Positions 1 through 64,000 of a DNA stretch of 64,000 nt are shown piece by piece. Numbering within the stretch: position 1 is the first letter of the stretch; each line of letters opens with the position of its first letter. The stretch lies in assembly GCA_964342475.1 (NCBI GenBank), contig CAYFGE010000016.1, positions 2,742 to 66,741 of the forward strand, given 5' to 3'. The position numbers and the translations under genes were made by a program. This DNA is from an uncultured Planctomycetales bacterium (GTDB lineage: Bacteria > Planctomycetota > UBA1135). The notes beneath the pieces were generated by a model, which was given only the letters and a program-made list of their open reading frames with translations, made no database searches and was not told the DNA's origin.

Positions 1-1285
1 GGGCGTCGAGCCGGTCCAGCTCCAGGCGGGCGAGCTGCTCCTCCGCGTGGAGGCGGGCTCCGAGCGGCAGGTCGCCCGCGTCCACCCGGGCTGCGAGAAC
101 GGAGAACTCGGTCCTGGCCGCCGGCACGAGGACCTCGTCCTGGAGCCGGAGCCAGGCGGAGGCCGCGCGGCAGGCCGCCAAGGCGGCATGCAGACCGGCG
201 GCGCGGTCGCGTCCGGCCTGCTCGGCCTCGAGCCGGGCGGCCCGCGCCTCCGCCCGGGCCGCGCGGGCCTCGGCGCCGCGCCGGCCCTGGATCGGCAGGC
301 CGATCCCGAACTGGGCGTCGACCGCGTCGCGCCCGTCCCCGGTGCGCCGGTAGCCCAGCCCCAGCTCGACCGCGGGCACGCGCGCGGCCTGGGCCAGACG
401 GGCGCGCCACTCGGCGACCTCGGCGGCGGCGCGAGCCGCGGCCAACGCGGGCGCCGCGTCGTCGGCCAGGATCTCCTCCACCGCGACCAGGTCGAGGACG
501 GCGACCAAGTCGCCCTGCACGGCACCGAGCTCCTGCGCAGCGGAACCCAGCCGCGCCGCCAGCACCGCGCGAGCGCCGGCCTCGGACGCCCGCGCAGCCG
601 CGAGGCTCTCCTCGGCAGCGGCCCGGACCGCACGAGCAGCGGCGGCTTCGGCGGGAAGGGCGTCCCCCCGCTGCACCCGCGCCTCCGCCAGGTCGGCCAG
701 GCGGCGGGTCGCCGCCCCTCGCGCGGCGTGCAGCGCCACCGCCTCCTGGGCGGCGAGGGCCCGCGCGAAGTCCCCGCGGACGAGCACCTCGAGTTCGAGG
801 CGGGCGGCCTCCAGTCTCCGCAGGGCCAGCTGGTGCTCGGCCTCGGCCAGACCGCGGGCCGCGGCACCCTCCCCGCCGAGCGGGATCTCCTGGAACAGCC
901 CGATCCACCACTCTTCCCCCTCGCGGGGGGAGCGCAGCGGCCAGGCCTCCACACCGCCGGCCAGGGACGGCTCGGGCAGGCGGCCCGCCGCGTCGGCGCG
1001 GAAGCGCGCGGCGGCGGCGCGGGCGGCGGCGGCCTCGGGACCGGTGGAGCGTACGAAGGCCAGGGCCAGGGCCTCCTCCAGGACGAGAGGGCGCGCCGGA
1101 TCGGGCGCGACCTGGGGAACCGCCTGCGGAACCGCCGGCGGAGCGGGTTGCGACGCGCCCGCCGGCCCGGCGGGTCCGAGCGCCGGCTCGGCCCCCGGCC
1201 CGGCGGTATCCCCGGCCTCCACCGGCGGCGCCTGGCAGGCGGTCAGGAGGAAGAGGAGGAGGAGGAAGGACGGGCGAGCGATCAT
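1..1285 (-). CDS. Outer-membrane efflux protein, TolC/CusC (NodT-type lipoprotein) family; the 3-prime end runs off the window
   Basis: It is absent from the ORF track because it has no stop codon inside the window. My translation from ATG 1285 gives MIARPSFLLLLFLLTACQAPP (lipobox LTAC), then ...LEEALALAFVRS... and Ala/Leu/Arg/Glu-rich helical sequence still open at nt 1 (...ARLHAEEQLARLELDRLDA). Its ATG overlaps the RND pump stop codon (ATGA). Confidence 0.8.
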   Translation of the reverse strand, partial: MIARPSFLLLLFLLTACQAPPVEAGDTAGPGAEPALGPAGPAGASQPAPPAVPQAVPQVAPDPARPLVLEEALALAFVRSTGPEAAAARAAAARFRADAAGRLPEPSLAGGVEAWPLRSPREGEEWWIGLFQEIPLGGEGAAARGLAEAEHQLALRRLEAARLELEVLVRGDFARALAAQEAVALHAARGAATRRLADLAEARVQRGDALPAEAAAARAVRAAAEESLAAARASEAGARAVLAARLGSAAQELGAVQGDLVAVLDLVAVEEILADDAAPALAAARAAAEVAEWRARLAQAARVPAVELGLGYRRTGDGRDAVDAQFGIGLPIQGRRGAEARAARAEARAARLEAEQAGRDRAAGLHAALAACRAASAWLRLQDEVLVPAARTEFSVLAARVDAGDLPLGARLHAEEQLARLELDRLDA

Positions 1286-4200
1286 GCCTGGGCCTCCGCG
1301 GGGCGCCCGAAGCGGCGGTAGAGCGCCGGGACGACGATCATGTTGAGGAAGGTCGAGGTGGCCAGGCCGCCGAGGATCACCCGCGCCATCGGCGTCTGGA
1401 TCGCGCTGCCGGGCTCACCGCCGGACATCGCCAACGGCACGAGCGCCAGCGCGGAGGCCAGCGCGGTCATCAGGATCGGGATCAGGCGCTCCTCCGCGCC
1501 CCGGCGGACGGCTTCGCCGAGCTCGGTCACGCCCTCCTCGAGCTGCAGGTGCCGCACGTGCGAGATCAGCATGATGCCGTTGCGCGTGGCGATGCCGAAG
1601 ACGGTGATGAAGCCGATCAGCGAGCCGACCGAGAGGACGCCGCCGTCGAGCACCGCGCCGACCACGCCGCCGATCAGGGCGAGCGGCAGGTTGACCATGA
1701 CGAACCAGGCGTCGCGGGCGTTGCCGAAGGCGAGGCGCAGGAGGACGGCGATGCCGAGGACGACCGCCGCGCCGAGGAGCAGCAGGCGCTGCCGCGCCTG
1801 GATGGCGGTCTCGAACTGTCCGCCGTACTCCACGCGGAAGCCGGGGCGGGCTCGGACCAGCGGGTCGATGCGCCGGCGCAGCTCGGTCACCACGCTGCCG
1901 AGGTCGGAGTCGGCGATGTTGCAGGACACGACGAGCTTGCGCTCGCCGTTCTCCCGCACGACGCGGTTGGGAGTGGCGTCGCGCGCCACCTCGGCGACGG
2001 CGGCGAGGGGCTGGAGCGCGCCGTCGACGAGGACCGGGACGCGCAGCAGGTCCTCGCGCGAGGCGACCTCGCGGTCGAGGCGGAGCACCACGTCGTAGCC
2101 GTTCGTCCCCTGCAGGATCTCGGTGGCTCTGTGGCCCTGGAAGGCGGCCTCGAGGGTGGCGGCGGCCTCCTCCACCGTGAGCCCGCGCCGGCCCAGCTTC
2201 GTCCGGTCGAGCCGAACCTGCAGCTCGGGCACGGCGACCTGCTGCTCGACCGCGAGGTCGACCACCCCGGGCACGCCCTCGGCCGCTGCCCGAACGTCCT
2301 CCGCCAGACTGCGCAACTCGCCGAGCTGCGCGCCGAACAGCTTGACCGCCACCGCGGCGCGCGTGCCGGAGAGCATGTGGTCGATGCGGTGCGAGATCGG
2401 CTGCCCGATCGTGAACAGGCAGCCGGGGACCAGGGCGAGGTCCTGGCGGACTCGGGCGAGGAAGGCCTCGCGGTCGACTCCCTCCAAGGACAGGCGCACC
2501 TCGTACTCGGAGGTCTCCAGCCCCTGGCCGTGCTCGTCGAACTCGCCGCGGCCGATGCGCCTGGCCACCGAGACCACCTCGGGGTGGCGCAGGAGGACCT
2601 CCTCGGTCATCCGGCCCAGGCGGTCGCTCTGCTCCAGCGAGACGCCGGGCAGGGTGACGGAGGTCACGGTCAGCGCGCCCTCCTGGAACTCGGGCAGGAA
2701 GGCCGTCCCCAGCCCGGGGACCAGGGCGAGCGCCCCGGCGAGCAGAACCAGCGAGGGCGCCCAGGCCATCCAGGGGCGGCGCAGGAAGGGGCGCAGGACG
2801 GCGCCGTAGGCGCGCTTGAAGGCGCTGGCGGCGGCCGGCTCGCTGCCCTGGCCCTTCTCGACCGCCCGCGGCAGCAGGAAGGAGGCCAGGACCGGCGTGA
2901 TGGTCAGGGCGACGAGGAGCGAGGCGCTCAGCGAGGCCACGTAGGCCAGGCCGAGCGGGAAGAGGAGCCGGCCTTCGATGCCGCCGAGGAAGAACAGCGG
3001 CAGGAAGACGAGGAGGATGATCAGCGTGGCGAAGACGATCGAGGAGCGGATCTCGACGCTCGCCCGGTAGACCACCTCGAGGACCGGGCGGCGCTCCGCC
3101 GCGGGCAGGGCGGCGTTCCCGCGCAGGCGGCGGAACACGTTCTCGACGTCGATCACGGCGTCGTCCACCAGGGCGCCGATGGCGATGGCGAGGCCGCCGA
3201 GGGTCATCGCGTTCACCGTGTTGCCCGTGGCGGCGAGGACCGCTCCCGCGGCGACCAGCGACAGCGGGATGGCCGTCAGCGTGATCAGCGTGGCACGGAA
3301 GTTGGCGAGGAACAGGCCCAGGACCAGCACGACGAGCAGCGCGCCGTCGCGCAGCGCCGTGGTCACGTGCTGCACCGAGGACTCGATGAAGTCGGACTGG
3401 CGCAGCAGGTCGCGCCGCAGACCCATCCCCGCGGGCAGCTGGGCTTCCAGCTCGTCGAGGACCCCGTCCAGCCGCCGGGTCAGGTCGAGCGTGTTGACGT
3501 CGGGCTGCTTCATGATGCCGACGACCACCGCCGGGTCGCCGTCCACCGAGCCGGTGCCCCGCGCCCGCTTCGCCCCGACGCGCACCCGGCCGAGGTCGCG
3601 GACCTGGATCGGTGTGCCCTCGCGCGACTCCACGGTCACCTGGGCGAGGTCCGCCTCGTCACGGAGGCGGCCGAGCCCGGCGATGAGGTACTCGCTCCCC
3701 TGCGTGCCCAGGAAGCCGGCGGCCACGTTGCGGTTCGCCGCGCGCAGGGCCTCGGCGACCCGGGGGACGGGGATGCCGAAGGCCTCCAGCTTGGCCGGGT
3801 CGAGCAGGACCTGGAACTCCTTCGCCTCGCCGCCGGTGGTCAGGACCTGGGCCACGCCGGCTACTGACAGCAGGCGGCGGCGGAGGACGGTGTCGGCGTG
3901 GGTGCGCAGGTCGATCGCCGAGGCGCCCTCCGACACCAGGCCGACGAAGAGGATCTCCCCCATGATCGAGGAGACCGGCCCGAGCGCGGGCCGCGACGCA
4001 GCGGCCGGCAGGTCGTCCGCGACCTGGTCGATCTTCTCAGCGACCACCTGGCGGGCACGGTAGATGTCCGTCCCCCAGTCGAAGTCGACCTGGACGATGG
4101 AGAAGCCCGTGAGGCTGGTGGAGCGGAGGCGGCGCACGTCCTGCGCGCCGTTCAAGGAGGACTCGACCGGGAAGGTGACGAGCTGCTCCACCTCCACCGG

Positions 4201-4368
4201 GGTGAGGCCGGGCGCCTCGGTCATCACGGCGACCGAGGGCGCGGTCAGGTCGGGGAAGACCTCGACCGGGAGGCGGCGGCCGCTGAACACGCCGAGCGCG
4301 ACCAGGATCACCGACAGCACCAGCACCGCCGCGCGGTTGCGCAGGGACCAGAGGATGAGGCCGTTCAT
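1282..4368 (-). CDS. Heavy-metal efflux RND inner-membrane pump, CusA/CzcA family (1028 aa)
   Basis: The real start is Met244 of ORF 1282..5097 (MNGLILWSLRNRAAVLVLSVILVALG...). The first 243 aa of that ORF are Arg/Gly/Pro junk overlapping the adaptor gene. Length and architecture are RND-like. The TM4 motif is GGLAIAIGALVDDAVIDVEN. It starts 2 nt after the adaptor stop. Confidence 0.93.
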   Translation of the reverse strand: MNGLILWSLRNRAAVLVLSVILVALGVFSGRRLPVEVFPDLTAPSVAVMTEAPGLTPVEVEQLVTFPVESSLNGAQDVRRLRSTSLTGFSIVQVDFDWGTDIYRARQVVAEKIDQVADDLPAAASRPALGPVSSIMGEILFVGLVSEGASAIDLRTHADTVLRRRLLSVAGVAQVLTTGGEAKEFQVLLDPAKLEAFGIPVPRVAEALRAANRNVAAGFLGTQGSEYLIAGLGRLRDEADLAQVTVESREGTPIQVRDLGRVRVGAKRARGTGSVDGDPAVVVGIMKQPDVNTLDLTRRLDGVLDELEAQLPAGMGLRRDLLRQSDFIESSVQHVTTALRDGALLVVLVLGLFLANFRATLITLTAIPLSLVAAGAVLAATGNTVNAMTLGGLAIAIGALVDDAVIDVENVFRRLRGNAALPAAERRPVLEVVYRASVEIRSSIVFATLIILLVFLPLFFLGGIEGRLLFPLGLAYVASLSASLLVALTITPVLASFLLPRAVEKGQGSEPAAASAFKRAYGAVLRPFLRRPWMAWAPSLVLLAGALALVPGLGTAFLPEFQEGALTVTSVTLPGVSLEQSDRLGRMTEEVLLRHPEVVSVARRIGRGEFDEHGQGLETSEYEVRLSLEGVDREAFLARVRQDLALVPGCLFTIGQPISHRIDHMLSGTRAAVAVKLFGAQLGELRSLAEDVRAAAEGVPGVVDLAVEQQVAVPELQVRLDRTKLGRRGLTVEEAAATLEAAFQGHRATEILQGTNGYDVVLRLDREVASREDLLRVPVLVDGALQPLAAVAEVARDATPNRVVRENGERKLVVSCNIADSDLGSVVTELRRRIDPLVRARPGFRVEYGGQFETAIQARQRLLLLGAAVVLGIAVLLRLAFGNARDAWFVMVNLPLALIGGVVGAVLDGGVLSVGSLIGFITVFGIATRNGIMLISHVRHLQLEEGVTELGEAVRRGAEERLIPILMTALASALALVPLAMSGGEPGSAIQTPMARVILGGLATSTFLNMIVVPALYRRFGRPAEAQA

Positions 4369-4370
4369 GA

Positions 4371-6020
4371 TCAGTGGCTGTGCTCGGGGATGGCTCCGGA
4401 GAGCGAAGCGAGGCGGACCACGAAGGCCCCCACGTGGACCACGCGGTCTCCCGGACGGAGACCCTCGAGGACCTCGACCATGCCGCCGTCGCGCATGCCG
4501 GTGCGCACCACCCGGCGCTCGAAGAGCTCGCCGGAGGGCTGGACGAAGACCACGTCCAGGCCGTCCTCGTCCACCAGCGCGGTGGCCGGCACCGCCAGCC
4601 GCTCCACCGCAGGTCCGTCGGCCAGCCAGCCCTGGCGGATCGCCCCCGGCGACAGCCCGGCCGTGTTCGGTCCCTCGTAGACGATCTCGCCCGTGCGTGT
4701 GCGCGGGTCGATCAGCGGCCGGGCCAGGCGCAGCTCCCCCGCCTCTCCCGGCAGTTCGAAGGACCGGCTCTCCCCCGCCTCGACCAGCGTGCGCGGGTCG
4801 TCGAGGCCGGCGAGCTCCTGCTCCGGGACCCGCACCAGGTAGTGGAGGACGCGGGTGTCGAGGATCTCGAACACCAGCGCGGAGGCGTCGACCCATCCGC
4901 CGGGGCCGGTCGGCGCGGCCACCAGCCTGCCCGCGATCGGCGCGCGCACCTCCAGGTCGAGGAAGGCCTCCTCGGGATGGCGGGCGGCGACGGTGCCGGT
5001 CAGGCGGGCGAGCGCATCGGTCCAGCTGCGGTGGACCGCCTCCGCCGCGGCCGCCGCGGCCTCGGCCGCGGCGCGGTCGGCCTCCGCCTCCTCCCACTCC
5101 CGGCGGGACTTGGCGTCGACGGCCACCAGGCCGCTGACCCGCTCGAACTGCTGCACCGCCCGGACCCGCTCGGCTTCGGCGCGGTCACGCTCGGCGGCGG
5201 CCTCCGCCAGGCCGCGCTCGATGTCGGCCTCGTAGGCCGCGCGCTGGAGCTCCGCGCTCTCCACCGCAGCCAGGTCGGCGGCCACCAACGGCACGCGCAG
5301 GCGCGCCAGCACCGCGCCGGCCTCGACGTCCTGGCCCAGCTCGGGCCAGTCGGTGACGACCGCCCCTGCCGGGATCAGCTGCCCCGTCAGGGGCGCCAGC
5401 ACCCGCGCCGCGTGTCCCGGGCAGGGGGCGGCCGTGACCGTCACCGGGATGCGCGGCTGCAGAGCTCGCGGCGCGGCCACCGTGGTGAGCATCCGCAGCG
5501 GCCACTGCTGCTCCTTCAGCAGGACCACCCCGTCCCCGTCCTCGGGCAGCTCCTCCGCTTCGGCGGCCAACGCGCCGGTGTCGGCGTGGGCCCGCACGGC
5601 GGGGAGCTGCGGGAGGTCGCCGTCCACCTCCAACGTCCAGGTCCATTCGCCTTCGCGCGGCAGGGTGAAGTCGTGGAGGTAGATGCCGGGGCGCTCCGGG
5701 GCGGCGAGGACCGCCTCGACCGTCTCGTCCCCTTGGCGCAGGACCAGGCGCAACGGCCCCTCCACGCGCGGCGCGCCGTCCTCGAGGCGGGTGACGTGGA
5801 CGGCCAGCCCAGCCGCTCGGCCGACCAGGACGAGGTCGTGCTCGATGAAGTACTCGAAGCGGTCCGTCCAGATCGTCAGCGCGCGCGCCGGCCACTCGGG
5901 CTCGGCAGCGGGAGCGGCGTCGTGGGGGTGGCCGTGGGCGTGGCCCGGGTCGGCCGCCGTGCCGCATGAAGCGGCGAGGAGGACGGGGAGGAGAGCGAAG
6001 CGGAGCGGAGTACGGAGCAT
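4371..6020 (-). CDS. Efflux RND periplasmic adaptor (membrane fusion protein), His-rich N-terminus (549 aa)
   Basis: Starts at Met66 of ORF 4371..6215. MLRTPLRFALLPVLLAASCG is a signal peptide with a possible lipobox, followed by ADPGHAHGHPHD. It has a coiled-coil hairpin (AAERDRAEAERVRAVQQFERV...) and a C-terminal beta-barrel typical of HlyD/CzcB-type adaptors. Confidence 0.9.
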   Translation of the reverse strand: MLRTPLRFALLPVLLAASCGTAADPGHAHGHPHDAAPAAEPEWPARALTIWTDRFEYFIEHDLVLVGRAAGLAVHVTRLEDGAPRVEGPLRLVLRQGDETVEAVLAAPERPGIYLHDFTLPREGEWTWTLEVDGDLPQLPAVRAHADTGALAAEAEELPEDGDGVVLLKEQQWPLRMLTTVAAPRALQPRIPVTVTAAPCPGHAARVLAPLTGQLIPAGAVVTDWPELGQDVEAGAVLARLRVPLVAADLAAVESAELQRAAYEADIERGLAEAAAERDRAEAERVRAVQQFERVSGLVAVDAKSRREWEEAEADRAAAEAAAAAAEAVHRSWTDALARLTGTVAARHPEEAFLDLEVRAPIAGRLVAAPTGPGGWVDASALVFEILDTRVLHYLVRVPEQELAGLDDPRTLVEAGESRSFELPGEAGELRLARPLIDPRTRTGEIVYEGPNTAGLSPGAIRQGWLADGPAVERLAVPATALVDEDGLDVVFVQPSGELFERRVVRTGMRDGGMVEVLEGLRPGDRVVHVGAFVVRLASLSGAIPEHSH

Positions 6021-6102
6021 TCCTGGGTCTCGACGGACGGAACGGGCGGAGCCGCGCCAGGGCGCGGTTGGACGGAACGGGAGCCACGACCGCTCGACGC
6101 GG

Positions 6103-6525
6103 TCAGGCGGCTGCCGGAGGTGCCCGGGGAATGCTCGTCCCGCGCGGACCGGCGCGCGCCGCAGGGGGCGGCGCGTGCTCCGGCAGCTCTCCGCTCCACG
6201 CCGCGGCGGCGGCACGGGGGCCGGCCTCGGGCAGGACGGCCGCGGCCACCGGGCCCGGATCCTTCTTGCCCGTCGGGCCGAGGAGGTCGATCCGGTGTCC
6301 CGTCGCGGGATGGTGGTGGTGGGGATCGCCGTCCGCGAAGTCGCCGGGAGCGGCGTCGTGGAGCAGGACCGCGTGCGCGAGGTCTTCCCCGTCGTCCTCG
6401 TGGTGATGCCCTGCGCGGTGGTGCGGCAGGAGCACGCCGAAGGCCACCAGCAACCACGCCGCGAGGAGCAGCGGAAGGAGGCGGGGCCGACGGGCCACGG
6501 CGGGCGGACGGGAGGCGGGGGCCAC
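6103..6525 (-). CDS. Small His-rich membrane-anchored or secreted protein (140 aa), possible metal-binding accessory of the efflux operon
   Basis: N-terminal hydrophobic segment RPRLLPLLLAAWLLVAFGVLL, then PHHRAGHHHEDDGEDLAH...DPHHHHPATGH. It lies 82 nt upstream of the adaptor gene on the same strand. The C-terminal third is Pro/Ala-rich and could be non-coding read-through. Confidence 0.4.
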   Translation of the reverse strand: MAPASRPPAVARRPRLLPLLLAAWLLVAFGVLLPHHRAGHHHEDDGEDLAHAVLLHDAAPGDFADGDPHHHHPATGHRIDLLGPTGKKDPGPVAAAVLPEAGPRAAAAAWSGELPEHAPPPAARAGPRGTSIPRAPPAAA

Positions 6526-6537
6526 CTGCTCCGGAGT

Positions 6538-6996
6538 CTAGGCCGCGGGCCCGCGGAAGGCCAGGGCGCGCCAGGCGCGCGCCGCCCCGTAGCCGACGAG
6601 CAGCAGCGCGGTGGCCAGCGTCGTGCCCACCTGCGCGCCGACCACCAGATAAGCGGTCAGCGAGCCGTTCTTCTGCCACGCCTGTTCGAGGTCGGGGAAG
6701 GCCGAAAGGGACATCTCGACGACGGCGGCGGCCAGCAACACGGCCAGGATCCACCACACCCGCGGCGCCACGCGCAGGTGGTCGAGGCCCCAGCCCGCCA
6801 GCGCCGTGGTGCCGATGCCGCCGGCCAGCAGCAGGGGGACCGCCGAGGCCGGCGAGGAGATCTCGAACAGCAACAGCGGCCACACCCCCGCGATCGAGCC
6901 GGCGAACCACAGGCCGTACTCGTCGCCCGGATGCGCGTAGCCGAGCAGGCACAGCGGCGCCCACAGGCAGGGCAGCAGCACGGTGAAGCGTCTCAT
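6538..6996 (-). CDS. Hypothetical polytopic membrane protein (152 aa)
   Basis: Starts at Met135 of ORF 6538..7398 (MRRFTVLLPCLWAPLCLLGY...). It has 4-5 hydrophobic segments. Its ATG overlaps the upstream gene's stop (ATGA), and it ends 12 nt before the His-rich ORF. Confidence 0.55.
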   Translation of the reverse strand: MRRFTVLLPCLWAPLCLLGYAHPGDEYGLWFAGSIAGVWPLLLFEISSPASAVPLLLAGGIGTTALAGWGLDHLRVAPRVWWILAVLLAAAVVEMSLSAFPDLEQAWQKNGSLTAYLVVGAQVGTTLATALLLVGYGAARAWRALAFRGPAA

Positions 6997-7436
6997 CCGC
7001 CCAACCGGATGCTCGAGCCGAGCAGGACGAAGGAGGCAGCGAGCAGCGCCTGCGCCACGGCGTGGGCCCGCAGCGCGCGCATCCCCCACCTCCCCTCGAG
7101 CAGCCGCGGGACGAGCACCAGGCGCGAGGAGGCCAGCACGAGCACCAGAGCGCCGAGGCTGACCAGCTTGGCGAAGACGTGCGCGCCGAGGGCGCCCTGC
7201 GTCGGCAGCCACTGCGCGGGATCGGGCAGCCAGACCGCGGCGAGCATCGGCCCGGTGGCCGCCTGCACGAGCACGGCCGGCGCGGCCCACAGGAAGAAGC
7301 GGCGCGCGAAGGGCAGGGCAGCCCGCGCATCGCCGGCCCGCGCGGCCAGCGGCACGACCACCAGCGCCTGGTAGAGGCTGCCGCCGGCCAGGAGGCATCC
7401 GGCCAGCACGTGGAGGTGGAGGACGAGGTGGTTCAC
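6993..7436 (-). CDS. Hypothetical 4-TM membrane protein (147 aa), CopD/DUF2269-like pattern
   Basis: GTG start at residue 96 of ORF 6993..7721 (VNHLVLHLHVLAGCLLAGG...). An earlier Met would collide with the divergent gene at 7510. It has four hydrophobic helices and His residues in TM1. The family assignment is tentative. Confidence 0.5.
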   Translation of the reverse strand: MNHLVLHLHVLAGCLLAGGSLYQALVVVPLAARAGDARAALPFARRFFLWAAPAVLVQAATGPMLAAVWLPDPAQWLPTQGALGAHVFAKLVSLGALVLVLASSRLVLVPRLLEGRWGMRALRAHAVAQALLAASFVLLGSSIRLGG

Positions 7437-7509
7437 GGGGACACGGCGGCGCCGCGCCCTCCTAGGATGCCGGCGCGGCCGCCCCGCCGCCCCGCCGCCC
7501 TCCGCGATC

Positions 7510-8196
7510 ATGAGAATCCTCTCCGCCTGCCTCCTCCTGGGCGCCCTGGCCGCCGCCTGCTCCGCTCCCCCGCAGCCCGTCGCCCTGTTCGACGGCGAGA
7601 GCCTCGCCGGCTGGCACAGCGACGTCCCCGCCGCCGACGGCGGCGCCGAGGTCGCCCCCTCCTTCGAGGTGCGCGACGGCCTGCTGGTCAGCAACGGCAA
7701 CCCGCCCGGCCACCTGATCACCGACGCCGAGTACGCCGACTACCGCCTGGTCGTCGAGTACCGCTGGCCGGGCGAACCCGGCAACTGCGGCATCCTGGTC
7801 CACGCCTCGACGCCGCGCCGCCTCTACGGCATGTTCCCGCAGTCGATCGAGTGCCAGATGCACGTCGGCAACGCCGGCGACTTCTGGTGCATCGGCGAGG
7901 ACATCGCGGTCGAGAACATGGAGGCCCGCCGCGGGCCGCCCGAGAAGTGGGGCGGCGACGAGGGTGACGCGCGCCGCATCCTCAACCTGACCGACGACTC
8001 GGAGAGCCCGCTCGGCGAGTGGAACCAGATGGTGATCGAGTGCCGCGGGCGCTCGATCGCGGTGTGGGTCAACGGCGAGCTGGTCAACCACGGCGACGCG
8101 TGCACCGCGGACCGCGGACGCATCGCGGTGCAGGCCGAGGGCGCCGTCTGCGAGTTCCGCCGCATCGAGCTGACGCCGCTCCCGCCGCTCGGCTGA
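7510..8196 (+). CDS. DUF1080 (3-keto-disaccharide hydrolase-like, LamG/jelly-roll) secreted protein
   Basis: Signal peptide MRILSACLLLGALAAAC. Characteristic DUF1080 strings: LFDGESLAGWH, FEVRDGLLVS, GHLITDAEYADYRLVVEYRW, NCGILV, VWVNGELVN, GRIAVQAEGAVCEFRRIEL. Confidence 0.9.
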   Translation: MRILSACLLLGALAAACSAPPQPVALFDGESLAGWHSDVPAADGGAEVAPSFEVRDGLLVSNGNPPGHLITDAEYADYRLVVEYRWPGEPGNCGILVHASTPRRLYGMFPQSIECQMHVGNAGDFWCIGEDIAVENMEARRGPPEKWGGDEGDARRILNLTDDSESPLGEWNQMVIECRGRSIAVWVNGELVNHGDACTADRGRIAVQAEGAVCEFRRIELTPLPPLG

Positions 8197-8199
8197 GCC

Positions 8200-9372
8200 T
8201 CAGGCCGGGACCACGAACTCGCGCAGGTCGCTGGCCTGCAGGCGGTCCACCGCGGCGTGCTCGCCGGCGGCGGTCTCGACGACCAGGAAGCCGAACAGCG
8301 GCGCCGCGCGGTGGTCGGTGCGCTCGGCCGCCAGCACGCAGGGCAGCGCGCGGCGGACGGCGTCGAAGTCGAGGCCGGCGACCTCGGCCGGCGGCAGACC
8401 GGTGGTGTCGTCGAGCACCACGAGGTGGAAGGCGCGCCCGGCGCGCGACGGCAGGATCCGCGCCCAGTCGGGCGCCTCGCCGCGCAGGTGGGCGGCGTAG
8501 GGGTCGAAGCCCCAGGCGCGCGCGCTCAGCTCGGCGGTGGTGCAGAAGCCGCCGAAGCGCAGCGGGTTGAGCTCGATCGGGAGGACCGCGCCGTCCGGCC
8601 GCACGCGCAGCTCCGCGTGCAGCGAGAAGTCGCGCAGGCCGAGCGCCGCGGCCAGCCCCTCCAGCGCGGCGGCGAAGGGCGCGCGCCAGGCCTCGACCAG
8701 CTCGGCCGAGCAGCGGTAGACCCGGTCGCTGACGTCGTCCGGCCCCTGGAAGACGTGCTCGAGCAGGCCGAGCACCGCGACGCGGCCCGCGCCGTCGATG
8801 CTGACGTCCACCGCGAACTCGCGGCCGGGGATCTCCTCCTCGACGATCAGCCCGCCGCGGTCGAGCACCGAGTCGGGGAACAGCCCGGCGAAGCGCTCGA
8901 GCTCGGCGCCGAGCCGCGCGCGCACCGCCGGCCAGTCGGCGGCGCGGGCCACGCGGTGCACGCCGAGGCTGAAGAAGCCCGCGGCAGGCTTGACGAAGCA
9001 GGGGAAGCGCCAGCCGGCGACGTCGACCGAGGTGAGCTCGTCCGCGCGCAGGCGGCGGAACCACAGCTCGGGGTGCAGCGCGCGCGTCGCCTCGCGGAAG
9101 CGCGGCTTGTCCTTGCAGGCGCGCGCCCCCCGCGCGGCGGCCGAAGCGGGCGCGCGCGCGGCCAGCCAGTCGAGCGCGCTCTCCGAGTTGGTGTGCACGC
9201 GCAACGCGGGCTCGGCGGCGAGGCGCGCGGCGGCCTCGTCCTCGTCGATCCAGGCCAGCGCGCGTCCGCCGGCCAGCGCGCGCGCCGCCCCGGTCGCCAC
9301 CACGGGGAAGCGGTGCCGCTCGAGGCTGTCGAGCAGCCCAGGCGTGACGTGCGGGAGGTCGAGGAGGAACAC
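8200..9372 (-). CDS. ATP-grasp domain protein (390 aa)
   Basis: Central ATP-grasp pattern: FPCFVKPAAGFFSLGVHRV..., GLIVEEEIPGREFAVDVSIDG..., HAELRVRPDGAVLPIELNPLRFGG. No partner genes indicate a substrate. Confidence 0.75.
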   Translation of the reverse strand: MFLLDLPHVTPGLLDSLERHRFPVVATGAARALAGGRALAWIDEDEAAARLAAEPALRVHTNSESALDWLAARAPASAAARGARACKDKPRFREATRALHPELWFRRLRADELTSVDVAGWRFPCFVKPAAGFFSLGVHRVARAADWPAVRARLGAELERFAGLFPDSVLDRGGLIVEEEIPGREFAVDVSIDGAGRVAVLGLLEHVFQGPDDVSDRVYRCSAELVEAWRAPFAAALEGLAAALGLRDFSLHAELRVRPDGAVLPIELNPLRFGGFCTTAELSARAWGFDPYAAHLRGEAPDWARILPSRAGRAFHLVVLDDTTGLPPAEVAGLDFDAVRRALPCVLAAERTDHRAAPLFGFLVVETAAGEHAAVDRLQASDLREFVVPA

Positions 9373-9419
9373 GGCGCGGTCCGGCGGCGGCCGGGCGGCA
9401 GGGTACCCTGGCGTGGTCC

Positions 9420-10535
9420 ATGCGGATCCTCGCTCCCCTGCTCCTCCTCCTGCCCGCCTGCGCCTTGGCCCCCGCCTCCGACCCGCCCGCTCCCCTCCCC
9501 CCGGCCGGCCCGGAGATGACCGGCGAGCAGGTCGCCGCCTTCGCCCGCCTGGCCCTCGACGGCATCGTCCGCGAGTACCCGAACAAGCCGTCGAACGTCA
9601 TGGCCGGCGCCGAGGACGTGCGCTCGCCGCGCGCCATGCACCCGGCCTTCTACGGCAGCTTCGACTGGCACAGTTCGGTGCACGGCCACTGGATGCTCGT
9701 GCGGCTGCTCAAGCTCCACCCCGGCAGCCCGGTCGAGGAGGAGGCGCGCGCCAAGCTGGCCGCCCACCTCACGCCCGAGATCCTGGCCGCCGAGACGGCC
9801 TACTTCGAGCCGAAGCACAACCAGAGCTTCGAGCGGACCTACGGCTGGGCCTGGCTGCTGCGCCTGGCGATGGAGCTGCGCGACTGGGACGACGCACAGG
9901 GGCGCGAGTGGGCCGCCGCGCTGGCCCCGCTCGAGGCGCGCATCGTCGAGCTGACCAAGGCCTACCTGCCCAAGCTGAGCTGGCCGATCCGCGTCGGCGA
10001 GCACCCGAACACCGCGTGGGCGCTGGGCGAGTTCCTCGACTACGCGCGCGCCGTCGGCGACGCCGAGCTCGAGGCCCTCGCCGCCGCGCGCGCGCGCGAC
10101 TACTACCTCGGCGACACCGACTACCCGGTGATGTACGAGCCGAGCGGCCACGACTTCTTCAGCCCCGGCCTGCTCGAGGCCGACCTGATGCGCCGCGTGC
10201 TGCCGCCCGACGAGTTCCGCCGCTGGCTCGACGCCTTCCTGCCCGGCCTGCGCCGCGGGGAGCTCGGCAACCTCGGCACCCCGGTCGAGGTCAGCGACCC
10301 GACCGACGGCAAGCTGGTCCACCTCGCCGGGCTGAACCTGGTGCGCGGCTGGACCCTGCGCGGCGTGGCCTCGGCGCTGCCCGAGGGTGACCGCCGCCGC
10401 GCCACGCTGCTCGCCGCCGCGGAGGCCCATGCCCGCGCCGGGCTGGAATACGTCTTCTCCGGGTACTACGAGGGGGAGCACTGGCTGGCGTCCTTCGCCG
10501 TCTACCTCCTCACCGACGCCGGCCTCCCCGAATGA
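9420..10535 (+). CDS. DUF2891 family protein, secreted
   Basis: Signal peptide MRILAPLLLLLPAC. Family strings: YPNKPSNVM, HPAFYGSFDWHSSVHGHWMLVRLL, ERTYGWAWLLRL, GEHPNTAWAL, HLAGLNLVRGW. Confidence 0.85.
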   Translation: MRILAPLLLLLPACALAPASDPPAPLPPAGPEMTGEQVAAFARLALDGIVREYPNKPSNVMAGAEDVRSPRAMHPAFYGSFDWHSSVHGHWMLVRLLKLHPGSPVEEEARAKLAAHLTPEILAAETAYFEPKHNQSFERTYGWAWLLRLAMELRDWDDAQGREWAAALAPLEARIVELTKAYLPKLSWPIRVGEHPNTAWALGEFLDYARAVGDAELEALAAARARDYYLGDTDYPVMYEPSGHDFFSPGLLEADLMRRVLPPDEFRRWLDAFLPGLRRGELGNLGTPVEVSDPTDGKLVHLAGLNLVRGWTLRGVASALPEGDRRRATLLAAAEAHARAGLEYVFSGYYEGEHWLASFAVYLLTDAGLPE

Positions 10536-11731
10536 CCATGTTGCTGCTCCCCTCCCTCCTCCTCGCCGCCCTCCCCCAGGCCGCCGCCCCCGAGGACCCC
10601 GGCCCCCACGCGGTCGGCTGGCGCGACGTCGTCGCCCAGGACACGATCTTCAGCCAGGGCAACGTCCGCGCGCGCTTCTACTACCCCGCCGTCAGCGCCG
10701 GCCAGGACGCCGCCGCCGACCCCTCGGCCGGGCCCTACGTCCTCACCGGCTTCCAGCACGGCTGGCTCGGCAGCCCGTCCGACTACGACGAGCTGTGCAG
10801 CCACCTGGCCAGCTGGGGCTTCGTCGTCGCCTCGACCGGCACCGAGACCGGGCTGTTCCCCGACAAGCCGAAGTACGCGCGCGACACCCGTTCGCTGCTG
10901 CACTGGGCCGAGCAGCAGTCCGGCGTGGCCGGAAGCTGGCTCGAGGGCATGGTCGCGCCGGGGACCGACTGGGCGGTGACCGGGCACTCGATGGGCGGCG
11001 CGACGCTGTCGCTGCTCGTCGGCATCGAGCCGCGGGTGCGGACGGTCATCGGCCTGCAGGCGGCCTCGATGAACGCCACCGGCAACGCCAACCTGCGCGC
11101 CTTCACCGGCCGCGCCTACTGGGTGGCCGGCTCGGTCGACTGGATCGTGCCGAGCGGCACGGTGCGCGCCTGGTACGACCGCGGCGACTCGGCCGCGCGC
11201 AACGTGTTCTGGGAGGTCCAGGGCATGGGGCACGTCGGCTGCACGGACCTGCCCGCCGTCGGCGAGCCGCTGTCGGGCGCCGAGCAGCTGCGCCTGCACA
11301 AGCGCCTGGTGGGCGGCCTGCTGCGCGCCGAGGCCCGCGGCGAGGAGGACCTCTTCGTGTGGACGCTGGGCCAGGGCTTCGCCGGCGAGCCGAGCCTGCA
11401 GCAGAGCCGCTGCGTCGACCCGCCGCTGTGGGCGCGCCTCGACGCCGCGGGGACCACGGTCGAGACCGGCCTCGCCGGCCACCACGGCCGCGGCGGCGTG
11501 CTGGCCTGGTCGCTCGTGCCCGGCAGCAGCATGACGGCCTACGGCGAGCTCGGCCTCTCGCGCAGCGACCTGGTGATCGCCGCGCAGGGCCGCCTCGACG
11601 CCACCGGCGTCCTGCGCCTCGACCTGCCGGTGCAGCCGGGATGGAGCGGGCGCACGCTCCACCTCCAGGCCCTGGCCCTGCGCCCGAGCGGCGGCACGCT
11701 CAGCCGCACCGCCGCGCTCGCCGTCCCCTGA
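10532..11731 (+). CDS. Secreted alpha/beta hydrolase, cutinase/polyesterase (dienelactone-hydrolase-like) type, with an unassigned C-terminal module
   Basis: Its ATG overlaps the DUF2891 stop (ATGA). It has a signal peptide. GFQHGWLGSPSDYDELCSHLASWGFVVAS, the nucleophile elbow GHSMGG, then AGSVDWIVP (Asp) and GMGHVG (His), in the order seen in actinobacterial cutinase/PETase-type esterases. The last ~92 aa (11453..11728) form a separate module; see findings. Confidence 0.85.
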   Translation: MTMLLLPSLLLAALPQAAAPEDPGPHAVGWRDVVAQDTIFSQGNVRARFYYPAVSAGQDAAADPSAGPYVLTGFQHGWLGSPSDYDELCSHLASWGFVVASTGTETGLFPDKPKYARDTRSLLHWAEQQSGVAGSWLEGMVAPGTDWAVTGHSMGGATLSLLVGIEPRVRTVIGLQAASMNATGNANLRAFTGRAYWVAGSVDWIVPSGTVRAWYDRGDSAARNVFWEVQGMGHVGCTDLPAVGEPLSGAEQLRLHKRLVGGLLRAEARGEEDLFVWTLGQGFAGEPSLQQSRCVDPPLWARLDAAGTTVETGLAGHHGRGGVLAWSLVPGSSMTAYGELGLSRSDLVIAAQGRLDATGVLRLDLPVQPGWSGRTLHLQALALRPSGGTLSRTAALAVP

Positions 11732-11737
11732 CCTGGC

Positions 11738-13540
11738 TCAGCGGCCCTCCCAGGCCACGCGCACCGCTTCCGCGCCGGCCGGGTCGAACTCGAGCAGCTC
11801 GGCGCGGACGAAGGGGTAGAAGTCGTTGACGCCGAACCAGGCCTCGCTGAGCTCGGCGAAGTACTCGCGCTCGTTGCTCATCGCGTAGTGGCGGGCGCGC
11901 CTGCCGTCCCACACCAGGACCTCCTCGTAGCGGCCGGAGTCCCGCGCCTGCTCGAAGGCGGCGCGCACCGCAGCCGCCGCCTCGGGGCGCTCGCGGTCGA
12001 GGACGCGGAAGTGGTAGGCGTGCGCCAGTTCGTGGAGCACCATCCACTGCTGGTGCCCGACCCAGGCCAGGAAGTTCTCGGGCGTGGTCAGCTCGACGGC
12101 GCCGGCCTTGTCGGGGTTGAAGCCGTTCTGCCGCAGCCAGGCCTCGCTCGGGTGGAAGCACATGCCGGCGCGGCGGGCGCCGTCCTCGACCCAGACCTCC
12201 ACCTCGCGGAGCGCGGGCAGCGCCGCCGAGGGGACCGCCCGCTCGACCAGGTGGAGCTGGTGCTCGAGCTCGTCGAGGGTGCGCGCGGCCAGGTCGGCCT
12301 CGGCGAGCAGGCCGCGGCTCACGCGCACCGGCCAGCCGCGCAGGCGGCGCAGCTCGTAGGCCGAGGTCGGCGGGTGCTCCGGGTCCTCCGCCGGGGTCAG
12401 CGCGGGGAGCAGCGCGCGGGCGAGCTCGTGCGTCAACAGGCGCAGGTCGCCGACCCGGCGCACGTCGTCGGTGTCGACCTGCAGGGCGAGCGTCAGCCCG
12501 AGCTCCGGGAAGTGGCTGAGCTGCGACAGGTAGCCGGGGAACCAGCCGCCGTGGCCCTCGCCCGGGCCGAGCTCCTCTCCGGCGTCCCACTGCTGCAGCG
12601 CCAGGCCGTAGCGGTCGCCGGGGTTCAGGTTCGCCGGCACGCCGCGGCGCATCTCGACGCCCATCGCCTCGCCGAGCACCTCGCCCGCGTAGAGCGCGTG
12701 GCCCCAGCGCGCGAGGTCCTGCGCGGTCGAGCAGAAGCCGCCGCCGGCCCACTCGAGGAAGGGGTCGCACCAGAAGCGGCCGTCCGCGTCCAGCGTGCGC
12801 TCGGGCGCGCCGATCACCTCCCGCATGAGCCAGGGATGGCCGGTCACCACGCCGGGCAGATCGCGGCGGTCGCTCGGCAGGGTGTCGGCCAGGCCGAGCG
12901 GCCCGAGCAGCTCGGCGCGGATCGCGGCGTAGGCGTCCTCACCCGAAGCCGCTTCGACCACGCGCGCGGCGATCAGGTAGTTCGTGTCCGAGTAGCGGAA
13001 GTCGCTGCCGGCCTCGAACAGCCGCTCGCGGTCGAGGATCCCGGCGAAGCGCGGGGCGGCGCTCCAGTCCTGGTCGCCGGCGGCGAAGGCGCGGCGCAGG
13101 AAGGCGGCGTCCTCGAGGTGGTCGGGGATGCCGCTCTGGTGCCGCATGAGGTGGCGCAGGGTCAGCTGCTCGGCGTTCGGCAGGCGCGAATACCAGTCGG
13201 TCTCCCCCACCCAGCGCGCGATCGGCGCGTCGAGCTCCACCGTGCCGCGCTCGACGTGACGCAGGATCCAGGCCGCGAAGTAGGTCTTGCCGATGCTGCC
13301 CGACAGCATGCGCGAGGCGGCCGTCATCGGCGTGTCGTCGAGCGGATCCGCGACGCCGGCGGCGAGCCCGAAGGAGCGCCCGTCCGGAAGAACGACCCCG
13401 AGGGTGAGGCCCGGCACCTCGGTGCGCGCGTGGATCGCCGCGAGGGCTTCGGCGGCGGCGACCTCGGGACCGGCGCCGACGGAACCGGACGCGCTCTGGA
13501 GAAGACCGGCCAGCAGGAGGAGCGACTTCACGCATTCCAT
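11738..13540 (-). CDS. Fusion protein: beta-lactamase-fold serine hydrolase plus C-terminal zincin-like HExxH metallopeptidase domain (600 aa)
   Basis: Starts at Met58 of ORF 11738..13711 (MECVKSLLLLAGLLQSASG, a signal peptide). SxxK motif in MLSGSIGKTYFAAWIL, and FRYSDTNYLIAA. The C-terminal part has VLHELAHAYH (about nt 12011..12040) and a downstream NEREYFAELSEAWF. Confidence 0.85.
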   Translation of the reverse strand: MECVKSLLLLAGLLQSASGSVGAGPEVAAAEALAAIHARTEVPGLTLGVVLPDGRSFGLAAGVADPLDDTPMTAASRMLSGSIGKTYFAAWILRHVERGTVELDAPIARWVGETDWYSRLPNAEQLTLRHLMRHQSGIPDHLEDAAFLRRAFAAGDQDWSAAPRFAGILDRERLFEAGSDFRYSDTNYLIAARVVEAASGEDAYAAIRAELLGPLGLADTLPSDRRDLPGVVTGHPWLMREVIGAPERTLDADGRFWCDPFLEWAGGGFCSTAQDLARWGHALYAGEVLGEAMGVEMRRGVPANLNPGDRYGLALQQWDAGEELGPGEGHGGWFPGYLSQLSHFPELGLTLALQVDTDDVRRVGDLRLLTHELARALLPALTPAEDPEHPPTSAYELRRLRGWPVRVSRGLLAEADLAARTLDELEHQLHLVERAVPSAALPALREVEVWVEDGARRAGMCFHPSEAWLRQNGFNPDKAGAVELTTPENFLAWVGHQQWMVLHELAHAYHFRVLDRERPEAAAAVRAAFEQARDSGRYEEVLVWDGRRARHYAMSNEREYFAELSEAWFGVNDFYPFVRAELLEFDPAGAEAVRVAWEGR

Positions 13541-13575
13541 GCTAGCCGCCAGGAGGACCTGCCTAGAATCCGCGC

Positions 13576-15915
13576 ATGGAGCGTTCCATGATTCCGGGGA
13601 GCCGAGGAGCGACCGAGCTGCGGCACCGCATCCCCGCTCCGGGTGACGGGCGCCTCGTGCTCGAGGTCCCCGCACTGGCCGGGCACGGCCACGTCTCCCT
13701 CGACGGCGCACCCCTCGCCCTGCTCGAGCCCGCCTGGACCACGCAGCGCGTCCCGCTCGACGACGCGCACGAAGGGAGCGAGCTCCACCTCCGGGTGGAC
13801 GCGGCGCCCGGGCACCGCTTCCGCGGCTTCCTCCCCGACGTCGACGCCGCGCCGCGCGGTCTGTGGCAGGGCGCCTTCCTGCGCCGCACCGGCCCGGCCT
13901 GCTTCCTCGGCCGGCCCCGGCTCGAGTGGCCGGACGACGAGCCGCGGCTCGAGACGGAGTGGGACGGCCCGGACGAGGCGACGGTCGAGGTGGACTGCGA
14001 CGAGCTCCAGCTGTGGTCCCCCGCCCAGCCGCGCGTCGGCCGCATGCGCGTGCGCCTCATGGTCGGCGGCGCGCTGTCCGACGAGGAGGTGCTGCCGGTG
14101 GGCGCGCGCCGCCTCGAGGCCGAGGGCGAGCGGATGCTGCTGAACGGCGAGCCCTTCCGCGTGCGCGGCCTGCTGCACTGGGGGCTCTACGCCGGCCTCC
14201 CCGGCCCGGATCCCGAACCGGAGGCGCTGCGCCGCGAGCTGCGCGAGACGCGCGCGCGCGGCTTCAACCTGCTCAAGTGCTGCCTGTGGATCCCGCCCAC
14301 GCGCTTCCTCGACGTGTGCGACGAGGAGGGCATGCCGGTGTGGCTGGAGTACCCGCTGTGGAACGAGCCGCTCACGCCGGACGCCGTCGAGGCCTACCGC
14401 GCCTTCCTCGCCCACGACGCGGCGCACCCGTGCGTCGTGATGCGCACCTTCACCTGCGAGAACGACCGCCGCGACGCGGACGCCAGCCGCGCGGTGGCCG
14501 GACTGGTGCGGCGGCACGACCCGAACGCGCTGCTGGCCGACAACAGCGCCTGGCTGGGCCACACGCACGTGGCCGACTTCCACGACGAGCACCCCTACCT
14601 GCACGACGCGCAGTGGCCGTCCTACCTGGTGCGGCTCCGCGCGGCGCTGGACGAGCAGCCGGCCCGGCCGCTGCTGCTCGGCGAGACGATGGTGGCCGAC
14701 GCGCTGGCCGGCGACGCGCCCGAGGCGGTCGAGTCCCGGCGGATGGCGCTGGCGGTGCGCCGCTTCCAGGCCGAGAGCTTCGTCCGCGCCTTCCCCGATG
14801 CCGGCTACGTGATCTGCGGCGCCAGCGACGCGCCCAAGGCTCCGCTCGGCCTGCGCGACGCCGCCGGCGTCTGGAAGGACCCGCCCGAGGCCTGGGCCTG
14901 GCAGCGGGCGCTGGCCGGCGGCGGCCCGGCGCTGCCGGGGCGGGCGGCCGCTGCCGCGGTCTGGCCGACGGGACCGGCCGGAGCGCCGCTGAGCCTGCCC
15001 GACGGCGTCGAGGTGGTCGAACGCCTCGGCCCGGGGCAGCTCGCGGCGCTGCGCGAAGGCGCCCGCCTGCTGCACCTTGCCGGACCGCGCTCCGGCTCGT
15101 GGCGGACCCCCGAGGCCCTGTTCTGGAGCTGGCTGCCGGTCTTCTCCGGCCCGGCGGCGACGGGCCGGCTGCGCGAGCTGCTGGTCGACCAGCTCCCATT
15201 CGACCTGCTGTCCGGGCGCCGGCTGGCACGCCATCCTGGGGCGGCCGTGGTCGTCGGCTTGGCCGACCTGCACGACGCGCCGGCCGAGGCCCCGCGGCCG
15301 CCGACACCCCTGGTCCTGGCCGCCCGGGTCGGCCGCGGCCGGCTGCTGGTCAGCTCGCTTCGCGCCGACACCGGCGCCGGCCGGGAGGTCCACGCCCGCC
15401 TGGCGGCGGCCCTGCTCGGGCCGGACGGTGACCGCGGCGCCGCCGGAGGCGGCGAGGGCGGCCTGGAGCTGCCGACGATCGAGCTGGCCGCGCCGCCTCC
15501 GAGCCACTTCCTGGACGGCCCGTGGGAGCTGGACGGTCGCCGCTTCGCCACCGGCACCCTGCTGGCCAACTGCGGCGCCAACTCCGCCTGGGGCGCCCGC
15601 AGCGTGCACGGCCGGCTGGGACCGACAGGCCTGCCGCCGGGCCCGGCCACCCTGCACGCCGCGGCGGTGGCGGACGGCTGGGAGCTGCTCGCCGACGGCC
15701 GGCTGCTCCACCGCCACGGCAACCCGGGCCGCACCTGGGACGCCGGCCGCGACCGGCCGGCCGCGGTGCTGCTGCCGCCCGAGCTCCTGGGGCGGGCCGA
15801 GCGCGGCGGGGTGGCCCTGGAGTGGCGGCTGCACGACCACCGGGGCGCCGGGCTGCTGGTCGGGCCGGTCTGGCTGGCGGCCGGCCCGCCGGGCCCCCTC
15901 GGGCCGCTGGCCTGA
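13576..15915 (+). CDS. Glycoside hydrolase, GH2-like TIM-barrel enzyme (779 aa)
   Basis: LLNGEPFRVRGLLHWG, RELRETRARGFNLLKCCLWIPP, CDEEGMPVWLEYPLWNE and MRTFTCENDRRD resemble the GH2 sugar-binding plus catalytic-barrel junction. No signal peptide was seen. The start (13576 vs Met5 at 13588) is uncertain. Confidence 0.7.
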   Translation: MERSMIPGSRGATELRHRIPAPGDGRLVLEVPALAGHGHVSLDGAPLALLEPAWTTQRVPLDDAHEGSELHLRVDAAPGHRFRGFLPDVDAAPRGLWQGAFLRRTGPACFLGRPRLEWPDDEPRLETEWDGPDEATVEVDCDELQLWSPAQPRVGRMRVRLMVGGALSDEEVLPVGARRLEAEGERMLLNGEPFRVRGLLHWGLYAGLPGPDPEPEALRRELRETRARGFNLLKCCLWIPPTRFLDVCDEEGMPVWLEYPLWNEPLTPDAVEAYRAFLAHDAAHPCVVMRTFTCENDRRDADASRAVAGLVRRHDPNALLADNSAWLGHTHVADFHDEHPYLHDAQWPSYLVRLRAALDEQPARPLLLGETMVADALAGDAPEAVESRRMALAVRRFQAESFVRAFPDAGYVICGASDAPKAPLGLRDAAGVWKDPPEAWAWQRALAGGGPALPGRAAAAAVWPTGPAGAPLSLPDGVEVVERLGPGQLAALREGARLLHLAGPRSGSWRTPEALFWSWLPVFSGPAATGRLRELLVDQLPFDLLSGRRLARHPGAAVVVGLADLHDAPAEAPRPPTPLVLAARVGRGRLLVSSLRADTGAGREVHARLAAALLGPDGDRGAAGGGEGGLELPTIELAAPPPSHFLDGPWELDGRRFATGTLLANCGANSAWGARSVHGRLGPTGLPPGPATLHAAAVADGWELLADGRLLHRHGNPGRTWDAGRDRPAAVLLPPELLGRAERGGVALEWRLHDHRGAGLLVGPVWLAAGPPGPLGPLA

Positions 15916-16000
15916 GGGCTTGCCGGTCCCGGCGGTGCAGTCTATCATCCGCGACTTCTTTCGGTCGCTGGCGTCGGCTCGTCCGTATTGGCCAGATCGA

Positions 16001-16022
16001 CCTCCTCGTGAACGAGTGGAGG
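16001..16022 (+). promoter_or_regulatory. Hairpin pairing an anti-SD (CCTCC) with the SD site of the gldA-like ATPase gene
   Basis: CCTCCTCG-tgaa-CGA(gt)GGAGG. The 5-bp CCTCC/GGAGG stem and the 3-bp TCG/CGA stem are separated by a 2-nt bulge. The GGAGG (16018-22) is the SD site 8 nt before ATG 16031. Confidence 0.35.
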
Positions 16023-16030
16023 AACCAGGA

Positions 16031-16792
16031 ATGGATCCCTACATCGAAGCGCACGGCCTCCGAAAGGAATTCGGCAGCATCGTCGCCGTCGACGGCGTGG
16101 ACCTCACGGTCCGGCCCGGCGAGGTACTCGGCTTCCTGGGGCCCAACGGCGCCGGCAAGTCGACCACCATGAAGATGGTCACCGGCTTCCTCGAGCCCAC
16201 TGCGGGCTCCATCCGAGTCTGCGGCGTGGACATGCTCGCCCGCCCGCGCGAGGCCAAGCGCAGCATCGGCTACCTCCCGGAGGGCGCGCCGGCCTACCCG
16301 GACATGACGGTGGCCGAATTCCTGCGCTTCATCGCCGGGATCCGCGGTTTCGACCGCGCCGGCGCCGAGCGGCGGACCGAGCAGCTGGTCGACCAGGTCC
16401 ACCTCGGCGGCGTCTACCACCAGACCATCGAGACGCTGTCGAAAGGCTTCAAGCGCCGCGTCGGCCTGGCCCAGGCGATCTTCCACGACCCGCCGGTGCT
16501 GGTCCTGGACGAGCCGACCGACGGCCTCGACCCGAACCAGAAGCACGAGGTCCGCGACCTGATCCGGGAGATGGGCAAGGCCAAGACCATCCTGCTGTCG
16601 ACCCACCTCCTCGAGGAGGTCGAGGCGGTCTGCACGCGCGCGGTGATCATCAACCGCGGTCGCTGCGTGTTCGACGGCAGCCCGGCCGAGCTCGACGCCC
16701 AGGCGCCGGCGGAGGTGACCGCCAACCGGCTGGACTGGGTCTTCCGCCACCTCACCACCAGCGACACCGCCGTCGCGGGAGGAGCCGCGTGA
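16031..16792 (+). CDS. ABC transporter ATP-binding protein (GldA-like, ABC-2 subfamily)
   Basis: It is the C-terminal 253 aa of ORF 15077..16792 and starts MDPYIEAHGL. Walker A GPNGAGKST, signature LSKGFKRRV, Walker B VLVLDEPTDGLD. SD site GGAGG lies 8 nt upstream of the ATG. Confidence 0.95.
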   Translation: MDPYIEAHGLRKEFGSIVAVDGVDLTVRPGEVLGFLGPNGAGKSTTMKMVTGFLEPTAGSIRVCGVDMLARPREAKRSIGYLPEGAPAYPDMTVAEFLRFIAGIRGFDRAGAERRTEQLVDQVHLGGVYHQTIETLSKGFKRRVGLAQAIFHDPPVLVLDEPTDGLDPNQKHEVRDLIREMGKAKTILLSTHLLEEVEAVCTRAVIINRGRCVFDGSPAELDAQAPAEVTANRLDWVFRHLTTSDTAVAGGAA

Positions 16793-17523
16793 ACGCCACC
16801 CGCACCATCTTCAAGCGCGAGTTCGCCGGCTACTTCGCCACCCCGCTCGCCGCCGTCTACCTGGTGATCTTCCAGGCGCTGACCGGAATCTTCACTTTCA
16901 ACCTGGGCGGCCTCTACGAGAGCGGCCAGGCCAGCCTGCGGCCCTTCTTCGGCTTCCTGCCGCAGCTCTTCCTGTTCCTGGTGCCGGCGATCGCCATGCG
17001 CATCTGGGCCGAGGAGCGGCGGCTCGGCACGGTCGAGCTGCTGATGACCCTGCCGGTGTCGATCGGCGAACTGGTCGCCGGAAAGTTCCTGGCTGCCTGG
17101 GCCTTCGCCGGCGTCGCGCTGGGGCTGACGGTGCCGCTGTGGCTGACCGTCAGCTACCTCGGCGACCCCGACCATGGCGTCATCCTGACCAGCTACTTCG
17201 GCGGCGCGCTGATGGCCGGCGCCTTCCTGGCGGTTGGCTCCTGCCTTTCGGCGCTGACCAAGAACCAGGTCATCGCCTTCGTGCTGTGCCTGCTCGCCTT
17301 CTTCGCCCTGCTGCTCAGCGGCTACCCCGGCTTCGCCGAGCTGGTGCCGGGCTGGATGCCGGAGGTCCTCGTCGACGCGCTCGCCTACCTCAGCTTCCTC
17401 AGCCACTACGAGGCGCTCCAGAAGGGCGTGATCGACCTGCGCGACGTGCTGTTCTTCCTCACGGTGATCGGCGCCTCGCTGTTCGTCAACGCGCTCGTCC
17501 TGGACTGGAAGAAGGCGGACTAG
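16789..17523 (+). CDS. ABC-2 type transporter permease (GldF-like)
   Basis: Its GTG overlaps the ATPase stop (GTGA). Six hydrophobic segments. The N-terminus IFKREFAGYFATPLAAVYLVIF is typical of this family. Confidence 0.9.
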   Translation: MNATRTIFKREFAGYFATPLAAVYLVIFQALTGIFTFNLGGLYESGQASLRPFFGFLPQLFLFLVPAIAMRIWAEERRLGTVELLMTLPVSIGELVAGKFLAAWAFAGVALGLTVPLWLTVSYLGDPDHGVILTSYFGGALMAGAFLAVGSCLSALTKNQVIAFVLCLLAFFALLLSGYPGFAELVPGWMPEVLVDALAYLSFLSHYEALQKGVIDLRDVLFFLTVIGASLFVNALVLDWKKAD

Positions 17524-17533
17524 GAGGGGAGTC

Positions 17534-19411
17534 ATGAAGAAGAAGAGAACCGCACTGGCCGGCGTCCTCGCCGTCGGCGTGATCTTCCTGGCGGTCAACC
17601 TGATCGCCGGGCTCGGGCTGCGGCACGCCCGCATCGACATGACCGCCGAGGGCCTCTACAGCCTGTCGGACGGCGCCAAGGAGATCCTCCGCGGCATCGA
17701 CGAGCCCATCCGGCTCGACCTCTACGAGTACCTGGACGAGATCAAGGAGGACCGCCCCGACCTCGTCAACCACGCCCAGCGCATCCACGAGTTCCTCGAG
17801 GAGATGGTGCTGGCGGCCGACGGCCGCCTGGAGCTGCGCGTTCGCAAGCCGGAGCCCTACTCCGAGGCCGAGGACGACGCCCGCGCCGCCGGCGTCGCCG
17901 CGGTGCCGACAGACCGCGCCGGGGACCGCATCCTTTATCTGGGCCTGGTGGCCACCAACTCGGTCGACGAGCAGGAGGTCGTTCCGTTCTTCCAGCCCGG
18001 ACCGGACCGCGAGGCCTTCCTCGAGTACGACCTGGCCAAGATGGTCCACTCCCTGGCCCAGGCCACCAAGCCGAAGGTCGGCGTGCTCAGCTCGCTGCAG
18101 GTGGACGCCCGCATGGACCCCACCAACCCGCGCGGCGGCATGACGCCGGCGTGGCAGATCCTGACCCAGCTCCGCGACCTCTACGAGGTGGAGATGATCC
18201 AGCCCGATGCCGCCGCGCTGCCGGCGGATCTGGGCGTGCTCCTGGTGGTCCACCCCAAGGGCCTGGGCGAGGAGCTGCTCGACGCCATCGACCAGTTCGC
18301 GCTCCACGGCGGCCGCATCCTGGTCTTCCTCGACCCCTACTGCCAGGAGGAGCGCGCGCAGCAGCCGGCCAACCCCTACGGCCAGCCGCCGCCGCCGCCG
18401 GCACCGTCAGACCTGGGGCCGCTGCTGGCCTCCTGGGGCGTCGACTGGGACCCGGCGAAGGTCGTGGCCGACCGCGAGCTGGCCTTGCAGGTGCCGATGC
18501 AGGGCCAGCGCGGCTACGAGTACGTCGACCACGTCGCGGTGCTCGGGCTGGGCGCCGCGCAGATGGCCGAGGGCGACCCGGTCGTCGGCGGCCTGAAGAC
18601 GGTCCGCATGGCGATGGCCGGCGAGCTGAAGGGCATCGAGGGCGCCGCCACCACCTTCGAGCCGCTGATCTCCACCACCGCCGACTCGATGCTGCTGAAC
18701 GGCGCGCGCTTCGCCTACCTCTACGACCACGGCGAGCTGCTGACCGGCTTCGTGGCGGACGAGGGCGGCCACGTGCTGGCGGCGCGGGTCAGCGGCCCGC
18801 TGGTCACCGCCTACCCCGAGCGGGAGGGCGAGGGCCGGCTGACGGAATCGAGCGCCGACGCCCAGATCCTCCTGGTCGCCGACGTCGACTTGCTGGCGGA
18901 CTACCTGTGGGTGCAGGAGGAACGGCTGGGCCCGATCTCCCTCGGCCTGCGGGTGACCGCCGACAACGGCAACCTGGCCCTGAACGCCGTCGAGCTGCTC
19001 GGCGGCAGCCCGGCGCTGGCCTCGATCCGCGGCAACCGCAGCTACCAGCGGCCCTTCGACGTCGTCGAGGAGCTCGAGCGGGAGGCGGACGCGAAGTACA
19101 GGACGCGCGAGAGCGACCTGGAGCAGGAGATCCGCGACGCCGAGATGCGGATCAACGAGATGCAGCGCGGCAAGAGCGCCGAGGAGGCGATGATCCTGTC
19201 GCCGGAGCAGGTCGAGGAGATCGACAAGCTCGAGAAGCAGATGCTGGCAGCGCGCAAGGAGCTGCGGCAGGTGCGCCACGAGCTGAACAAGGACATCGAG
19301 GCGCTGGGCACGCGCCTGATGCTGGCCAACACGGTCGTCGCGCCGCTGCTCGTGGCGGCGCTGGCCTTCCTGTGGCACCTGCGGCGCGCCAAGCGGAAGC
19401 GCGCCGCCTGA
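17534..19411 (+). CDS. GldG-like ABC-transporter auxiliary protein (N- and C-terminal membrane anchors)
   Basis: AGGAGG lies 5 nt upstream of the ATG. It has an N-terminal TM, family strings LYLGLVATN and LLVVHPKG...ALHGGRILVFLDP, and a C-terminal TM (NTVVAPLLVAALAFLW). Confidence 0.9.
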   Translation: MKKKRTALAGVLAVGVIFLAVNLIAGLGLRHARIDMTAEGLYSLSDGAKEILRGIDEPIRLDLYEYLDEIKEDRPDLVNHAQRIHEFLEEMVLAADGRLELRVRKPEPYSEAEDDARAAGVAAVPTDRAGDRILYLGLVATNSVDEQEVVPFFQPGPDREAFLEYDLAKMVHSLAQATKPKVGVLSSLQVDARMDPTNPRGGMTPAWQILTQLRDLYEVEMIQPDAAALPADLGVLLVVHPKGLGEELLDAIDQFALHGGRILVFLDPYCQEERAQQPANPYGQPPPPPAPSDLGPLLASWGVDWDPAKVVADRELALQVPMQGQRGYEYVDHVAVLGLGAAQMAEGDPVVGGLKTVRMAMAGELKGIEGAATTFEPLISTTADSMLLNGARFAYLYDHGELLTGFVADEGGHVLAARVSGPLVTAYPEREGEGRLTESSADAQILLVADVDLLADYLWVQEERLGPISLGLRVTADNGNLALNAVELLGGSPALASIRGNRSYQRPFDVVEELEREADAKYRTRESDLEQEIRDAEMRINEMQRGKSAEEAMILSPEQVEEIDKLEKQMLAARKELRQVRHELNKDIEALGTRLMLANTVVAPLLVAALAFLWHLRRAKRKRAA

Positions 19412-19435
19412 GCGCGAACCGACGGAGGAGAGAGG

Positions 19436-20578
19436 ATGAACGCCAAGACTCTGGGAACCCTGGGCGTGGCCGCAGTGGCCCTGGCGGCCGTGGCGGTGCT
19501 GGTGCACCGCTCCGGCCAGCCGGGCGGTGCGGAGGCCGACCTCGGCCCGCTGAGCCCGGGCCTGACCGAGGGCATCAACCAGGCCCGCGCCCTGGTCGTC
19601 GAGCAGGGCGGCGAGCGGATGGAGTTCCGCCGCGGCGAGGACGGCGGCTGGAGCTCGCCGGCGCCCGACGGCTTCCCGGTGATGGCCGACCGCGTCCGCG
19701 AGGTCCTGATCCAGCTCGCCCGGCTGGAGAAGAAGGACGCCCTGACCAGCAAACCGGAGCGCTGGGCGGCGCTGCAGCTCGACCCGCCCGGGCCGGACTC
19801 CGAGGCCCGCGCGGTCCGGCTGCTCGGCGAGGGCGACGCGACCCTGCTCGACCTGGTGGTCGGCAAGGACAAGTGGGGTGCCAACCCGGGCGTCTACGTG
19901 CGCCTGGCCGACGAGGAGCAGACCTGGCTGTGCGACGGCCGCCTGAGCCTGCCGCGCGCCACCAGCGACTGGATGGAGAGGCGGGTCGCCCAGCTGGCGA
20001 TGGCCGACGTCGCGACGGTCGTGCTCGAACGCGGCGGGGAGACCCTGTCGGTGAGCCGGCCGGAGGAGGAGGAGGAGGAGGCCGACGGCGGCTTCGGCGC
20101 GGTGGATTGGCAGCTCGCCGAGCTGCCGGAGGGCCGGGAGCTGACGACGCCCAACCCGCTCGGGCGGATCGCCGGCGCCCTCGGCTGGCTCAGCTTCGAG
20201 GACGTCCGCGCCGCCGCGTCGGTGCCGACCGACGGCGAGCCGAGCTTCGTGGCCCGCTACACCACGACCCAGGAGCAGCAGGTCGTGATCCGCGGTTGGG
20301 AGCACGACGGCGAGCTCTGGTGCCGGCTGGAGGCCAGCTTCGTCGGCGAGGAGCCGGCGGAAGAAGCCGCCGCGGCGGAGGAGGACCCGCGCGACCAGGT
20401 CGAGGAGTGGAACGCTCAGTGGCAGGGCTGGCTCTACTCCTTCCCGGCGACGAGCGCGGACCTGTGGAAGTCCGAACTCGAGAGCCTGCTCGAGCCCCTG
20501 CCGGAGCCGGCGGAGGACGAGGCGACGGAGACCGAAGGCTACACCGAGCCCCCGACCGACGGCGACGGCCAGGGCTGA
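19436..20578 (+). CDS. DUF4340 domain protein (N-terminal anchor, acidic C-terminus)
   Basis: GGAGGAG SD site. The N-terminal TM and its position directly after a GldG-like gene is the usual DUF4340 context. Contains a poly-Glu tract, PEEEEEEADGG. Confidence 0.8.
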   Translation: MNAKTLGTLGVAAVALAAVAVLVHRSGQPGGAEADLGPLSPGLTEGINQARALVVEQGGERMEFRRGEDGGWSSPAPDGFPVMADRVREVLIQLARLEKKDALTSKPERWAALQLDPPGPDSEARAVRLLGEGDATLLDLVVGKDKWGANPGVYVRLADEEQTWLCDGRLSLPRATSDWMERRVAQLAMADVATVVLERGGETLSVSRPEEEEEEADGGFGAVDWQLAELPEGRELTTPNPLGRIAGALGWLSFEDVRAAASVPTDGEPSFVARYTTTQEQQVVIRGWEHDGELWCRLEASFVGEEPAEEAAAAEEDPRDQVEEWNAQWQGWLYSFPATSADLWKSELESLLEPLPEPAEDEATETEGYTEPPTDGDGQG

Positions 20579-20581
20579 GCG

Positions 20582-20603
20582 CCACCCTCCCCCTCCCCCC
20601 CCC
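20582..20603 (+). repeat. Polypyrimidine tract ending in a homopolymeric C9 run (20595..20603)
   Basis: Read directly: ccaccctccccctccccccccc, in the intergenic space after the DUF4340 gene. Confidence 0.9.
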
Positions 20604-20629
20604 GCGAGCCCGGCCCTTGCCGGGCCCGC
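20604..20629 (+). terminator. GC-rich hairpin, candidate terminator of the gldA-like operon (no U-tract)
   Basis: GCGAGCCCGGC-cctt-GCCGGGCCCGC. The core is a perfect 7-bp stem (GCCCGGC/GCCGGGC), extendable by 3 bp across one mismatch. It lies 26 nt after the stop at 20578. Confidence 0.4.
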
Positions 20630-20651
20630 GCCGTTCTGGGACAACCTCCCC

Positions 20652-21652
<1,001 letters not shown>

Positions 21653-21656
<4 letters not shown>

Positions 21657-23875
21657 TCGCCGCCCTCCTCCTCCTGGCCGCCCAGCAGCCCGCGCCGGCC
21701 GCCGCGCCCGAGCCGGTCGAGTTGCAGGTCCTGGTCCACGAGCGCTGGTTCGCCGGCTGGGAGCACCTGCAGGCCACCGCCCGCGAGTTCGAGGCCGCGC
21801 ACCCGGGCGTGACCGTCAAGGTCCTGTCGAGCGCCGGCGCCACCGGCGGTGCCGAGAAGGTCAAGCTGGTGCTGGCCGGCGGCCTGCCGCTCGACGTCAC
21901 CTGGATCGACGTCACCGAGTTCGCCGCCTACCTGCAGGAGGACGTGCTGCTCGACCTGCAGCCGCTGTTCGACGCCGACCCGGGCTGGAACCGCGCGGAC
22001 TACTTCGAGCCGATCCTCGCCGGCATGACCGGGCCGGACGGCCACCTCTACGGGCTGCCGAGCACCTTCAACCCCTACGTCATCTACGTCAACCAGTCGC
22101 TGCTGCGGCGCGAGGGCGTGTCGCCGCCGAGCGCGGGCTGGGACTGGCAGGAGCTCCTCGAGAAGTGCCGCGCCACCACCCGCGACACGGACGGCGACGG
22201 CGAGACCGACCAGTTCGGCATCTCGTTGACGCAGTGGATGCAGGCGCTGGCGCCCTGGATCTGGCAGAACGGCGGCCGCTTCCTCGACGAGGAGGGGCGC
22301 TGCGCGCTCGACGAGCCGGCGGCGGTCGAGGCGGTCGAGTTCCTCGTGCGGCTGCTCCACGAGGAGAAGGTCGCCAGCGACGACGCCACCTTCCAGAACC
22401 AGTTCTCGGTCGGGCTGTTCCAGGCCGGGAAGACCGCCTTCTACGGGCCGGTCGGCTACTGGGAGACCTACCGCTTCCAGGACATCCCGACCGAGGCGGA
22501 GGGCGGCTTCGACTGGGACGTGGTGCCGCTGCCGGTCGGCCGCGAGGCCGCCACCTCGGTGGCGCTGCGCTTCTACGTGGTGCCGAAGGCCTCGCGGCAC
22601 CCGCAGCTGGCCTACGAGTTCGTGCGCGCGCTGGCCGGCGACACGATGCAGCACGGGCTGGCGGCGATCGGCAACGGCGTGCCGGGGCTGAAGCGGGCGG
22701 CCCACTCCCCCTCCTTCCTCGACCCGGAGCGCCTGCCCGAGAGCGAGCAGGTCTTCCTCGACGTGCTCGAGGACGCGCGCTTCCTGCCGGTCGAGGTCAA
22801 CTGGTCGGAGATCGAGAAGCAGACCAAGGCGGCGCTCGAGGAGGCGATCCTGCTCGGCCGCGTCCCGGCGCGCGAGGCCTGCGAGCGCGCCGCGGCGATC
22901 GCCGACCAGACCCTGGCGCGCGAGCGCGACCTGATGCAGCGCCCCTTCGTCGGCGCGGCCTGGTTCGGCGCCGCGCAGCTCTCGGGCGGGCTGCTGGTCC
23001 TGGCCTTCCTCGCGACGATGCTGGCGCGGCGCCGCCCCCGGCTCGAGCGGCGCGAGGAGCGCGCCGCCTGGCTCTTCCTCACGCCGTGGGCCATCGGCCT
23101 GGCCGCCTTCCTGCTCGGCCCGGCGCTGGTCTCGGCGCTGCTCAGCCTGGCCGAGTGGTCGCCGATCCAGGAACTCGGCCGCGCCCGCTGGATGGGCCTC
23201 GACCAGTACGCGCGCCTGGCCGCCGACGAGACCTTCCGCGACAGCGTGCGGGCGACCCTGCTCTACGCCGCGGCGGCGGTGCCGCTGCAGCTCGCCACGG
23301 CCCTCGGCCTGGCTCTGCTGGCCGACGGCGGCTTCCGCGGCGCCGGCCTCGCGCGCACGGTCTTCTACCTGCCGACGATCATCAGCCCGGTGATCCTCGG
23401 CTCGCTGTGGCGCCTGCTGCTCGAGCCGTGGCTGAAGGAGCCGGCGACGGTGATCCCCGCCTTCGTGCTGATGAGCCTGTGGACGGTCGGCGCGCAGATG
23501 CTGGTCTTCCTCGCCGGCCTGCAGGCGGTCGACCCGCGCCTGCACGAGGCCGCCCGCGTCGACGGCGCCCGGCCGCTGCGGCGGCTGTGGCACGTCACGC
23601 TGCCGGCCCTCGGGCCGATCCTGCTGTTCAACCTGATCGTCGGGCTGATCAACGCCTTCCAGGTCTTCGCGCAGCCCTTCGTGATGACCCAGGGCGGGCC
23701 GGGCAACGCCTCGCGCTTCCTGGCCCTCTACCTCTACGAGCAGGGCTTCCGCTTCATGCGGATGGGCTACGCCAGCACCCTGGCCTGGGTGCTGTTCGCC
23801 GGCGTGTTCGCGCTGACGCTCCTGGTCCTGCGCGGCTCGCGCCGCTGGGTGCACTACGCGGGGGCGGGCCGATGA
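21653..23875 (+). CDS. Fused extracellular solute-binding protein plus MalF/UgpA-type permease of a CUT1 sugar ABC importer (740 aa)
   Basis: A single uninterrupted ORF. Residues ~20-425 are SBP family 1-like (LQVLVHERWF..., TWIDVTEF, GLPSTFNPYVIYVN, DTDGDGETDQFG). Residues ~433-457 are an extra TM helix (AAWFGAAQLSGGLLVLAFLATML). Then comes RRRPRLERREERAAWLFLTPWAIGLAAFLLGP and a six-TM permease with the EAA loop LHEAARVDGARPLRRLW. The start codon (TTG overlapping the malK-like stop) is uncertain. Confidence 0.85.
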
Positions 23876-24690
23876 ACCGCTGGCTGCACCGCCTCCTCCT
23901 GCTCGCCCTCGTCGCCGCCTTCCTCTGGCCGCTGGCCTGGATGCTCAGCGCCAGCCTCCAGCCGCAAGGGCGCGCGCTCGGCCACACGCCCTTCGACTTC
24001 TCGGCGGGAGCGCACACCGAGAACTACCCCGAGGCCACCGCCGTGATGGGCGACCTCGGCCGGCTGGTCTGGAACACCGGCCTGCTCACCGTCGCCTGCA
24101 TCCTCGGCCAGCTCTTCTGCTGCAGCCTGGCCGGCTACGCCTTCGCCCGCCTGCGCTTCCGCGGCCGCGACGGCCTGTTCCTCCTGGTGCTGGCGACGAT
24201 GATGCTGCCGCCGCAGGTGCTGGCGATCCCGCAGTTCCTGCTGTTCCGCCAGCTCGGGCTCGTGGACACCTTCTGGCCGCTGATCCTGCCGACCGTGCTC
24301 GGCGGCGCCCCCTTCTTCATCTTTCTCTTCCGCCAGTTCTTCCTCTCGGTCCCCCACGAGCTGGTCGAGGCGGCGCGGGTGGACGGATGCCGCTTCTGGG
24401 GCGTCTACTGGCGGGTCATGCTGCCGCTGGCGCGCCCGGTGGTGGGCACCGTCGCGATCTTCACCTTCCTGGCGACCTGGAACGACTTCTGGGCGCCGCT
24501 GATCTACCTGAATTCCGAGGAGAACCAGACCCTGACCCTGGCGCTCGCCGCCTTCAACCAGAGCTACCGGGTGGCCGTGGAGTGGCTGATGGCCGGCACC
24601 TCGATGGTGCTGGCGCCCTGCGTGCTGGTCTACTTCGTGTTCCAGAAGGTCTTCGTCCGCGGCGTGCGGCTGTCGGGCGCGAAGGGGTGA
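23872..24690 (+). CDS. Sugar ABC importer permease (MalG/UgpE type)
   Basis: It is the C-terminal 272 aa of ORF 22165..24690, and its ATG overlaps the upstream stop (ATGA). EAA loop LVEAARVDGCRFWGVYWRVMLPLARP. Six TM segments. Confidence 0.95.
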   Translation: MNRWLHRLLLLALVAAFLWPLAWMLSASLQPQGRALGHTPFDFSAGAHTENYPEATAVMGDLGRLVWNTGLLTVACILGQLFCCSLAGYAFARLRFRGRDGLFLLVLATMMLPPQVLAIPQFLLFRQLGLVDTFWPLILPTVLGGAPFFIFLFRQFFLSVPHELVEAARVDGCRFWGVYWRVMLPLARPVVGTVAIFTFLATWNDFWAPLIYLNSEENQTLTLALAAFNQSYRVAVEWLMAGTSMVLAPCVLVYFVFQKVFVRGVRLSGAKG

Positions 24691-24755
24691 TTTTGATCCG
24701 CAAACCAGGCCAGGGAAGGCGACCGAGAGCAGGGTGACCTGAGGAGTGGGCTGGC

Positions 24756-24790
24756 GGGGAATCCCGCGAAGGAGGACTTGCGCATTCCCC
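24756..24790 (+). other. Interrupted hairpin between the ABC operon and the atypical islet
   Basis: GGGGAAT (24756-62) pairs with ATTCCCC (24784-90), and GCG (24766-68) pairs with CGC (24781-83). The 12-nt loop is aaggaggacttg. There is no T-tract. Its function is unknown: terminator or 5-prime UTR structure. Confidence 0.3.
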
Positions 24791-24812
24791 GCTCCCTCTC
24801 CATAATCCCACG

Positions 24813-25037
24813 ATGAAAACTATTATCAGATTCGTAACAGGACTGTCTTTGTCCGGACTTCTCTCTCCGGGGTTCGCTCTTGCACCCTTGTCGAATGCGC
24901 AAGGAGGACCGCCGTTCTCCTGCCTCTACTCCCTCGAGTGCTGCCCTCTTTCGCAGTTCTCTCTCACGATCAGTCATGGCGGAGCGGTCACCTCCCTGAC
25001 GGCCCGCTTCGTGGGCTGTACGAACCCATTGTCCTAA
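24813..25037 (+). CDS. Small Cys-rich secreted peptide (74 aa) with atypical codon usage; the frame stays open through its TAA to a TAG at 25191..25193
   Basis: Sec-type signal peptide MKTIIRFVTGLSLSGLLSPGFALA, then a 4-Cys mature part (FSCLYSLECCP...VGCTNPLS). Many A/T-ending codons (aaa act att aga gta aca tct ttg ctt gca aat caa), unlike all neighbouring genes. No SD site was seen. Confidence 0.35.
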   Translation: MKTIIRFVTGLSLSGLLSPGFALAPLSNAQGGPPFSCLYSLECCPLSQFSLTISHGGAVTSLTARFVGCTNPLS

Positions 25038-25220
25038 TCCGTCCCGAACAGTTCCTCCGCACCGATCTCGGCCTGCTTCGACTGCTGTGATGGCGAGGTC
25101 TTCTCCTGGAAGAAGGTGATGGGCACTCCCGCGGTCGACTGGGGGAGCGCCAACGCCTGCGGTGACGTGACATTGACCTGCACCAACTGCTAGATCCGGG
25201 ACTCCACCAACAACTACATC

Positions 25221-25628
25221 ATGAAGAACAACACCCATTTCATCCTCCCGCTCCTCGTCGTCCTTGCGGCCCTGGCGGGTTTCTCCGTGGCCCGGGCCGG
25301 CTTCGCCCCGGGTGAGCCGCAGCAGGGAGTCGGTGGGGTCGGGATCGTCCTCGGCGGCTCCATCCCCATCGATGAGGGGACGGGGCTGCTCTCGGCCAGC
25401 GTCATCCGGCAGAGCGATGGGGGTCTCCTCCTCGTCACCACGCTGGCGGAGGTCAACGAGTTCGGTCTCCTCGACACCTCCACTGCGGTGAGAGGTCTTG
25501 CACAGGACAGCGACGCCGAGATCGAGGTCGCGTTCTCGCCCGAGCGTGGATTCGTCATCGCCGCCACCCCCGGGACGTGGCGGGACGCCGTGACGCATCA
25601 CGGGACCCTGACCATCTCCCGTTCCTAG
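25221..25628 (+). CDS. Small secreted hypothetical protein (135 aa)
   Basis: Clear signal peptide MKNNTHFILPLLVVLAALAGFSVARA. No recognisable family. It is followed by a strong hairpin. Confidence 0.5.
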   Translation: MKNNTHFILPLLVVLAALAGFSVARAGFAPGEPQQGVGGVGIVLGGSIPIDEGTGLLSASVIRQSDGGLLLVTTLAEVNEFGLLDTSTAVRGLAQDSDAEIEVAFSPERGFVIAATPGTWRDAVTHHGTLTISRS

Positions 25629-25644
25629 CCCTCCGCAGGGTCTC

Positions 25645-25671
25645 CCCGGCCCGGTATCCCGCCGGGCCGGG
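25645..25671 (+). terminator. Perfect 10-bp GC hairpin after the small secreted-protein ORF (candidate terminator, no U-tract)
   Basis: CCCGGCCCGG (25645-54), loop tatcccg, CCGGGCCGGG (25662-71). It starts 17 nt after the TAG at 25628. Confidence 0.45.
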
Positions 25672-25675
25672 CCTC

Positions 25676-25693
25676 CCTCCATTTGCATGGAGG
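25676..25693 (+). promoter_or_regulatory. Hairpin pairing an anti-SD (CCTCC) with an SD-like GGAGG upstream of the CoA-transferase gene
   Basis: CCTCCAT-ttgc-ATGGAGG is a perfect 7-bp stem. The GGAGG (25689-93) sits 8 nt before ATG 25702, which opens a 9-codon ORF (MREPLRGGS) overlapping the GTG start at 25718. Confidence 0.3.
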
Positions 25694-25717
25694 ACGCCAC
25701 CATGAGAGAACCTCTCC

Positions 25718-26986
25718 GTGGTGGCTCCTGAACTTCCGCGATCGGTCCGCCCCTCGTCTCCCGACCCTGCCGAGGGGGCCGACTCCCTCCCCCTCGCCGG
25801 CCTGCGCGTGCTCGACCTGACGCGCATCCTCGCCGGGCCGACCTGCACCATGATCCTGGGCGACCAGGGCGCGGAGGTGATCAAGGTCGAGCGACCGGGC
25901 GGAGGCGACGACACGCGCAGCTGGGGGCCGCCATTCACCGGCGGCGAGAGCGCCTACTTCCTCTGCTGCAACCGCAACAAGCGCTCGCTGGCGGTCGACC
26001 TGGCCGACCCGGACGGCGCCGCGCTCGTGCGCGAGCTCGCCGACCGCGCCGACGTCCTGGTCGAGAACTTCCGCCCCGGTCTGACCGCGCGCTTCGGCCT
26101 CGACCACGCCAGCCTGCGCCAGCGGAACCCCGGCCTGGTCCACGCCTCGATCACCGCCTACGGCCAGGACGGGCCCTACCGCGACCGGCCGGGCTACGAC
26201 ATGGTGCTGTCGGCCGTCGGCGGGCTGATGCACGTCACCGGCGAGCGCGACGGGCCGCCGTGCAAGGTCGGCGTCGCCATCACCGACGTGCTGACCGGGG
26301 TGCACGCCGCCCAGGCGATCACCGCGGCGCTGCTGGCCCGCCACCGCACCGGCCGCGGCCGCCACCTCGACCTCTCACTGCTCGACGTGCAGGCGTCCGG
26401 GCTCGCCAACCTCGCCAGCAACTGGCTGGTCGCCGGTCAGGAGGCGACCCGCTGGGGCACCGCGCACGAGTCGATCGTGCCCTACCAGGTCTTCGACACC
26501 GACGACCGCCCGATCGCGCTGGCGGTGACCAACGCCAAGCAGTGGGACGCCTTCTGCCGCGCCGTCGGGCAGACGGACTGGCTCGACGACCCGCGCTTCG
26601 CCGACAACGCCGCCCGCGTGGCGAACCGCGCCGAGCTCGTGCCGCGCATCCAGGAGCGGTTCGCCGCCCGCGGCTGTGACGCGTGGGTCGAGCGGCTGGT
26701 CGCCGTCGGAGTTCCCTGCGGGCCGGTCAACGACCTCCAGGCCCTCTTCAGCGACCCGCAGCTGCTCCACCGCGGCATGGTGATGGAGACCCCGCACCCG
26801 ACCATCGGCACGCTGCGGATGACCGGCTTCCCGGTCCAGGCCGACGCCCCGCAGCAGGCCCTGCGCCGGCCGCCGCCGCGGCTCGGCGAACACACCGCCG
26901 AGATCCTGCGCGAGGAGCTCGGCCGCAGCGCTGACGAGATCGCCGCGCTGGAAGCCCGCGGCGTGGTGGCGGGGCTGGGCTCCTGA
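25718..26986 (+). CDS. Family III CoA-transferase (CaiB/BaiF family)
   Basis: PLAGLRVLDLTRILAGPTCTMILGDQGAEVIKVE, YFLCCNRNKRS, VLVENFRPG, GYDMVLSAVGGLMHVTG, PYQVF. Non-ATG (GTG) start. Confidence 0.9.
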   Translation: MVAPELPRSVRPSSPDPAEGADSLPLAGLRVLDLTRILAGPTCTMILGDQGAEVIKVERPGGGDDTRSWGPPFTGGESAYFLCCNRNKRSLAVDLADPDGAALVRELADRADVLVENFRPGLTARFGLDHASLRQRNPGLVHASITAYGQDGPYRDRPGYDMVLSAVGGLMHVTGERDGPPCKVGVAITDVLTGVHAAQAITAALLARHRTGRGRHLDLSLLDVQASGLANLASNWLVAGQEATRWGTAHESIVPYQVFDTDDRPIALAVTNAKQWDAFCRAVGQTDWLDDPRFADNAARVANRAELVPRIQERFAARGCDAWVERLVAVGVPCGPVNDLQALFSDPQLLHRGMVMETPHPTIGTLRMTGFPVQADAPQQALRRPPPRLGEHTAEILREELGRSADEIAALEARGVVAGLGS

Positions 26987-26987
26987 G

Positions 26988-28433
26988 ATGCGTCCGCCCC
27001 TCCCCCTGTTGCTCGCCTGGATCGCCGGCGCCCCGGCCGCCGTCGCCCAGGAGGCCGCGCCCGCCCCCACCCCTCCCCCCGTCCGCGTCGCCTGCGTCGG
27101 CGACTCGATCACCTACGGCTCGGGGCTCCCGGACCGCGAGCGCACGACCTATCCGCTGCTGCTCGGCCACCTGCTCGGCGAGGGCTACGAGGTGCGCAAC
27201 TTCGGCGTCAGCGGCGCGACGATGCTCCGAGCGGGCGACCGCTCCTGGTCCGCGACCGATGCAGCGCGACGAGCGCTGGACTGGCGACCGGAGGTGGTCG
27301 TCATCCAGCTGGGCACGAACGACTCGAAGGCCGTCCACTGGGACCACCACGGCGCGGCGTTCGAGGCGGACGCCCAGGCCTTGATCAGCGACTTCCGCGC
27401 CGCCGCACCGGCGGCACGGATCCTGTTGTGCCTGCCGGTTCCGGCCTGGACCGAGGGCGAGGGCATCGACGGCGGCCGCGTGGCCGAGGGCGTGGTGCCG
27501 GCGCTGCGTCGCGCAGCGGAGGCCGAAGCGGTCGAGCTGCTCGACCTGCACACGGCGCTGCGCGACCGCGAGGCTTGGTTCCCCGACGGGGTGCACCCCG
27601 ACCCTCACGGCGCCGAGGCCATCGCCCGACGGGTGGCCGCGGCGCTCCTGCGCGAGCCGAGCGACGACGAAGCCCCCCGCTTCAACCCCTGCGTGGTGCC
27701 GCAGCCCAGCGTCGAGTGGCGCGGCGCGGCGGCCGGCTGGGGCGGCGGCACCTGGTGGCAGCAGCACGAGGCCATCCTCCGGCTGGGCGCCGAGCACCCC
27801 GACCTGGAGCTGGTCTTCCTCGGCGACTCGATCAGCCAGGGTCTGACCGGCGCCGGCGACCGGCTGACGCACCCCGGCGGCGAGCGGGCGGTGGACCGCG
27901 CCCTCGGCGCGCGCCGCGCGGCCAGCTTCGGCCTCTCGGGCGACCGCACCGAGCACCTCCTGTGGCGGATCGAGCACGGCGCCTTCGACGCCGTCGACCC
28001 ACGCCTCGTCGTGCTGATGATCGGCGTGAACAACATCAACACCGGCGGCGACCGCGGCGAGGACGTCGCCGCAGGCATCGCGGCGGTGGTGCACCTCCTG
28101 CGCGCGCGCGAGCCCCAGGCCGAGATCCTCCTGCTCGGATGCTTCCCGACGAAGGAGGCCGGTTCCTGGGCGCGGCGGCAGACCGAGCTCGTCCACGAGC
28201 GCATCGCGCCGCTGGGCGGACTCGGCGGCGTGCGCTACCTCGACCTGCGCCCGCTCTTCCTGCGCGCCGACGGCCGCCTCGACCCGCGCACGATGCGCGC
28301 CGACGGCGTCCACATCACCGCCGCCGGCCAGGAGGCCTGGCTCGCGGCGATCGCCCCGGTGGTCGCGGAGGTGCTCGACGGCGGGGCCGCGACCGGCGGC
28401 GCTACTGCACCGTCACGGTCCGGACGTCGCTGA
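26988..28433 (+). CDS. Secreted tandem SGNH/GDSL hydrolase (two esterase domains, 481 aa)
   Basis: Signal peptide. Domain 1: ACVGDSITYG, GVSGAT, GTNDS, DGVHPD. Domain 2: FLGDSISQG, GLSGDRTEHLLWR, GVNNI, DGVHIT (PAF-acetylhydrolase-like subtype). The 3-prime end overlaps the convergent BNR gene by 32 nt. Confidence 0.85.
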   Translation: MRPPLPLLLAWIAGAPAAVAQEAAPAPTPPPVRVACVGDSITYGSGLPDRERTTYPLLLGHLLGEGYEVRNFGVSGATMLRAGDRSWSATDAARRALDWRPEVVVIQLGTNDSKAVHWDHHGAAFEADAQALISDFRAAAPAARILLCLPVPAWTEGEGIDGGRVAEGVVPALRRAAEAEAVELLDLHTALRDREAWFPDGVHPDPHGAEAIARRVAAALLREPSDDEAPRFNPCVVPQPSVEWRGAAAGWGGGTWWQQHEAILRLGAEHPDLELVFLGDSISQGLTGAGDRLTHPGGERAVDRALGARRAASFGLSGDRTEHLLWRIEHGAFDAVDPRLVVLMIGVNNINTGGDRGEDVAAGIAAVVHLLRAREPQAEILLLGCFPTKEAGSWARRQTELVHERIAPLGGLGGVRYLDLRPLFLRADGRLDPRTMRADGVHITAAGQEAWLAAIAPVVAEVLDGGAATGGATAPSRSGRR

Positions 28434-30078
28434 CCGCGCCGAAGCGCCGCGCCGGCGGCGCCACGGCCACGGCGGCGAAGTGCAGCCGCGTGCCGGGCGG
28501 AACGCTCGGCGGGAAGACCGTCGGCGGCGTCGAGCCCGAGCCGTCCCCCGCGAGGACGCCGCGCAGCGCCGGGTGTCCGGCGGTGGAGAGCAGCAGCGTG
28601 TCGGCGGCGAGACCGAGCGCGCGGCCGTCGCCCCAGGGCAGCCGCGCCGCGCCCGGGCCGAGGGCCAGGGCGACCTGGAAGGACCAGCCCGCCTCGTCGT
28701 GCGGGAAGCCCGCCGCGCGGAAGGAGGCCGTGCCCCCCGCGGCGAAGACCCCCTGCGGGACGACGTTGGCGGCGCGGAAGCCGGCGGCCCAGACCTGGTC
28801 GCGGTTCCCGACCGGGTCGCGCTCGAGCCAGACCGCGAGCTGGTCGTCGTAGCGCGCGTCGCGCAGCAGCCGCGCGGCCGCCAGGCCGCTGCCGGTGTCC
28901 ACCGTGAAGGCCGGGCCGGGGTCCGGGACGGGCGCGCGCGACACCGCGGCGTAGAGCTGGGCCGAGCCGTTCCACAGCACGGCGAAGCCGCCGCGCGCGG
29001 AGTCGCCGACCAGCTGCGGCTCGTGGCCCGGCGTAGCGAACAGCGCCCGCTCGGTCCAGCTGGCGCCGCCGTCGGCGGTCCAGGCGATCCACGGCGTGCG
29101 CAGGCCCGGCGTCAGGCGGTCGTCGGCCCAGGCCACGACGAGGTGGCCGGGGACGAACAGCAGGCGCGGGTTCTGCGCCACGCTGGCCGGCGAGAGCGAG
29201 CCCGCCACGCGGGTGTGGCCGGGTGTCCAGCTGACCCCGCCGTCCGCGGACTGGAAGACCCCGACCGCGCACAGCGCGCTGACCTCCTGGAAACCGACCG
29301 CCACGCGGCCGCCGTCCGCCGCCACGGTGAGGTCGGAGGGGTCGGTGACCAAGCCGCTCGAGAGCTCGACCCGCGGCTGCCAGCTGGCGCCGAGGTCGGT
29401 GCTGCGTCGGTAGCGCAGGTCGCGGAAGAAGGCGCCGGCCGAGTCGTCCTGCCACGCTGCGTGCAGCGCGGCGCCGTCGCGCACCAGGGCGATGCGCCCG
29501 ACCGCCGCGCCGGAGGCGAGCAGGACGCTCGCGCCCCAGGTGGCGCCGCCGTCGGTCGAGCGCACGAAGCGCAGCTCGTCGCCGGACGGGCCGGCCACCA
29601 AGAACAGCGCACCGACGATGCCGGTGGCCGGGTCGGCGGCCACGCGCAGCTCGCGCACCGCGGCCGCGCCCGGGGCGTGGCCGTCGTCGAGGCGCAGCTC
29701 GATCCCCCACCCGGTCGGCGCCCAGCGGCGCGCGCGCAGGTCGTCCGCCCCGGCGCGCGCGTCGCGCCACAGCACGACGAGGCCGTCGCCGAGCCAGTGG
29801 ACAGCGTCCTCGCCGAGCCGCTTGGTCGCGCCGGCAGGATCGAGGTCGACGGGTTCGCGCGGGCCGAAGGCCGCGCCGCCGTCCGCGGAGCGGGCCAGCC
29901 AGACGTGGTCGCCGCCGAGCGCGGCGTCGACCCAGGCCACGGCGGCGCGGCGCTCGTCGAAGGCGGCCGCCGGGTGCGCGGCGGACACGGGGTTGCCGGC
30001 GTCGACCCGGACCGGCGGACGGACGTGCTGGTCCTGGGGAGCGGCGAGACTGAGAACGGCGAGGAGCGGCAGGAACAT
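28402..30078 (-). CDS. Secreted BNR/Asp-box beta-propeller protein (sialidase-like fold) with an unassigned C-terminal module
   Basis: Short signal peptide. Asp-boxes SADGGAAF, STDGGATW, STDLGASW, SADGGVSW, TADGGASW. GGGAGGA SD site 6 nt upstream of the ATG. The last ~110 aa (28405..28734) form a separate module. Confidence 0.85.
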   Translation of the reverse strand: MFLPLLAVLSLAAPQDQHVRPPVRVDAGNPVSAAHPAAAFDERRAAVAWVDAALGGDHVWLARSADGGAAFGPREPVDLDPAGATKRLGEDAVHWLGDGLVVLWRDARAGADDLRARRWAPTGWGIELRLDDGHAPGAAAVRELRVAADPATGIVGALFLVAGPSGDELRFVRSTDGGATWGASVLLASGAAVGRIALVRDGAALHAAWQDDSAGAFFRDLRYRRSTDLGASWQPRVELSSGLVTDPSDLTVAADGGRVAVGFQEVSALCAVGVFQSADGGVSWTPGHTRVAGSLSPASVAQNPRLLFVPGHLVVAWADDRLTPGLRTPWIAWTADGGASWTERALFATPGHEPQLVGDSARGGFAVLWNGSAQLYAAVSRAPVPDPGPAFTVDTGSGLAAARLLRDARYDDQLAVWLERDPVGNRDQVWAAGFRAANVVPQGVFAAGGTASFRAAGFPHDEAGWSFQVALALGPGAARLPWGDGRALGLAADTLLLSTAGHPALRGVLAGDGSGSTPPTVFPPSVPPGTRLHFAAVAVAPPARRFGAVSDVRTVTVQ

Positions 30079-30141
30079 CGGTTTCCTCCCGCTCCGATCC
30101 TACCCCGGATCCGGAGACCCGGGGGTGGAAGCGCCGCTCGA

Positions 30142-31803
30142 TCAGAAGAGCACGAACTCGGCGGCCGGGGTGGCCGCGACGCCGCCGGGGGCGCCCGGGT
30201 CGCGTACGAACCACTGCGCGAAGCGGGTCACGCCGACGAAGGCCGGGTTGGCCGGGACCTGGAACACGCGGGAGGTGGTGCCGTCGCCGGGGCCGCTGCC
30301 GTCGAGCTGCGCGAAGAAGCGCTCGGCGCCGGGGCTCAGGGCCAGGTAGACGGTCGCGCCCTGGAACAGCTGGCCCGCCGGGACCGAGTTGGCGTCGATG
30401 ACCAGCGCCGCCATCGCGCCGCCCAGACCGCGGTCGAGGCCGAGGGTCAGCGAGTCGTTGCCCAGCACCGGCGGCTCGAGGGCCACCATCACCGGAGCGG
30501 CGCCGCCGCTGCCCGGGGTGGGCTGGCCGAAGACGCGCGGCTGCTTGCCGGAGGCGGCGAAGAGCACCGGGCGGTCGAAGGGCGCCTGGCCGTTGCGCAC
30601 GCGCGGGTCGGTCAGGGGGCGGCCGAGGAAGGCCAGGAGGTCGGCGCGCTCGCCCGGGGTCAGGTTGAGCGGGCGGATCGAGGGCGCCTTGTTGGGTCCG
30701 TTGAAGTCGCCGCCGCGGTTGTAGAAGTCCACCACCGCGCCGAGGCTCGCCGCGGTGCCGCCGTGGAAGTAGGGCGCGCGCAGCTCGACGTTGAGCAGCG
30801 ACGGCGTCTTCATCTGCCCGTTCTGGCGCACGTCGCCGGTGACGCCGCCGAGCCCGAGGTCCTCGTTCTGCGGCCGCACGCCGGTGTAGTGGAAGCCGTC
30901 GAGGCTGAAGCGCGGGCCGCCGTGGCAGGTGTTGCAGGCCAGGCGCGGCGAGTTGAACAGCATGAAGCCGCGGTGCTCCTGCATGGTCAGCGCCTGCATG
31001 TTGCCGGCCAGGAAGTCGAAGATCGGTGCCTGGTCGGTGTACAGGGTGCGCTCGTAGGTCGCGATGGCCATCGCGATGCGGGCGGGCGTGACGTCGGCCG
31101 TGCCGAAGGCCTCCTGGAACAGGTCGGGGTAGCCGCGCCCGTTCAGCCAGGCCGCCAGGTCGGGCGTGACCCCGCCCGACAGCGCCAGCGGCTCGGCGGT
31201 GGCGATCTGCGCAGCGACCTGCGCCCAGTCGCGGCCCTCGTGGGCCATCTCGACCTCGCTGACCGGCGGGCCGAGCACCTGGCTCTCGAGCGCGGCGAAG
31301 CGGTTCAGCACCACCTGGTTGCTGATCGGGTCGACGAAGACCTCCTCGGCGCGACCGTCCCAGAACATGCGCGGGCCGTAGCCGCCGTTCAGGGACGGCA
31401 TCGAGCGCCGGCCGGTCACCTGCGGGGCCAGCGAGAAGACCGGGTCGGCCACGTAGCTGCCGTCGGCCGCGCTGCGCACCACGCCGGGAGAGCCGGCGAC
31501 GTCGTCGGGCGTGCCGAGGACGCCGTCGGGGCCGGGGTGCGTGCTGCGCGGGTCGCCGAGGACGGAGCGCGGGTCGGAGCCGCCGAACTCGGGAAGGTGG
31601 CAGCTGCCGCAGGACATCGTCCGGGTCGAGCTGAGCTGCTCGTCCCAGAACAGGGTCTTGCCGAGCAGGGTCTTCGACGGGGTGACCGGGTTGCCGGGGG
31701 GGGCCGGCGGGGGCAGCAACGGGCCGCCGCCCTGGGCCAGGGCCGGCGACACCAGCGCGGCCAGCGCGAGGCCGGCCAGGGGGACGCGGAGGGAGAGGGT
31801 CAT
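30142..31803 (-). CDS. Di-haem cytochrome c peroxidase / MauG family protein with an unassigned C-terminal module
   Basis: Signal peptide. Two CxxCH motifs (CGSCH, CNTCH). TPSLLNVELRAPYFHGGTAASL. The last ~104 aa (30145..30456) lie beyond the usual CCP fold. Confidence 0.9.
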   Translation of the reverse strand: MTLSLRVPLAGLALAALVSPALAQGGGPLLPPPAPPGNPVTPSKTLLGKTLFWDEQLSSTRTMSCGSCHLPEFGGSDPRSVLGDPRSTHPGPDGVLGTPDDVAGSPGVVRSAADGSYVADPVFSLAPQVTGRRSMPSLNGGYGPRMFWDGRAEEVFVDPISNQVVLNRFAALESQVLGPPVSEVEMAHEGRDWAQVAAQIATAEPLALSGGVTPDLAAWLNGRGYPDLFQEAFGTADVTPARIAMAIATYERTLYTDQAPIFDFLAGNMQALTMQEHRGFMLFNSPRLACNTCHGGPRFSLDGFHYTGVRPQNEDLGLGGVTGDVRQNGQMKTPSLLNVELRAPYFHGGTAASLGAVVDFYNRGGDFNGPNKAPSIRPLNLTPGERADLLAFLGRPLTDPRVRNGQAPFDRPVLFAASGKQPRVFGQPTPGSGGAAPVMVALEPPVLGNDSLTLGLDRGLGGAMAALVIDANSVPAGQLFQGATVYLALSPGAERFFAQLDGSGPGDGTTSRVFQVPANPAFVGVTRFAQWFVRDPGAPGGVAATPAAEFVLF

Positions 31804-31859
31804 GACCGGGAGGAACCCGGCCGTTCAGCATCGGTTCCGTGCGGAATCCGACCGGTGAT

Positions 31860-32222
31860 TCAGTCTACCCGGCTCTCGAGCTCGGGGACGACGAGCTCGT
31901 AGGTCACGCGCAGGACGCGGACGCCGGCCGGCGCCATCGGCGGCCCCCCGACCGCCTGGGTGGCGCGCTGCACCTTCTGGGCCGTCACGAGCAGCGGCTC
32001 GAGCGACTCGATGCCGCCCTCGAGCAGGTCCACCATCGTCGCGCGGTCGAGCACGAAGAAGGAGTCCGCCGGCAGGGCCTCGGCGGTCTGCGCCTGCTCG
32101 GCCAGCCCGGCCAGGTGCTGCTCGACGGCGGTCGGGACGTCGGCGGACGGCCCGAGGCCCGGCAGCTGCGGCAGCAGCAGGGCGGTGAAGACGGTGGAGA
32201 CGATCCAGCGGATCAGGTTCAT
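31860..32222 (-). CDS. Hypothetical small protein with N-terminal signal/anchor (120 aa)
   Basis: It is the C-terminal 120 aa of ORF 31860..33032 (MNLIRWIVSTVFTALLLPQLPGLGP...). No recognisable family. It is co-directional with its neighbours. Confidence 0.5.
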   Translation of the reverse strand: MNLIRWIVSTVFTALLLPQLPGLGPSADVPTAVEQHLAGLAEQAQTAEALPADSFFVLDRATMVDLLEGGIESLEPLLVTAQKVQRATQAVGGPPMAPAGVRVLRVTYELVVPELESRVD

Positions 32223-32305
32223 CGGTTTCCCCCTCGGCGCGGGAGGCGTCCGGCCGTCCCGAGCACCCGTCCAGGGTACCGGTTTCCTCCGTCGGGGGGC
32301 CGGAT

Positions 32306-33379
32306 TCAGTTCTTCCCGCCGGGGAAGGGGAAGCTCTCGATCCCCTCGCCGGCATTGTTGGGATTCCGCGGCGCGCCCTTCCACGCGGCGAAGGCCTTTT
32401 CCGAGATCTTCTTCTTCGAGCCGACCAGCCCGCGGTAGCCCTCGAGGCGGTCGCCCTTGGCGTCCGGCACCCCGTCGAGGTCGACCCCGAACTGCTGGGT
32501 CATGAGCATGCAGACCCACTCCCCCGCCGCGTCGAAGACCGGCAGGAAGAGGTCGCGCGAGGCAGCCCAGTAGAGGTCCTCGCTGTTCGACATCGTGTCG
32601 GTGACGAGGTTGCCGTCGTCGTCGACGTGGATCCAGACGTGGAGGTCGCAGTCGTAGGTCGAGTACGGGAAGTCGATGTCCCAGGTGTAGAAGACCCGGT
32701 AGTAGGCGAAGGGGCGGCCCTGCGGGTCCTTCCCGCGGACCAGCGTGCCGGGCACCACGTGGATGTCCTCGTACTCGTTGTTGGCGTGGGTCTTGTACGA
32801 CTCGAGGTCGCAGTCGGTCTCGGCGATGGCGATCGCGTCGGCGAAGTAGAGGGTGGTCAGCTGGTAGACGTAGCCGTTGCCGCCGCGCTCGCGCCAGAAG
32901 CGGTGCCGGCCGGGGGTCTCGTTGCGCAGCTCCCACTCGGGGGCCAGCAGCAGGCCGTCGTCCGGCTCGTCGTCGTCCGGGTCCCAGTCCTCGTCCCACA
33001 GCATCTCGTCGCAGAGCAGCTGCGACAGCCACTCGGCGTCGCGTTCGCCGAAGCCGGGGAGCTGGGCTTGCAACCCCTCGAGGCGACGCGCGAGCGCCTT
33101 GCGGTCGCGGCCGAGCGGGCGCAGCTCGCGCACGAGGTCGCCGAGCAGGCGCGGCCGGTGGCCCTCCCCCGCCTCCGCGCCCTCGGCCAGGGCGAAGTCC
33201 TTCTTCACCCAGGCCCGCATCAGGGTCGGCATGTGGAGCACGGTGTCCCCGTCGACCTCGAGTTCGGCGGCGACCGGCTCGGGCAGGCGGAGCGAGGGGT
33301 CGAAGACCTCGCGGACGAAGTCCTCCCAGGCCATCGGGTCCTGGAGGGAGGCGGCGAGCACCAGCGCGGCGAACGGCAT
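32306..33379 (-). CDS. Hypothetical protein (357 aa), acidic Trp/Asp-rich linker, no recognisable family
   Basis: It is the C-terminal 357 aa of ORF 32306..36637 (MPFAALVLAASLQDPMAWEDF...). Normal, non-junk composition (YVYQLTTLYFADAIAIAETDCDLESYKTHANNEYEDIHVVPG..., YTWDIDFPYSTYDCDLHVWIHVDDDGN). Contains WDEDWDPDDDEPDDG. Confidence 0.65.
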   Translation of the reverse strand: MPFAALVLAASLQDPMAWEDFVREVFDPSLRLPEPVAAELEVDGDTVLHMPTLMRAWVKKDFALAEGAEAGEGHRPRLLGDLVRELRPLGRDRKALARRLEGLQAQLPGFGERDAEWLSQLLCDEMLWDEDWDPDDDEPDDGLLLAPEWELRNETPGRHRFWRERGGNGYVYQLTTLYFADAIAIAETDCDLESYKTHANNEYEDIHVVPGTLVRGKDPQGRPFAYYRVFYTWDIDFPYSTYDCDLHVWIHVDDDGNLVTDTMSNSEDLYWAASRDLFLPVFDAAGEWVCMLMTQQFGVDLDGVPDAKGDRLEGYRGLVGSKKKISEKAFAAWKGAPRNPNNAGEGIESFPFPGGKN

Positions 33380-33411
33380 GGCGCCATTCTGCCGCGGGGA
33401 GCGGGCGGTTG

Positions 33412-35382
33412 CTACGACCCGGTGTTGAAGGAGGCCATCGGCAGGCCGGCGCCGTTCACCACGTTGGGCTGGTCGGCCGCGCCGCCGCCGTAGCGGACGA
33501 ACTGCGGGGCCGGGACGGCCTCGCTCGAGACGAGGACCTGCTGGCCCACGATCTCGGCCGTGGCCGGGTGGAAGACCCGGTCGGGGCCCGCCACGGTGAA
33601 GCAGCTCGGCGCCCGGCCGTCGGAGGTGGCCAGGCCCTCGGCGTGGTCGAAGAACAGCCGCACCCGGCCGTCCTCGACGCGCATGCCGTAGTAGAGCGGG
33701 CCGCTGAAGACCAGGTCGTGGCGGCCGTAGTCCTTGGCCAGCGCCCACAGCGCGAGGCGGTGGCCGACGTCGACCTTGTTGCGCGGGTGGATGTCGGCCG
33801 GGTTGCCGATGTCCATGGTCACGGCCATGCCCGAGTTCGGCACCATGCCGAGGGCGCGGCGCTGGGCGTCGCGCAGGTCGCCGGCCTGGCCGGTGTCGCC
33901 GCCGTAGGCGAAGGGCGCGAGCTGGACGAAGTAGAAGGGGAAGTCGCCGCGCTCGAAGCGGTCGCGCCAGTCGGCGATCATGTCGGGGAACAGCGTGCGG
34001 TACTGCATCGCGCGCATGCGGTTCGACTCGCCCTGGTACCAGATCGCGCCGCGGATGCCGTAGGGCGTGATCGGCGCCAGCATGCCGTTGTAGAGCGCGG
34101 TCGGGCTGTTCGGGTGGAACTCGTCCACGTTGGGCTTGCCCGGCAGCTCGCCGTGCGGCGAACCCTTCTGCCACTTCCACGGGCCGGCCAGCATCAGCGC
34201 CGGTCCCTGGCCGCCGCCCGCCGGAGCGATCGACAGCTGCTCCGGCTCGCCGTTCAGGCCGCCGGTGCCGGCCGTGTCGTAGGCGCGGACGGCGATCAGG
34301 TTGCTGCCGCCCTTCACCAGCGCGCCGGGCACGGTGTAGCGCCGCGGCGTGGCCCACTGGCCGGAGTCCATGTGCTCGCCGACCAGGTCGCCGTTGAACC
34401 AGGTCGAGTCCATGTCGTCGATCGGACCGAGCTCGAGCACGAGGTCGCGACCGGCCCAGGCCTCGGGGAGCTCGACGGTGCGGCGGAACCAGACGATGCC
34501 GTCGAAGCCGCCGAGGCTGCCGGACCAGGAGGCGGGCAGCTCCATCTCGGGCCAGCCGGCGTCGTCGTGGCCGGGGTCCATCCAGCCGGCGCGGCTGCCG
34601 ATCTCGGCGGCGGTGAAGGCGGCGCGCCACTCGTCGAGGCGCTGCTCGCGCTTCCAGCGCGCCCGCTCGGGGTGTTGCGTCAGCTCCTCGACCAGGGCAA
34701 GGCCGTCGCCGAAGTCGCCGCGCTCGGCGAGCTTCTCCTTGCTGGTCCAGGCCTCGCACAGCGTGCCGCCCCAGTTGCAGGAGATCAGGCCGACGGGCAC
34801 GCCGGTCTCGGCGTGGATCTCGCGGCCGAAGTGGTAGCCGACCGCGCTGAAGCTGCGCACCGCCTCGGGGGTGCAGGCCATCCAGCTGCCGGTGACGTCC
34901 TCCTGCTCGGTCCAGGAGTGCTGGTGGGCGACGTCGAACAGGCGCAGCTGCGGGTGGTCGGCCGCGGCCACGACGGCGTCGTAGGCCTCGCGCGAGGGGA
35001 AGCCGTCGGCGGTGGCGTCCATGCTCCACTCCATGTTCGACTGTCCGCCGCACACCCACACCTCGCCGAGCAGGACGTCGGTGTACTCCAGCTTGCGGCC
35101 GCCGGCGCTGACGATCACGGTGTGCGGGCCGCCGGCCGCGCCGGTCGGCAGGTCGACGCGCCAGTCGCCGCCCGGGGCCACCGTGCCGCGGGCGACCTCG
35201 CCGCCCCAGCTGCCGCTGACCTCGACGATCGTGCCGGCCGGGCCGCGGCCCCAGAAGGCGACCGAGGTCTCGCGCTGCAGGACCATGTGGTCGCCGAAGA
35301 CGGCGGGGAGGCTCAGGTCCTGGGCGAGGGCCGAGGGGGCCAGGACGAGGAGCGCGGCGGAGAGGGTGCGGAGAGCGTTCAT
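33412..35382 (-). CDS. Sialate O-acetylesterase (SASA/DUF303 family), secreted
   Basis: Signal peptide MNALRTLSAALLVLAPSALA (Met5 of the listed ORF). VWVCGGQSNMEW, ISCNWGGTLCEAW, a galactose-binding-like insert, IWYQGESN, FYFVQLAPF. Confidence 0.9.
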   Translation of the reverse strand: MNALRTLSAALLVLAPSALAQDLSLPAVFGDHMVLQRETSVAFWGRGPAGTIVEVSGSWGGEVARGTVAPGGDWRVDLPTGAAGGPHTVIVSAGGRKLEYTDVLLGEVWVCGGQSNMEWSMDATADGFPSREAYDAVVAAADHPQLRLFDVAHQHSWTEQEDVTGSWMACTPEAVRSFSAVGYHFGREIHAETGVPVGLISCNWGGTLCEAWTSKEKLAERGDFGDGLALVEELTQHPERARWKREQRLDEWRAAFTAAEIGSRAGWMDPGHDDAGWPEMELPASWSGSLGGFDGIVWFRRTVELPEAWAGRDLVLELGPIDDMDSTWFNGDLVGEHMDSGQWATPRRYTVPGALVKGGSNLIAVRAYDTAGTGGLNGEPEQLSIAPAGGGQGPALMLAGPWKWQKGSPHGELPGKPNVDEFHPNSPTALYNGMLAPITPYGIRGAIWYQGESNRMRAMQYRTLFPDMIADWRDRFERGDFPFYFVQLAPFAYGGDTGQAGDLRDAQRRALGMVPNSGMAVTMDIGNPADIHPRNKVDVGHRLALWALAKDYGRHDLVFSGPLYYGMRVEDGRVRLFFDHAEGLATSDGRAPSCFTVAGPDRVFHPATAEIVGQQVLVSSEAVPAPQFVRYGGGAADQPNVVNGAGLPMASFNTGS

Positions 35383-35431
35383 GCCGCCGACCAAGGTAGA
35401 GCCGACGGCGCGCCACGACTATCCTTCTCGC

Positions 35432-35728
35432 ATGCACATCATCGCCGCCGAGGTCGTGGCCGCCGCGGGCAAGCGGGAGGACCTGCTCCAGCTGTGCCGC
35501 TCCATGCTGGCCCCCAGCCGCGCCGAGGCCGGCTGCATCAGCTACCGCTTCTTCGAGGCCCCGGACACCCCCGGCCACGTCCTGTTCTTCGAGGAGTGGC
35601 GGGACATGGCGGCGATCGACTTCCACTTCGCCACCCCCCACTTCACCGACTTCGCGGCGAAGATTCCCGGGCTGATCGACGGCGAGCCGAAGGTGGCGAT
35701 CTACGAGGCCGCGCCGGTCCCGGCCTAG
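35432..35728 (+). CDS. Antibiotic-biosynthesis-monooxygenase (ABM) domain protein (98 aa)
   Basis: It is the C-terminal 98 aa of ORF 35012..35728. GCISYRFFEAPDTPGHVLFFEEWRDMAAIDFHFATPHF is the typical ABM ferredoxin-like fold pattern. Confidence 0.8.
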   Translation: MHIIAAEVVAAAGKREDLLQLCRSMLAPSRAEAGCISYRFFEAPDTPGHVLFFEEWRDMAAIDFHFATPHFTDFAAKIPGLIDGEPKVAIYEAAPVPA

Positions 35729-38136
35729 TCGGCCTTCAGCTCGAGGACGCCGGCGGACCAGCCCGCCTGCAGCTGGATGCGCGCGCGCAGCGCCGTGGTC
35801 TCGACCGGCGCGAAGGCCACGCGGTTGAAGCGGTCGCGCTCGACGCCGTGGACGCTGCCGGTCGGCACCGGCCGCCAGCTCCCGCCGTCGAGGTACTCGA
35901 GGCGCCAGGATGCCGGCACGCGGCAGCCGCCGCCGCGCGTGCGGTCGTCGAACCAGTAGACCTCGACCGCGCCGAGGGTGACCGGGCCGGGGAAGTCGAG
36001 GCGCAGCCACTCCTCGGTGCCGCGGTGGTCCCAGAAGGTCATCCGCGGCAGCTCGTGGTCGTCCGAGGAGGCGGGCTCGCGACCGTCGTTGACCGCCGCG
36101 GGGCTGTCGCTGCTCCAGCAGTGCGAAGCGCTGACCGTCGCGTCGCGGGCCACCGTCGGCGCCGCCGGCATCTCGGCCAGCTCCGCCTCGCGCGGCAGCC
36201 AGACCTGCATCGAGCCCGGCCCGCGGTGGGACCACACCGCGTAGGGGATCAGCTGCAGCGGGACGGCTTCGCTGCGGACGCTCCCGTCCTCGGCCCGGCC
36301 GGCGCGGCGCGCCTCCCCGCGCAGCACGGTGACCCCGCCGAGCAGGCCCGGCTCGTGCACTGAGCGCAGCGCGCCGGGGGCGGTCCCCTCCTGCGGCAGG
36401 AAGAGGTCGAGCACTTCGCCGTCGTGGTCCACCGCCTCGGCGCAGTAGACCACGGGGCCGCGCTCGACGGCGACGCGGCCGAGGTCCGCCTCGACGCGCG
36501 GGTCTGCGGCGACGAGCCGCACCGGCATGGCCAGGTCGAGGACCAGCTTCTCGCCGCCGCGCCACTCGCGCTCCACGACGGCGAAGCCGTCGACCAGCTC
36601 GGGCTGCAGCGGTTCGCCGTCGAGGCTCAGGCTCCACCCGCCGTGCGGGCCGTCCTCGTAGCGGTAGAGCCCGCCGGGGAGCGCCTCGCCGCGGGCCCAG
36701 CCGGGCACGCGCAGGTGCAGGGCGAAACGGGCCGGCTGCTCGAGGCCGACCTCGAGCTCGACCCTCCCCTCCCAGGGATAGGCGGTGCGCTGCACGAGGC
36801 GGAGCGGGGCGCCGTCGAGGTCGATCTCGGCCTCACCGCCGACATAGAGGTTGGTGTAGACCGAGCGGCCGCGCACCGCGTGCACGAAGCCGGCGATCGA
36901 GGGCAGGAAGCGCACCACGTTCACCGGGCAGCAGGAACAATTGAACCACGGCGAGCGCTCGCCGCCCGAGCCGCGGCGCGCCAGCGGGTTCGGGTAGAAG
37001 AAGCGGTCGCCCGACAGCGCCACGCCGGACAGGAAGCCGTTGTAGAGCGTGCGCTCGAGCACGTCGAGGTAGCGGCCGTCGCCGTGCAGCAGGAACATCC
37101 GGTGGTTCCACATCGCGAAGGCGATCGCGGCGCAGGTCTCGTTGTAGGCCGCGGCGTTCGGCAGCTCGTAGGCGTCGCCGAAGGCTTCACCCTGGTGGCG
37201 CGCGCCGATCCCGCCGGTGAGGTAGGTCTTGCGGTGGACGACGTCGGCCCAGAGGGTGTCGATGGCGTCGACGTAGCTGCGGTCGCCGGTCAGTGCCGCG
37301 ACGTCGGCCATCGCGCTGTACATGTAGGCCGCGCGCACCGCGTGGCCGACCGCCTCGGTCTGCTCGACGACGGGCAGGTGGTCCTGCTGGTAGGCCGGCA
37401 GGTGCTCGGGGTTCGGCCGCCCCTCGCCGCGCCCGCGCTGGTCGAGGAAGTACTTCGCCAGGTCGAGGTAACGCTCCTCCCCGGTGGCGCGGTAGAGGCG
37501 CGCGAGGCCGATCTCGATCTCCTGGTGGCCGGGCACGTCGCGCCGCGCGTCCCAGCCGAAGGTGCGGTCGACGAGGTCGGCGCTGCGGATCGCCACGTCG
37601 AGCAGCTCGCGCTTGCCGGTGGCCTCGAAGTAGGCCACGGCGGCTTCGTACATGTGGCCGATGTTGTAGAGCTCGTGACTGCCGCGGTGCACCCACGCCC
37701 AGCGCTCCGGACCGGCGCCCGGAGCCGGGTTCTCCGGGTCGATGTTGCGCCCGGTGTAGAGGTAGCCGTCCTCGGTCTGTGCGCCGGCGATGTCGGCGAT
37801 CAGCGCGTCGAGGAAGGCCTCGAGCTCGGGATCGGGGTGGGTCGCCAGGGTGGCGGCGGCGCCCTCGATCACCTTGAAGACGTCCGAGTCGTTGTAGATG
37901 ATCCCCTCGAAGTCGCCCTCGATCCGGCCGGCGGCCTTGGCGAAGTTCGCCAGGCGGCCGGTCTCCTCGCACTTGGCGAAGTCGTAGCGCACGGTCACCT
38001 CGCGGTTCGTGTCGAGGCGGGGCTTCCAGAAGGGCCCGTCGATGCGGACCTGCCGGAAGGGCACGGGGCGGACGGGGTAGTCCTGGGGCATGGCCGGAGC
38101 GGCCGCGAGGCACAGGGGGAGCAGGCCGAGCAGCAT
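35725..38136 (-). CDS. GH127 (DUF1680, beta-L-arabinofuranosidase-type) glycoside hydrolase with a C-terminal F5/8-type C (discoidin-like) domain
   Basis: Starts at Met84 of ORF 35725..38385 (MLLGLLPLCLAAAPA, a signal peptide). GHELYNIGHMYEAAVAYF, YNETCAAIAF and FNCSCCPVNV give the Glu/Cys3 site pattern of this family. The C-terminal ~140 aa end ...ALRARIQLQAGWSAGVLELKAD. Confidence 0.9.
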   Translation of the reverse strand: MLLGLLPLCLAAAPAMPQDYPVRPVPFRQVRIDGPFWKPRLDTNREVTVRYDFAKCEETGRLANFAKAAGRIEGDFEGIIYNDSDVFKVIEGAAATLATHPDPELEAFLDALIADIAGAQTEDGYLYTGRNIDPENPAPGAGPERWAWVHRGSHELYNIGHMYEAAVAYFEATGKRELLDVAIRSADLVDRTFGWDARRDVPGHQEIEIGLARLYRATGEERYLDLAKYFLDQRGRGEGRPNPEHLPAYQQDHLPVVEQTEAVGHAVRAAYMYSAMADVAALTGDRSYVDAIDTLWADVVHRKTYLTGGIGARHQGEAFGDAYELPNAAAYNETCAAIAFAMWNHRMFLLHGDGRYLDVLERTLYNGFLSGVALSGDRFFYPNPLARRGSGGERSPWFNCSCCPVNVVRFLPSIAGFVHAVRGRSVYTNLYVGGEAEIDLDGAPLRLVQRTAYPWEGRVELEVGLEQPARFALHLRVPGWARGEALPGGLYRYEDGPHGGWSLSLDGEPLQPELVDGFAVVEREWRGGEKLVLDLAMPVRLVAADPRVEADLGRVAVERGPVVYCAEAVDHDGEVLDLFLPQEGTAPGALRSVHEPGLLGGVTVLRGEARRAGRAEDGSVRSEAVPLQLIPYAVWSHRGPGSMQVWLPREAELAEMPAAPTVARDATVSASHCWSSDSPAAVNDGREPASSDDHELPRMTFWDHRGTEEWLRLDFPGPVTLGAVEVYWFDDRTRGGGCRVPASWRLEYLDGGSWRPVPTGSVHGVERDRFNRVAFAPVETTALRARIQLQAGWSAGVLELKAD

Positions 38137-38285
38137 GATCGGCGGCCATTCTTGCCCCCATCGGGCTCCCGGCAAGCAAAATCCCAGGCCTGGAGGATTC
38201 GCGCAAGTCCTTGTAAGAATGTGACTTGGACGTCTTCCAACCAGACCGGGGAGGATTCCCGGGCCGAATTCGACCTTGGCAATCC

Positions 38286-38308
38286 GGTATACCGCATTAC
38301 AGTATAGC
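38286..38308. promoter_or_regulatory. AT-rich inverted repeat immediately upstream of padR (candidate operator/promoter)
   Basis: GGTATACC palindrome (38286-93). TATAC (38288-92) and GTATA (38302-06) form an inverted repeat separated by 9 nt. It is the only AT-rich patch in this intergenic region and ends 4-6 nt before ATG 38312. Confidence 0.3.
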
Positions 38309-38311
38309 TCG

Positions 38312-38674
38312 ATGACCGATACCCACGAACCCGCCGAACAGCGTTGGCTGACCCAGCTCCGCAAGGGGCTGCTCGAGATCTGCACGCTGGCCGTCCTCCG
38401 CCAGGAGGACGGCTACGGCTACCAGATCGTCCAGCGCCTCAAGCAGGTGGACGGCCTGACCATGAACGAGGGCACCGTCTACCCGATCCTCGCCCGCCTC
38501 CACCGCGAGGGCTGCCTCGAGACCTACCGCCAGCCCTCCGACAGCGGGCCGCCGCGCAAATGGTTCCGCCTCACGCCCGCCGGGGCCGAGCGCCTGCGCT
38601 CGATGAGCCTCGAATGGGAACGCCTCCACGACGGCTTCCGCCGACTCCTCGCCGACACCCCGCCGACCGACTGA
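38312..38674 (+). CDS. PadR family transcriptional regulator
   Basis: Starts at Met13 of ORF 38276..38674. LRKGLLEICTLAVLRQEDGYGYQIVQRL..., EGTVYPILARLHREGCLE, RKWFRLTPAG. Confidence 0.9.
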   Translation: MTDTHEPAEQRWLTQLRKGLLEICTLAVLRQEDGYGYQIVQRLKQVDGLTMNEGTVYPILARLHREGCLETYRQPSDSGPPRKWFRLTPAGAERLRSMSLEWERLHDGFRRLLADTPPTD

Positions 38675-38679
38675 ACGCC

Positions 38680-39381
38680 ATGACCGAAGACCACACTCTC
38701 CGCCGCCGCACCGCTGCCTACGTCCAGGCCGTGAGCGACGCCCTGACCCACCACGAGGCCGAGGAACGCGAGCAGATCCTGCAGGACCTCGAGGCCCACA
38801 TCGAGGACGCCCTCCGCGCGCGCGGGACCGCGCCGACGATGGCCGACCTCGAGGCCGTGCTCGCCGACCTCGGCGCGCCCGCCGACTGGGCCGCCGAGCA
38901 GCCGGCCGGCCCCGCCCCCGCCGGGCCGCCGCGCACTTCCCGCAAGGCGCTCCTCTCCCTCGTCTGGTCCGCCGCCTTCCTCGGCATCGCGCTGCCCATG
39001 ATGTTCATCGTGCGCGTCGAGGAGTCCGGCGCCGAAGCCGGGCCCGGCTTGGGCGACCTGCTGCTGCGCGCCGTCGGCTGGGTCGCCCTCGCCGGCGCCC
39101 TCGGCGGCCCGGTGCTCGGCTCGATGGCCCTGACCGCCATCCGCCACTCGCGCGGCGCGCTGAGCGGAGTCGCCATGGCGGTGATCGGGACGGCCATCCC
39201 GCCGCTCGTCGTCCTCGACCTCCTCCTCCTCGGCATCGCCTCCTTCCTCTTCGAGCCCGGCCTGATGGAGGCCCTGTCCCTGCTCGGGATCCTGGTCCTC
39301 GACGTGGTGATCGTGGTCCTGGCCGTCCAGCGGGTGAAGCGGTCGATCCCTGCCGCCGGCCTCAGGCCGGCGGCCGCCTGA
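38680..39381 (+). CDS. PadR-associated membrane protein (DUF1700/HAAS-like N-terminus, polytopic C-terminus)
   Basis: It is the C-terminal 233 aa of ORF 38344..39381. Its N-terminus YVQAVSDALTHHEAEEREQILQDLEAHIEDAL is typical of the partner genes found after padR. It is followed by 4 TM segments. Confidence 0.7.
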   Translation: MTEDHTLRRRTAAYVQAVSDALTHHEAEEREQILQDLEAHIEDALRARGTAPTMADLEAVLADLGAPADWAAEQPAGPAPAGPPRTSRKALLSLVWSAAFLGIALPMMFIVRVEESGAEAGPGLGDLLLRAVGWVALAGALGGPVLGSMALTAIRHSRGALSGVAMAVIGTAIPPLVVLDLLLLGIASFLFEPGLMEALSLLGILVLDVVIVVLAVQRVKRSIPAAGLRPAAA

Positions 39382-40270
39382 GGCGCGCGTCGACCTCCGC
39401 CCGGCGCGGCAGGGCGGGCTGTGCGCCGGCCCCGGCGCAGGCGAGGGCGCCGGCGGCGCAGGCGAAGCGCAGGGCCTCGCCGGCGGAGGCTCCCTCGGCC
39501 AGACGGGTGGCGAGGGCGCCGCAGAAGGCATCGCCGGCGCCGGTCGTGTCGACCACCTCGACGGGCTCGACGCGCTGGACGAGGAGGCCGTCCGCGTCCC
39601 GCCACATCGCCCCGTCGGCGCCGAGGGTCAGCACCACCGCGCGCACCCCGCGCGCGAGCAGGCGCTCCGCCAGCGCCGCGGGCTCGGCGTCCCCTCCGGC
39701 GAGCTGGGCGGCCTCGACCCGGTTGACCACCAGGACGTCGAGCCCGGCGAGCAGCTCGCCCGGCAGGTCGCGCGCCGGGGCGGCGTTCAGGACGGTGCGC
39801 ACGCCGGCCTCGCGTGCCGCGCGCGCGGCGGCGATCACGGCGGTCAGCGGCACCTCGAGCTGCAGCAGCAGGGCGTCGGCGCCGGGCAGGCGCGCCGCCA
39901 CGGCGGCCGCGTCCAGCGCGGCGTTCGCCCCGGGGGCGACCACGATCTGGTTCTCGCCGTCGCGCCGGACCGTGATCACCGCCACGCCGCTCGGCAGCGC
40001 GGCGTCCACCGCCAGGCCGTCGAGCTCGAGTCCCTCCCGGGCCAGCCCGGCGCGCAGCTCGGCGCCGAAGGGGTCGTCGCCGACCGCCCCGACGAAGGCC
40101 ACGCGCGCGCCGAGCCGGGCCGCTGCCACGGCCTGGTTGGCGCCCTTGCCACCGCCGTAGGTGGCGAAGCCGGCGCCGGTCAGGGTCTCGCCGGGCGCGG
40201 GGAAGCGCGCGGTGCGCACGACCAGGTCGAGGTTGACCGAGCCGGCGACGACGAGGCGCGGCGCGCTCAC
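39362..40270 (-). CDS. rbsK: Ribokinase (PfkB family)
   Basis: Its GTG start overlaps the upstream stop (GTGA). VVAGSVNLDLVV, GGKGANQAVAAARLG, DTTGAGDAFCGAL. Confidence 0.88.
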   Translation of the reverse strand: MSAPRLVVAGSVNLDLVVRTARFPAPGETLTGAGFATYGGGKGANQAVAAARLGARVAFVGAVGDDPFGAELRAGLAREGLELDGLAVDAALPSGVAVITVRRDGENQIVVAPGANAALDAAAVAARLPGADALLLQLEVPLTAVIAAARAAREAGVRTVLNAAPARDLPGELLAGLDVLVVNRVEAAQLAGGDAEPAALAERLLARGVRAVVLTLGADGAMWRDADGLLVQRVEPVEVVDTTGAGDAFCGALATRLAEGASAGEALRFACAAGALACAGAGAQPALPRRAEVDARLRRPPA

Positions 40271-42678
40271 GAGCCGGCCTCCCCCGCCCCCTCGCGGCGG
40301 TGCACGGTGGCCCAGACCTCGCGCTTGGCGTCGAGGTCGCGCAGCTGCTTGCGGCCGAGCTCGAGGTCGACGGCCAGCGTGACCACCTCGTGCGCGCGGA
40401 AGCCGACGCGCAGCTCGCTCCAAGCCGGGGCGAGCCCGTCGCCTTCCGGGGGCGGCGCGACCCCGCGAGCCTCGAGCGCCTCGGCGCGCTCCCCGAGCAG
40501 GTCGGTGCGCGCGGCGGAGAGCACCCGCCCCGGCAGCAGCACGCGCGCCTCGGCCGGTCGGCCGTCGGTCTCGACCAGACGAAGGACGAACGGAGGACCG
40601 GCATCCGGCGCACATCCCGCCAGCGCCACCGCGGGATCGCGGTACAGCGCGCTCGGCACGACGCCCGGCGCATCGAGGACCACCGGGCCGGGCAGGACGG
40701 CGGGCAGCTCCGCCGGCGGCGGCGGACCGTCCGTCATGTGGCCGCGCGCCACCCGGTCGCCGTCCTCCGCCGGCTCGGCCAGTTCGCGGGCCAGGCGGTA
40801 CAGGGCGGCCGGCGCGAGCGGTCCGTGCCGAAGCAGCCAGACCGAGGCCTCGAGCTCCATCCGCGCCTCGCTCTGGTCCCACGGGTCGCGCGTGAGGAGC
40901 TGCAGCTCGACGCCGCGCGCGGTGCGGAAGAACTGCTGGCTGCCGTCGTGCGCGACGAGCAGGCCGCCCGAGCCGTCGGCGGCGCGCAGCTCGGCGAAGT
41001 GGAGGCCGGTGAAGGGCGCCTCGACCTCTTCGAACCACTGCGGCGAGGTCATCCAGTCGCCGCTCGGGTACTTGCGCGGCCAGCGCCCGCCGGGCTCCCG
41101 CCGCTCGACGGCGAAGGGCGAGTCGCTCCACACCTCGCCGAGCTCGAAGGCGGGCTCGACGACGAGGCGGAGGCCGCCGTTCAGCCCGGGGCGGAGCTCG
41201 ACGCCGGCGCTCGGATCGAAGCGCGGGCGCAGGCGGACCGCGTCGTGCAGCGGCGCCGGCTCGGCCTCGAGCCAGGCGGCGCGGCGTCCCGCCGGCAGCT
41301 GCTCCAGCGGGCCTTCGGCCGTGTCGGCGCGCAGGCGCGGGCCGTCCGCTCCGCAGGCGTCGGTGACCAGCGCGCCGAGGTCGGCCGGGGTGGGCAGCGG
41401 CTGCAATCCGTCCTCCGGGTCGAGGATGCGCATCCCGAAGCCGGGGACGGCGGGCACCACCCAGCGGCGGCCGGCGCGCTCGACCACCACGTCGCGTTCC
41501 CAGCCGAGCCGGTTCGCGACGACCATCCGGCCGGCGGCGCGCCAGCCGAGGTGGCGCAGCGTGCGCTCGCGGACGCCGTCCGCCAGCGCGCGGGCGCGGC
41601 GGAACTGCTCGTGGCCGACGGAACCGCACAGCCCCTCGCACTCGTGGTTGTCGTGGTGCTGCGCCGCGAGCAGCTCGCGCCAGCCCTCCTCGAGCTCCCA
41701 GGCCGGGTAGACGTCCCAGTTCGGGTAGGGACGACCGAGCAGGCCGGCCCAGGCCGCGACGGCCTCAGCGCCCAGCAGGGCCTCCTCGGCGGTGCGGCCC
41801 GCGCGCGGCACGGCGTCGCCGTTCTTGCCCAGGCTCATGCCGTGCCAGGTCGCGTCGAGCGGATAGCGCCGCAGCGGCGGCGCGGCGCCGGCCGCGGCGT
41901 GGGCCTCGCGCAGCTCGGCGACGAGCGGCCCGAGGGTGCGCGGTCGCAGCTCGAAGCGGGGATCCTCGCGCAGTCGTTGCAGCTCGGGCAGCAGCACCTC
42001 GCTGCGGCACATCCAGTCCGGCGAGGGCATGAGCTCGAGCCACTGCACCAGGGCGGGCGCGACCGCCTCGGTCGCAGCGGCTTCCTCCAGCACCTGCGCG
42101 AAGTCCTCCGGCCACTGGTGCAGGCACAGGCCGTTGCGCGGCAGGGCGGGCAGCCTGGAGCCGTCGACCCCCTCCCACTCGACCAGCGAGACCTGCTCGC
42201 GCGGTAGCTCGGGCGTGTGCCAGGTCCACTGGAAGAACAGGCAGGCCGCCTCGTAGCCGCAGCCGCGCAGGAGCTGCGGCAGCTGCGGGAAGAAGTCGAA
42301 CTCCTCCTCCCAGAAGGAGCGCGGCCGCACCCCGAGCAGGCGCTCCGCCACCCGCACGCCGAGGACGCGCTGCCGGACGTTCGACTCACCGCCCTGGAAC
42401 AGGCCGTAGGGCTGGCCGTAGCTGCCGCCGACGACCTCGACCGTGCCGGCGGCGACCGCCTCGCGCAGCGCTTCCAGCGCGGCGGGGTGCTGCGCGGCCA
42501 TGCGCTCGTAGCCGACGCCGTCGAAGTTGACGTTGCCGACCACCTCCGCCTCGCGGCACAGGCGCAGCATGTCGGCCACCGAGCCGGGCAGCACGCCGCC
42601 CCCCCACAGCCACTCCATGTCCACCCAGTGCATGTGGTTGCCGAAGGTGTAGGACAGGGGCTTGCGCGGGCCGGCCAT
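40267..42678 (-). CDS. GH38-like glycoside hydrolase (alpha-mannosidase family fold)
   Basis: YTFGNHMHWVDMEWLWG at the N-terminus, VVGGSYGQPYGLFQGGESNVRQ. Length ~800 aa. The start is taken at Met10 (MAGPRKPLSY); 42705 is also possible. Confidence 0.75.
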   Translation of the reverse strand: MAGPRKPLSYTFGNHMHWVDMEWLWGGGVLPGSVADMLRLCREAEVVGNVNFDGVGYERMAAQHPAALEALREAVAAGTVEVVGGSYGQPYGLFQGGESNVRQRVLGVRVAERLLGVRPRSFWEEEFDFFPQLPQLLRGCGYEAACLFFQWTWHTPELPREQVSLVEWEGVDGSRLPALPRNGLCLHQWPEDFAQVLEEAAATEAVAPALVQWLELMPSPDWMCRSEVLLPELQRLREDPRFELRPRTLGPLVAELREAHAAAGAAPPLRRYPLDATWHGMSLGKNGDAVPRAGRTAEEALLGAEAVAAWAGLLGRPYPNWDVYPAWELEEGWRELLAAQHHDNHECEGLCGSVGHEQFRRARALADGVRERTLRHLGWRAAGRMVVANRLGWERDVVVERAGRRWVVPAVPGFGMRILDPEDGLQPLPTPADLGALVTDACGADGPRLRADTAEGPLEQLPAGRRAAWLEAEPAPLHDAVRLRPRFDPSAGVELRPGLNGGLRLVVEPAFELGEVWSDSPFAVERREPGGRWPRKYPSGDWMTSPQWFEEVEAPFTGLHFAELRAADGSGGLLVAHDGSQQFFRTARGVELQLLTRDPWDQSEARMELEASVWLLRHGPLAPAALYRLARELAEPAEDGDRVARGHMTDGPPPPAELPAVLPGPVVLDAPGVVPSALYRDPAVALAGCAPDAGPPFVLRLVETDGRPAEARVLLPGRVLSAARTDLLGERAEALEARGVAPPPEGDGLAPAWSELRVGFRAHEVVTLAVDLELGRKQLRDLDAKREVWATVHRREGAGEAGS

Positions 42679-42737
42679 GGGCGGTGGAAGGTTAGCTCCC
42701 CGCACGGGGCGCGCCAGGGCGCGGCTACGCTTTCCGC

Positions 42738-43796
42738 ATGGCCCTGGAAGAGCTGTCCCGTCTGCGCAACGCCCGCCGCCGCCGCGAGTCCTCCTACGAC
42801 CGCTCCGGCGGCAACTTCGACTTCGTCGTCGTCCCGCCCGGCGAGCGCCACGTGCTCGGCGAGCTCGAGGGTCCCGGCACGATCCGCCACCTCTGGATCA
42901 CGGCGCTGTCCGACGACCCCGACCTGCTGCGCACGGCCAGCCTGCGCATCTTCTGGGACGGCTGCGAGGAGCCCAGCGTGGACGCCCCGCTCGGCGACTT
43001 CTTCGGCGTCGGCTGCGGCGAGACGGTCAACTTCGCCTCGCTGCCGCTGTCGATGATGCCGCAGGACGGCAAGGGCATGAACTGCTTCTTCCCCATGCCC
43101 TTCCGCCGCAGCGCGCGCGTCGAGGTTTGGAACGAGGGCGCGCACGAGCTGAAGCACCTCTTCTACTACGTCGACTGGGAGCAAGGCCCGGTCGAGCCCG
43201 ACCGCGGCTACTTCCACGCCTGCTTCCAGCGGGAGAACCCCTGCGAGGGCATCTCCGACGCGGGCATGAGCAACTGGGACTTCCAGATGGAGGGCAAGAA
43301 CCCCGACGGCGCGGAGAACTACACCGTGCTCGACTTCGAGGGACGCGGCCACTACGTCGGCTGCGTGCTCAGCCTGCACAACCTGCGCGTGACCGACCAG
43401 AACAACTGGTACGGCGAGGGCGACGACATGATCTTCCTCGACGGCGACACGACGCCGACCCTGCACGGCACGGGCACCGAGGACTACTTCAACACGGCCT
43501 GGGGGCCGCGGCAGTCCTTCAGCGGGCCCTACGCCGGCATGACGCTGCCCGGCGGCGAGAACTACTGCGGACGGATCTCGATGTACCGCTTCCACATCGA
43601 GGACCCGGTCATGTTCGAGCGCTCGATCCGGGTCACGATCGAGCACGGCCACGCCAACCGGCGCAGCGACGACTGGTCCACGGTGGCCTACTGGTACGCC
43701 GAGGAGCCGGGCAGCCCGCGGCTGCCGCGGGTCGCGGTGGCCGACCGCCTCCCCCACCCGGCCGACCACCTACCCGGCCTGCCCTGCGTCGAGTAG
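42738..43796 (+). CDS. DUF2961 / GH172 family glycoside hydrolase
   Basis: SSYDRSGGNFDF, GPGTIRHLWIT, DAPLGDFFG, GMNCFFPMPF, NNWYGEGDDMIFLDGD, LHGTGTEDYFN, MYRFHIEDPV. Confidence 0.9.
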   Translation: MALEELSRLRNARRRRESSYDRSGGNFDFVVVPPGERHVLGELEGPGTIRHLWITALSDDPDLLRTASLRIFWDGCEEPSVDAPLGDFFGVGCGETVNFASLPLSMMPQDGKGMNCFFPMPFRRSARVEVWNEGAHELKHLFYYVDWEQGPVEPDRGYFHACFQRENPCEGISDAGMSNWDFQMEGKNPDGAENYTVLDFEGRGHYVGCVLSLHNLRVTDQNNWYGEGDDMIFLDGDTTPTLHGTGTEDYFNTAWGPRQSFSGPYAGMTLPGGENYCGRISMYRFHIEDPVMFERSIRVTIEHGHANRRSDDWSTVAYWYAEEPGSPRLPRVAVADRLPHPADHLPGLPCVE

Positions 43797-43798
43797 GC

Positions 43799-45397
43799 GT
43801 GACCGCGCCGCGCTGCGCCGAGCTGGCCGAGCTGCTGCCGCTGCGCGCGGGCGGCCGGCGCACCGGCCTGTTCTCGGACCACGGCTCGTGGCTGGCGGTC
43901 TGCTGGGGCAGCGACTCCCTGTTCGAGCTGCACGACACGCTGCGAGACCGGGTCCACGTGCTCGACCTCGGCGCTCCGGCCGGCTGGCGCGAGGCCTTCC
44001 CCGACCGGCTCGAGGCCGCGCTCGAGGACGGCGCGCGGGTCCGCCTGGCCTTCGCCTCGGCCGAGCGCCTGGTCGTCGAGCACCGCCACGACCGGCCGCC
44101 GGCGGTCGGCTGCGACCTGCGCTGGGAGCTGGCCCGCGTCGAGGACGGGGTGTGGTGGATCCTGCTCGGGGACGACCCCGCCGAGCCGCCGGCCGACCTG
44201 TTCGAGCGCAACCGCGCGCGCTGGGACGCCTGGTTCACGGCCGCCGCCGCGCAGCTCGTCGCCCCCTCGCCGCGCGACCTGCGGCTCGCCGCGCGGGCCG
44301 TCACGACCCTGGAGTGGAACCGCCGCGCGCCGGTGCGCGCGCTGCCCGCCGCCGGGGTCGTGCCCTCCCCCTTCGCCTACCGCGGCTACTGGGGCTGGGA
44401 CTCGTGGAAGCACGCCCGCGCGCTGGCCCGCTTCGATCCCGAGCTGGGCCTCGACCAGCTCGAGGCGCAGTTCTCCGCCGCCGGCCCCGACGGCATGGTG
44501 GCCGACACGGCGATGCCCGACGCCGCGCGCAACAACCTCGCCAACACGAAGCCGCCGATGGCGGCCTGGGCGCTGGTGGCCCTGCAACGCGCCGGCGCCG
44601 ACCCGGCGCGCGTCGCCGGCCTGCGCAAACGTTGCGTCGAGCAGCTGCGCTGGTGGAGCCGCCACCGCCGCGCGCGCGGCGAGCTCGCCTTCCGCCACGG
44701 CGGCCGCGACCACGAGACCGCCACCTGGGACACCGGCTGGGACCTCTCCGTCCGCTTCGAGGCCACCCACCTCGAGCCCCACGGCGACTGGCTGCTGTTC
44801 GACCTCTGGCAGCCCGACCTGCACAGCTACCTGCTCGTCGAGTTCCGCGCGTTGGCCGAGCTGACCGCTGCCGAGGGGGGCGACCCCGCTCCCTGGCGCG
44901 AGCGTGCCGAGCAGTTGGAGCGTTGGATCCGCGACACCCTGTGGGACGCCGAGCGCGGCTTCTTCTGCGACCGCTCCGTCGGCGGGGCGAGCACCGGGGT
45001 GCGCTCGGCGGCCGGCTGGCTGCCGCTGTGGGCCGGCGCGGCCAGCCCCGAGCAGGCGGCGGCGGCGCGCGCAGTGATGCTCGACCCCGCGCACTTCGCC
45101 AGCCCGGTCCCCTTCCCCGCCCTGGCCTGCTCCGAGCCGGGCTTCGACCCCGACGCCTACTGGAACGGCGGGGTGTGGATCGACCACGCCGTGCTCGGCG
45201 CGGCGGCGGCGGGCGAGGAGGGCGCCCCGCTGCGCGAGCGCCTGCTGGACGCGGTCGACGCGCTGCCGGCTTTCTACGAGTGCCTGTCACCCCGGAGCGG
45301 CGAACCCTGCCACGGCGCGCGCCCGGCGGTGCCGCAGTTCTCCTGGAGCGCCGCGGCGGTCCTGGAGTTGCTGGCCGGCGGCCCGGCCGCGCCCTGA
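43799..45397 (+). CDS. (alpha/alpha)6-barrel glycoside hydrolase, GH63/YgjK-mannosylglycerate hydrolase-like
   Basis: GTG start 3 nt after the GH172 stop. It is the C-terminal 532 aa of ORF 42662..45397. PFAYRGYWGWDSWKHA, NTKPPMAAWAL, DTGWDLSVRF, YWNGGVWIDH, QFSWSAAAVLELL. Confidence 0.8.
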   Translation: MTAPRCAELAELLPLRAGGRRTGLFSDHGSWLAVCWGSDSLFELHDTLRDRVHVLDLGAPAGWREAFPDRLEAALEDGARVRLAFASAERLVVEHRHDRPPAVGCDLRWELARVEDGVWWILLGDDPAEPPADLFERNRARWDAWFTAAAAQLVAPSPRDLRLAARAVTTLEWNRRAPVRALPAAGVVPSPFAYRGYWGWDSWKHARALARFDPELGLDQLEAQFSAAGPDGMVADTAMPDAARNNLANTKPPMAAWALVALQRAGADPARVAGLRKRCVEQLRWWSRHRRARGELAFRHGGRDHETATWDTGWDLSVRFEATHLEPHGDWLLFDLWQPDLHSYLLVEFRALAELTAAEGGDPAPWRERAEQLERWIRDTLWDAERGFFCDRSVGGASTGVRSAAGWLPLWAGAASPEQAAAARAVMLDPAHFASPVPFPALACSEPGFDPDAYWNGGVWIDHAVLGAAAAGEEGAPLRERLLDAVDALPAFYECLSPRSGEPCHGARPAVPQFSWSAAAVLELLAGGPAAP

Positions 45398-45440
45398 TCC
45401 TTTCACCCGCTGCCCGATCCGCTCCGGCTAGGATGCGGGC

Positions 45441-47717
45441 ATGGGTCACCGGACGCACGCGCCTCTCCTCCCGCTCGCTGTCCTCCTTCCCCTGGCGCTG
45501 GCCGGCTGCGCCCAGCCCGCCCACCGGGCCGCGCCCGCGCCCCCGGGCGGCCTCCAGCTCCCGGTCCAGCCGGTCCACACCTACTCGATCGTCGCGCGCG
45601 ACCCCGAGACCGGGCAGATCGGCGTGGCCACCCAGTCGCACTGGTTCTCGGTCGGCAGCACGGTGGCCTGGGCCGAGGCCGGCGTCGGCGCGGTGGTGAC
45701 GCAGTCCTTCTCGCGCACCGCCTACGGACCCGAGCTGCTGGCCGACATGAAGGCGGGCAGGACCCCCGCAGCGGCGCTGCGCGCGCGCATCGAGCGCGAC
45801 CTCGGCGGCGACGTGCGCCAGGTCGCGGCGATCGACGCCAACGGCCGCACCGGGGCGCACACCGGCGAGCGCTGCATCGCCAGCGCCGAGCACATCGTCG
45901 GCGAGGACTTCGTCGTGGCCGGCAACATCATGGCCCACGACCAGGTGGCCGACGCGATGGCCGACGCCTTCACCCGCGCGGACGGCACGCTGGCCGAGCG
46001 CCTGCTCGCCGCCCTCGAGGCGGCGGAGTCGGCCGGCGGCGACCTGCGCGGCATGCAGTCGGCGGCGATCAAGGTCGTCTCGGGCGAGCGCCTCGACCAG
46101 CCCTGGGAGGGCGTGGTCGTCGACCTGCGCGTCGAGGACCACCACCGGCCGCTGGCCGAGCTGGAGCGCCTGCTGCGCATCCACCGCGCCTACGAGCTGG
46201 CCAATCTCGGCGACGAGGCCGTGGCGCAGCGCGAGATCGAGCGCGCGCGCGAGTACTACCGCCAGGCCGAGGAGCTCTACCCCGAGCAGGTCGAGCTGAG
46301 CTACTGGCGCGGCTACGCCCTGCTGCAGGCCGGCTACACCGAGGACGCCCTGCGCCTGTTCCAGCACGTCTTCGCCGAGGAGCCGGCCTGGGTCGAGATG
46401 ACGCCGCGGCTGGTCGAGGCGGACCACCTGCCGGCCGACGAGGCCCTGCTCGCCCGCATCGCCGCGCTGGCCCCGAAGCCCGGCGTCCCCGAGATCCCCC
46501 ACCCCGACGTGGCGCGGATCGAGCGCGACATCCGCCGATTGGCCGCCTTCGGCACGCGCCACACGCTGAGCGAGACCGAGAGCGACACGCGCGGCATCGG
46601 CGCCGCGCGCCGCTGGCTGCGCGACGAGTTCCTGCGCATCTCCGACGAGTACCACGACGGGCGCCTGCAGGTCGAGCTGCAGCACTACTCGCTGCCGCCC
46701 GGCCGTCGGACGCCCGACGGCGTCGAGCTGGCCAACGTCGTCGCCACCCTCCCCGGACGCGACCCCGACCGCCTCGTCGTGGTGTCCGGCCACTACGACT
46801 CGCGCGCCAGCAACCCGATGGACGCCGAGGCCGACGCGCCGGGGGCCAACGACGACGCCAGCGGCGTGGCCGCGGTCCTCGAGGCGGCGCGCGTGCTGCG
46901 CGGCGCGACGCCGACCGCCACGGTGGTCTTCCTCGCCGTCGCCGGCGAGGAGCAGGGCCTGCTCGGCGCGCGCGCGCAGGCCGAGCGCTGGGAGGCCGAG
47001 GGCAAGCAGGTCGAGGCGATGATCACCCTCGACATCGTCGGCGGCGCCAAGGGCTCGAGCGGCAAGCACGAGCCGTGGCGCCTGCGCGTGTTCAGCGAGG
47101 GCGTGCCCAGCGCCGGCGGCCGCATCGTCGGCAGCGACAACGACGCCCCCTCGCGCCAGCTCGCGCGCTACTTCGAGCGCGCCGGCGAGGGCCACCTGCC
47201 CGGCTTCGACGTCACCCTGGTGCTGCGCCAGGACCGCTACCTGCGCGGCGGCGACCACCGCGCCTTCAACGACCTCGGCTGGCCGGCCATCCGCCTGACC
47301 GAGCCGCACGAGAACTACTCGCAGCAGCACCAGGACGTGCGCACCGAGGAGGGCCTGCTCTACGGCGACCTGCCCGACTTCGTCGACTTCGCCTACGTCG
47401 GCCGGGTCAGCGCGGTGCTGTCGGCCGCGCTGCACGAGCTGGCCCTGGCCCCGGCGGCGCCGCGCGCGGTGCTCATGGACACCACCGGGTTGACGCCGAG
47501 CACCACGCTGAGCTGGGAGCCCGTCGCCGGCGCCGCCGGCTACGCCGTCCTCTACCGCCGCACGGATTCGCCGGAGTGGACCTACCGGCGCGTCGTGGGC
47601 GACGAGACCTCGGTCGTGCTCGAGGGCCGCAGCAAGGACGACTGGCTGTTCGCCGTCGAGTCCTTCGGACCCGACGGCCACCGCAGCCTGCCGGTCTACC
47701 CGGCCCCGCGCTTCTAG
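45441..47717 (+). CDS. Lipoprotein fusion: DUF1028 (Ntn-hydrolase-like) plus helical linker plus M28 aminopeptidase plus FN3 domain (758 aa)
   Basis: Lipobox LALAGC. DUF1028 signature TYSIVARDPETGQIGVATQSHWFSVG begins at residue 47. M28: VVVSGHYDS, GANDDASGVAAVLE, VAGEEQGLLGA, GGDHRAF. The C-terminal STTLSWEPVAGAAGYAVLYRRTD... is FN3-like. Confidence 0.85.
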   Translation: MGHRTHAPLLPLAVLLPLALAGCAQPAHRAAPAPPGGLQLPVQPVHTYSIVARDPETGQIGVATQSHWFSVGSTVAWAEAGVGAVVTQSFSRTAYGPELLADMKAGRTPAAALRARIERDLGGDVRQVAAIDANGRTGAHTGERCIASAEHIVGEDFVVAGNIMAHDQVADAMADAFTRADGTLAERLLAALEAAESAGGDLRGMQSAAIKVVSGERLDQPWEGVVVDLRVEDHHRPLAELERLLRIHRAYELANLGDEAVAQREIERAREYYRQAEELYPEQVELSYWRGYALLQAGYTEDALRLFQHVFAEEPAWVEMTPRLVEADHLPADEALLARIAALAPKPGVPEIPHPDVARIERDIRRLAAFGTRHTLSETESDTRGIGAARRWLRDEFLRISDEYHDGRLQVELQHYSLPPGRRTPDGVELANVVATLPGRDPDRLVVVSGHYDSRASNPMDAEADAPGANDDASGVAAVLEAARVLRGATPTATVVFLAVAGEEQGLLGARAQAERWEAEGKQVEAMITLDIVGGAKGSSGKHEPWRLRVFSEGVPSAGGRIVGSDNDAPSRQLARYFERAGEGHLPGFDVTLVLRQDRYLRGGDHRAFNDLGWPAIRLTEPHENYSQQHQDVRTEEGLLYGDLPDFVDFAYVGRVSAVLSAALHELALAPAAPRAVLMDTTGLTPSTTLSWEPVAGAAGYAVLYRRTDSPEWTYRRVVGDETSVVLEGRSKDDWLFAVESFGPDGHRSLPVYPAPRF

Positions 47718-50191
47718 GGGCGCACCGCCGCCTCGGGCACGCCCTCGGTGGCGGTCTCGTAGTAGGTCGCCGGGTCGTAGCTGTCGACCTGGATCGCGTC
47801 GTCGCGCGCGGCCTCGGCCTGGCGCACGAGGTCGAGGTCCTCGCGGCCGATGATGCCGGCCTCGACGGCCTGCTCGAGCAGCGCAAACGGCTTGCCCTTC
47901 GGCAGCTTCTTCTCGCGCGAGGCCTTGCGCACCTTGGCCAGCACCGCGTCGGCCATCGTGCTCAGCTCGAAGGCGTGCTCGAGGCGGCCCAGCGCCTCGT
48001 TGCGGTCCTGCGGCACGTAGAGGCCGCCGCACAGCCGCTCGCGCGCCTCGCCGGGGCGCTGCAGCGCCTGCGCCACCTTCAGCGCCAGCGGGTCGTTCGG
48101 GCCGCGGCTGATCGGGTTGGCGTAGGCCCACCACTGCACCGGGCCGCGGAACAGCCAGCCGACCTTCGGCGCGTCGAAGTTGGCCAGCAGGCCGCAGAAG
48201 GCCTCCTGGATCTGCAGCAGGCAGTGCTCCATCGCCCAGCGGAAGACGGGCAGGTCCTCCTCGCGGCGGCCCTCCGCCTCGAAGCGGCGGATCGTCGCCG
48301 CGCCGAGGTACATCCAGCTGAGGGCGTCGGAGAAGCGGCCGGTCAGCGCCTCGCGGCGCTTGAGCTGGCCGCCGTACATCGCCATCGCGGTCTCGGACAG
48401 GAAGGCGAAGCAGGCCGAGGCCCAGCTGATCTTCTGCGCGTAGCGGTGCGCCGGGCCGCGCAAGCCGGTGCCGGCGAGGTAGCCGCGGGTCATCGACAGG
48501 CCGAGGGCGCGGCACTTGCTGCGCACGATGTAGCCGATGTGGCCCCAGAAGGCGCGGTCGAAGCCGGCCACGTCGCCCTCGCCCAGCGTCTTGATCTCGG
48601 AGTAGGCCCAGGGGTGGCAGCGGATCGCTCCCTGGCCGTAGATCATCAGCGTGCGGGTGAGGATGTTGGCGCCCTCGACGGTGATCGAGATCGGCGCGCC
48701 CCAGTAGGCGTGGGCCAGCAGGTTGCGCGGTCCGCGCGAGATGCCGGCGCCGCCGACCACGTCCATCGCGTCGTTGACCGCCTTGCGGAAGAGCTCGGTC
48801 GAGTTGTACTTCGCGATGGCGGAGACGACCGCCGGCTTGGCGCCGCCGTCCAGGCCGCCGCAGGTGTAGTTGCGCGCCGCCTCGAGCAGGTAGGCCCAGC
48901 CGCCGATGCGGGCCAGCGGCTCCTGCACCCCCTCGAACTTGCCGACGGACATGCCGAACTGCTTGCGCACCATCGAGTAGGCGCCGGCGACGCGCGCCGC
49001 GGCCTTGGTGCCCGCGGCCGCCTGGGCGGGCAGCATGATGCCGCGACCCGCGGCCAGGGTCTCCATCAGCATGCGCCAGCCGCGGCCGGCGCCCTCCGGG
49101 CCGCCGATGATGTTGTCCACCGGGACGACCACGTCCTTCCCCTGGAAGGGGCAGTTGAGGAAGGGCACGCCGAGCGGGTCGTGCAGCTCGCCGCGGGTGA
49201 CGCCCTCGCGGTGCGCCTCGCACAGCACGCAGGTGATGCCGGGCTTCTCGCCCTTGCCGAGCAGGTTCTCCGGGTCGCTGAGCTTGACCGCGAGCCCGAA
49301 CACCGAGGCGCGCGCCGCCAGCGTGATGTAGCGCTTGTTCCAGTTCAGGCGCAGCATCGGCTGGCCGCCCTCGCCGCGGAAGACCTCGGCGGTGGACTGG
49401 ATCGCGCCGGCGTCGGAGCCGGCCTTCGGCTCGGTGAGGGCGAAGCAGGGCACCTCCTCGCCGCTGGCCAGGCGCGGCAGCCAGTAGTCCTGCTGCTGCG
49501 GCGTGCCGTAGTGCATGATCAGCTCGGCCGGGCCGAGCGAGTTGGGCAGCATCGCGGTGATGCCCAGCGGCATCGAGCGCGAGCTCAGCTTGGCGATGAT
49601 CGCCGAGACGCCGGCGGCCGAGAACTCGAGGCCGCCCCACTTCTTCTGGATGATCATGCCGAAGACGCCCTTGTCCTTCAGCGCCTGCCACACCTCGGGC
49701 GGCAGGTCGCGGCGGCGGTAGACGTCCCAGTCGTCGGTCATCGCGCACAGCTCCTCGACCGGCCCGTCGAGGAAGGCGCGCTCCTCGGCGCTGAGCTCGG
49801 GGTAGGCCTCGCGCATCAGGCGGCCCCAGTCCGGGTCGCCGGAGAACAGCTCGCCCTCGGCCCACACCGTGCCGGCCTCGAGGGCCTCGCGCTCGGTGGC
49901 CGAGATCTCCGGGATGATGCCGAGCTTCTTGAGCAGGGCCATCAGCGGGCGGGTGACCAGCGGGCGGCGCAGCGGCTTCAGGTTGAAGACCACGGCGACG
50001 ACCAGCAGGGGAGCCCACAGCCAGGTCGGGGCGGCCAGACCCCACAGCAGCACGGCGGCGGCGGCAGTCCACGCCCACAGGGGGGCGCCGACGAAGCCGA
50101 GGCCGAGCGCGGCGGCGAGGACCAGGACGAGGGTCAGGCCCCAGGGCAGGGCGGACAGGAATCCTTCGGCGGTCTCAGGAGTTTGCAACAT
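47714..50191 (-). CDS. fadE: Acyl-CoA dehydrogenase, long FadE type (825 aa)
   Basis: Starts at Met30 of ORF 47714..50278. N-terminal TM pair, ALTEPKAGSDAG, ITVEGANILTRTLMIYGQGAIRCHP, and a C-terminal DUF1974-like extension. Confidence 0.9.
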   Translation of the reverse strand: MLQTPETAEGFLSALPWGLTLVLVLAAALGLGFVGAPLWAWTAAAAVLLWGLAAPTWLWAPLLVVAVVFNLKPLRRPLVTRPLMALLKKLGIIPEISATEREALEAGTVWAEGELFSGDPDWGRLMREAYPELSAEERAFLDGPVEELCAMTDDWDVYRRRDLPPEVWQALKDKGVFGMIIQKKWGGLEFSAAGVSAIIAKLSSRSMPLGITAMLPNSLGPAELIMHYGTPQQQDYWLPRLASGEEVPCFALTEPKAGSDAGAIQSTAEVFRGEGGQPMLRLNWNKRYITLAARASVFGLAVKLSDPENLLGKGEKPGITCVLCEAHREGVTRGELHDPLGVPFLNCPFQGKDVVVPVDNIIGGPEGAGRGWRMLMETLAAGRGIMLPAQAAAGTKAAARVAGAYSMVRKQFGMSVGKFEGVQEPLARIGGWAYLLEAARNYTCGGLDGGAKPAVVSAIAKYNSTELFRKAVNDAMDVVGGAGISRGPRNLLAHAYWGAPISITVEGANILTRTLMIYGQGAIRCHPWAYSEIKTLGEGDVAGFDRAFWGHIGYIVRSKCRALGLSMTRGYLAGTGLRGPAHRYAQKISWASACFAFLSETAMAMYGGQLKRREALTGRFSDALSWMYLGAATIRRFEAEGRREEDLPVFRWAMEHCLLQIQEAFCGLLANFDAPKVGWLFRGPVQWWAYANPISRGPNDPLALKVAQALQRPGEARERLCGGLYVPQDRNEALGRLEHAFELSTMADAVLAKVRKASREKKLPKGKPFALLEQAVEAGIIGREDLDLVRQAEAARDDAIQVDSYDPATYYETATEGVPEAAVRP

Positions 50192-50810
50192 CGCGGATCG
50201 GTGGCAGGGATGCCGTTCCAGGTGAGGGGAGCAGGGTGCGGAGGACCTGCTGGACGGCGCTCTGGCACAGCGCCTCACGGTCGATGCTCACATCGACGCG
50301 GCGGGCGATGAGGAGCGAGACCGTCCCGTGCAGGGAGGTCCAGATCAGGGTCGACTCCGTCTTGGTGTCGCGACCGGCCGCGCCCGGGGGGCCGAGGGCG
50401 GCGACCAGCTCGTGGTGGAACATCTCCAGGTTGCTCCGCGCGCGGCGGTAGCGGTCCGCGGGGTACCGCTCCATCCGCTCGGGGTGCAGCATGAACATGA
50501 TCTCGTAGTACTCGGGGTTCTCGAGGCCGAAGGCCAGGTAGGCCCGGGCGAGGCCCTCCAGGCGCTCACGCGGCCCCTCGACCCCCTCCACCGCCCCGCT
50601 CAACGCCTCCTGGAGCATCTCCATGCCCTCGTCGATCAGGGCGTGGATGAGCGCGTCCTTGTTGTGGAAGTAGAGGTAGATGCTGGTGGCGGTGCAGCCG
50701 ACCGCCTTGGCGATCGGGCGGAGCGAGAGCCCGTTGAAGCCGCCCTCGACCAGCGCCCGGCGCGCCTGGTCCAGGATCGCGCGGCGGAGTTCGGTGCTGG
50801 GGCGGGGCAT
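50175..50810 (-). CDS. TetR/AcrR family transcriptional regulator
   Basis: It is the C-terminal 211 aa of ORF 50175..52148. HTH region LSLRPIAKAVGCTATSIYLYFHNKDALI. It overlaps the fadE start by 17 nt. Confidence 0.9.
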   Translation of the reverse strand: MPRPSTELRRAILDQARRALVEGGFNGLSLRPIAKAVGCTATSIYLYFHNKDALIHALIDEGMEMLQEALSGAVEGVEGPRERLEGLARAYLAFGLENPEYYEIMFMLHPERMERYPADRYRRARSNLEMFHHELVAALGPPGAAGRDTKTESTLIWTSLHGTVSLLIARRVDVSIDREALCQSAVQQVLRTLLPSPGTASLPPIRDVANS

Positions 50811-50830
50811 GGTCGGGGCCTCGGGTGGGC

Positions 50831-50854
50831 AGCGGGCGTCGCCCGCTCCTTTTT
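50831..50854 (+). terminator. Terminator-like hairpin plus T5 inside the tetR / fadI divergent region
   Basis: AGCGGGC-gtc-GCCCGCT is a perfect 7-bp stem, followed by ccTTTTTc. There is no plus-strand gene upstream for it to terminate, so its role is unclear. Confidence 0.35.
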
Positions 50855-50857
50855 CGG

Positions 50858-50893
50858 TTGACGGCGTTAACTTTACACCGTTAATCTTAGGAG
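50858..50893 (+). promoter_or_regulatory. Candidate sigma-70-type promoter, repeat operator and SD site for the fadI/fadJ-like operon
   Basis: TTGACG (50858-63), 18 nt, TAATCT (50882-87). The hexamer CGTTAA occurs twice (50865-70, 50879-84) and includes the palindrome GTTAAC. AGGAG (50889-93) lies 10 nt before ATG 50904. Confidence 0.45.
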
Positions 50894-50903
50894 CACAAGC
50901 ACC

Positions 50904-52220
50904 ATGGTTCAACAATCCCTCCACCAGGACGGCCCCCCCATCGTGCTGGCCGCCGGCCTGCGCAGCCCCTGGGCGCGCGCGGGCGTGGCCTTCGCGAAGG
51001 AGGACGCCGGCCACCTCGGCGCCCACGTGGCGCGCGAGCTGATCGCGCGCACCGGCATCGACCCCGCGGGACTCGACGAGGTCGTCGCCGGCTGCGTCGG
51101 GCAGCCCTTCGACCAGGCCAACCTCGGCCGCGTGATCGCCCTGCGCGCCGGCGTGCCGCAGGGCGTCCCCGCCCGCACCGTGGCGCGCAACTGCGCCAGC
51201 GGCATCGAGGCCGTGACCTGTTCGATCGCCAACATCCGCGCCGGCATCGGCGACACCTACCTCGCGCTCGGCGCCGAGGTGATGAGCAGCTACCCGCTGG
51301 TCTTCGGCCCGAAGATGACCGACTTCTTCGCGTCGATGATGAAGGCGCGGACGCTCGGCCAGCGCCTGGGCCTGCTGACGCGCTTCCGCCCCGGCTGGCT
51401 CAAGCCGCGCATCGCGCTGATGGAGGGCCTGACCGACCCGATCAGCGGTCTGATCATGGGCAGCACGGCCGAGAACCTGGCGCGTGACTTCGGGATCAGC
51501 CGCGAGGAGGCCGACGCCTTCGCCCTTCGCAGCCACCAGCGCGCCGCCGCCGCGCGCGCGCGCCTCGCCGAGGAGATCGTCCCCCACCTCGGGCTCGGCG
51601 CGAAGAAGGGCGCGGCCGCCCTCGACCACGACGACGCTGTGCGCGAGGACCAGTCGCTCGAGTCGCTGGCCAAGCTGAAGCCCTACTTCGAGAAGCCGGA
51701 CGGGGTGGTCACCGTGGGCAACGCCTGCGGCATCACCGACGGCGCCGCCGCGCTGCTCGTCACCACCGAGGCGCGCGCCGCCGAGCTCGGCCTCGCGCCG
51801 CTCGCCCGCGTGCGCAGCTGGGCCTGGAGCGGCTGCGACCCCACGCGCATGGGCATCGGCCCGGTCTCCGCGAGCGCCAAGGCCCTCGACGCAGCCGGCT
51901 GCACGCTGGCCGACATGGGCGTCGTCGAGCTGAACGAGGCCTTCGCCGTCCAGGTGATGGCCTGCCAGCGCGCCTTCGCCAGCGCGGCCTGGGCGCGCGA
52001 GCACCTCGGCCGCGACGCCGCCCTCGGCGAGCTGCCCGACGAGAAGCTGAACGTGAACGGCGGCGCCATCGCCCTCGGCCACCCGGTCGGCGCCACCGGC
52101 GCCCGCCTGCTCCTGACCGCCGCGCACGAGCTGCGCCACGGCGACCACGAGCTGGCCCTCGCGACCCTGTGCATCGGCGGCGGCCAGGGCGGCGCCGTGG
52201 TGCTGGAGAGGATGAGCTGA
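50904..52220 (+). CDS. fadI: 3-ketoacyl-CoA thiolase, long FadI-like type (438 aa)
   Basis: Active-site NCASGIEAV, NVNGGAIALGHPVGATG, CIGGGQG. It carries the ~50-aa insert typical of FadI-type thiolases. The thiolase-first gene order matches fadIJ. Confidence 0.85.
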   Translation: MVQQSLHQDGPPIVLAAGLRSPWARAGVAFAKEDAGHLGAHVARELIARTGIDPAGLDEVVAGCVGQPFDQANLGRVIALRAGVPQGVPARTVARNCASGIEAVTCSIANIRAGIGDTYLALGAEVMSSYPLVFGPKMTDFFASMMKARTLGQRLGLLTRFRPGWLKPRIALMEGLTDPISGLIMGSTAENLARDFGISREEADAFALRSHQRAAAARARLAEEIVPHLGLGAKKGAAALDHDDAVREDQSLESLAKLKPYFEKPDGVVTVGNACGITDGAAALLVTTEARAAELGLAPLARVRSWAWSGCDPTRMGIGPVSASAKALDAAGCTLADMGVVELNEAFAVQVMACQRAFASAAWAREHLGRDAALGELPDEKLNVNGGAIALGHPVGATGARLLLTAAHELRHGDHELALATLCIGGGQGGAVVLERMS

Positions 52221-54403
52221 TGATCGATCTCACCGGACTGCCCCTGCCCGCCGACTGCCCCGAGCCCGGCGCCTGCGTGCGCCTCGAGCGCCCGGAGGAG
52301 GGCCTGGCCGTGGTCGTGCTCGACCCGCCGCACCGCAGCCTGGCGGTGCTCGACGCCCCGCTCCTGCGCGACCTCGACGCGGTGATCGGCCAGCTCGAGG
52401 CCGACGCCGGGCTGAAGGGCGTGGTCATCTCCGGGCGCGAGCCGCTCCAGTTCGCCGCCGGCGCCGACGTCGACGCCATCGGCCAGGTGACCGACCCCGC
52501 CGCCCTCGAGCGCGTGGTCCTCGCCGTCCACGAGCTGTTCCGCCGCATCGACCGCCTGCCCGTGCGCACCGTCGCCGCGGTCGGCGGCCCGGTCCCCGGC
52601 GGCGCCTTCGAGCTCTCGATGAGCTGCGACCTGATCGTCGCCGCCGACCACCCGAAGACCCGCATCGGGCTGCCCGAGACCATGCTCGGCATCATCCCGG
52701 GGTGGGGCGGCTGCCACCGCCTGCCGCGCCGCGTCGGCGTCCCGGCGGCGATGCAGGCCATCCTCGGCGGCAAGCTGATGCCGGCCAAGCCGGCTTGGAA
52801 GAAGGGCTTCGTCGACCGCATCACCAAGCCCGAGTACCTGCTCCGCGTGGCCAGTGACCTGGCCATGGGCCGCGAGAAGGCCCGCCTCCGCCCGCGCGGC
52901 TGGAAGGGCTGGGCGGTCGACCGCAACCCGCTGGCCACCGCCTTCGTCGCCTCGCAGGCCCGCAAGATGGTGATGAAGCGCACGCGCGGCGAGTACCCCG
53001 CCGTGCTGCGCGCGATCGACCTGGTCGCCGGCGGCGCGCGCGCCTCCCTGACGCAGGGCGCGAAACGCGAGGCCGCAGCCATCGCCGAGTTGGCCACCGG
53101 CGAGGTGTGCAAGAGCCTGGTGTCGATCTTCCAGGGCAGCGAGGCGGCCAAGAAGCTCGGCCGCGGCCGCGAGGGCTGGAAGCCGCGCCGCTTCGAGCGC
53201 GGCGCGGTGATCGGCGCCGGCGTGATGGGCGGCGCCATCGCCAGCTCGCTGGCGGAGAAGGGCGTGCAGACCCGCCTCGGCGACCTGGCCGCGCCGGCCC
53301 TCGACACCGCCCTGGTGCAGCACCGCGAGGACGTGGGCAAGAAGGCGAAGCGCCGCCGCCTCTCGCGCAGCGACGCGATGGCTGCGGTCGACCGGCTCGA
53401 CACCACCACCGATCTGGCACGCGGCTTCGGCGGCGCGCAGATCGTCATCGAGGCGGTGGCCGAGCGGCTCGACATCAAGCAGAAGGTGCTCGGCGGGCTG
53501 GCGGCCCAGGTCGCGGACGACTGCCTGCTGGCGACCAACACCAGCTCGCTCTCGGTGACGCGTATCGCCGAGGGCCTGCCCCACCCCGAGCGGGTGGTCG
53601 GCATGCACTTCTTCAATCCGGTGAAGAAGATGCCGCTGGTCGAGGTGATCCGCGGCGAGCAGACCAGCGACGAGGCCGTGACCGAGGTGGCCGCCCTCGC
53701 GCTGCGCCTGGGCAAGACCCCGGTGGTGGTCGCCGACGTGGCCGGCTTCCTGGTCAACCGCCTGCTCGGCCCCTACCTCGACGAGGCCATCCGCCTGTTC
53801 GAGGACGGCGCCGACCCGGAACGCGTGGACCGCGTGATGCTCGACTTCGGCATGCCGATGGGCCCCTTCACCCTGCTCGACGAGGTGGGGCTCGACATCG
53901 CCCACCACGCCGCGCAGTCGCTGCACGAGGCCTACGGCGAGCGGATGGTCCCCGCCAGCGGCGTGCAGGGCCTGATGAGCCCCGAGCGCCTCGGCAAGAA
54001 GACCGGCTTCGGCTTCTACCGCCACCCGGCGGACCGCAAGGCCAAGCCGGTGATCGCCGAGGACCTGAAGCAGCACCAGCGGGCCGGCGCCGCGGCGCGG
54101 ATGAGCGACGAGCAGATCGTCGACCGCCTCGTCCTGTCGATGGTCAACGAGGCCGCACGCTGCCTCGAGGAAGGGGTCGTCGCCGACGCCCAGATGCTCG
54201 ACCTGGCCACGGTCTTCGGCACCGGCTTCGCGCCCTTCCGCGGCGGCCTGCTGCGCTACGCCGACGGCCTCGGGCTCGCCGAGGTGCGCGAGCGCCTGCA
54301 GCGGATCGCCGACGAACTGGCCGACCGCCCCGGCGGCCGGGCCAAGTTCACGCCGGCGGCGCGGATCGAGGAGCTGGCCGCTTCGGGGGGACGGTTCCGC
54401 TGA
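52220..54403 (+). CDS. fadJ: Multifunctional enoyl-CoA hydratase / 3-hydroxyacyl-CoA dehydrogenase (FadJ/FadB type, 727 aa)
   Basis: Starts at Met18 of ORF 52169..54403; its ATG overlaps the thiolase stop by 1 nt (TGATG). Crotonase part GGPVPGGAFELSMSCD. Rossmann motif AVIGAGVMGGAIA. NTSSL...HFFNPV. Confidence 0.9.
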   Translation: MIDLTGLPLPADCPEPGACVRLERPEEGLAVVVLDPPHRSLAVLDAPLLRDLDAVIGQLEADAGLKGVVISGREPLQFAAGADVDAIGQVTDPAALERVVLAVHELFRRIDRLPVRTVAAVGGPVPGGAFELSMSCDLIVAADHPKTRIGLPETMLGIIPGWGGCHRLPRRVGVPAAMQAILGGKLMPAKPAWKKGFVDRITKPEYLLRVASDLAMGREKARLRPRGWKGWAVDRNPLATAFVASQARKMVMKRTRGEYPAVLRAIDLVAGGARASLTQGAKREAAAIAELATGEVCKSLVSIFQGSEAAKKLGRGREGWKPRRFERGAVIGAGVMGGAIASSLAEKGVQTRLGDLAAPALDTALVQHREDVGKKAKRRRLSRSDAMAAVDRLDTTTDLARGFGGAQIVIEAVAERLDIKQKVLGGLAAQVADDCLLATNTSSLSVTRIAEGLPHPERVVGMHFFNPVKKMPLVEVIRGEQTSDEAVTEVAALALRLGKTPVVVADVAGFLVNRLLGPYLDEAIRLFEDGADPERVDRVMLDFGMPMGPFTLLDEVGLDIAHHAAQSLHEAYGERMVPASGVQGLMSPERLGKKTGFGFYRHPADRKAKPVIAEDLKQHQRAGAAARMSDEQIVDRLVLSMVNEAARCLEEGVVADAQMLDLATVFGTGFAPFRGGLLRYADGLGLAEVRERLQRIADELADRPGGRAKFTPAARIEELAASGGRFR

Positions 54404-54439
54404 TCCACCCGCCATCTCCAGCCGCTATCCTGGCCGGCG

Positions 54440-54994
54440 ATGCGACCGAACTGGTTCCTCGCCCTGCGCATCCCGGCCGACGGCTGGTACGAGGAGCGGG
54501 TCGGCGCGCCCCCGGAGGGCTTCCGCCGCTTCCTGGGCGCCGACCTCCACCTGACCCTGGCCTTTCTCGGCGGATGCAGCGAGGCGCAGGCCCGTCAGGC
54601 CTGGAAGCAGAACGGCTGCTGGGAGGAGGGTCCGGTCCACGCCACCTTCGGCGAGGTGGTCCCGATGGGGAACCCGCGCCGGTACTCCGCACTCTCCGCG
54701 CTGCTGCTGCGCGGCCGCGAGGAGGTGGAACGCGCCATGGGGCGCTGCCGCGACCGCTGGCTGGAGGCGGCGGAGGCCCGCCCCGACCGGCGCCCGCCCA
54801 AGGCGCACGTCACCTTCGCCCGGCCGCAGCGCGCCGCCGGGCGGGAGGAGCGGGCGCGCGGCCTCGACTGGGCCGCCGCCCTCGACCTCGGCGGGATCGA
54901 GCTGGTGCTCGACCGCCTCGTCCTCTACACCTGGGCGCACGACCGACGGGACCGCCTGTTCCGCGAGGTCGCCGCCCGTGAACTCGGAGCCTGA
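54440..54994 (+). CDS. 2H phosphoesterase superfamily protein (LigT/ThpR-like RNA 2-prime,3-prime-cyclic phosphodiesterase)
   Basis: Two HxT motifs at the expected spacing: LHLTLAFLGG and AHVTFARP. Confidence 0.7.
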   Translation: MRPNWFLALRIPADGWYEERVGAPPEGFRRFLGADLHLTLAFLGGCSEAQARQAWKQNGCWEEGPVHATFGEVVPMGNPRRYSALSALLLRGREEVERAMGRCRDRWLEAAEARPDRRPPKAHVTFARPQRAAGREERARGLDWAAALDLGGIELVLDRLVLYTWAHDRRDRLFREVAARELGA

Positions 54995-54995
54995 C

Positions 54996-55256
54996 ATGAA
55001 GCTCGACATCCGCGCCGCCGCCCTCGCCGGCGCCGTCCTCTGGTCCTTCGTCCTCGGCGGCGTGGCGCTGATCCACACCGCCGTCCCCGACTACGGCGCC
55101 GGCTTCCTCGCCGCCGCCTGCAGCCTCTACCCCGGTTTCGAGGGCGACGGCACGCTCCTCGACGCGGTCCTCGGCATCGGCTGGGGCCTGTTCGACGGCG
55201 CCGTCTGCGGCGCCCTCGGCGCCTGGGTCTACAACCGGGTGGCGCGCCCGCATTGA
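54996..55256 (+). CDS. Small hypothetical membrane protein (86 aa, 2-3 TM)
   Basis: Starts at Met7 of ORF 54978..55256, 1 nt after the preceding stop. Hydrophobic Gly/Ala-rich segments. The next gene's start overlaps its stop. Confidence 0.5.
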   Translation: MKLDIRAAALAGAVLWSFVLGGVALIHTAVPDYGAGFLAAACSLYPGFEGDGTLLDAVLGIGWGLFDGAVCGALGAWVYNRVARPH

Positions 55257-56461
55257 GCCTCGGCCCCGCCGTCGACGTCGCCGTGGTCGGCGGCGGCATC
55301 GTCGGGCTGGCGACGGCCCGGCAGCTGCAGCAGGCCGCGCCGGGCCGGACCGTGGCGGTCCTCGAGAAGGAGGACGCCGTCGCGCGCCACCAGAGCGGGC
55401 GCAACTCGAACGTGCTGCACTCGGGCGTCTACTACGCGCCCGGCAGCCGCAAGGCGCGCGACTGCCGCGCGGGCAAGGCCGAGATGGAGGCCTTCCTCGC
55501 TGCCGAGGGCCTGCCGCACCTGCGCTGCGGCAAGCTGATCGTCGCCACGAGCGAGGAGGAGCTGCCGCGGCTGGCCGAGCTCGAGCGGCGCGCGCGGGCC
55601 AACGGCGCGACGGTCGAGCCGGTCGGCGCCGAGGAGCTCCGCGAGCGCGAGCCGGGCGTGGCCGGCCTGGCCGCGCTGTCCGTGCCCGAGTCCGGCGTGA
55701 CCGACTTCGGCGCAGTCTGCCGCCGCCTCGCCGAGCGGATCACCGAGGCCGGGGGCCGCGTCCACCTCGGCGCGGCCCTGCGCGGGGTGCGCGAGGACGC
55801 CGCCGGCATCACGCTGCGCACCACCGCCGGCGAGCTGCGCTGCCGCGTCGCGGTGAACTGCGCCGGGCTCCACTCCGACCGCGTCGCCGCGCTGGCCGGC
55901 GAGGCCCCGGCCGCGCGCATCGTGCCCTTCCGCGGCGAGTACTTCGAGCTGCGGCCGGAGGCGCGCGACCGCGTCCGCGGCCTGGTGTACCCGGTGCCGG
56001 ACCCGGCCTTCCCCTTCCTCGGCGTGCACCTCACGCCGACGGTCGGAGGCGGCGTGCACTGCGGTCCGAACGCCGTGCCGGCCTTCGCCCGCGAGGGCTA
56101 CCGCTGGACCACGGTTCGCCCCGCCGACCTGCTCGGCAGCCTGACCTGGCCCGGCAGCTGGCGCCTCGCCGCGCGCTACGGCCGCACGGCGCTGGCCGAG
56201 CTCCGCCGCTCCCTGTCGCGCCGCGCCTTCGCCCGCGCGCTGGCGCGGCTGGCGCCGGGTCTCGAGGCCGCGGACCTCGTCCCCGCTCCGGCCGGAGTGC
56301 GCGCGCAGGCCGTCCTCCGCGACGGCCGCCTGGTGGACGACTTCCTGGTCCAGGGCGCGGGCCGCTTCGTCCACGTGCTGAACGCGCCCTCCCCCGCCGC
56401 GACCGCCGCGCTGGCCATCGGCCGCGCGGTCGCCGCCGCGGCGGAAAAGAGAATGGGCTGA
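55253..56461 (+). CDS. lhgO: L-2-hydroxyglutarate oxidase (FAD-dependent, LhgO type)
   Basis: DVAVVGGGIVGLATA, QSGRNSNVLHSGVYYAPGS, IVPFRGEYFEL, FLGVHLTPTVGG, VHVLNAPSPAATAALAIG. TTG start. Confidence 0.85.
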   Translation: MSLGPAVDVAVVGGGIVGLATARQLQQAAPGRTVAVLEKEDAVARHQSGRNSNVLHSGVYYAPGSRKARDCRAGKAEMEAFLAAEGLPHLRCGKLIVATSEEELPRLAELERRARANGATVEPVGAEELREREPGVAGLAALSVPESGVTDFGAVCRRLAERITEAGGRVHLGAALRGVREDAAGITLRTTAGELRCRVAVNCAGLHSDRVAALAGEAPAARIVPFRGEYFELRPEARDRVRGLVYPVPDPAFPFLGVHLTPTVGGGVHCGPNAVPAFAREGYRWTTVRPADLLGSLTWPGSWRLAARYGRTALAELRRSLSRRAFARALARLAPGLEAADLVPAPAGVRAQAVLRDGRLVDDFLVQGAGRFVHVLNAPSPAATAALAIGRAVAAAAEKRMG

Positions 56462-56503
56462 CCTCCTCACGGAGGCCAGCCCGAGTTCCGAGAGGCCGTC
56501 GGC

Positions 56504-58048
56504 CTACAGGAACAGGTGGGTGATCACGTTGCTGATCTGGCAGCCGGTGGTGTCGGCGGCCTGCACGTTGAAGGTCTTGCCCGAGGCGTTGGCCGGCACG
56601 AACTTGGTGAAGGTCGCGTTGCCGCTGGCGTCGGCCGAGACCGAGCCGCCGTTGCGCGGGTTGGCCAGGCCGAGGAACAGGCCGCTGCAGCCCGGGACCG
56701 AGCTGCTGCCGGCGTTGCGGCTGAAGTAGATCGTCACCGAGCCGTTGGCCGTCGCACCGGAGATGTCGATGCGGTTGGTCTGGCCGGCGCTGCCGGGGAT
56801 CGGGCCGGCGATCGTCAGCGAGCCGCCGCCGCCGCCACAGCCGTTGGTCAGGCAGTTCCGGCTGTTCTTGTAGCTGGTGATGGCGTTGATGCTGGCGTTG
56901 CCGAAGCTGCTGACGTTGCCGGAGCAGCCGCCGTTGCAGGGGCACATGATGCGGCAGGTCGAGCAGCCCGAGCAGCTCGAGCAGCAGTGACCGGCGTTCC
57001 AGTTGTGGCCCAGCTCGTGGGCGGTCAGGGAGACGCGGCGCGACCAGTTGGTGGTGTAGCGCGACTCGACGACCGAGTAGCCGTAGCTGTTGCAGATGCC
57101 GCCCAGCCAGGCGATGCCGATGGTGCCGCCGTTGATGCTGCGGCCGGTGAACAGCTCGGCCACGTCACGCTGGATGCTGCCCTGGTTCGACAGCCACTCG
57201 CTGCGGAACTGGTTGAGCAGGGTGCCGGCGTCGTTGCTGGTGTAGGGGTTCGACGCGCTGCTGGTGCGGATGACGACGGTGGTCAGGTCGTAGCAGATGC
57301 CGACGTCCTGCTGGTAGATGGCCTCGGTGTCGTTGAGGACCGCCTCGATGTCGTTGACCGTGTTGGTCGAGTTGCTGCCGTTCTTCTGGTAGAACTGGAA
57401 GTCGGCGTCCGCAGCGATCTCGCAGGTCTCGTCGGCGCGCGCGCCGCGGCCGCCGCCGAGGGCGCCCGGGTCGCTGTGGTCGTGGCCCTGGTGGCTGCCG
57501 CTGTTGCTGCTGCCCTGGCTGGGCGGCGCGACCGCGACCGGCGGGAGGAGGGGTTCGGCCAGGCGGTAGCCGCTGTCCGGCACGACGTCCGCGGCGTCGT
57601 AGACCACGTGCAGGTCCTTCGCGGCGGTGGTGTCGAAGTCGGTCAGGGGCTCGATCATGCGGACCGAGCTGCCGTCGTGGAGCTGGATGCGGGCGCGGAG
57701 CTGGCCGTCGATGATCGAGGCGGAGACCACGCTGCCGGGGATGCCGGCCACGAAGCCGCGGTAGGTCACCGGGGTGCCGACCTCGACCTCGCGCATCTGG
57801 CCGTCGGCGCCCTGCTCGAGGACGCGGAAGCCGGCCGCGCGGACGGAGTACGGGTCGAGCACCAGCTCGGCGTCGAACCAGTCGTCCAGGACCACGCGGG
57901 TCTGGAAGGACTGGCCGGCCGCGGCGGGCACTTCGAGGGATTGGACGGACCAGGCGTAGAACTCCTTCTCGAGGTTGTTCGCGCCGGGTTCACCGCCAGC
58001 CGGGACGAGCGCGGCGGACAGCAGCAGGGTCGGGAGGGTCAGGAGCAT
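56504..58048 (-). CDS. Secreted reprolysin/ADAM-like (M12B) metzincin with a Cys-rich segment and an unassigned C-terminal module (514 aa)
   Basis: Starts at Met50 of ORF 56504..58195 (MLLTLPTLLLSAALVPA, a signal peptide). HELGHNWNAGH (about nt 56987..57019) is followed by CCSSCSGCSTCRIMCPCNGGCSG, with a CxIM Met-turn as in reprolysins. The last ~105 aa (56507..56821) form a separate module. Confidence 0.85.
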   Translation of the reverse strand: MLLTLPTLLLSAALVPAGGEPGANNLEKEFYAWSVQSLEVPAAAGQSFQTRVVLDDWFDAELVLDPYSVRAAGFRVLEQGADGQMREVEVGTPVTYRGFVAGIPGSVVSASIIDGQLRARIQLHDGSSVRMIEPLTDFDTTAAKDLHVVYDAADVVPDSGYRLAEPLLPPVAVAPPSQGSSNSGSHQGHDHSDPGALGGGRGARADETCEIAADADFQFYQKNGSNSTNTVNDIEAVLNDTEAIYQQDVGICYDLTTVVIRTSSASNPYTSNDAGTLLNQFRSEWLSNQGSIQRDVAELFTGRSINGGTIGIAWLGGICNSYGYSVVESRYTTNWSRRVSLTAHELGHNWNAGHCCSSCSGCSTCRIMCPCNGGCSGNVSSFGNASINAITSYKNSRNCLTNGCGGGGGSLTIAGPIPGSAGQTNRIDISGATANGSVTIYFSRNAGSSSVPGCSGLFLGLANPRNGGSVSADASGNATFTKFVPANASGKTFNVQAADTTGCQISNVITHLFL

Positions 58049-58230
58049 GAGGAGGTTTCCGGGATGGGGGATTCGCGCGCGGCCGGAAGGGCGGGGAGCC
58101 GGGGAGCCGACGGCGGGTTCCTGGCAACACGTCCGCCAGGGCGGCGGACGGAGCCGGAAATTGGGACGGGAGCCCGGGGACTCCGGTTCCTCCATTTGAG
58201 GACCGGATCCGGGCTTTCCAAGCCTACCCG

Positions 58231-58270
58231 AAAAGGAAGGCCCCGTTCCGGAGATTCCGGAGCGGGGCCT
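58231..58270 (-). terminator. Rho-independent terminator after the FG-GAP gene
   Basis: In minus-strand sense: AGGCCCCG-c-TCCGGA-atc-TCCGGA-a-CGGGGCCT followed by TCCTTTTC. It starts 18 nt after the stop at 58289. Confidence 0.7.
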
Positions 58271-58288
58271 GTTCGGATTCTGGACAGT

Positions 58289-59953
58289 TCAGGGCAGAAT
58301 CGTCAGCGGGCGCGGCACGGACACGAGGCGGGCGCCGTTCGTGTCGTAGCTCACCACGCAGCCGCGGAAGGTCTCGCCGACGCGCGGGGTCAGCCACAGG
58401 GCGTCGCCGATGTAGATCGTCGAGCCGGCGCCGTTGGCGTCGAGCACGCCGTGCGGGGCGGTGAAGATGCGCGGCCAGTCGGCGTTCACCGTGCGGTCGA
58501 ACATCGGGTCCTGCGTCAGCGGGATGTCGATGCCCGAGTAGTTGGTCGGGCCGATGCCGCTGTAGCTGAGCAGGATGGCGTAGTTCATGCCCGCCTCGGT
58601 GTCCGGGAAGTCGAACTGGCAGTCGACCTGGCCACCCGCGGCCGCACCCATCTCGATCACGTCGGTGAAGAAGATCGGGTCGAAGGTGTACAGGTAGGCG
58701 CTGCCCGCGCCGGCCTTGCCGCCGGCGCTGTCGGCCTTGTGCGCGCCGATGACGAACTCGGCGCAGCCGTCGCCGTCGAGGTCGCCGAGACCGGAGCCCG
58801 AGCGACCGAAGGCGTCGCCGGCCACGCCGGTGGCGAACTCGCGCACCAGCGCACCGGTGCTCGAGTTGTACAGGCGGGCGAAGCCGGTGTCGGCCGAGGT
58901 GGCGCCGGGAGCGCCGACCAACAGCTCGTCCACACCGTCGCCGTCCACGTCGCCGGCGTTGGCCAGGCCGAAGCCCATCGTCGTGCCGGCGGCGCCGTCG
59001 AACTGGTGCAGCAGCGCGCCGCTGAAGACGGAGAACACGTAGGCCGCGCCGACGCCGTTGGCGTTCGGGGCGCCGACGAGCAGGTCGGCGAAGCCGTCGC
59101 CGTCCACGTCGCCGATGCCGGCCACGTCACCGCCCAGCTGCTCGGCGCCGTTGCCGACGACCTGCAGGAGCTGCGCGCCCGTGGCGCCGCTGTAGACGCT
59201 GGCGAAGCCCGCGCCGCCGTTGGCCTCGGCCGAACCGACGAGGATGTCGGGGTAGCCGTCGCCGTCGACGTCGCCGGCGAAGTCGACCGCCGCGCCGAAG
59301 TACTCGTAGGAGCCGGCGCCGTCGATGCGCAGCAGCTCGGCGCCGGTGGCGCCCGAGTAGCAGAACACCGAACCGACCGCGACGCCGTTCACCACGGCGT
59401 TGCGCGCGCCGACCAGGTAGTCGTTCACGCCGTCGAGGTCGACGTCCATGCCGCCGGCCACGTCACCGCCGAAGCGCTCGGCCGAGACCGTGCCGAAGTG
59501 GAGGCGCAGCGGAGCGCCGGCCGCGGAGGACCACACGTAGGCGCGGCCGGCCAGCGTGACGCCGGTGTTCTTGTTGCTGCCGAGCCAGCCGCCCGCGACG
59601 AAGTCGTCCTTGCCGTCGCCGTCGACGTCGCCGATCCAGTCGGCGGAGATGCCGAGGCGGTCCCAGCGCGAGCCGTAGGCGGAGGCGAGCACGGAGCCGT
59701 CGGCGCCGGAGAGGACGTCGATGCGGCCGTTCTGTTCGGAGCCGGGGAGGACGGCCTTGTGGCTACCGACGAGCCAGTCGCCGATGCCGTCGCCGTCGTA
59801 GTCGCCGCCGCCGGCGACCGAGAAGCCGAAGTGCTGATCGGCGGCCGAACCTTCGAAGAGGCCGGCATCCCCCCACACCCCGCCCACGAGCTGGGCGGAG
59901 GCCGGGGTGGCGAGCGCCGCGGCGCTCACGAGGAGGAGGGAGAGGCGGAACAT
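58289..59953 (-). CDS. Secreted FG-GAP repeat (integrin-alpha-like beta-propeller) protein with an unassigned C-terminal module
   Basis: Signal peptide MFRLSLLLVSAAALATPASA. Seven repeats of the FG...GDVDGDG(x)DLLVGAP type (GDYDGDGIGDWLVGS, GDVDGDGKDDFVAG, GDVDGDGYPDILVGS, GDVDGDGFADLLVGAP, GDVDGDGVDELLVGAP, GDLDGDGCAEFVIGA). The last ~114 aa are at 58292..58633. Confidence 0.9.
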   Translation of the reverse strand: MFRLSLLLVSAAALATPASAQLVGGVWGDAGLFEGSAADQHFGFSVAGGGDYDGDGIGDWLVGSHKAVLPGSEQNGRIDVLSGADGSVLASAYGSRWDRLGISADWIGDVDGDGKDDFVAGGWLGSNKNTGVTLAGRAYVWSSAAGAPLRLHFGTVSAERFGGDVAGGMDVDLDGVNDYLVGARNAVVNGVAVGSVFCYSGATGAELLRIDGAGSYEYFGAAVDFAGDVDGDGYPDILVGSAEANGGAGFASVYSGATGAQLLQVVGNGAEQLGGDVAGIGDVDGDGFADLLVGAPNANGVGAAYVFSVFSGALLHQFDGAAGTTMGFGLANAGDVDGDGVDELLVGAPGATSADTGFARLYNSSTGALVREFATGVAGDAFGRSGSGLGDLDGDGCAEFVIGAHKADSAGGKAGAGSAYLYTFDPIFFTDVIEMGAAAGGQVDCQFDFPDTEAGMNYAILLSYSGIGPTNYSGIDIPLTQDPMFDRTVNADWPRIFTAPHGVLDANGAGSTIYIGDALWLTPRVGETFRGCVVSYDTNGARLVSVPRPLTILP

Positions 59954-60025
59954 GTTCGGGAAACGGAGTGACGTGTCCGGACCGAAGGGGGCCGGAACTC
60001 CAGGGGTTGCCGTATTCTACCCGAG

Positions 60026-60844
60026 GTGCGGAAATCCCCGGTCGGGGAAATCCGAAATCCTCGGCGAGATCTGGCTCGTTTTTTGACGCATCCAGGTCTT
60101 CGCAAGTTCCTGAAACTCCCGATCGTGCGCGGCTGGCTCGTCCTCCCCCTCGCCCTGGTCCACGCCTTCGGCTACGCCGGCGCGGCCCTGCTCTGGGCGA
60201 CCCTCCTCCCCGGCTCCTTCCGGCGGCGGGCGGACCGGATCATCCGCGGCTGGGGCCGCTCGATGGGCTGGATCCTGGGGGTCCGGGTCGTCCAGGAGGG
60301 CCGCGAGCACCTCCCCGCCGGGGGCGGCCGGATCCTCATGTTCAACCACGTGAGCGTCCTCGACCTGGTCGTCTACTCCTCGATCTGGCCCGACGGCGGG
60401 ACGGTGGTCTACAAGCAGGAGTTCCACCGGATCCCCATTCTGGGAAAGGTGATGCGCGCGGCGGGCTTCATCCCGATCGACCGCTCCGACCGCGAGGCCG
60501 GGCGGGCCAGCCTGGAGGAGGCGGGGCGCCGGATCCGCGAGGAGGGCGCGATCGTGGTCATCGCCCCCGAAGGCACCCGCTCGCGCCACGGACGGCTGCT
60601 GCCCTTCAAGAAGGGCCCCTTCCACCTGGCGCTGGACACGCGCGCCCCGGTGGTCGCCGCCGTGATGACCGGGTCCACCGACCGCCTGCGGCCGGGGTCC
60701 TGGGTGGTGCGGCCCGGGGAGGTCCGCGTCCGCTACCACGCCCCCCTCCCCACCCTCGGGTGGGAGGCGGAGACCCTCGAGCAGCACCTCGCCGAGGTCC
60801 GCGCCCTTTTCCTCGAGGACCTCGAGGACGCCGGCGGGGCCTGA
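60026..60844 (+). CDS. plsC: 1-acyl-sn-glycerol-3-phosphate acyltransferase (PlsC family)
   Basis: HX4D box FNHVSVLD, FIPIDRS, APEGTRS, PFKKGPFHLA. There is no in-frame ATG upstream of the motifs. The true start may be a downstream TTG (60083) or GTG (60125). Confidence 0.85.
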   Translation: MRKSPVGEIRNPRRDLARFLTHPGLRKFLKLPIVRGWLVLPLALVHAFGYAGAALLWATLLPGSFRRRADRIIRGWGRSMGWILGVRVVQEGREHLPAGGGRILMFNHVSVLDLVVYSSIWPDGGTVVYKQEFHRIPILGKVMRAAGFIPIDRSDREAGRASLEEAGRRIREEGAIVVIAPEGTRSRHGRLLPFKKGPFHLALDTRAPVVAAVMTGSTDRLRPGSWVVRPGEVRVRYHAPLPTLGWEAETLEQHLAEVRALFLEDLEDAGGA

Positions 60845-60862
60845 GCGCTATCCTGCCGCCCC

Positions 60863-61141
60863 ATGCCCCGCCCCGAGCACATCGTCTTCGTCTGCCAGAA
60901 CCAGCGCCCGCCGGAGGCCAAGCCCTCCTGCGCCAACGCCGGCTCCGGCGAGGTGCTGGCGGCCCTCCGCGCGGCGCTCCAGGAGCGCCCGGAAATGCTG
61001 GGCCGGGTGCGGGTGGCCGCCAGCAGCTGCCTCGGCCCCTGCTTCGAGGGCCCGCACGTCGTCGCCTACCCCGAGGACCGCTGGTGGTCGCAGGTGCGCC
61101 CCGACCAGGCCGGGGAGATCCTCGACGCGATCGAGGTCTAG
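60863..61141 (+). CDS. Thioredoxin-like [2Fe-2S] ferredoxin (92 aa)
   Basis: HIVFVCQNQRP...PSCANAG...SSCLGPCFEGPHVVAYP has four Cys at the spacing of the (2Fe-2S) ferredoxin/NuoE-like family. Confidence 0.75.
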   Translation: MPRPEHIVFVCQNQRPPEAKPSCANAGSGEVLAALRAALQERPEMLGRVRVAASSCLGPCFEGPHVVAYPEDRWWSQVRPDQAGEILDAIEV

Positions 61142-62010
61142 CGGCCGATCCGGCCGGCGCGGTCCTGCCACACCGCGCCCGCGGCCTTCGGGCCGTGGAT
61201 GTAGAGCGGCTCGCCGCCCGGGACGACCGAGTAGCCGGACAGGTCGCGGACCCCGGCCGCCTCGAGCGCCTCCTCGTCGAGCCAGGCGTGCCCGGTGACG
61301 TCGGCCCACGGGCGGGCGAGCAGGGCGAGAAGGGCGTCGGACAGGACCTCGGCCTTGCGCCACTGCTCCGGGCGGCCGAGCTGGTGGTTGATCGAGGCCT
61401 GCGACTCGACCACCGTCGCCGGCCACAGCGCGAAGGAGGCGACGTCCTGGGCGCGCTCCTCCTCGGCGAGGCCGAGGGCCAGCAGGGTCATCCCCAGCTT
61501 GCTGATGCCGTAGCCGGTCTTGCCCGGCAGGAGGGACAGGTCGAGCGGCGGCGAGAGGTTCACGATCCAGCCCCCGCCGGCCGCGCGCAGGTGCGGCAGC
61601 GCGTGGTGCGCCGCCAGGTGACAGGCGCGGACGTTGACCTCCATGACCAGGTCGAAACGCTTGGCCGGGGTCTCGGCCACCGGGCGCCACCACAACGCCC
61701 CAGCGTTGTTGACGAGCAGATCCAGCCGCCCGAACTCCTCGACCGTCCGCGCGACCATGGCCTCGACCTCCTCCTCCTTGCGCAGATTCGTGCGCACGGC
61801 GAGGGCGCGGCCGCCGGCGGCCTCGATCTCGGCCACGGTGTCGTGGATCGAACCGGGCAGGTTCTCGCGGGCGCGCTCGCTCTTGGCGGCCACCGCCACC
61901 GCCGCGCCGCAGGCGGCCAGCTCGCGGGCGATCACCCGGCCGATGCCCCGGCTGGCCCCCGTGACGATCGCCACGCGGCCGGCGAGGTCCGGGCGGGGCG
62001 GGGCGCTCAC
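61138..62010 (-). CDS. Short-chain dehydrogenase/reductase (SDR) family oxidoreductase
   Basis: Its GTG overlaps the fadD stop (GTGA). It is the C-terminal 290 aa of ORF 61138..63741. VAIVTGASRGIGRVIA, LVNNAG, YGISK. Confidence 0.85.
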   Translation of the reverse strand: MSAPPRPDLAGRVAIVTGASRGIGRVIARELAACGAAVAVAAKSERARENLPGSIHDTVAEIEAAGGRALAVRTNLRKEEEVEAMVARTVEEFGRLDLLVNNAGALWWRPVAETPAKRFDLVMEVNVRACHLAAHHALPHLRAAGGGWIVNLSPPLDLSLLPGKTGYGISKLGMTLLALGLAEEERAQDVASFALWPATVVESQASINHQLGRPEQWRKAEVLSDALLALLARPWADVTGHAWLDEEALEAAGVRDLSGYSVVPGGEPLYIHGPKAAGAVWQDRAGRIGR

Positions 62011-63701
62011 TCGGCCGCCTTCTTCTTGGCCAGCTCCTCGTCGCGCAGCACCCGGCGCAGCAGCTTCATCATCGAGCTCTTCGGCAGCTCGTCGCGGAAC
62101 TCCCAGAGCTTCGGCACCTTGTAACGCGCGAGGTTCTCGCGGCAGAAGCCGGTCAGCTCCTCGGCGGTCACCGAGCTGCCCGGCTTGAGCTGGACGAAGG
62201 ACTTCACGGTCTCGCCGCGCTTCTCGTCCGGCACGCCGATGGTGCAGGCCTCGACCACGTCGGGGTGGCTCATGAGCACGCGGTCGATCTCGTCGGGGAA
62301 GATGTTGTAGCCGCCGGCCAGGATCATGTCCTTCTTGCGGCCGACGATGCGCAGGTAGCCCTCCTCGTCCATCACCGCCAGGTCGCCGGTGTAGAGCCAG
62401 CCGTTGCGGATCATGTGCGCGGTCTCGTCGTCCATGCCCCAGTAGCCCTTCATGATCTGCGGGCCCTTGACGATCAGCTCGCCCTCCTGGCCGCGCGGCA
62501 TCTCGGTCAGGCCGCCGTCGGGGTCGACCACCTTGGCGTCGGTGTTCGACACCGCGATGCCGATGTGGCCGATCTTGCGCTTGCCGTTGAGCGGGTTGAC
62601 AGTGACCACCGGCGAGGTCTCGGTGAGCCCGAAGCCCTCGACGATCTTGGCGCCGGTCAGGGCCTCGAAGCGGGTCTGCACGTCCTCGGGCAGCGGCGCC
62701 GAGCCCGAGAAGCAGTACTTCACCGAGCTGACGTCCAGCTTGTCGATGCCCGGGAACTGGTTGAAGGCGTTGAACAGCGCCGGGACCGAGGGCATCAGCG
62801 TGACGCGGTGCTTGGTGATGTTCTTGACCATCTGCGGCACGTCGCGCGGGTTCGGCATCAGCACCATCGCCGCGCCGACCGAGATCGGCCAGTTCGTGCA
62901 GACGGTGAGGCCGAAGATGTGGAAGGCCGGCAGCGAGGCCAGCAGCACCTCGCGACCCTTCTCCAGGCCGGTGAACCAGGCGCTGATCTGCTGCACGTTG
63001 TAGCTGATGTTGCGCTGGGTCAGCATCGCGCCCTTGCTCACGCCGGTGGTGCCGCCGGTGTACTGCAGCATGGCGACGTCGTCCATCGAGATGTCCACCT
63101 TCGGCACGGCGGGCGCGGTGCCCTCGACCCACTTGCGGAAGAAGTGCAGGCCCGGCTCGGGCGCCACCTTGGCCCAGGTCGGCGGGTCCATCTTCTTCAG
63201 CTTGAGCGGGGCGAGCTGGCGCAGCGGGAAGCGCAGGTACTCCGGGATCGAGGCGATCACGTAGTGCTTCACCGGCAGCTTGTGGCGCATCTTCTTGAGC
63301 AGCCGCTCCCACAGGAAGTCCATCGTGATGGCGACCTCGCAGCCGGCGTCGTTCCACTGGTGCTCGATCTCGCGCTCGACGTAGAGCGGGTTGGTCATCA
63401 CCGCGTGCGCGCCGAGCATCTGGATGGCGAAGAAGGCGATGATCGTCTGCGGCACGTTCGGCGCGTGCACCGCCACCCGGCTGCCCTTGCCCACGCCGAG
63501 CGCGGCCAGCGCGGTGGCGCAGCGGTCGACCTGGTCCTTCAGCTGCGCGTAGCTGAGCCGACAGTTCAGGAAGATCAGCGCCGGGCGCTCGGAGTACCGC
63601 CGCGCGGAGTTCTCGAGGAAGTCGCGGATGCTGAGATCCTCGAAGTCGAGCGCGGCAGGGACGCCCTCGTCGTAGAACTGGTGCCAGACCCTGGATTCCA
63701 T
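62007..63701 (-). CDS. fadD: Long-chain-fatty-acid--CoA ligase
   Basis: AMP-binding box LQYTGGTTGVSKGAML, GFGLTETSP, YTGDLAVMDEEGYLRIVGRKKD, PKSSMMKLLRR. Confidence 0.95.
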   Translation of the reverse strand: MESRVWHQFYDEGVPAALDFEDLSIRDFLENSARRYSERPALIFLNCRLSYAQLKDQVDRCATALAALGVGKGSRVAVHAPNVPQTIIAFFAIQMLGAHAVMTNPLYVEREIEHQWNDAGCEVAITMDFLWERLLKKMRHKLPVKHYVIASIPEYLRFPLRQLAPLKLKKMDPPTWAKVAPEPGLHFFRKWVEGTAPAVPKVDISMDDVAMLQYTGGTTGVSKGAMLTQRNISYNVQQISAWFTGLEKGREVLLASLPAFHIFGLTVCTNWPISVGAAMVLMPNPRDVPQMVKNITKHRVTLMPSVPALFNAFNQFPGIDKLDVSSVKYCFSGSAPLPEDVQTRFEALTGAKIVEGFGLTETSPVVTVNPLNGKRKIGHIGIAVSNTDAKVVDPDGGLTEMPRGQEGELIVKGPQIMKGYWGMDDETAHMIRNGWLYTGDLAVMDEEGYLRIVGRKKDMILAGGYNIFPDEIDRVLMSHPDVVEACTIGVPDEKRGETVKSFVQLKPGSSVTAEELTGFCRENLARYKVPKLWEFRDELPKSSMMKLLRRVLRDEELAKKKAAE

Positions 63702-63749
63702 GTCCGGCAGGATAGCGGATCAGGCGCGCGCCCGGCATCATGCGCCGCC

Positions 63750-64000
63750 ATGGGAGACGCCGCGCCCGTCCACCCGGCCCGCCTGCCGGAGGAGGAGCTG
63801 AGGAAGGCCCTGCGCACCGAGCGCACGCGCGGCTCCGGCCCGGGCGGCCAGCACCGCAACCGCGTCGAGACCGAGGTGCGGCTGACCCACGTCCCCACCG
63901 GGATCCGCGCCTTCGCCGGCGAGCGGCGCAGCCAGCACCAGAACCACAAGGTGGCGATGTTCCGCCTCCGGCTGAACCTGGCGCTGCAGCACCGCAGCCC
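63750..64000 (+). CDS. Stand-alone class-I release-factor GGQ-domain protein (ArfB/PrfH-like); the 3-prime end runs off the window
   Basis: Not in the ORF track because there is no stop in the window. My translation from ATG 63750: MGDAAPVHPARLPEEELRKALRTERTRGSGPGGQHRNRVETEVRLTHVPTGIRAFAGERRSQHQNHKVAMFRLRLNLAL... Confidence 0.8.
   Translation, partial: MGDAAPVHPARLPEEELRKALRTERTRGSGPGGQHRNRVETEVRLTHVPTGIRAFAGERRSQHQNHKVAMFRLRLNLALQHRS

Follow-up and report, generated by a model that had tools for sequence, protein, structure and literature searches.

The GC-poor islet at positions 24691-25717 of the window (the whole 64-kb stretch of planctomycete DNA that was analyzed) is probably an old, fast-evolving and dispensable two-gene accessory operon, here called A-B, that has entered the early stages of decay. 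This judgment covers the anatomy and the history of the cassette and excludes any specific role. Gene A has only just been inactivated, and the rest is intact, namely gene B with a promoter-like motif ahead of the pair and terminator hairpins past it (Table 1); thus the cassette appears to have been caught soon after its decay began. The islet is of moderate interest for its new pair of protein families and its variable insertion site, and is not regarded as a fresh acquisition.

Table 1. Features of the A-B cassette and its two flanking genes, with the evidence for each (positions in the window)
Feature	Positions	Strand	Evidence
MalG-like permease, last gene of the sugar ABC importer operon	23872..24690	+	Pfam BPD_transp_1, E 3e-25
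Imperfect hairpin in the 122-nt spacer past the permease	24753..24793	+	MFE -28.2 kcal/mol, z -2.3
Promoter-like motif TTGCGC-N16/17-(C/T)ATA(A/C)T	24778..24806	+	Alignment of the window copy, spX, G001 and G003
Gene A, 126 codons with in-frame TAA	24813..25193	+	Frame reading; intact spX orthologue; family alignments
Premature stop TAA in gene A	25035..25037	+	Replaces a conserved Lys codon
Gene B, 135 aa, intact	25221..25628	+	Orthologues, omega, AF2 model, alignment
Two adjacent GC-rich hairpins past gene B	25645..25693	+	MFE -36.1 kcal/mol, z -4.97
Family III CoA-transferase, right flank of the cassette	25718..26986	+	Pfam CoA_transf_3, E 2e-134

Composition and setting of the islet

The first-pass annotation had singled out the islet as the only visibly GC-poor stretch of the window, and sliding-window analysis bore this out. 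The lowest-GC 300-nt stretch of the 64 kb starts at 24801 (GC 0.573), more than 4 standard deviations below the whole-window mean (0.739, sd 0.039), and the GC content of the islet was 0.57 compared with 0.74 in the window. The abundance of A/T-ending codons reported for the first open reading frame (ORF1) was likewise evident: GC3 was 0.65 for ORF1 (24813-25034), 0.73 for full gene A and 0.86 for gene B, as against 0.93-0.99 for the five neighboring genes. The 3.36-Mb assembly contains 74 islands with GC of 0.62 or less over 400 nt, this islet among them, and the islet falls in roughly the lowest 1% of 400-nt windows genome-wide. It is therefore unusual but not unique.

Two things lower the GC content. 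One is a composition rich in Ser, Thr, Cys and Asn (GC1 0.46 for gene A), and the other is a true shortage of G/C-ending codons, seen in every host examined. The cassette is also 8-12 GC points below its host in two loci outside the genus, G051 (0.45-0.49 compared with about 0.57) and G009 (0.56-0.59 compared with 0.65-0.70), and in the congeners spX and G001 its GC3 (0.66-0.76) is lower still than in the window. Accessory genes that are patchily distributed and exchanged horizontally usually show such a deficit of G/C-ending codons.

The cassette starts directly past the stop codon of the permease, a gene with approximately 90% DNA identity in congeners and an omega of 0.047 against the sister species. 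The importer is of the CUT1 type, and A-B lies co-directionally at the end of its operon in at least four species. As the first-pass annotation had stated, the islet is not flanked by integrase, transposase or tRNA genes: the 64-kb window holds no tRNA, no integrase or transposase domain was detected in the flanking genes scanned, and the window contains no meaningful flanking direct or inverted repeats. A plasmid or phage origin was also considered and rejected, as neither A nor B had a tblastn match among 72,556 plasmids and 50,697 phages.

Reading frames and signals of the cassette

ORF1 (24813-25037), the next 153 nt and the second open reading frame all share one reading frame. Past the TAA of ORF1 this frame stays open for 51 Cys-rich codons until a TAG at 25191-25193. 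ORF1 had been taken for a complete small ORF; it proved instead to be the truncated front of a gene of 126 codons interrupted by a nonsense codon. The in-frame TAA means that gene A can here yield only a 74-aa precursor. An intact 126-codon gene A with a proper signal peptide is present in the sister species spX, and in G001 the body of the gene is open, including at the TAA position. That position is AAA (Lys) in both spX and G001, and alignments place Lys (K75) there in four of the four closest relatives, within the motif S-K-[ST]-[VMT]-P. In the wider A family the K75 position varies (K, R, Q or T). The 451 nt around the TAA were identical in four independent assemblies (four runs, two studies), which rules out assembly error as its cause.

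The age of the lesion can be judged from the codons that follow it. In a three-taxon tree, the post-stop half of A on the window's branch carries 7 synonymous and 2 non-synonymous changes, where the neutral expectation is 78% non-synonymous (P = 6.5e-4). Such strong constraint past the stop, on the window's own branch, indicates that the nonsense mutation is very young relative to the divergence of the species. By these alignments, an AAA-to-TAA change has recently inactivated gene A in this genome. The better annotation of ORF1 is accordingly that of a 126-codon gene turned into a pseudogene by a nonsense codon, not that of a gene for a 74-aa protein.

Both reading frames had been credited with Sec-type signal peptides, and inspection by eye found the N-termini exactly as quoted. 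In gene A a basic n-region is followed by a hydrophobic core and an AxA-type end (ALA before P; residues 1-24), and by rule this n-h-c signal peptide is kept across the A family. The mature part of the product has approximately 100 aa with 9 Cys, the family shares an invariant core of C37, C44, C91, W110 and C116, and the AF2 model, of moderate confidence (pLDDT 69), is all-beta with seven strands. The product of gene A would thus be all-beta, rich in disulfides, about 100 residues long and exported through Sec. An internal duplication of A, considered because a C...CC...C pattern occurs in both the N-half and the C-half, was rejected: hhalign aligned the CC dipeptide only (probability 0.1%).

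Gene B begins in the same manner, with a basic n-region, a hydrophobic core and an AxA-type end (ARA before G), again judged by eye. Its AF2 model (pLDDT 83.6) consists of a helix at residues 5-28, a disordered linker, seven strands and a short helix, and its sequence carries a VNEFG motif and an invariant Trp120. Orthologues of B show 66%, 63% and 49% identity within the genus and 27% in other genera. The N-terminal helix may be either a signal peptide or a membrane anchor. Because of this modeled helix and the non-canonical cleavage sites in several homologues, the product is probably membrane-tethered. Gene B would accordingly specify a beta-domain protein whose N-terminal hydrophobic helix either keeps it at the cytoplasmic membrane or lets it be released.

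Purifying selection was found on both genes, a property on which the first-pass reading of the islet had been made to depend. Pairwise Nei-Gojobori comparisons of the window copy, spX and G001 gave an omega of 0.18-0.32 for gene A and 0.34-0.41 for gene B. On the window's branch gene B has accumulated 18 synonymous and 28 non-synonymous changes (P 0.04 against neutral expectation).

The structured elements said to bracket the islet all fold, and to this extent the earlier description stands, but they differ in strength, the upstream hairpin being the weaker (z -2.3 compared with -4.97 for the downstream pair). Shuffled sequence folds as well as the stretches equivalent to the upstream hairpin in spX and G001. 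This hairpin may be the terminator of the ABC operon; a conserved regulator was ruled out, as the structure is not conserved in sister species. The downstream pair, which starts 17 nt past the B stop, consists of hairpins at 25645-25671 (11-bp stem) and 25676-25693 (7-bp stem). A strong hairpin occurs at the same place after B in G001 (z -8.5), spX (z -3.5) and G003 (z -3.5), and the hairpin sequences are unrelated among all four species. No U-run follows the downstream stems, and a scan for the classical terminator consensus therefore found none; terminators without a U-run are common in high-GC bacteria. An Rfam search with the hairpins returned no match at E of 1 or below. The pair after B fits an ordinary operon-end terminator or a 3' stabilizer of a putative A-B transcript. 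Ahead of gene A, the promoter-like motif is kept in three species and ends 6 nt before the ATG. It scores under the threshold of the consensus scan and is a possible promoter of a leaderless or near-leaderless mRNA.

The A-B families and the history of the insertion site

Approximately 10 relatives of A, of about 120 aa, were recovered when 1.8 billion representative proteins were searched exhaustively by profile, and word-indexed searches of 5.8 billion proteins recovered only five relatives of B. The pair was also found in approximately eight other planctomycete or metagenome loci, in other contexts. Eight A loci outside the genus lie on contigs that continue past A (G009, G051, G269, L052, L053, L055, L056/57 and L058), and in all eight a gene of 126-152 aa without a Pfam match follows directly downstream. 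The gene downstream of A frequently overlaps the A stop, by 1-13 nt. Altogether, a partner of B-like size follows A in 12 of the 12 loci whose contig extends beyond A. Seven of the eight outside-genus partners align with B and have the N-terminal hydrophobic stretch in common, with the VNEFG motif present in the closer ones. In the eighth partner, that of G269, only the N-terminal hydrophobic stretch was seen; this partner was missed by the B profile and was left out of the alignment. The neighbors of A-B in other genera differ, and include a nitrilase-like gene, an aconitase, an IS3 transposase, an ECF-sigma fusion and a ThuA/GSDH protein. Among 400 evenly sampled Planctomycetota genomes, only one or two others carried A, and none convincingly carried B. 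As B was no more widespread than A in these genomes, an orphan-immunity expansion of B is not indicated. A scan of metagenome contigs with the A profile gave no match. By these homology searches, A and B appear to be rare but real families that are always found as a pair.

Curated resources returned nothing significant for either protein. Matches were accepted when a profile scored above the family's own cut-off or, for folds, when Foldseek gave E < 0.001 or TM > 0.5. A, B and their relatives had no match in Pfam. NCBIfam gave nothing significant (the sole match was sub-threshold and lay on the signal peptide), PADLOC gave no match to A or B, and PHROGs gave one insignificant match, for B (E 0.05). 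Foldseek searches of the PDB found nothing significant for the A model (best E 2.9), and for the B model the best E was 0.066 with TM of 0.35 or less; the B model reached a best E of 0.1 against BFVD. PDB sequence profiles compared with A and B yielded nothing meaningful. No homology of A or B to a described toxin or immunity family was detected in Pfam, NCBIfam, PDB profiles or PADLOC, and a defense system was rejected for want of a PADLOC match. The first-pass statement that the products belong to no recognizable family is thus right as regards curated families, and has to be amended in that both belong to rare, real, paired families. What is new here is two paired protein families under selection, with no detectable relatives in curated libraries or the PDB.

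Comparison of syntenic loci, which the first-pass annotation had proposed as a check, was informative about the age of the cassette. The species spX, recovered in 8 or more metagenome assemblies from NCBI and JGI, has the same gene order as the window: ABC ATPase, SBP-permease fusion, permease, A, B, CoA-transferase and GDSL esterase. The insertion site and the 5' junction of the cassette are the same in the window, spX, G001 and G003. A-B therefore occupies this site in three sister species, in one of them intact, in one heavily decayed and in one with a doubtful A start. The decayed copy is that of G003 (a single MAG assembly): its A has lost a Cys and carries at least 2 stops in frame, and its gene B is frameshifted, with a 2-nt deletion in the signal region. 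In G001, also a single MAG assembly, the ATG of A does not share the frame of the rest of the gene and lies beside a poly-C tract at the contig end. At least four species of the genus share the site and the 5' junction, which indicates that the cassette predates their divergence, and the earlier description of the islet as recently acquired was not sustained. A-B would have been acquired before these congeneric species split.

Other congeners carry different cargo at the same place. In spX, 43 nt of the permease 3' end are repeated exactly after B, and a decayed TM-protein gene comes next. In G004 an intact TM-protein gene replaces A-B; it is followed by an older, degraded remnant of the permease 3' end and, further on, by a remnant of the CoA-transferase 3' end. 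Duplicated permease 3' ends are kept only in spX and G004. For G002, one contig ends 36 nt past the permease stop and another starts approximately 130 nt before the CoA-transferase; the two contigs have an identical 28-mer in common, in inverted orientation, and the second holds the center of a palindrome. G002 is probably an empty site with a 44-nt-arm hairpin that broke the assembly. In three other genera the gene downstream of the orthologous permease is unrelated and convergent (DUF6786, GH127 and an unknown), and both A-B and the CoA-transferase are absent there. This absence from the homologous site in other genera, together with the probable empty site of G002, supports the earlier view of a discrete accessory cassette for small exported proteins. 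The differing cargo among congeners points to a variable hot-spot of which A-B is one cargo, and A-B appears to have been gained, exchanged and lost at this variable site.

The cassette evolves fast, as had been suggested. The dS of A/B was 0.4-0.8 compared with 0.20-0.24 in the flanks, a 2.5-4-fold excess of synonymous divergence (Fisher P 6e-12), and dN was also higher. This excess is possibly due to weaker codon/GC constraint or to occasional replacement of the cassette by recombination.

Three other accounts of the islet were weighed against an old accessory operon in early decay. Both ORFs could be unexpressed pseudogene remnants in dead DNA, their low GC resulting from AT-biased mutation under relaxed selection. 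The premature stop in A, the several lesions in both G003 genes and a GC3 far under the genome norm are what this would produce. It is nevertheless unlikely, given that B is intact with an omega of 0.34-0.41 and a synonymous excess on the window's branch (P 0.04), that the post-stop half of A is strongly constrained on the window's branch (P 6.5e-4), and that the terminator and promoter-like motif are kept; moreover, the GC3 of the window copy is above that of the intact spX copy, the opposite of AT decay. The atypical GC and GC3 could also reflect recent horizontal transfer into this genome, and synonymous divergence 2.5-4 times that of the flanks could mean replacement from a more distant donor. 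The identical insertion site and 5' junction in the window, spX, G001 and G003 argue against such an event, which we regard as quite unlikely; cassette tree distances (66-82% aa) match a genus-level age, and neither mobility genes (flanking genes scanned) nor tRNA nor flanking repeats are present in the window.

It is highly improbable that the TAA is decoded by programmed read-through or recoding and that full-length A is still made. A frame that is open and constrained for 51 codons past the TAA, together with fixation of the TAA allele in all assemblies seen, would suit such decoding. A tRNA reading UAA (anticodon UUA) was however sought in the genome and none was found, and the sense Lys at this position in the four closest relatives means that no recoding signal is conserved. 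Furthermore, the stop is followed by U (TAA-T), an efficient termination context in bacteria, and TAA is the genuine stop of the permease in spX. Reassignment of the stop codon was ruled out on the grounds of the missing suppressor tRNA and this same permease stop.

Possible roles and comparison with known systems

Strict pairing and overlapping stop and start codons suggest that A and B act together. They may do so outside the cytoplasm, most simply as a 1:1 complex. What such a complex would do is a matter of tentative guesses. One, our preferred guess although less likely than not, is that A-B is an antagonism module, in which A would be an exported, envelope-acting toxin and B the membrane-anchored immunity protein of the producer. 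The arrangement expected of a bacteriocin or toxin-immunity locus is present: a small exported protein with a signal, and a small partner encoded directly downstream and paired with it. Traits that go with this guess are that the cassette is autonomous, mobile, GC-poor and repeatedly inactivated, and that A was lost before B here. Against it are the lack of an orphan-B expansion and of a toxin domain, the absence of any export or lysis function beside the pair, and the decay of B as well in G003.

An accessory function in the envelope or in nutrient acquisition is about as likely as a toxin-immunity function, and is equally a doubtful proposition. On this view B would tether A, a secreted protein with a binding or structural function, to the membrane; in this genus the pair might serve the adjacent sugar importer and the esterase neighborhood. 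Points in its favor are that in at least four species the pair sits, in the same direction, where a CUT1-type importer operon ends, that both products are predicted to be extracytoplasmic beta domains, that purifying selection is moderate and not diversifying, and again that an orphan-B expansion is lacking. On the other hand, the neighbors of A-B differ in every other lineage, and the importer operon occurs without the pair in other genera and probably also in G002 and G004. The pair also has its own promoter-like motif and terminator, and it has been lost or broken repeatedly.

A more elaborate version of the antagonism reading strikes us as rather unlikely. It holds that A-B is an undescribed Sec-dependent antagonism module of Planctomycetota, pairing an exported, disulfide-rich toxin with a membrane-anchored immunity protein, each of a new fold, and that the permease and CoA-transferase genes border a cassette hot-spot that works without an integrase. 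New cargo would enter through recombination events that leave a second copy of the neighboring gene's 3' end, and the palindrome with 44-nt arms would mark the empty site.

The Planctomycetota are rich in unannotated exported proteins, and to our knowledge almost nothing has been established about how they compete with their neighbors. Should the pair be a true toxin-immunity system, it would represent a new fold pair for bacterial antagonism. Should it not, A-B would still be a clean candidate for work on the structure and function of the planctomycete envelope.

Sec-dependent bacteriocins with immunity partners exist, for example in loci of the lactococcin 972 or enterocin P type. A-B resembles them in that a gene for a small protein with a Sec signal is followed by one for a small membrane-associated protein, and in being an autonomous, patchy and often inactivated module with a GC content under that of the host. 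It differs from them in lacking sequence or fold similarity, in having neither a dedicated transporter nor an ABC immunity gene, and in its planctomycete host with an outer membrane. Contact-dependent effector-immunity pairs that act in the periplasm, such as the Tae/Tai- or Tse/Tsi-like pairs of the T6SS, offer a second comparison. There too a partner with a signal or anchor is encoded immediately downstream, often overlapping, and losses strike the effector gene more readily than its partner, just as A is broken and B intact here. Unlike these effectors, A bears its own Sec signal and has no PADLOC or Pfam toxin domain, and no secretion-system genes lie near any A-B locus seen.

The insertion site and the lesion in A also have known counterparts. 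Unlike integron-like or tRNA-gene-like sites, the site in the window has no integrase, attC-like repeat, tRNA or transposase. It does resemble the hot-spot cassettes found at the 3' ends of conserved genes, since A-B, a TM-protein gene or nothing occupies it among congeners and a second copy of the flanking gene's 3' end lies downstream of insertions. Gene A itself is like an ordinary nonsense pseudogene in that a single base change turned a conserved sense codon into a stop and left the downstream frame open. It differs from one in the age of its lesion, which is recent enough for the downstream half to keep the signature of purifying selection.

Possible repeated insertion between the permease and CoA-transferase genes

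Two congeners keep duplicate remnants of the permease 3' end behind the cargo inserted at the permease/CoA-transferase junction: the sister species spX, in which the A-B cassette is intact, and G004, where part of the 3' end of the CoA-transferase gene has also been retained as a remnant (Table). These gene-end remnants suggest that insertion happened repeatedly, each event leaving a second copy of the end of a flanking gene. No integrase was in sight at the remnant-bearing sites of spX and G004. The sole mobility gene observed beside any A-B copy is an IS3-family transposase pair (HTH_Tnp_1 plus rve), found some 600 nt beyond the 3' side of one distantly related A-B pair.

In G004 and spX the same hot-spot also carries a small family-less gene, whose single-TM product bears a CPxC motif (...RVRFCP[DE]CRLAE...) in its C-terminal part. 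On the importer side of the junction, family-1 solute-binding (SBP_bac_1) and permease (BPD_transp_1) domains occupy one ORF of 740 aa, which is therefore an SBP-permease fusion; an equivalent fusion of 743 aa was called in the sister species.

Coordinates of features at the hot-spot, beside A-B copies and elsewhere in the genome
Feature	Genome	Position	State
Permease 3'-end remnant	spX	L035 4990-5035	
Permease 3'-end remnant	G004	L018 2170-2222	
CoA-transferase 3'-end remnant	G004	L018 ~3900-4000	
CPxC single-TM protein gene	G004	L018 1726-2121	intact
CPxC single-TM protein gene	spX	L035 5152-5547	split across frames
IS3-family transposase pair		L053 2855-3966	
SBP-permease fusion	window	21653-23875	single ORF
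TTGCGC-N17-CATAAT	window	24778-24806	kept in three species
Poly-C run (~26 C) and gene A ATG	G001	L015 ~46-82 (G001:C237); L014 80-95	at contig end
Contig ends with inverted 28-mer	G002	L017 2073-2108; L019 2975-3040	identical
Low-GC islands	window genome	C12:13601-15750; C17:69551-74400; C11:80351-84150	GC down to 0.43
tRNA-SeC	window genome	c[3343,3439]	anticodon UCA

Start region of gene A

The TTGCGC-N17-CATAAT motif stops 6 nt short of the gene A start codon (ATG). The gene A leader is pyrimidine-rich and a purine-rich Shine-Dalgarno sequence is absent; the transcript is possibly leaderless. In the congener G001, a C run lies just 5' of gene A and the ATG is 2 nt out of frame relative to the gene body. 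The run and the frame offset reflect either a homopolymer assembly problem or a phase-variable tract.

A selenocysteine tRNA and low-GC islands elsewhere in the genome

A tRNA-SeC is encoded in the genome (ARAGORN), which therefore probably uses selenocysteine; this tRNA is irrelevant to the TAA that interrupts gene A. Three far bigger and deeper low-GC islands at other places in the genome are stronger candidates for recent horizontal acquisition than the A-B islet.

The probable empty site in G002

Around the expected cassette site in the congener G002, two contig ends carry the same 28-mer in inverted orientation, and one of them also contains the palindrome centre TGGTGCCAgatTGGCACCA. This arrangement implies that a perfect hairpin, each arm about 44 nt long, separates the permease gene from the CoA-transferase gene. 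Its location is probably the empty cassette site. For a terminator, such a hairpin would be unusually long.

Follow-up and report, generated by a model that had tools for sequence, protein, structure and literature searches.

Background

T9SS C-terminal domains (CTDs) are Ig-like sandwiches of ~80-130 aa that lie, often behind a linker, at the extreme C-terminus of signal-peptide cargo proteins of unrelated functions, and they typically show strong sequence divergence around the Ig-like fold. Planctomycetota are not known to possess a T9SS. Ig-like/E-set domains also follow propellers, examples being the linker domain of bacterial sialidases and the thigh domain of integrin alpha. Domains of the pre-peptidase C-terminal type (PPC, PF04151) occur on secreted proteases after flexible Gly-rich linkers and, like Big_9 (PF17963), are small C-terminal sandwiches found on secreted metalloproteases and subtilases.

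We analysed a stretch of 64,000 nt (the window) from an uncultured planctomycete, the GC content of which is high (~74%). A sequence-only reading of this DNA had proposed that five otherwise unrelated secreted proteins end in the same C-terminal module, acting as a single sorting, anchoring or display tag and possibly served by a dedicated handling machinery. Our comparisons indicate three types of tail, probably belonging to one distant superfamily, and the analogy with other secreted enzymes suggests that they may well be non-catalytic Ig-like accessory domains, placed C-terminally on Sec-exported enzymes. Literature searches returned no description of such a domain; a T9SS-like CTD suggested speculatively for Akkermansia (see Discussion) was the one related item.

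Results

Carrier proteins

The five ORFs and the catalytic or scaffold domains ascribed to them were borne out. Four are on the reverse strand and encode a BNR/Asp-box propeller protein (28402-30078; BNR scaffold domain), a di-haem CCP/MauG-like enzyme (30142-31803; CCP_MauG E 1e-33, the MbnH and MauG models being matched below their cut-offs), an M12B reprolysin-like protease (56504-58195 from an upstream ATG, or 56504-58048; M12B reprolysin domain) and an FG-GAP propeller protein (58289-59953; FG-GAP scaffold domain). The fifth, on the forward strand, encodes an alpha/beta hydrolase (10532-11731; hydrolase domain). A sixth carrier in the same genome, a UnbV_ASPIC protein with a type B tail (see below), is located ~6 kb outside the window (positions 6487-8346 of locus L087), which brings the number of carriers to six within ~74 kb, with unrelated catalytic domains.

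Signal peptides had been claimed for all five proteins of the window, and inspection showed a hydrophobic, signal-peptide-like N-terminus in each. For the reprolysin-like protease this holds only if translation begins at the internal ATG (58048), which is where public assemblies place the start. Tails are present on 5 of the ~12 signal-peptide proteins of the window. A tblastn search of 11 related planctomycete loci gave no match to orthologues of the BNR, hydrolase, reprolysin or FG-GAP genes beside the CCP gene.

Limits of the tails and database searches

A beta-rich C-terminal tail was found on all five proteins, and the common order of elements described for the tails was upheld. The limits originally drawn were too short, since the true start lies 25-40 residues upstream of the first element and the domain measures ~110-130 aa; the example strings had also been listed in an order that does not correspond to that of the carriers. 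The regular expression given for the core fits the BNR, hydrolase and reprolysin tails and misses two of its own five instances. Neither the six-frame ORFs of the window (104,000 aa) nor the ORFs of related loci (685,000 aa) contain a further match.

The absence of a family name for the tails was confirmed, in that no significant Pfam, NCBIfam or PDB sequence relatives were found. Searches of Pfam and NCBIfam with the tails and the family consensuses (E ≤ 10) gave a single match, that of the reprolysin tail to Big_9 (15.8 bits, E 0.028), which is below the gathering cut-off of 23.6 bits; none of the remaining tails or consensus sequences matched Big_9. PDB sequence searches with the profiles of all three types returned nothing significant. 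Word-indexed searches with the alignment of the five tails and with the BNR tail came back blank, yet a protein 88% identical is present in the representative library, so these blanks are uninformative on distribution. A word-indexed protein search with the type B tails found two proteins only.

Three sequence types

When the five tails were compared with each other, their sequence similarity appeared barely beyond chance. Smith-Waterman alignments gave z ~4 in four of the ten pairs and ~0-2 in the other six, four of which were at shuffle level. HMMs built on four tails never raised the fifth above noise, MAFFT alignments of the five were unstable, and HMMs derived from these alignments detected no extra carrier in the window. 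Family profiles, on the other hand, sorted the tails into three sequence types. Judged by these profiles, type A comprises the BNR and FG-GAP tails, the mutual link of which is firm, type B comprises the reprolysin tail and, as a probable divergent member, the hydrolase tail, and type C is the tail of the di-haem peroxidase.

Type A

The type A tail of the BNR protein (28405..28794, reverse strand) is a predicted Ig-like beta-sandwich of ~130 aa, the family HMM covering residues 436-565 of the ORF. That of the FG-GAP protein (58292..58657, reverse strand) was recognised by the BNR-tail HMM (E 1.3e-5 among 356 window ORFs) and by HHalign, which gave a probability of 92-93% (E 1e-7 to 5e-7, with 92.6% at E 4.5e-7) in local mode against the 77-sequence BNR-tail profile and a z of 17 in global mode.

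A phmmer search with the BNR tail against 1.84 billion representatives returned 81 matches, nearly all of them BNR proteins that measure ~560-600 aa and carry the tail C-terminally, and the tail ended at most two residues from the end of the protein (79 domain matches). The N-terminal part resembled the propeller of the window in 61 of the 65 full-size matches (BLASTP), while the remaining four showed the same repeat pattern by eye. Type A is co-inherited almost exclusively with one BNR propeller family, plus one FG-GAP protein. The BNR tails end variously in Q, P, L, E and other residues, with no conserved terminal signature.

The AF2 model of 28405-28773 (pLDDT 96.6, pTM 0.89) is all-beta (eight strands) apart from a single short helix. 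The best Foldseek matches to this model in the PDB were V-set Ig domains, with a probability of ~1.0 and a TM score of only ~0.47; the top 50 structural matches were all antibody V domains and included no T9SS CTD. The type A tail is confidently modelled as an Ig-like two-sheet sandwich that has no close relative in the PDB. This was the sole usable structure model, and the Ig-like fold class (two-sheet all-beta sandwich of ~100-130 aa) was found for type A only. The position of this predicted sandwich, behind a BNR (sialidase-type) or an FG-GAP (integrin-alpha-type) propeller, recalls the sialidase linker and integrin thigh domains, but the likeness is one of architecture, with no sequence match or close structural match.

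Type B

A GGGGG linker leads into the type B tail of the reprolysin-like protease (56507..56833, reverse strand), in which there is a Cys pair. Relatives were found on a ThuA-like protein (L005 and L006), a subtilase-like fragment (P0083), another M12B protease (L085) and the UnbV_ASPIC protein. Every type B tail found lies at the very end of its protein, often behind a Gly-rich linker, and the carriers represent at least four clearly unrelated scaffolds, or five with the hydrolase included. The Cys pair is conserved in several type B tails, which suggests an oxidising, extracytoplasmic location. An AF2 model made from four sequences reached a pLDDT of 56 and was discarded.

The tail of the alpha/beta hydrolase (11402..11728, forward strand; best-supported stretch 11546-11674) was the top non-member of the type B HMM (E 3.7e-4 among 356 ORFs). 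HHalign aligned it locally with type B at 81% (E 1.2e-5 over 39 columns; local E values ranged from 1e-5 to 1e-4), and the global alignment was colinear, with a z of 6.0 against shuffles. The iterated type B search did not recruit it. No relative of the full hydrolase came up in a metagenome scan, which leaves this tail without a separate family profile.

Type C

The type C domain of the di-haem enzyme (30145..30555, reverse strand) is conserved in 82 homologues drawn from the genome collection (83 tails including that of the window). The full enzyme has widespread homologues in Planctomycetota and Acidobacteriota at 48-79% identity, and the domain itself shows 30-66% identity across these two phyla. 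It is internal in ~65 of the 82 homologues (mostly Acidobacteriota), where it is followed by a Calx-beta, DUF4214, CarboxypepD_reg or FlgD_ig/CHU_C-like domain, and terminal in ~16 (mostly Planctomycetota). A CCP homologue from Eisenbacteria carries an extra terminal domain downstream of type C, with a clear match to FlgD_ig and a weak one to CHU_C. Its behaviour is that of an integral domain of the enzyme. The enzyme of the window differs in this domain from the solved CCP, MauG and MbnH-like structures, which reach only to about residue 400 of the query and have no counterpart of it.

Relationship between the three types

In global profile-profile comparison, types B and A gave a score of 25.2 (P 8.8e-5, 111 columns), against 3.6 and 4.2 for the reversed profiles, at most 10.8 for column shuffles and 3.6-3.8 for a real, unrelated beta-sandwich. 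Types B and C, the more weakly linked pair, gave a score of 16.8, against 1.4-1.5 when reversed and at most 8.3 when shuffled. The type B HMM matched the CCP tail of locus L009 (E 4.3e-4) in the register proposed earlier, and iteration of this search recruited all 83 CCP tails and not one decoy among ~3,800 sequences, while type A tails were strongly enriched just under the threshold. Local HHalign scores of 16-20 were dropped as evidence of homology, since reversed profiles and the unrelated CarboxypepD_reg reach the same level.

These comparisons suggest, with statistics that are those of the twilight zone and short of proof, that types A, B and C probably form one divergent superfamily in which type B is the connecting member. 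The view of the five tails as one module stands in so far as remote homology is probable through the reprolysin-type tail; it fails as a direct comparison of the five, which is near noise.

The converse explanation is that no common module exists and that three unrelated sandwich families happen to lie at C-termini, their shared element order being that of any small sandwich in a Gly/Ala/Pro-rich, high-GC proteome. This explanation, which we regard as unlikely, agrees with the failure of the leave-one-out HMMs and with the six of ten pairs in which z is ~2 or less, four of them at shuffle level. It also agrees with the comparison of A with C, which showed no direct link (the score was not above that of the reversed control), with the reciprocal C-to-B and A-to-B HMM searches, which were not significant, and with HHalign probabilities of 32% at most (A-B 32%, B-C 4-15%). 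A real unrelated sandwich scored 18.8 locally against type A, so that local scores of 16-20 amount to noise. It is opposed by the end-to-end colinearity and global score of the B-A alignment and by the B-C score, which exceed all their controls, by the match of the type B HMM to the L009 CCP tail and an iteration that recruits CCP tails only, by the enrichment of type A just below the threshold of the type B searches, and by the specificity of the regular expression for three of the tails.

Sorting signals and neighbouring genes

The tails had been said to lack the features of T9SS CTDs, PEP-CTERM, LPXTG and autotransporters, and both the HMMs and the tail ends agreed. Por_Secre_tail (the T9SS type A CTD, PF18962/TIGR04183), CHU_C (the T9SS type B CTD, PF13585/TIGR04131) and the TIGR sorting domains did not match the tails or consensuses at E ≤ 10, and Por_Secre_tail did not match the full carrier proteins at E ≤ 1. 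The motif, hydrophobic helix and basic cluster of PEP-CTERM/exosortase, LPXTG/sortase and GlyGly-CTERM signals were not found in the tails, nor was any NCBIfam sorting-signal match. The tail ends are beta-strand-like (...RTVTVQ, ...AEFVLF, ...AALAVP, ...THLFL and ...PLTILP), with no hydrophobic helix and no basic tail. The autotransporter barrel (PF03797; 12 strands, ~250-300 aa) gave no Pfam match; the tails measure 110-130 aa, and type A is modelled as a sandwich rather than a barrel.

The ~84 kb of this genome that were read (the window, L087 and L090) encode metabolism, glycosidases, an RND pump and ABC transporters. Secretion or sorting genes, including those of the T9SS translocon and attachment apparatus (SprA/Sov, PorV, PorU, PorZ and others), were not found in these ~84 kb, and the dedicated handling machinery that had been envisaged has no candidate there. 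The tail is the last domain in all six carriers of this genome, in the type A matches and in all type B tails, and it is not the last domain in ~65 of the 82 type C homologues.

Discussion

A single sorting, anchoring or display tag is not supported for the tails taken together: type C is mostly internal, type A is found almost only on one propeller family, and the tails are devoid of an anchor, a motif and a terminal signature. Accessory Ig-like domains are, on present evidence, more likely than a sorting signal. Such a role is favoured by the internal position of type C in most homologues from other phyla, by the attachment of type A to a single propeller family and by tails that have neither a membrane anchor nor a sorting motif and no handling machinery nearby. 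The whole carrier would be exported by the Sec pathway, every carrier having an N-terminal signal-like sequence, and the tail, as seen in part, would fold as an independent sandwich after a Gly/Pro-rich linker. By analogy with the Ig-like, PKD, CBM-like and pre-peptidase C-terminal domains of other secreted enzymes, it may hold or orient the enzyme on a substrate, a matrix or an envelope component, or it may stabilise the enzyme. It would not be a signal read and removed by a dedicated sorting machine.

Some observations run counter to an accessory role. Each of the six carriers in this genome has its tail at the very C-terminus, and the presence of tails on 5 of the ~12 signal-peptide proteins of the window is a tag-like frequency. 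Type B, furthermore, is always terminal, on at least four unrelated scaffolds. Type B alone behaves as the portable C-terminal module expected of a tag, and for this type a tag role is possible.

The tails, or at least those of type B, could instead be the recognition domains of a CTD-dependent secretion or surface-attachment pathway analogous to the T9SS. We find this improbable, and give no better chance to the course that it implies, in which Sec export would be followed by recognition of the Ig-like CTD at the outer membrane and then by release or anchoring. Six carriers within ~74 kb, all with signal peptides, with unrelated catalytic domains and with the tail at the extreme C-terminus, are what such a pathway would produce, and so is the occurrence of type B, often behind a Gly-rich linker, on M12B, S8-like, ThuA-like, UnbV_ASPIC and probably alpha/beta hydrolase proteins. 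The strong divergence around an Ig-like fold also resembles that of T9SS CTDs, and a 2026 paper speculates on a T9SS-like CTD system in Akkermansia, another member of the PVC superphylum (PMC13524802). However, no T9SS CTD model matches the tails at E ≤ 10. Type C is mostly internal, and in Eisenbacteria it itself precedes a FlgD_ig/CHU_C-like terminal domain. Type A does not extend beyond one enzyme family and one FG-GAP protein, the BNR tail ends have no conserved signature, and the 84 kb contain no machinery genes. A more specific form of this proposal, to which we give somewhat less credence still, is that the tails, above all type B, would be the cargo signal of an undescribed export or surface-attachment pathway of Planctomycetota, a PVC counterpart of the T9SS CTD system, of which types A and C would be older, enzyme-integrated relatives.

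It is very unlikely that the tails serve transiently, as aids to folding or secretion of the pre-peptidase C-terminal type that are cut off when the enzyme matures. Type B does occur behind flexible Gly-rich linkers on secreted proteases of two sorts (M12B and S8-like), but PF04151 gave no match at E ≤ 10, the module is also present on non-proteases without means of self-processing (the ThuA-like and UnbV_ASPIC proteins, the hydrolase, both propellers and the haem enzyme), and most homologues have type C in an internal position.

Should type B be a sorting signal, it would represent a new route of secretion or anchoring in the PVC superphylum. If types A, B and C are one superfamily, a large part of the exported enzymes in a poorly known planctomycete lineage would bear a domain that annotation has so far missed, and with a profile for it, secreted proteins of Planctomycetota and Acidobacteriota now called "hypothetical" would be better annotated.

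Carriers and their surroundings

The five carriers described in the sequence-only reading were all present in the window, which has a G+C content of about 74%: a BNR/Asp-box propeller (28402-30078, minus strand), a CCP_MauG di-haem enzyme (30142-31803, minus strand), an alpha/beta hydrolase with chlorophyllase- and PETase-like matches (10532-11731, plus strand), an M12B reprolysin-like protease (56504-58195, minus strand) and an FG-GAP propeller (58289-59953, minus strand). In keeping with the signal peptides ascribed to them, inspection showed a hydrophobic, signal-peptide-like N-terminus on all five. The protease ORF read from the ATG at 58195 encodes 563 aa, including a 49-residue Arg/Pro-rich leader (58048-58195); public assemblies place its start at the internal ATG 58048 (514 aa), where the signal-like sequence also begins. 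The closest relatives of the di-haem enzyme (79% identity) come from MAGs designated uncultured Planctomycetales or Planctomycetota, many more homologues (48-55% identity) are in Acidobacteriota, and metagenome contigs of project PRJEB17505 carry identical proteins.

Between the tail carriers lies a fatty-acid beta-oxidation set (47714-54403 and 62007-63701: acyl-CoA dehydrogenase, thiolase, fused enoyl-CoA hydratase/3-hydroxyacyl-CoA dehydrogenase and AMP-binding ligase), which is ordinary metabolism with no relation to the tails. The only transporter-accessory pair of the window, an ABC_transp_aux/DUF7088 (GldG-like) protein and a DUF4340 protein (17468-20578, plus strand), is located directly upstream of an ABC ATPase gene (20652-21656) and is without any link to the tails. 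A tail-less 782-aa ORF with coding-type GC3 (13567-15915, plus strand) had no Pfam match at E<=0.001, nor had the 775-aa gene found there in public assemblies.

Comparison of the five tails

Taken alone, the five tail sequences appear barely similar. Smith-Waterman scores against shuffles gave a z of about 4 for the BNR-hydrolase, BNR-protease, BNR-FG-GAP and hydrolase-protease pairs and of about 0-2 for the remaining six of the ten. Aligning the five and building an HMM from them, the check proposed earlier, did not succeed: MAFFT alignments were unstable, and with leave-one-out HMMs from any four tails the fifth never rose above spurious ORFs of the window. The proposed core motif was specific, its regular expression matching nothing else across about 790,000 residues of translated ORFs, but it had been fitted after the fact and matched only three of its own five instances.

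The description of the tails as unassigned was correct. Searches of Pfam and NCBIfam, even at E<=10, gave no match for the tails, the full proteins or the family consensus sequences, except for a sub-threshold match of the protease tail to Big_9, and profile searches of PDB sequences found nothing significant for the tails. Solved di-haem peroxidase, MauG and MbnH-like structures end about 150 residues short of the C-terminus of the window protein. A word-indexed protein search was blank for the tails despite an 88%-identical protein in the representative library, so that a blank there does not mean absence.

Three types of tail

When the BNR tail (type A) was searched exhaustively with phmmer, 81 representatives were retrieved, nearly all of them BNR proteins 560-600 aa long that terminate in this tail. 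This tail is co-inherited with one enzyme family, because the N-terminal part matched the window propeller in 61 of the 65 full-size hits. The FG-GAP tail was firmly detected by the 77-sequence BNR-tail profile (HMM E 1.3e-5 among 356 ORFs; HHalign 92.6%, E 4.5e-7; global z 17), which assigns it by sequence to type A. From the type A alignment, AlphaFold2 confidently predicted an all-beta sandwich containing a single short helix (pLDDT 96.6), and Foldseek matched this model in the PDB to antibody V-type domains only (TM about 0.47); type A is thus predicted to be an Ig-like fold without a close solved relative. At about 5741-5870 of locus L013 (Planctomycetota MAG J029), 42 residues from the end of a type A tail ('...LELWFAAVSYRAGSVRLGAITDARRILFS', HMM E 3.7e-8) survive directly upstream of a CCP gene, in a different frame and with no propeller gene before them; a BNR-type neighbour gene appears to have left this relic.

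Type B, the protease tail, is clearly a portable module. Its relatives were the tails of a ThuA-like protein encoded beside the CCP gene of two related MAGs, of a subtilase-like fragment, of a different M12B protease from an unrelated metagenome and of a sixth carrier in the same genome, a 619-aa FG-GAP_3/UnbV_ASPIC protein about 6 kb past the right end of the window (locus L087, 6487-8346, plus strand; E 1.1e-8 with the type B HMM). The tail was terminal in all of them and preceded by a Gly-rich linker in several. The hydrolase tail, the top non-member match of this HMM (E 3.7e-4), aligned with type B over 39 columns in HHalign (81%, E 1.2e-5) and, in a separate global alignment, colinearly from end to end (z 6.0); it is probably a divergent member.

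Type C, the tail of the di-haem enzyme, was kept in 82 homologues. About 16 of these, mostly Planctomycetota, end with it, and in about 65, mostly Acidobacteriota, it is followed by 90-370 more residues, which contain CarboxypepD_reg, Calx-beta with DUF4214, or DUF4214 alone; one Eisenbacteria homologue has a FlgD_ig/CHU_C-like terminal domain there. Such modularity after type C in other phyla is exemplified by loci L010, L016, L044 and L084.

Relationship between the types

Local profile-profile scores of 16-20 were uninformative because reversed profiles and the unrelated sandwich CarboxypepD_reg scored equally; global alignments separated signal from controls better. The global score of B with A was 25.2 (P 8.8e-5, 111 columns), against 3.6 and 4.2 for reversed profiles, a maximum of 10.8 for column shuffles and 3.6-3.8 for CarboxypepD_reg. 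That of B with C was 16.8 (reversed 1.5 and 1.4, shuffles at most 8.3, CarboxypepD_reg 2.0-3.8), while that of A with C, 11.0, was not higher than its reversed controls (14.2 and 16.6; shuffles at most 7.2, CarboxypepD_reg 2.0-3.6). The B-A register was the one proposed from sequence and took in a last strand that both types share ('ISNV...' for B, 'ITDV...' for A). The type B HMM also matched, in the proposed register, the CCP tail of MAG NAT19 (locus L009; E 4.3e-4 among 3,860 sequences), and iteration recruited 83 of 83 CCP tails and zero decoys, type A tails clustering directly below threshold. HHalign probabilities were low (A-B 32%, B-C 4-15%), and HMM searches from C to B and from A to B were not significant. 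One divergent superfamily joined via type B is therefore probable from these profiles, though not established: of the single shared module first proposed, the architecture is real and remote homology probable, but the relationship is weaker and more heterogeneous, with three types.

Role of the tails

That the tails, mainly type B, are a dedicated sorting tag is unlikely. A 2026 study (PMC13524802) speculates that Akkermansia, also of the PVC superphylum, may have a T9SS-like system relying on a C-terminal domain; we found no sequence link between the tails and the Akkermansia protein of that study. The portability of type B, the terminal position of every copy in this genome and the presence of tails on five of the window's approximately 12 signal-peptide proteins, three of the tail-less ones being lipoprotein-like, would fit such a tag. 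However, type C sits inside the protein in most lineages, type A behaves as a fixed part of a single enzyme family, and the tails lack an anchor helix, a sorting motif and any conserved terminal residue. Nor were secretion or processing machinery genes found in the 84 kb read of this genome, which encodes an RND pump, ABC transporters, glycosidases and fatty-acid oxidation enzymes. The earlier proposal of a single sorting tag with hidden machinery was thus not supported.

The outcome is an unannotated domain family. We put at about even the chance that the tails are Ig-like accessory domains on exported enzymes, where they would serve binding, spacing or stabilisation; type A may then be a post-propeller domain, by analogy with those known after sialidase and integrin-alpha propellers.
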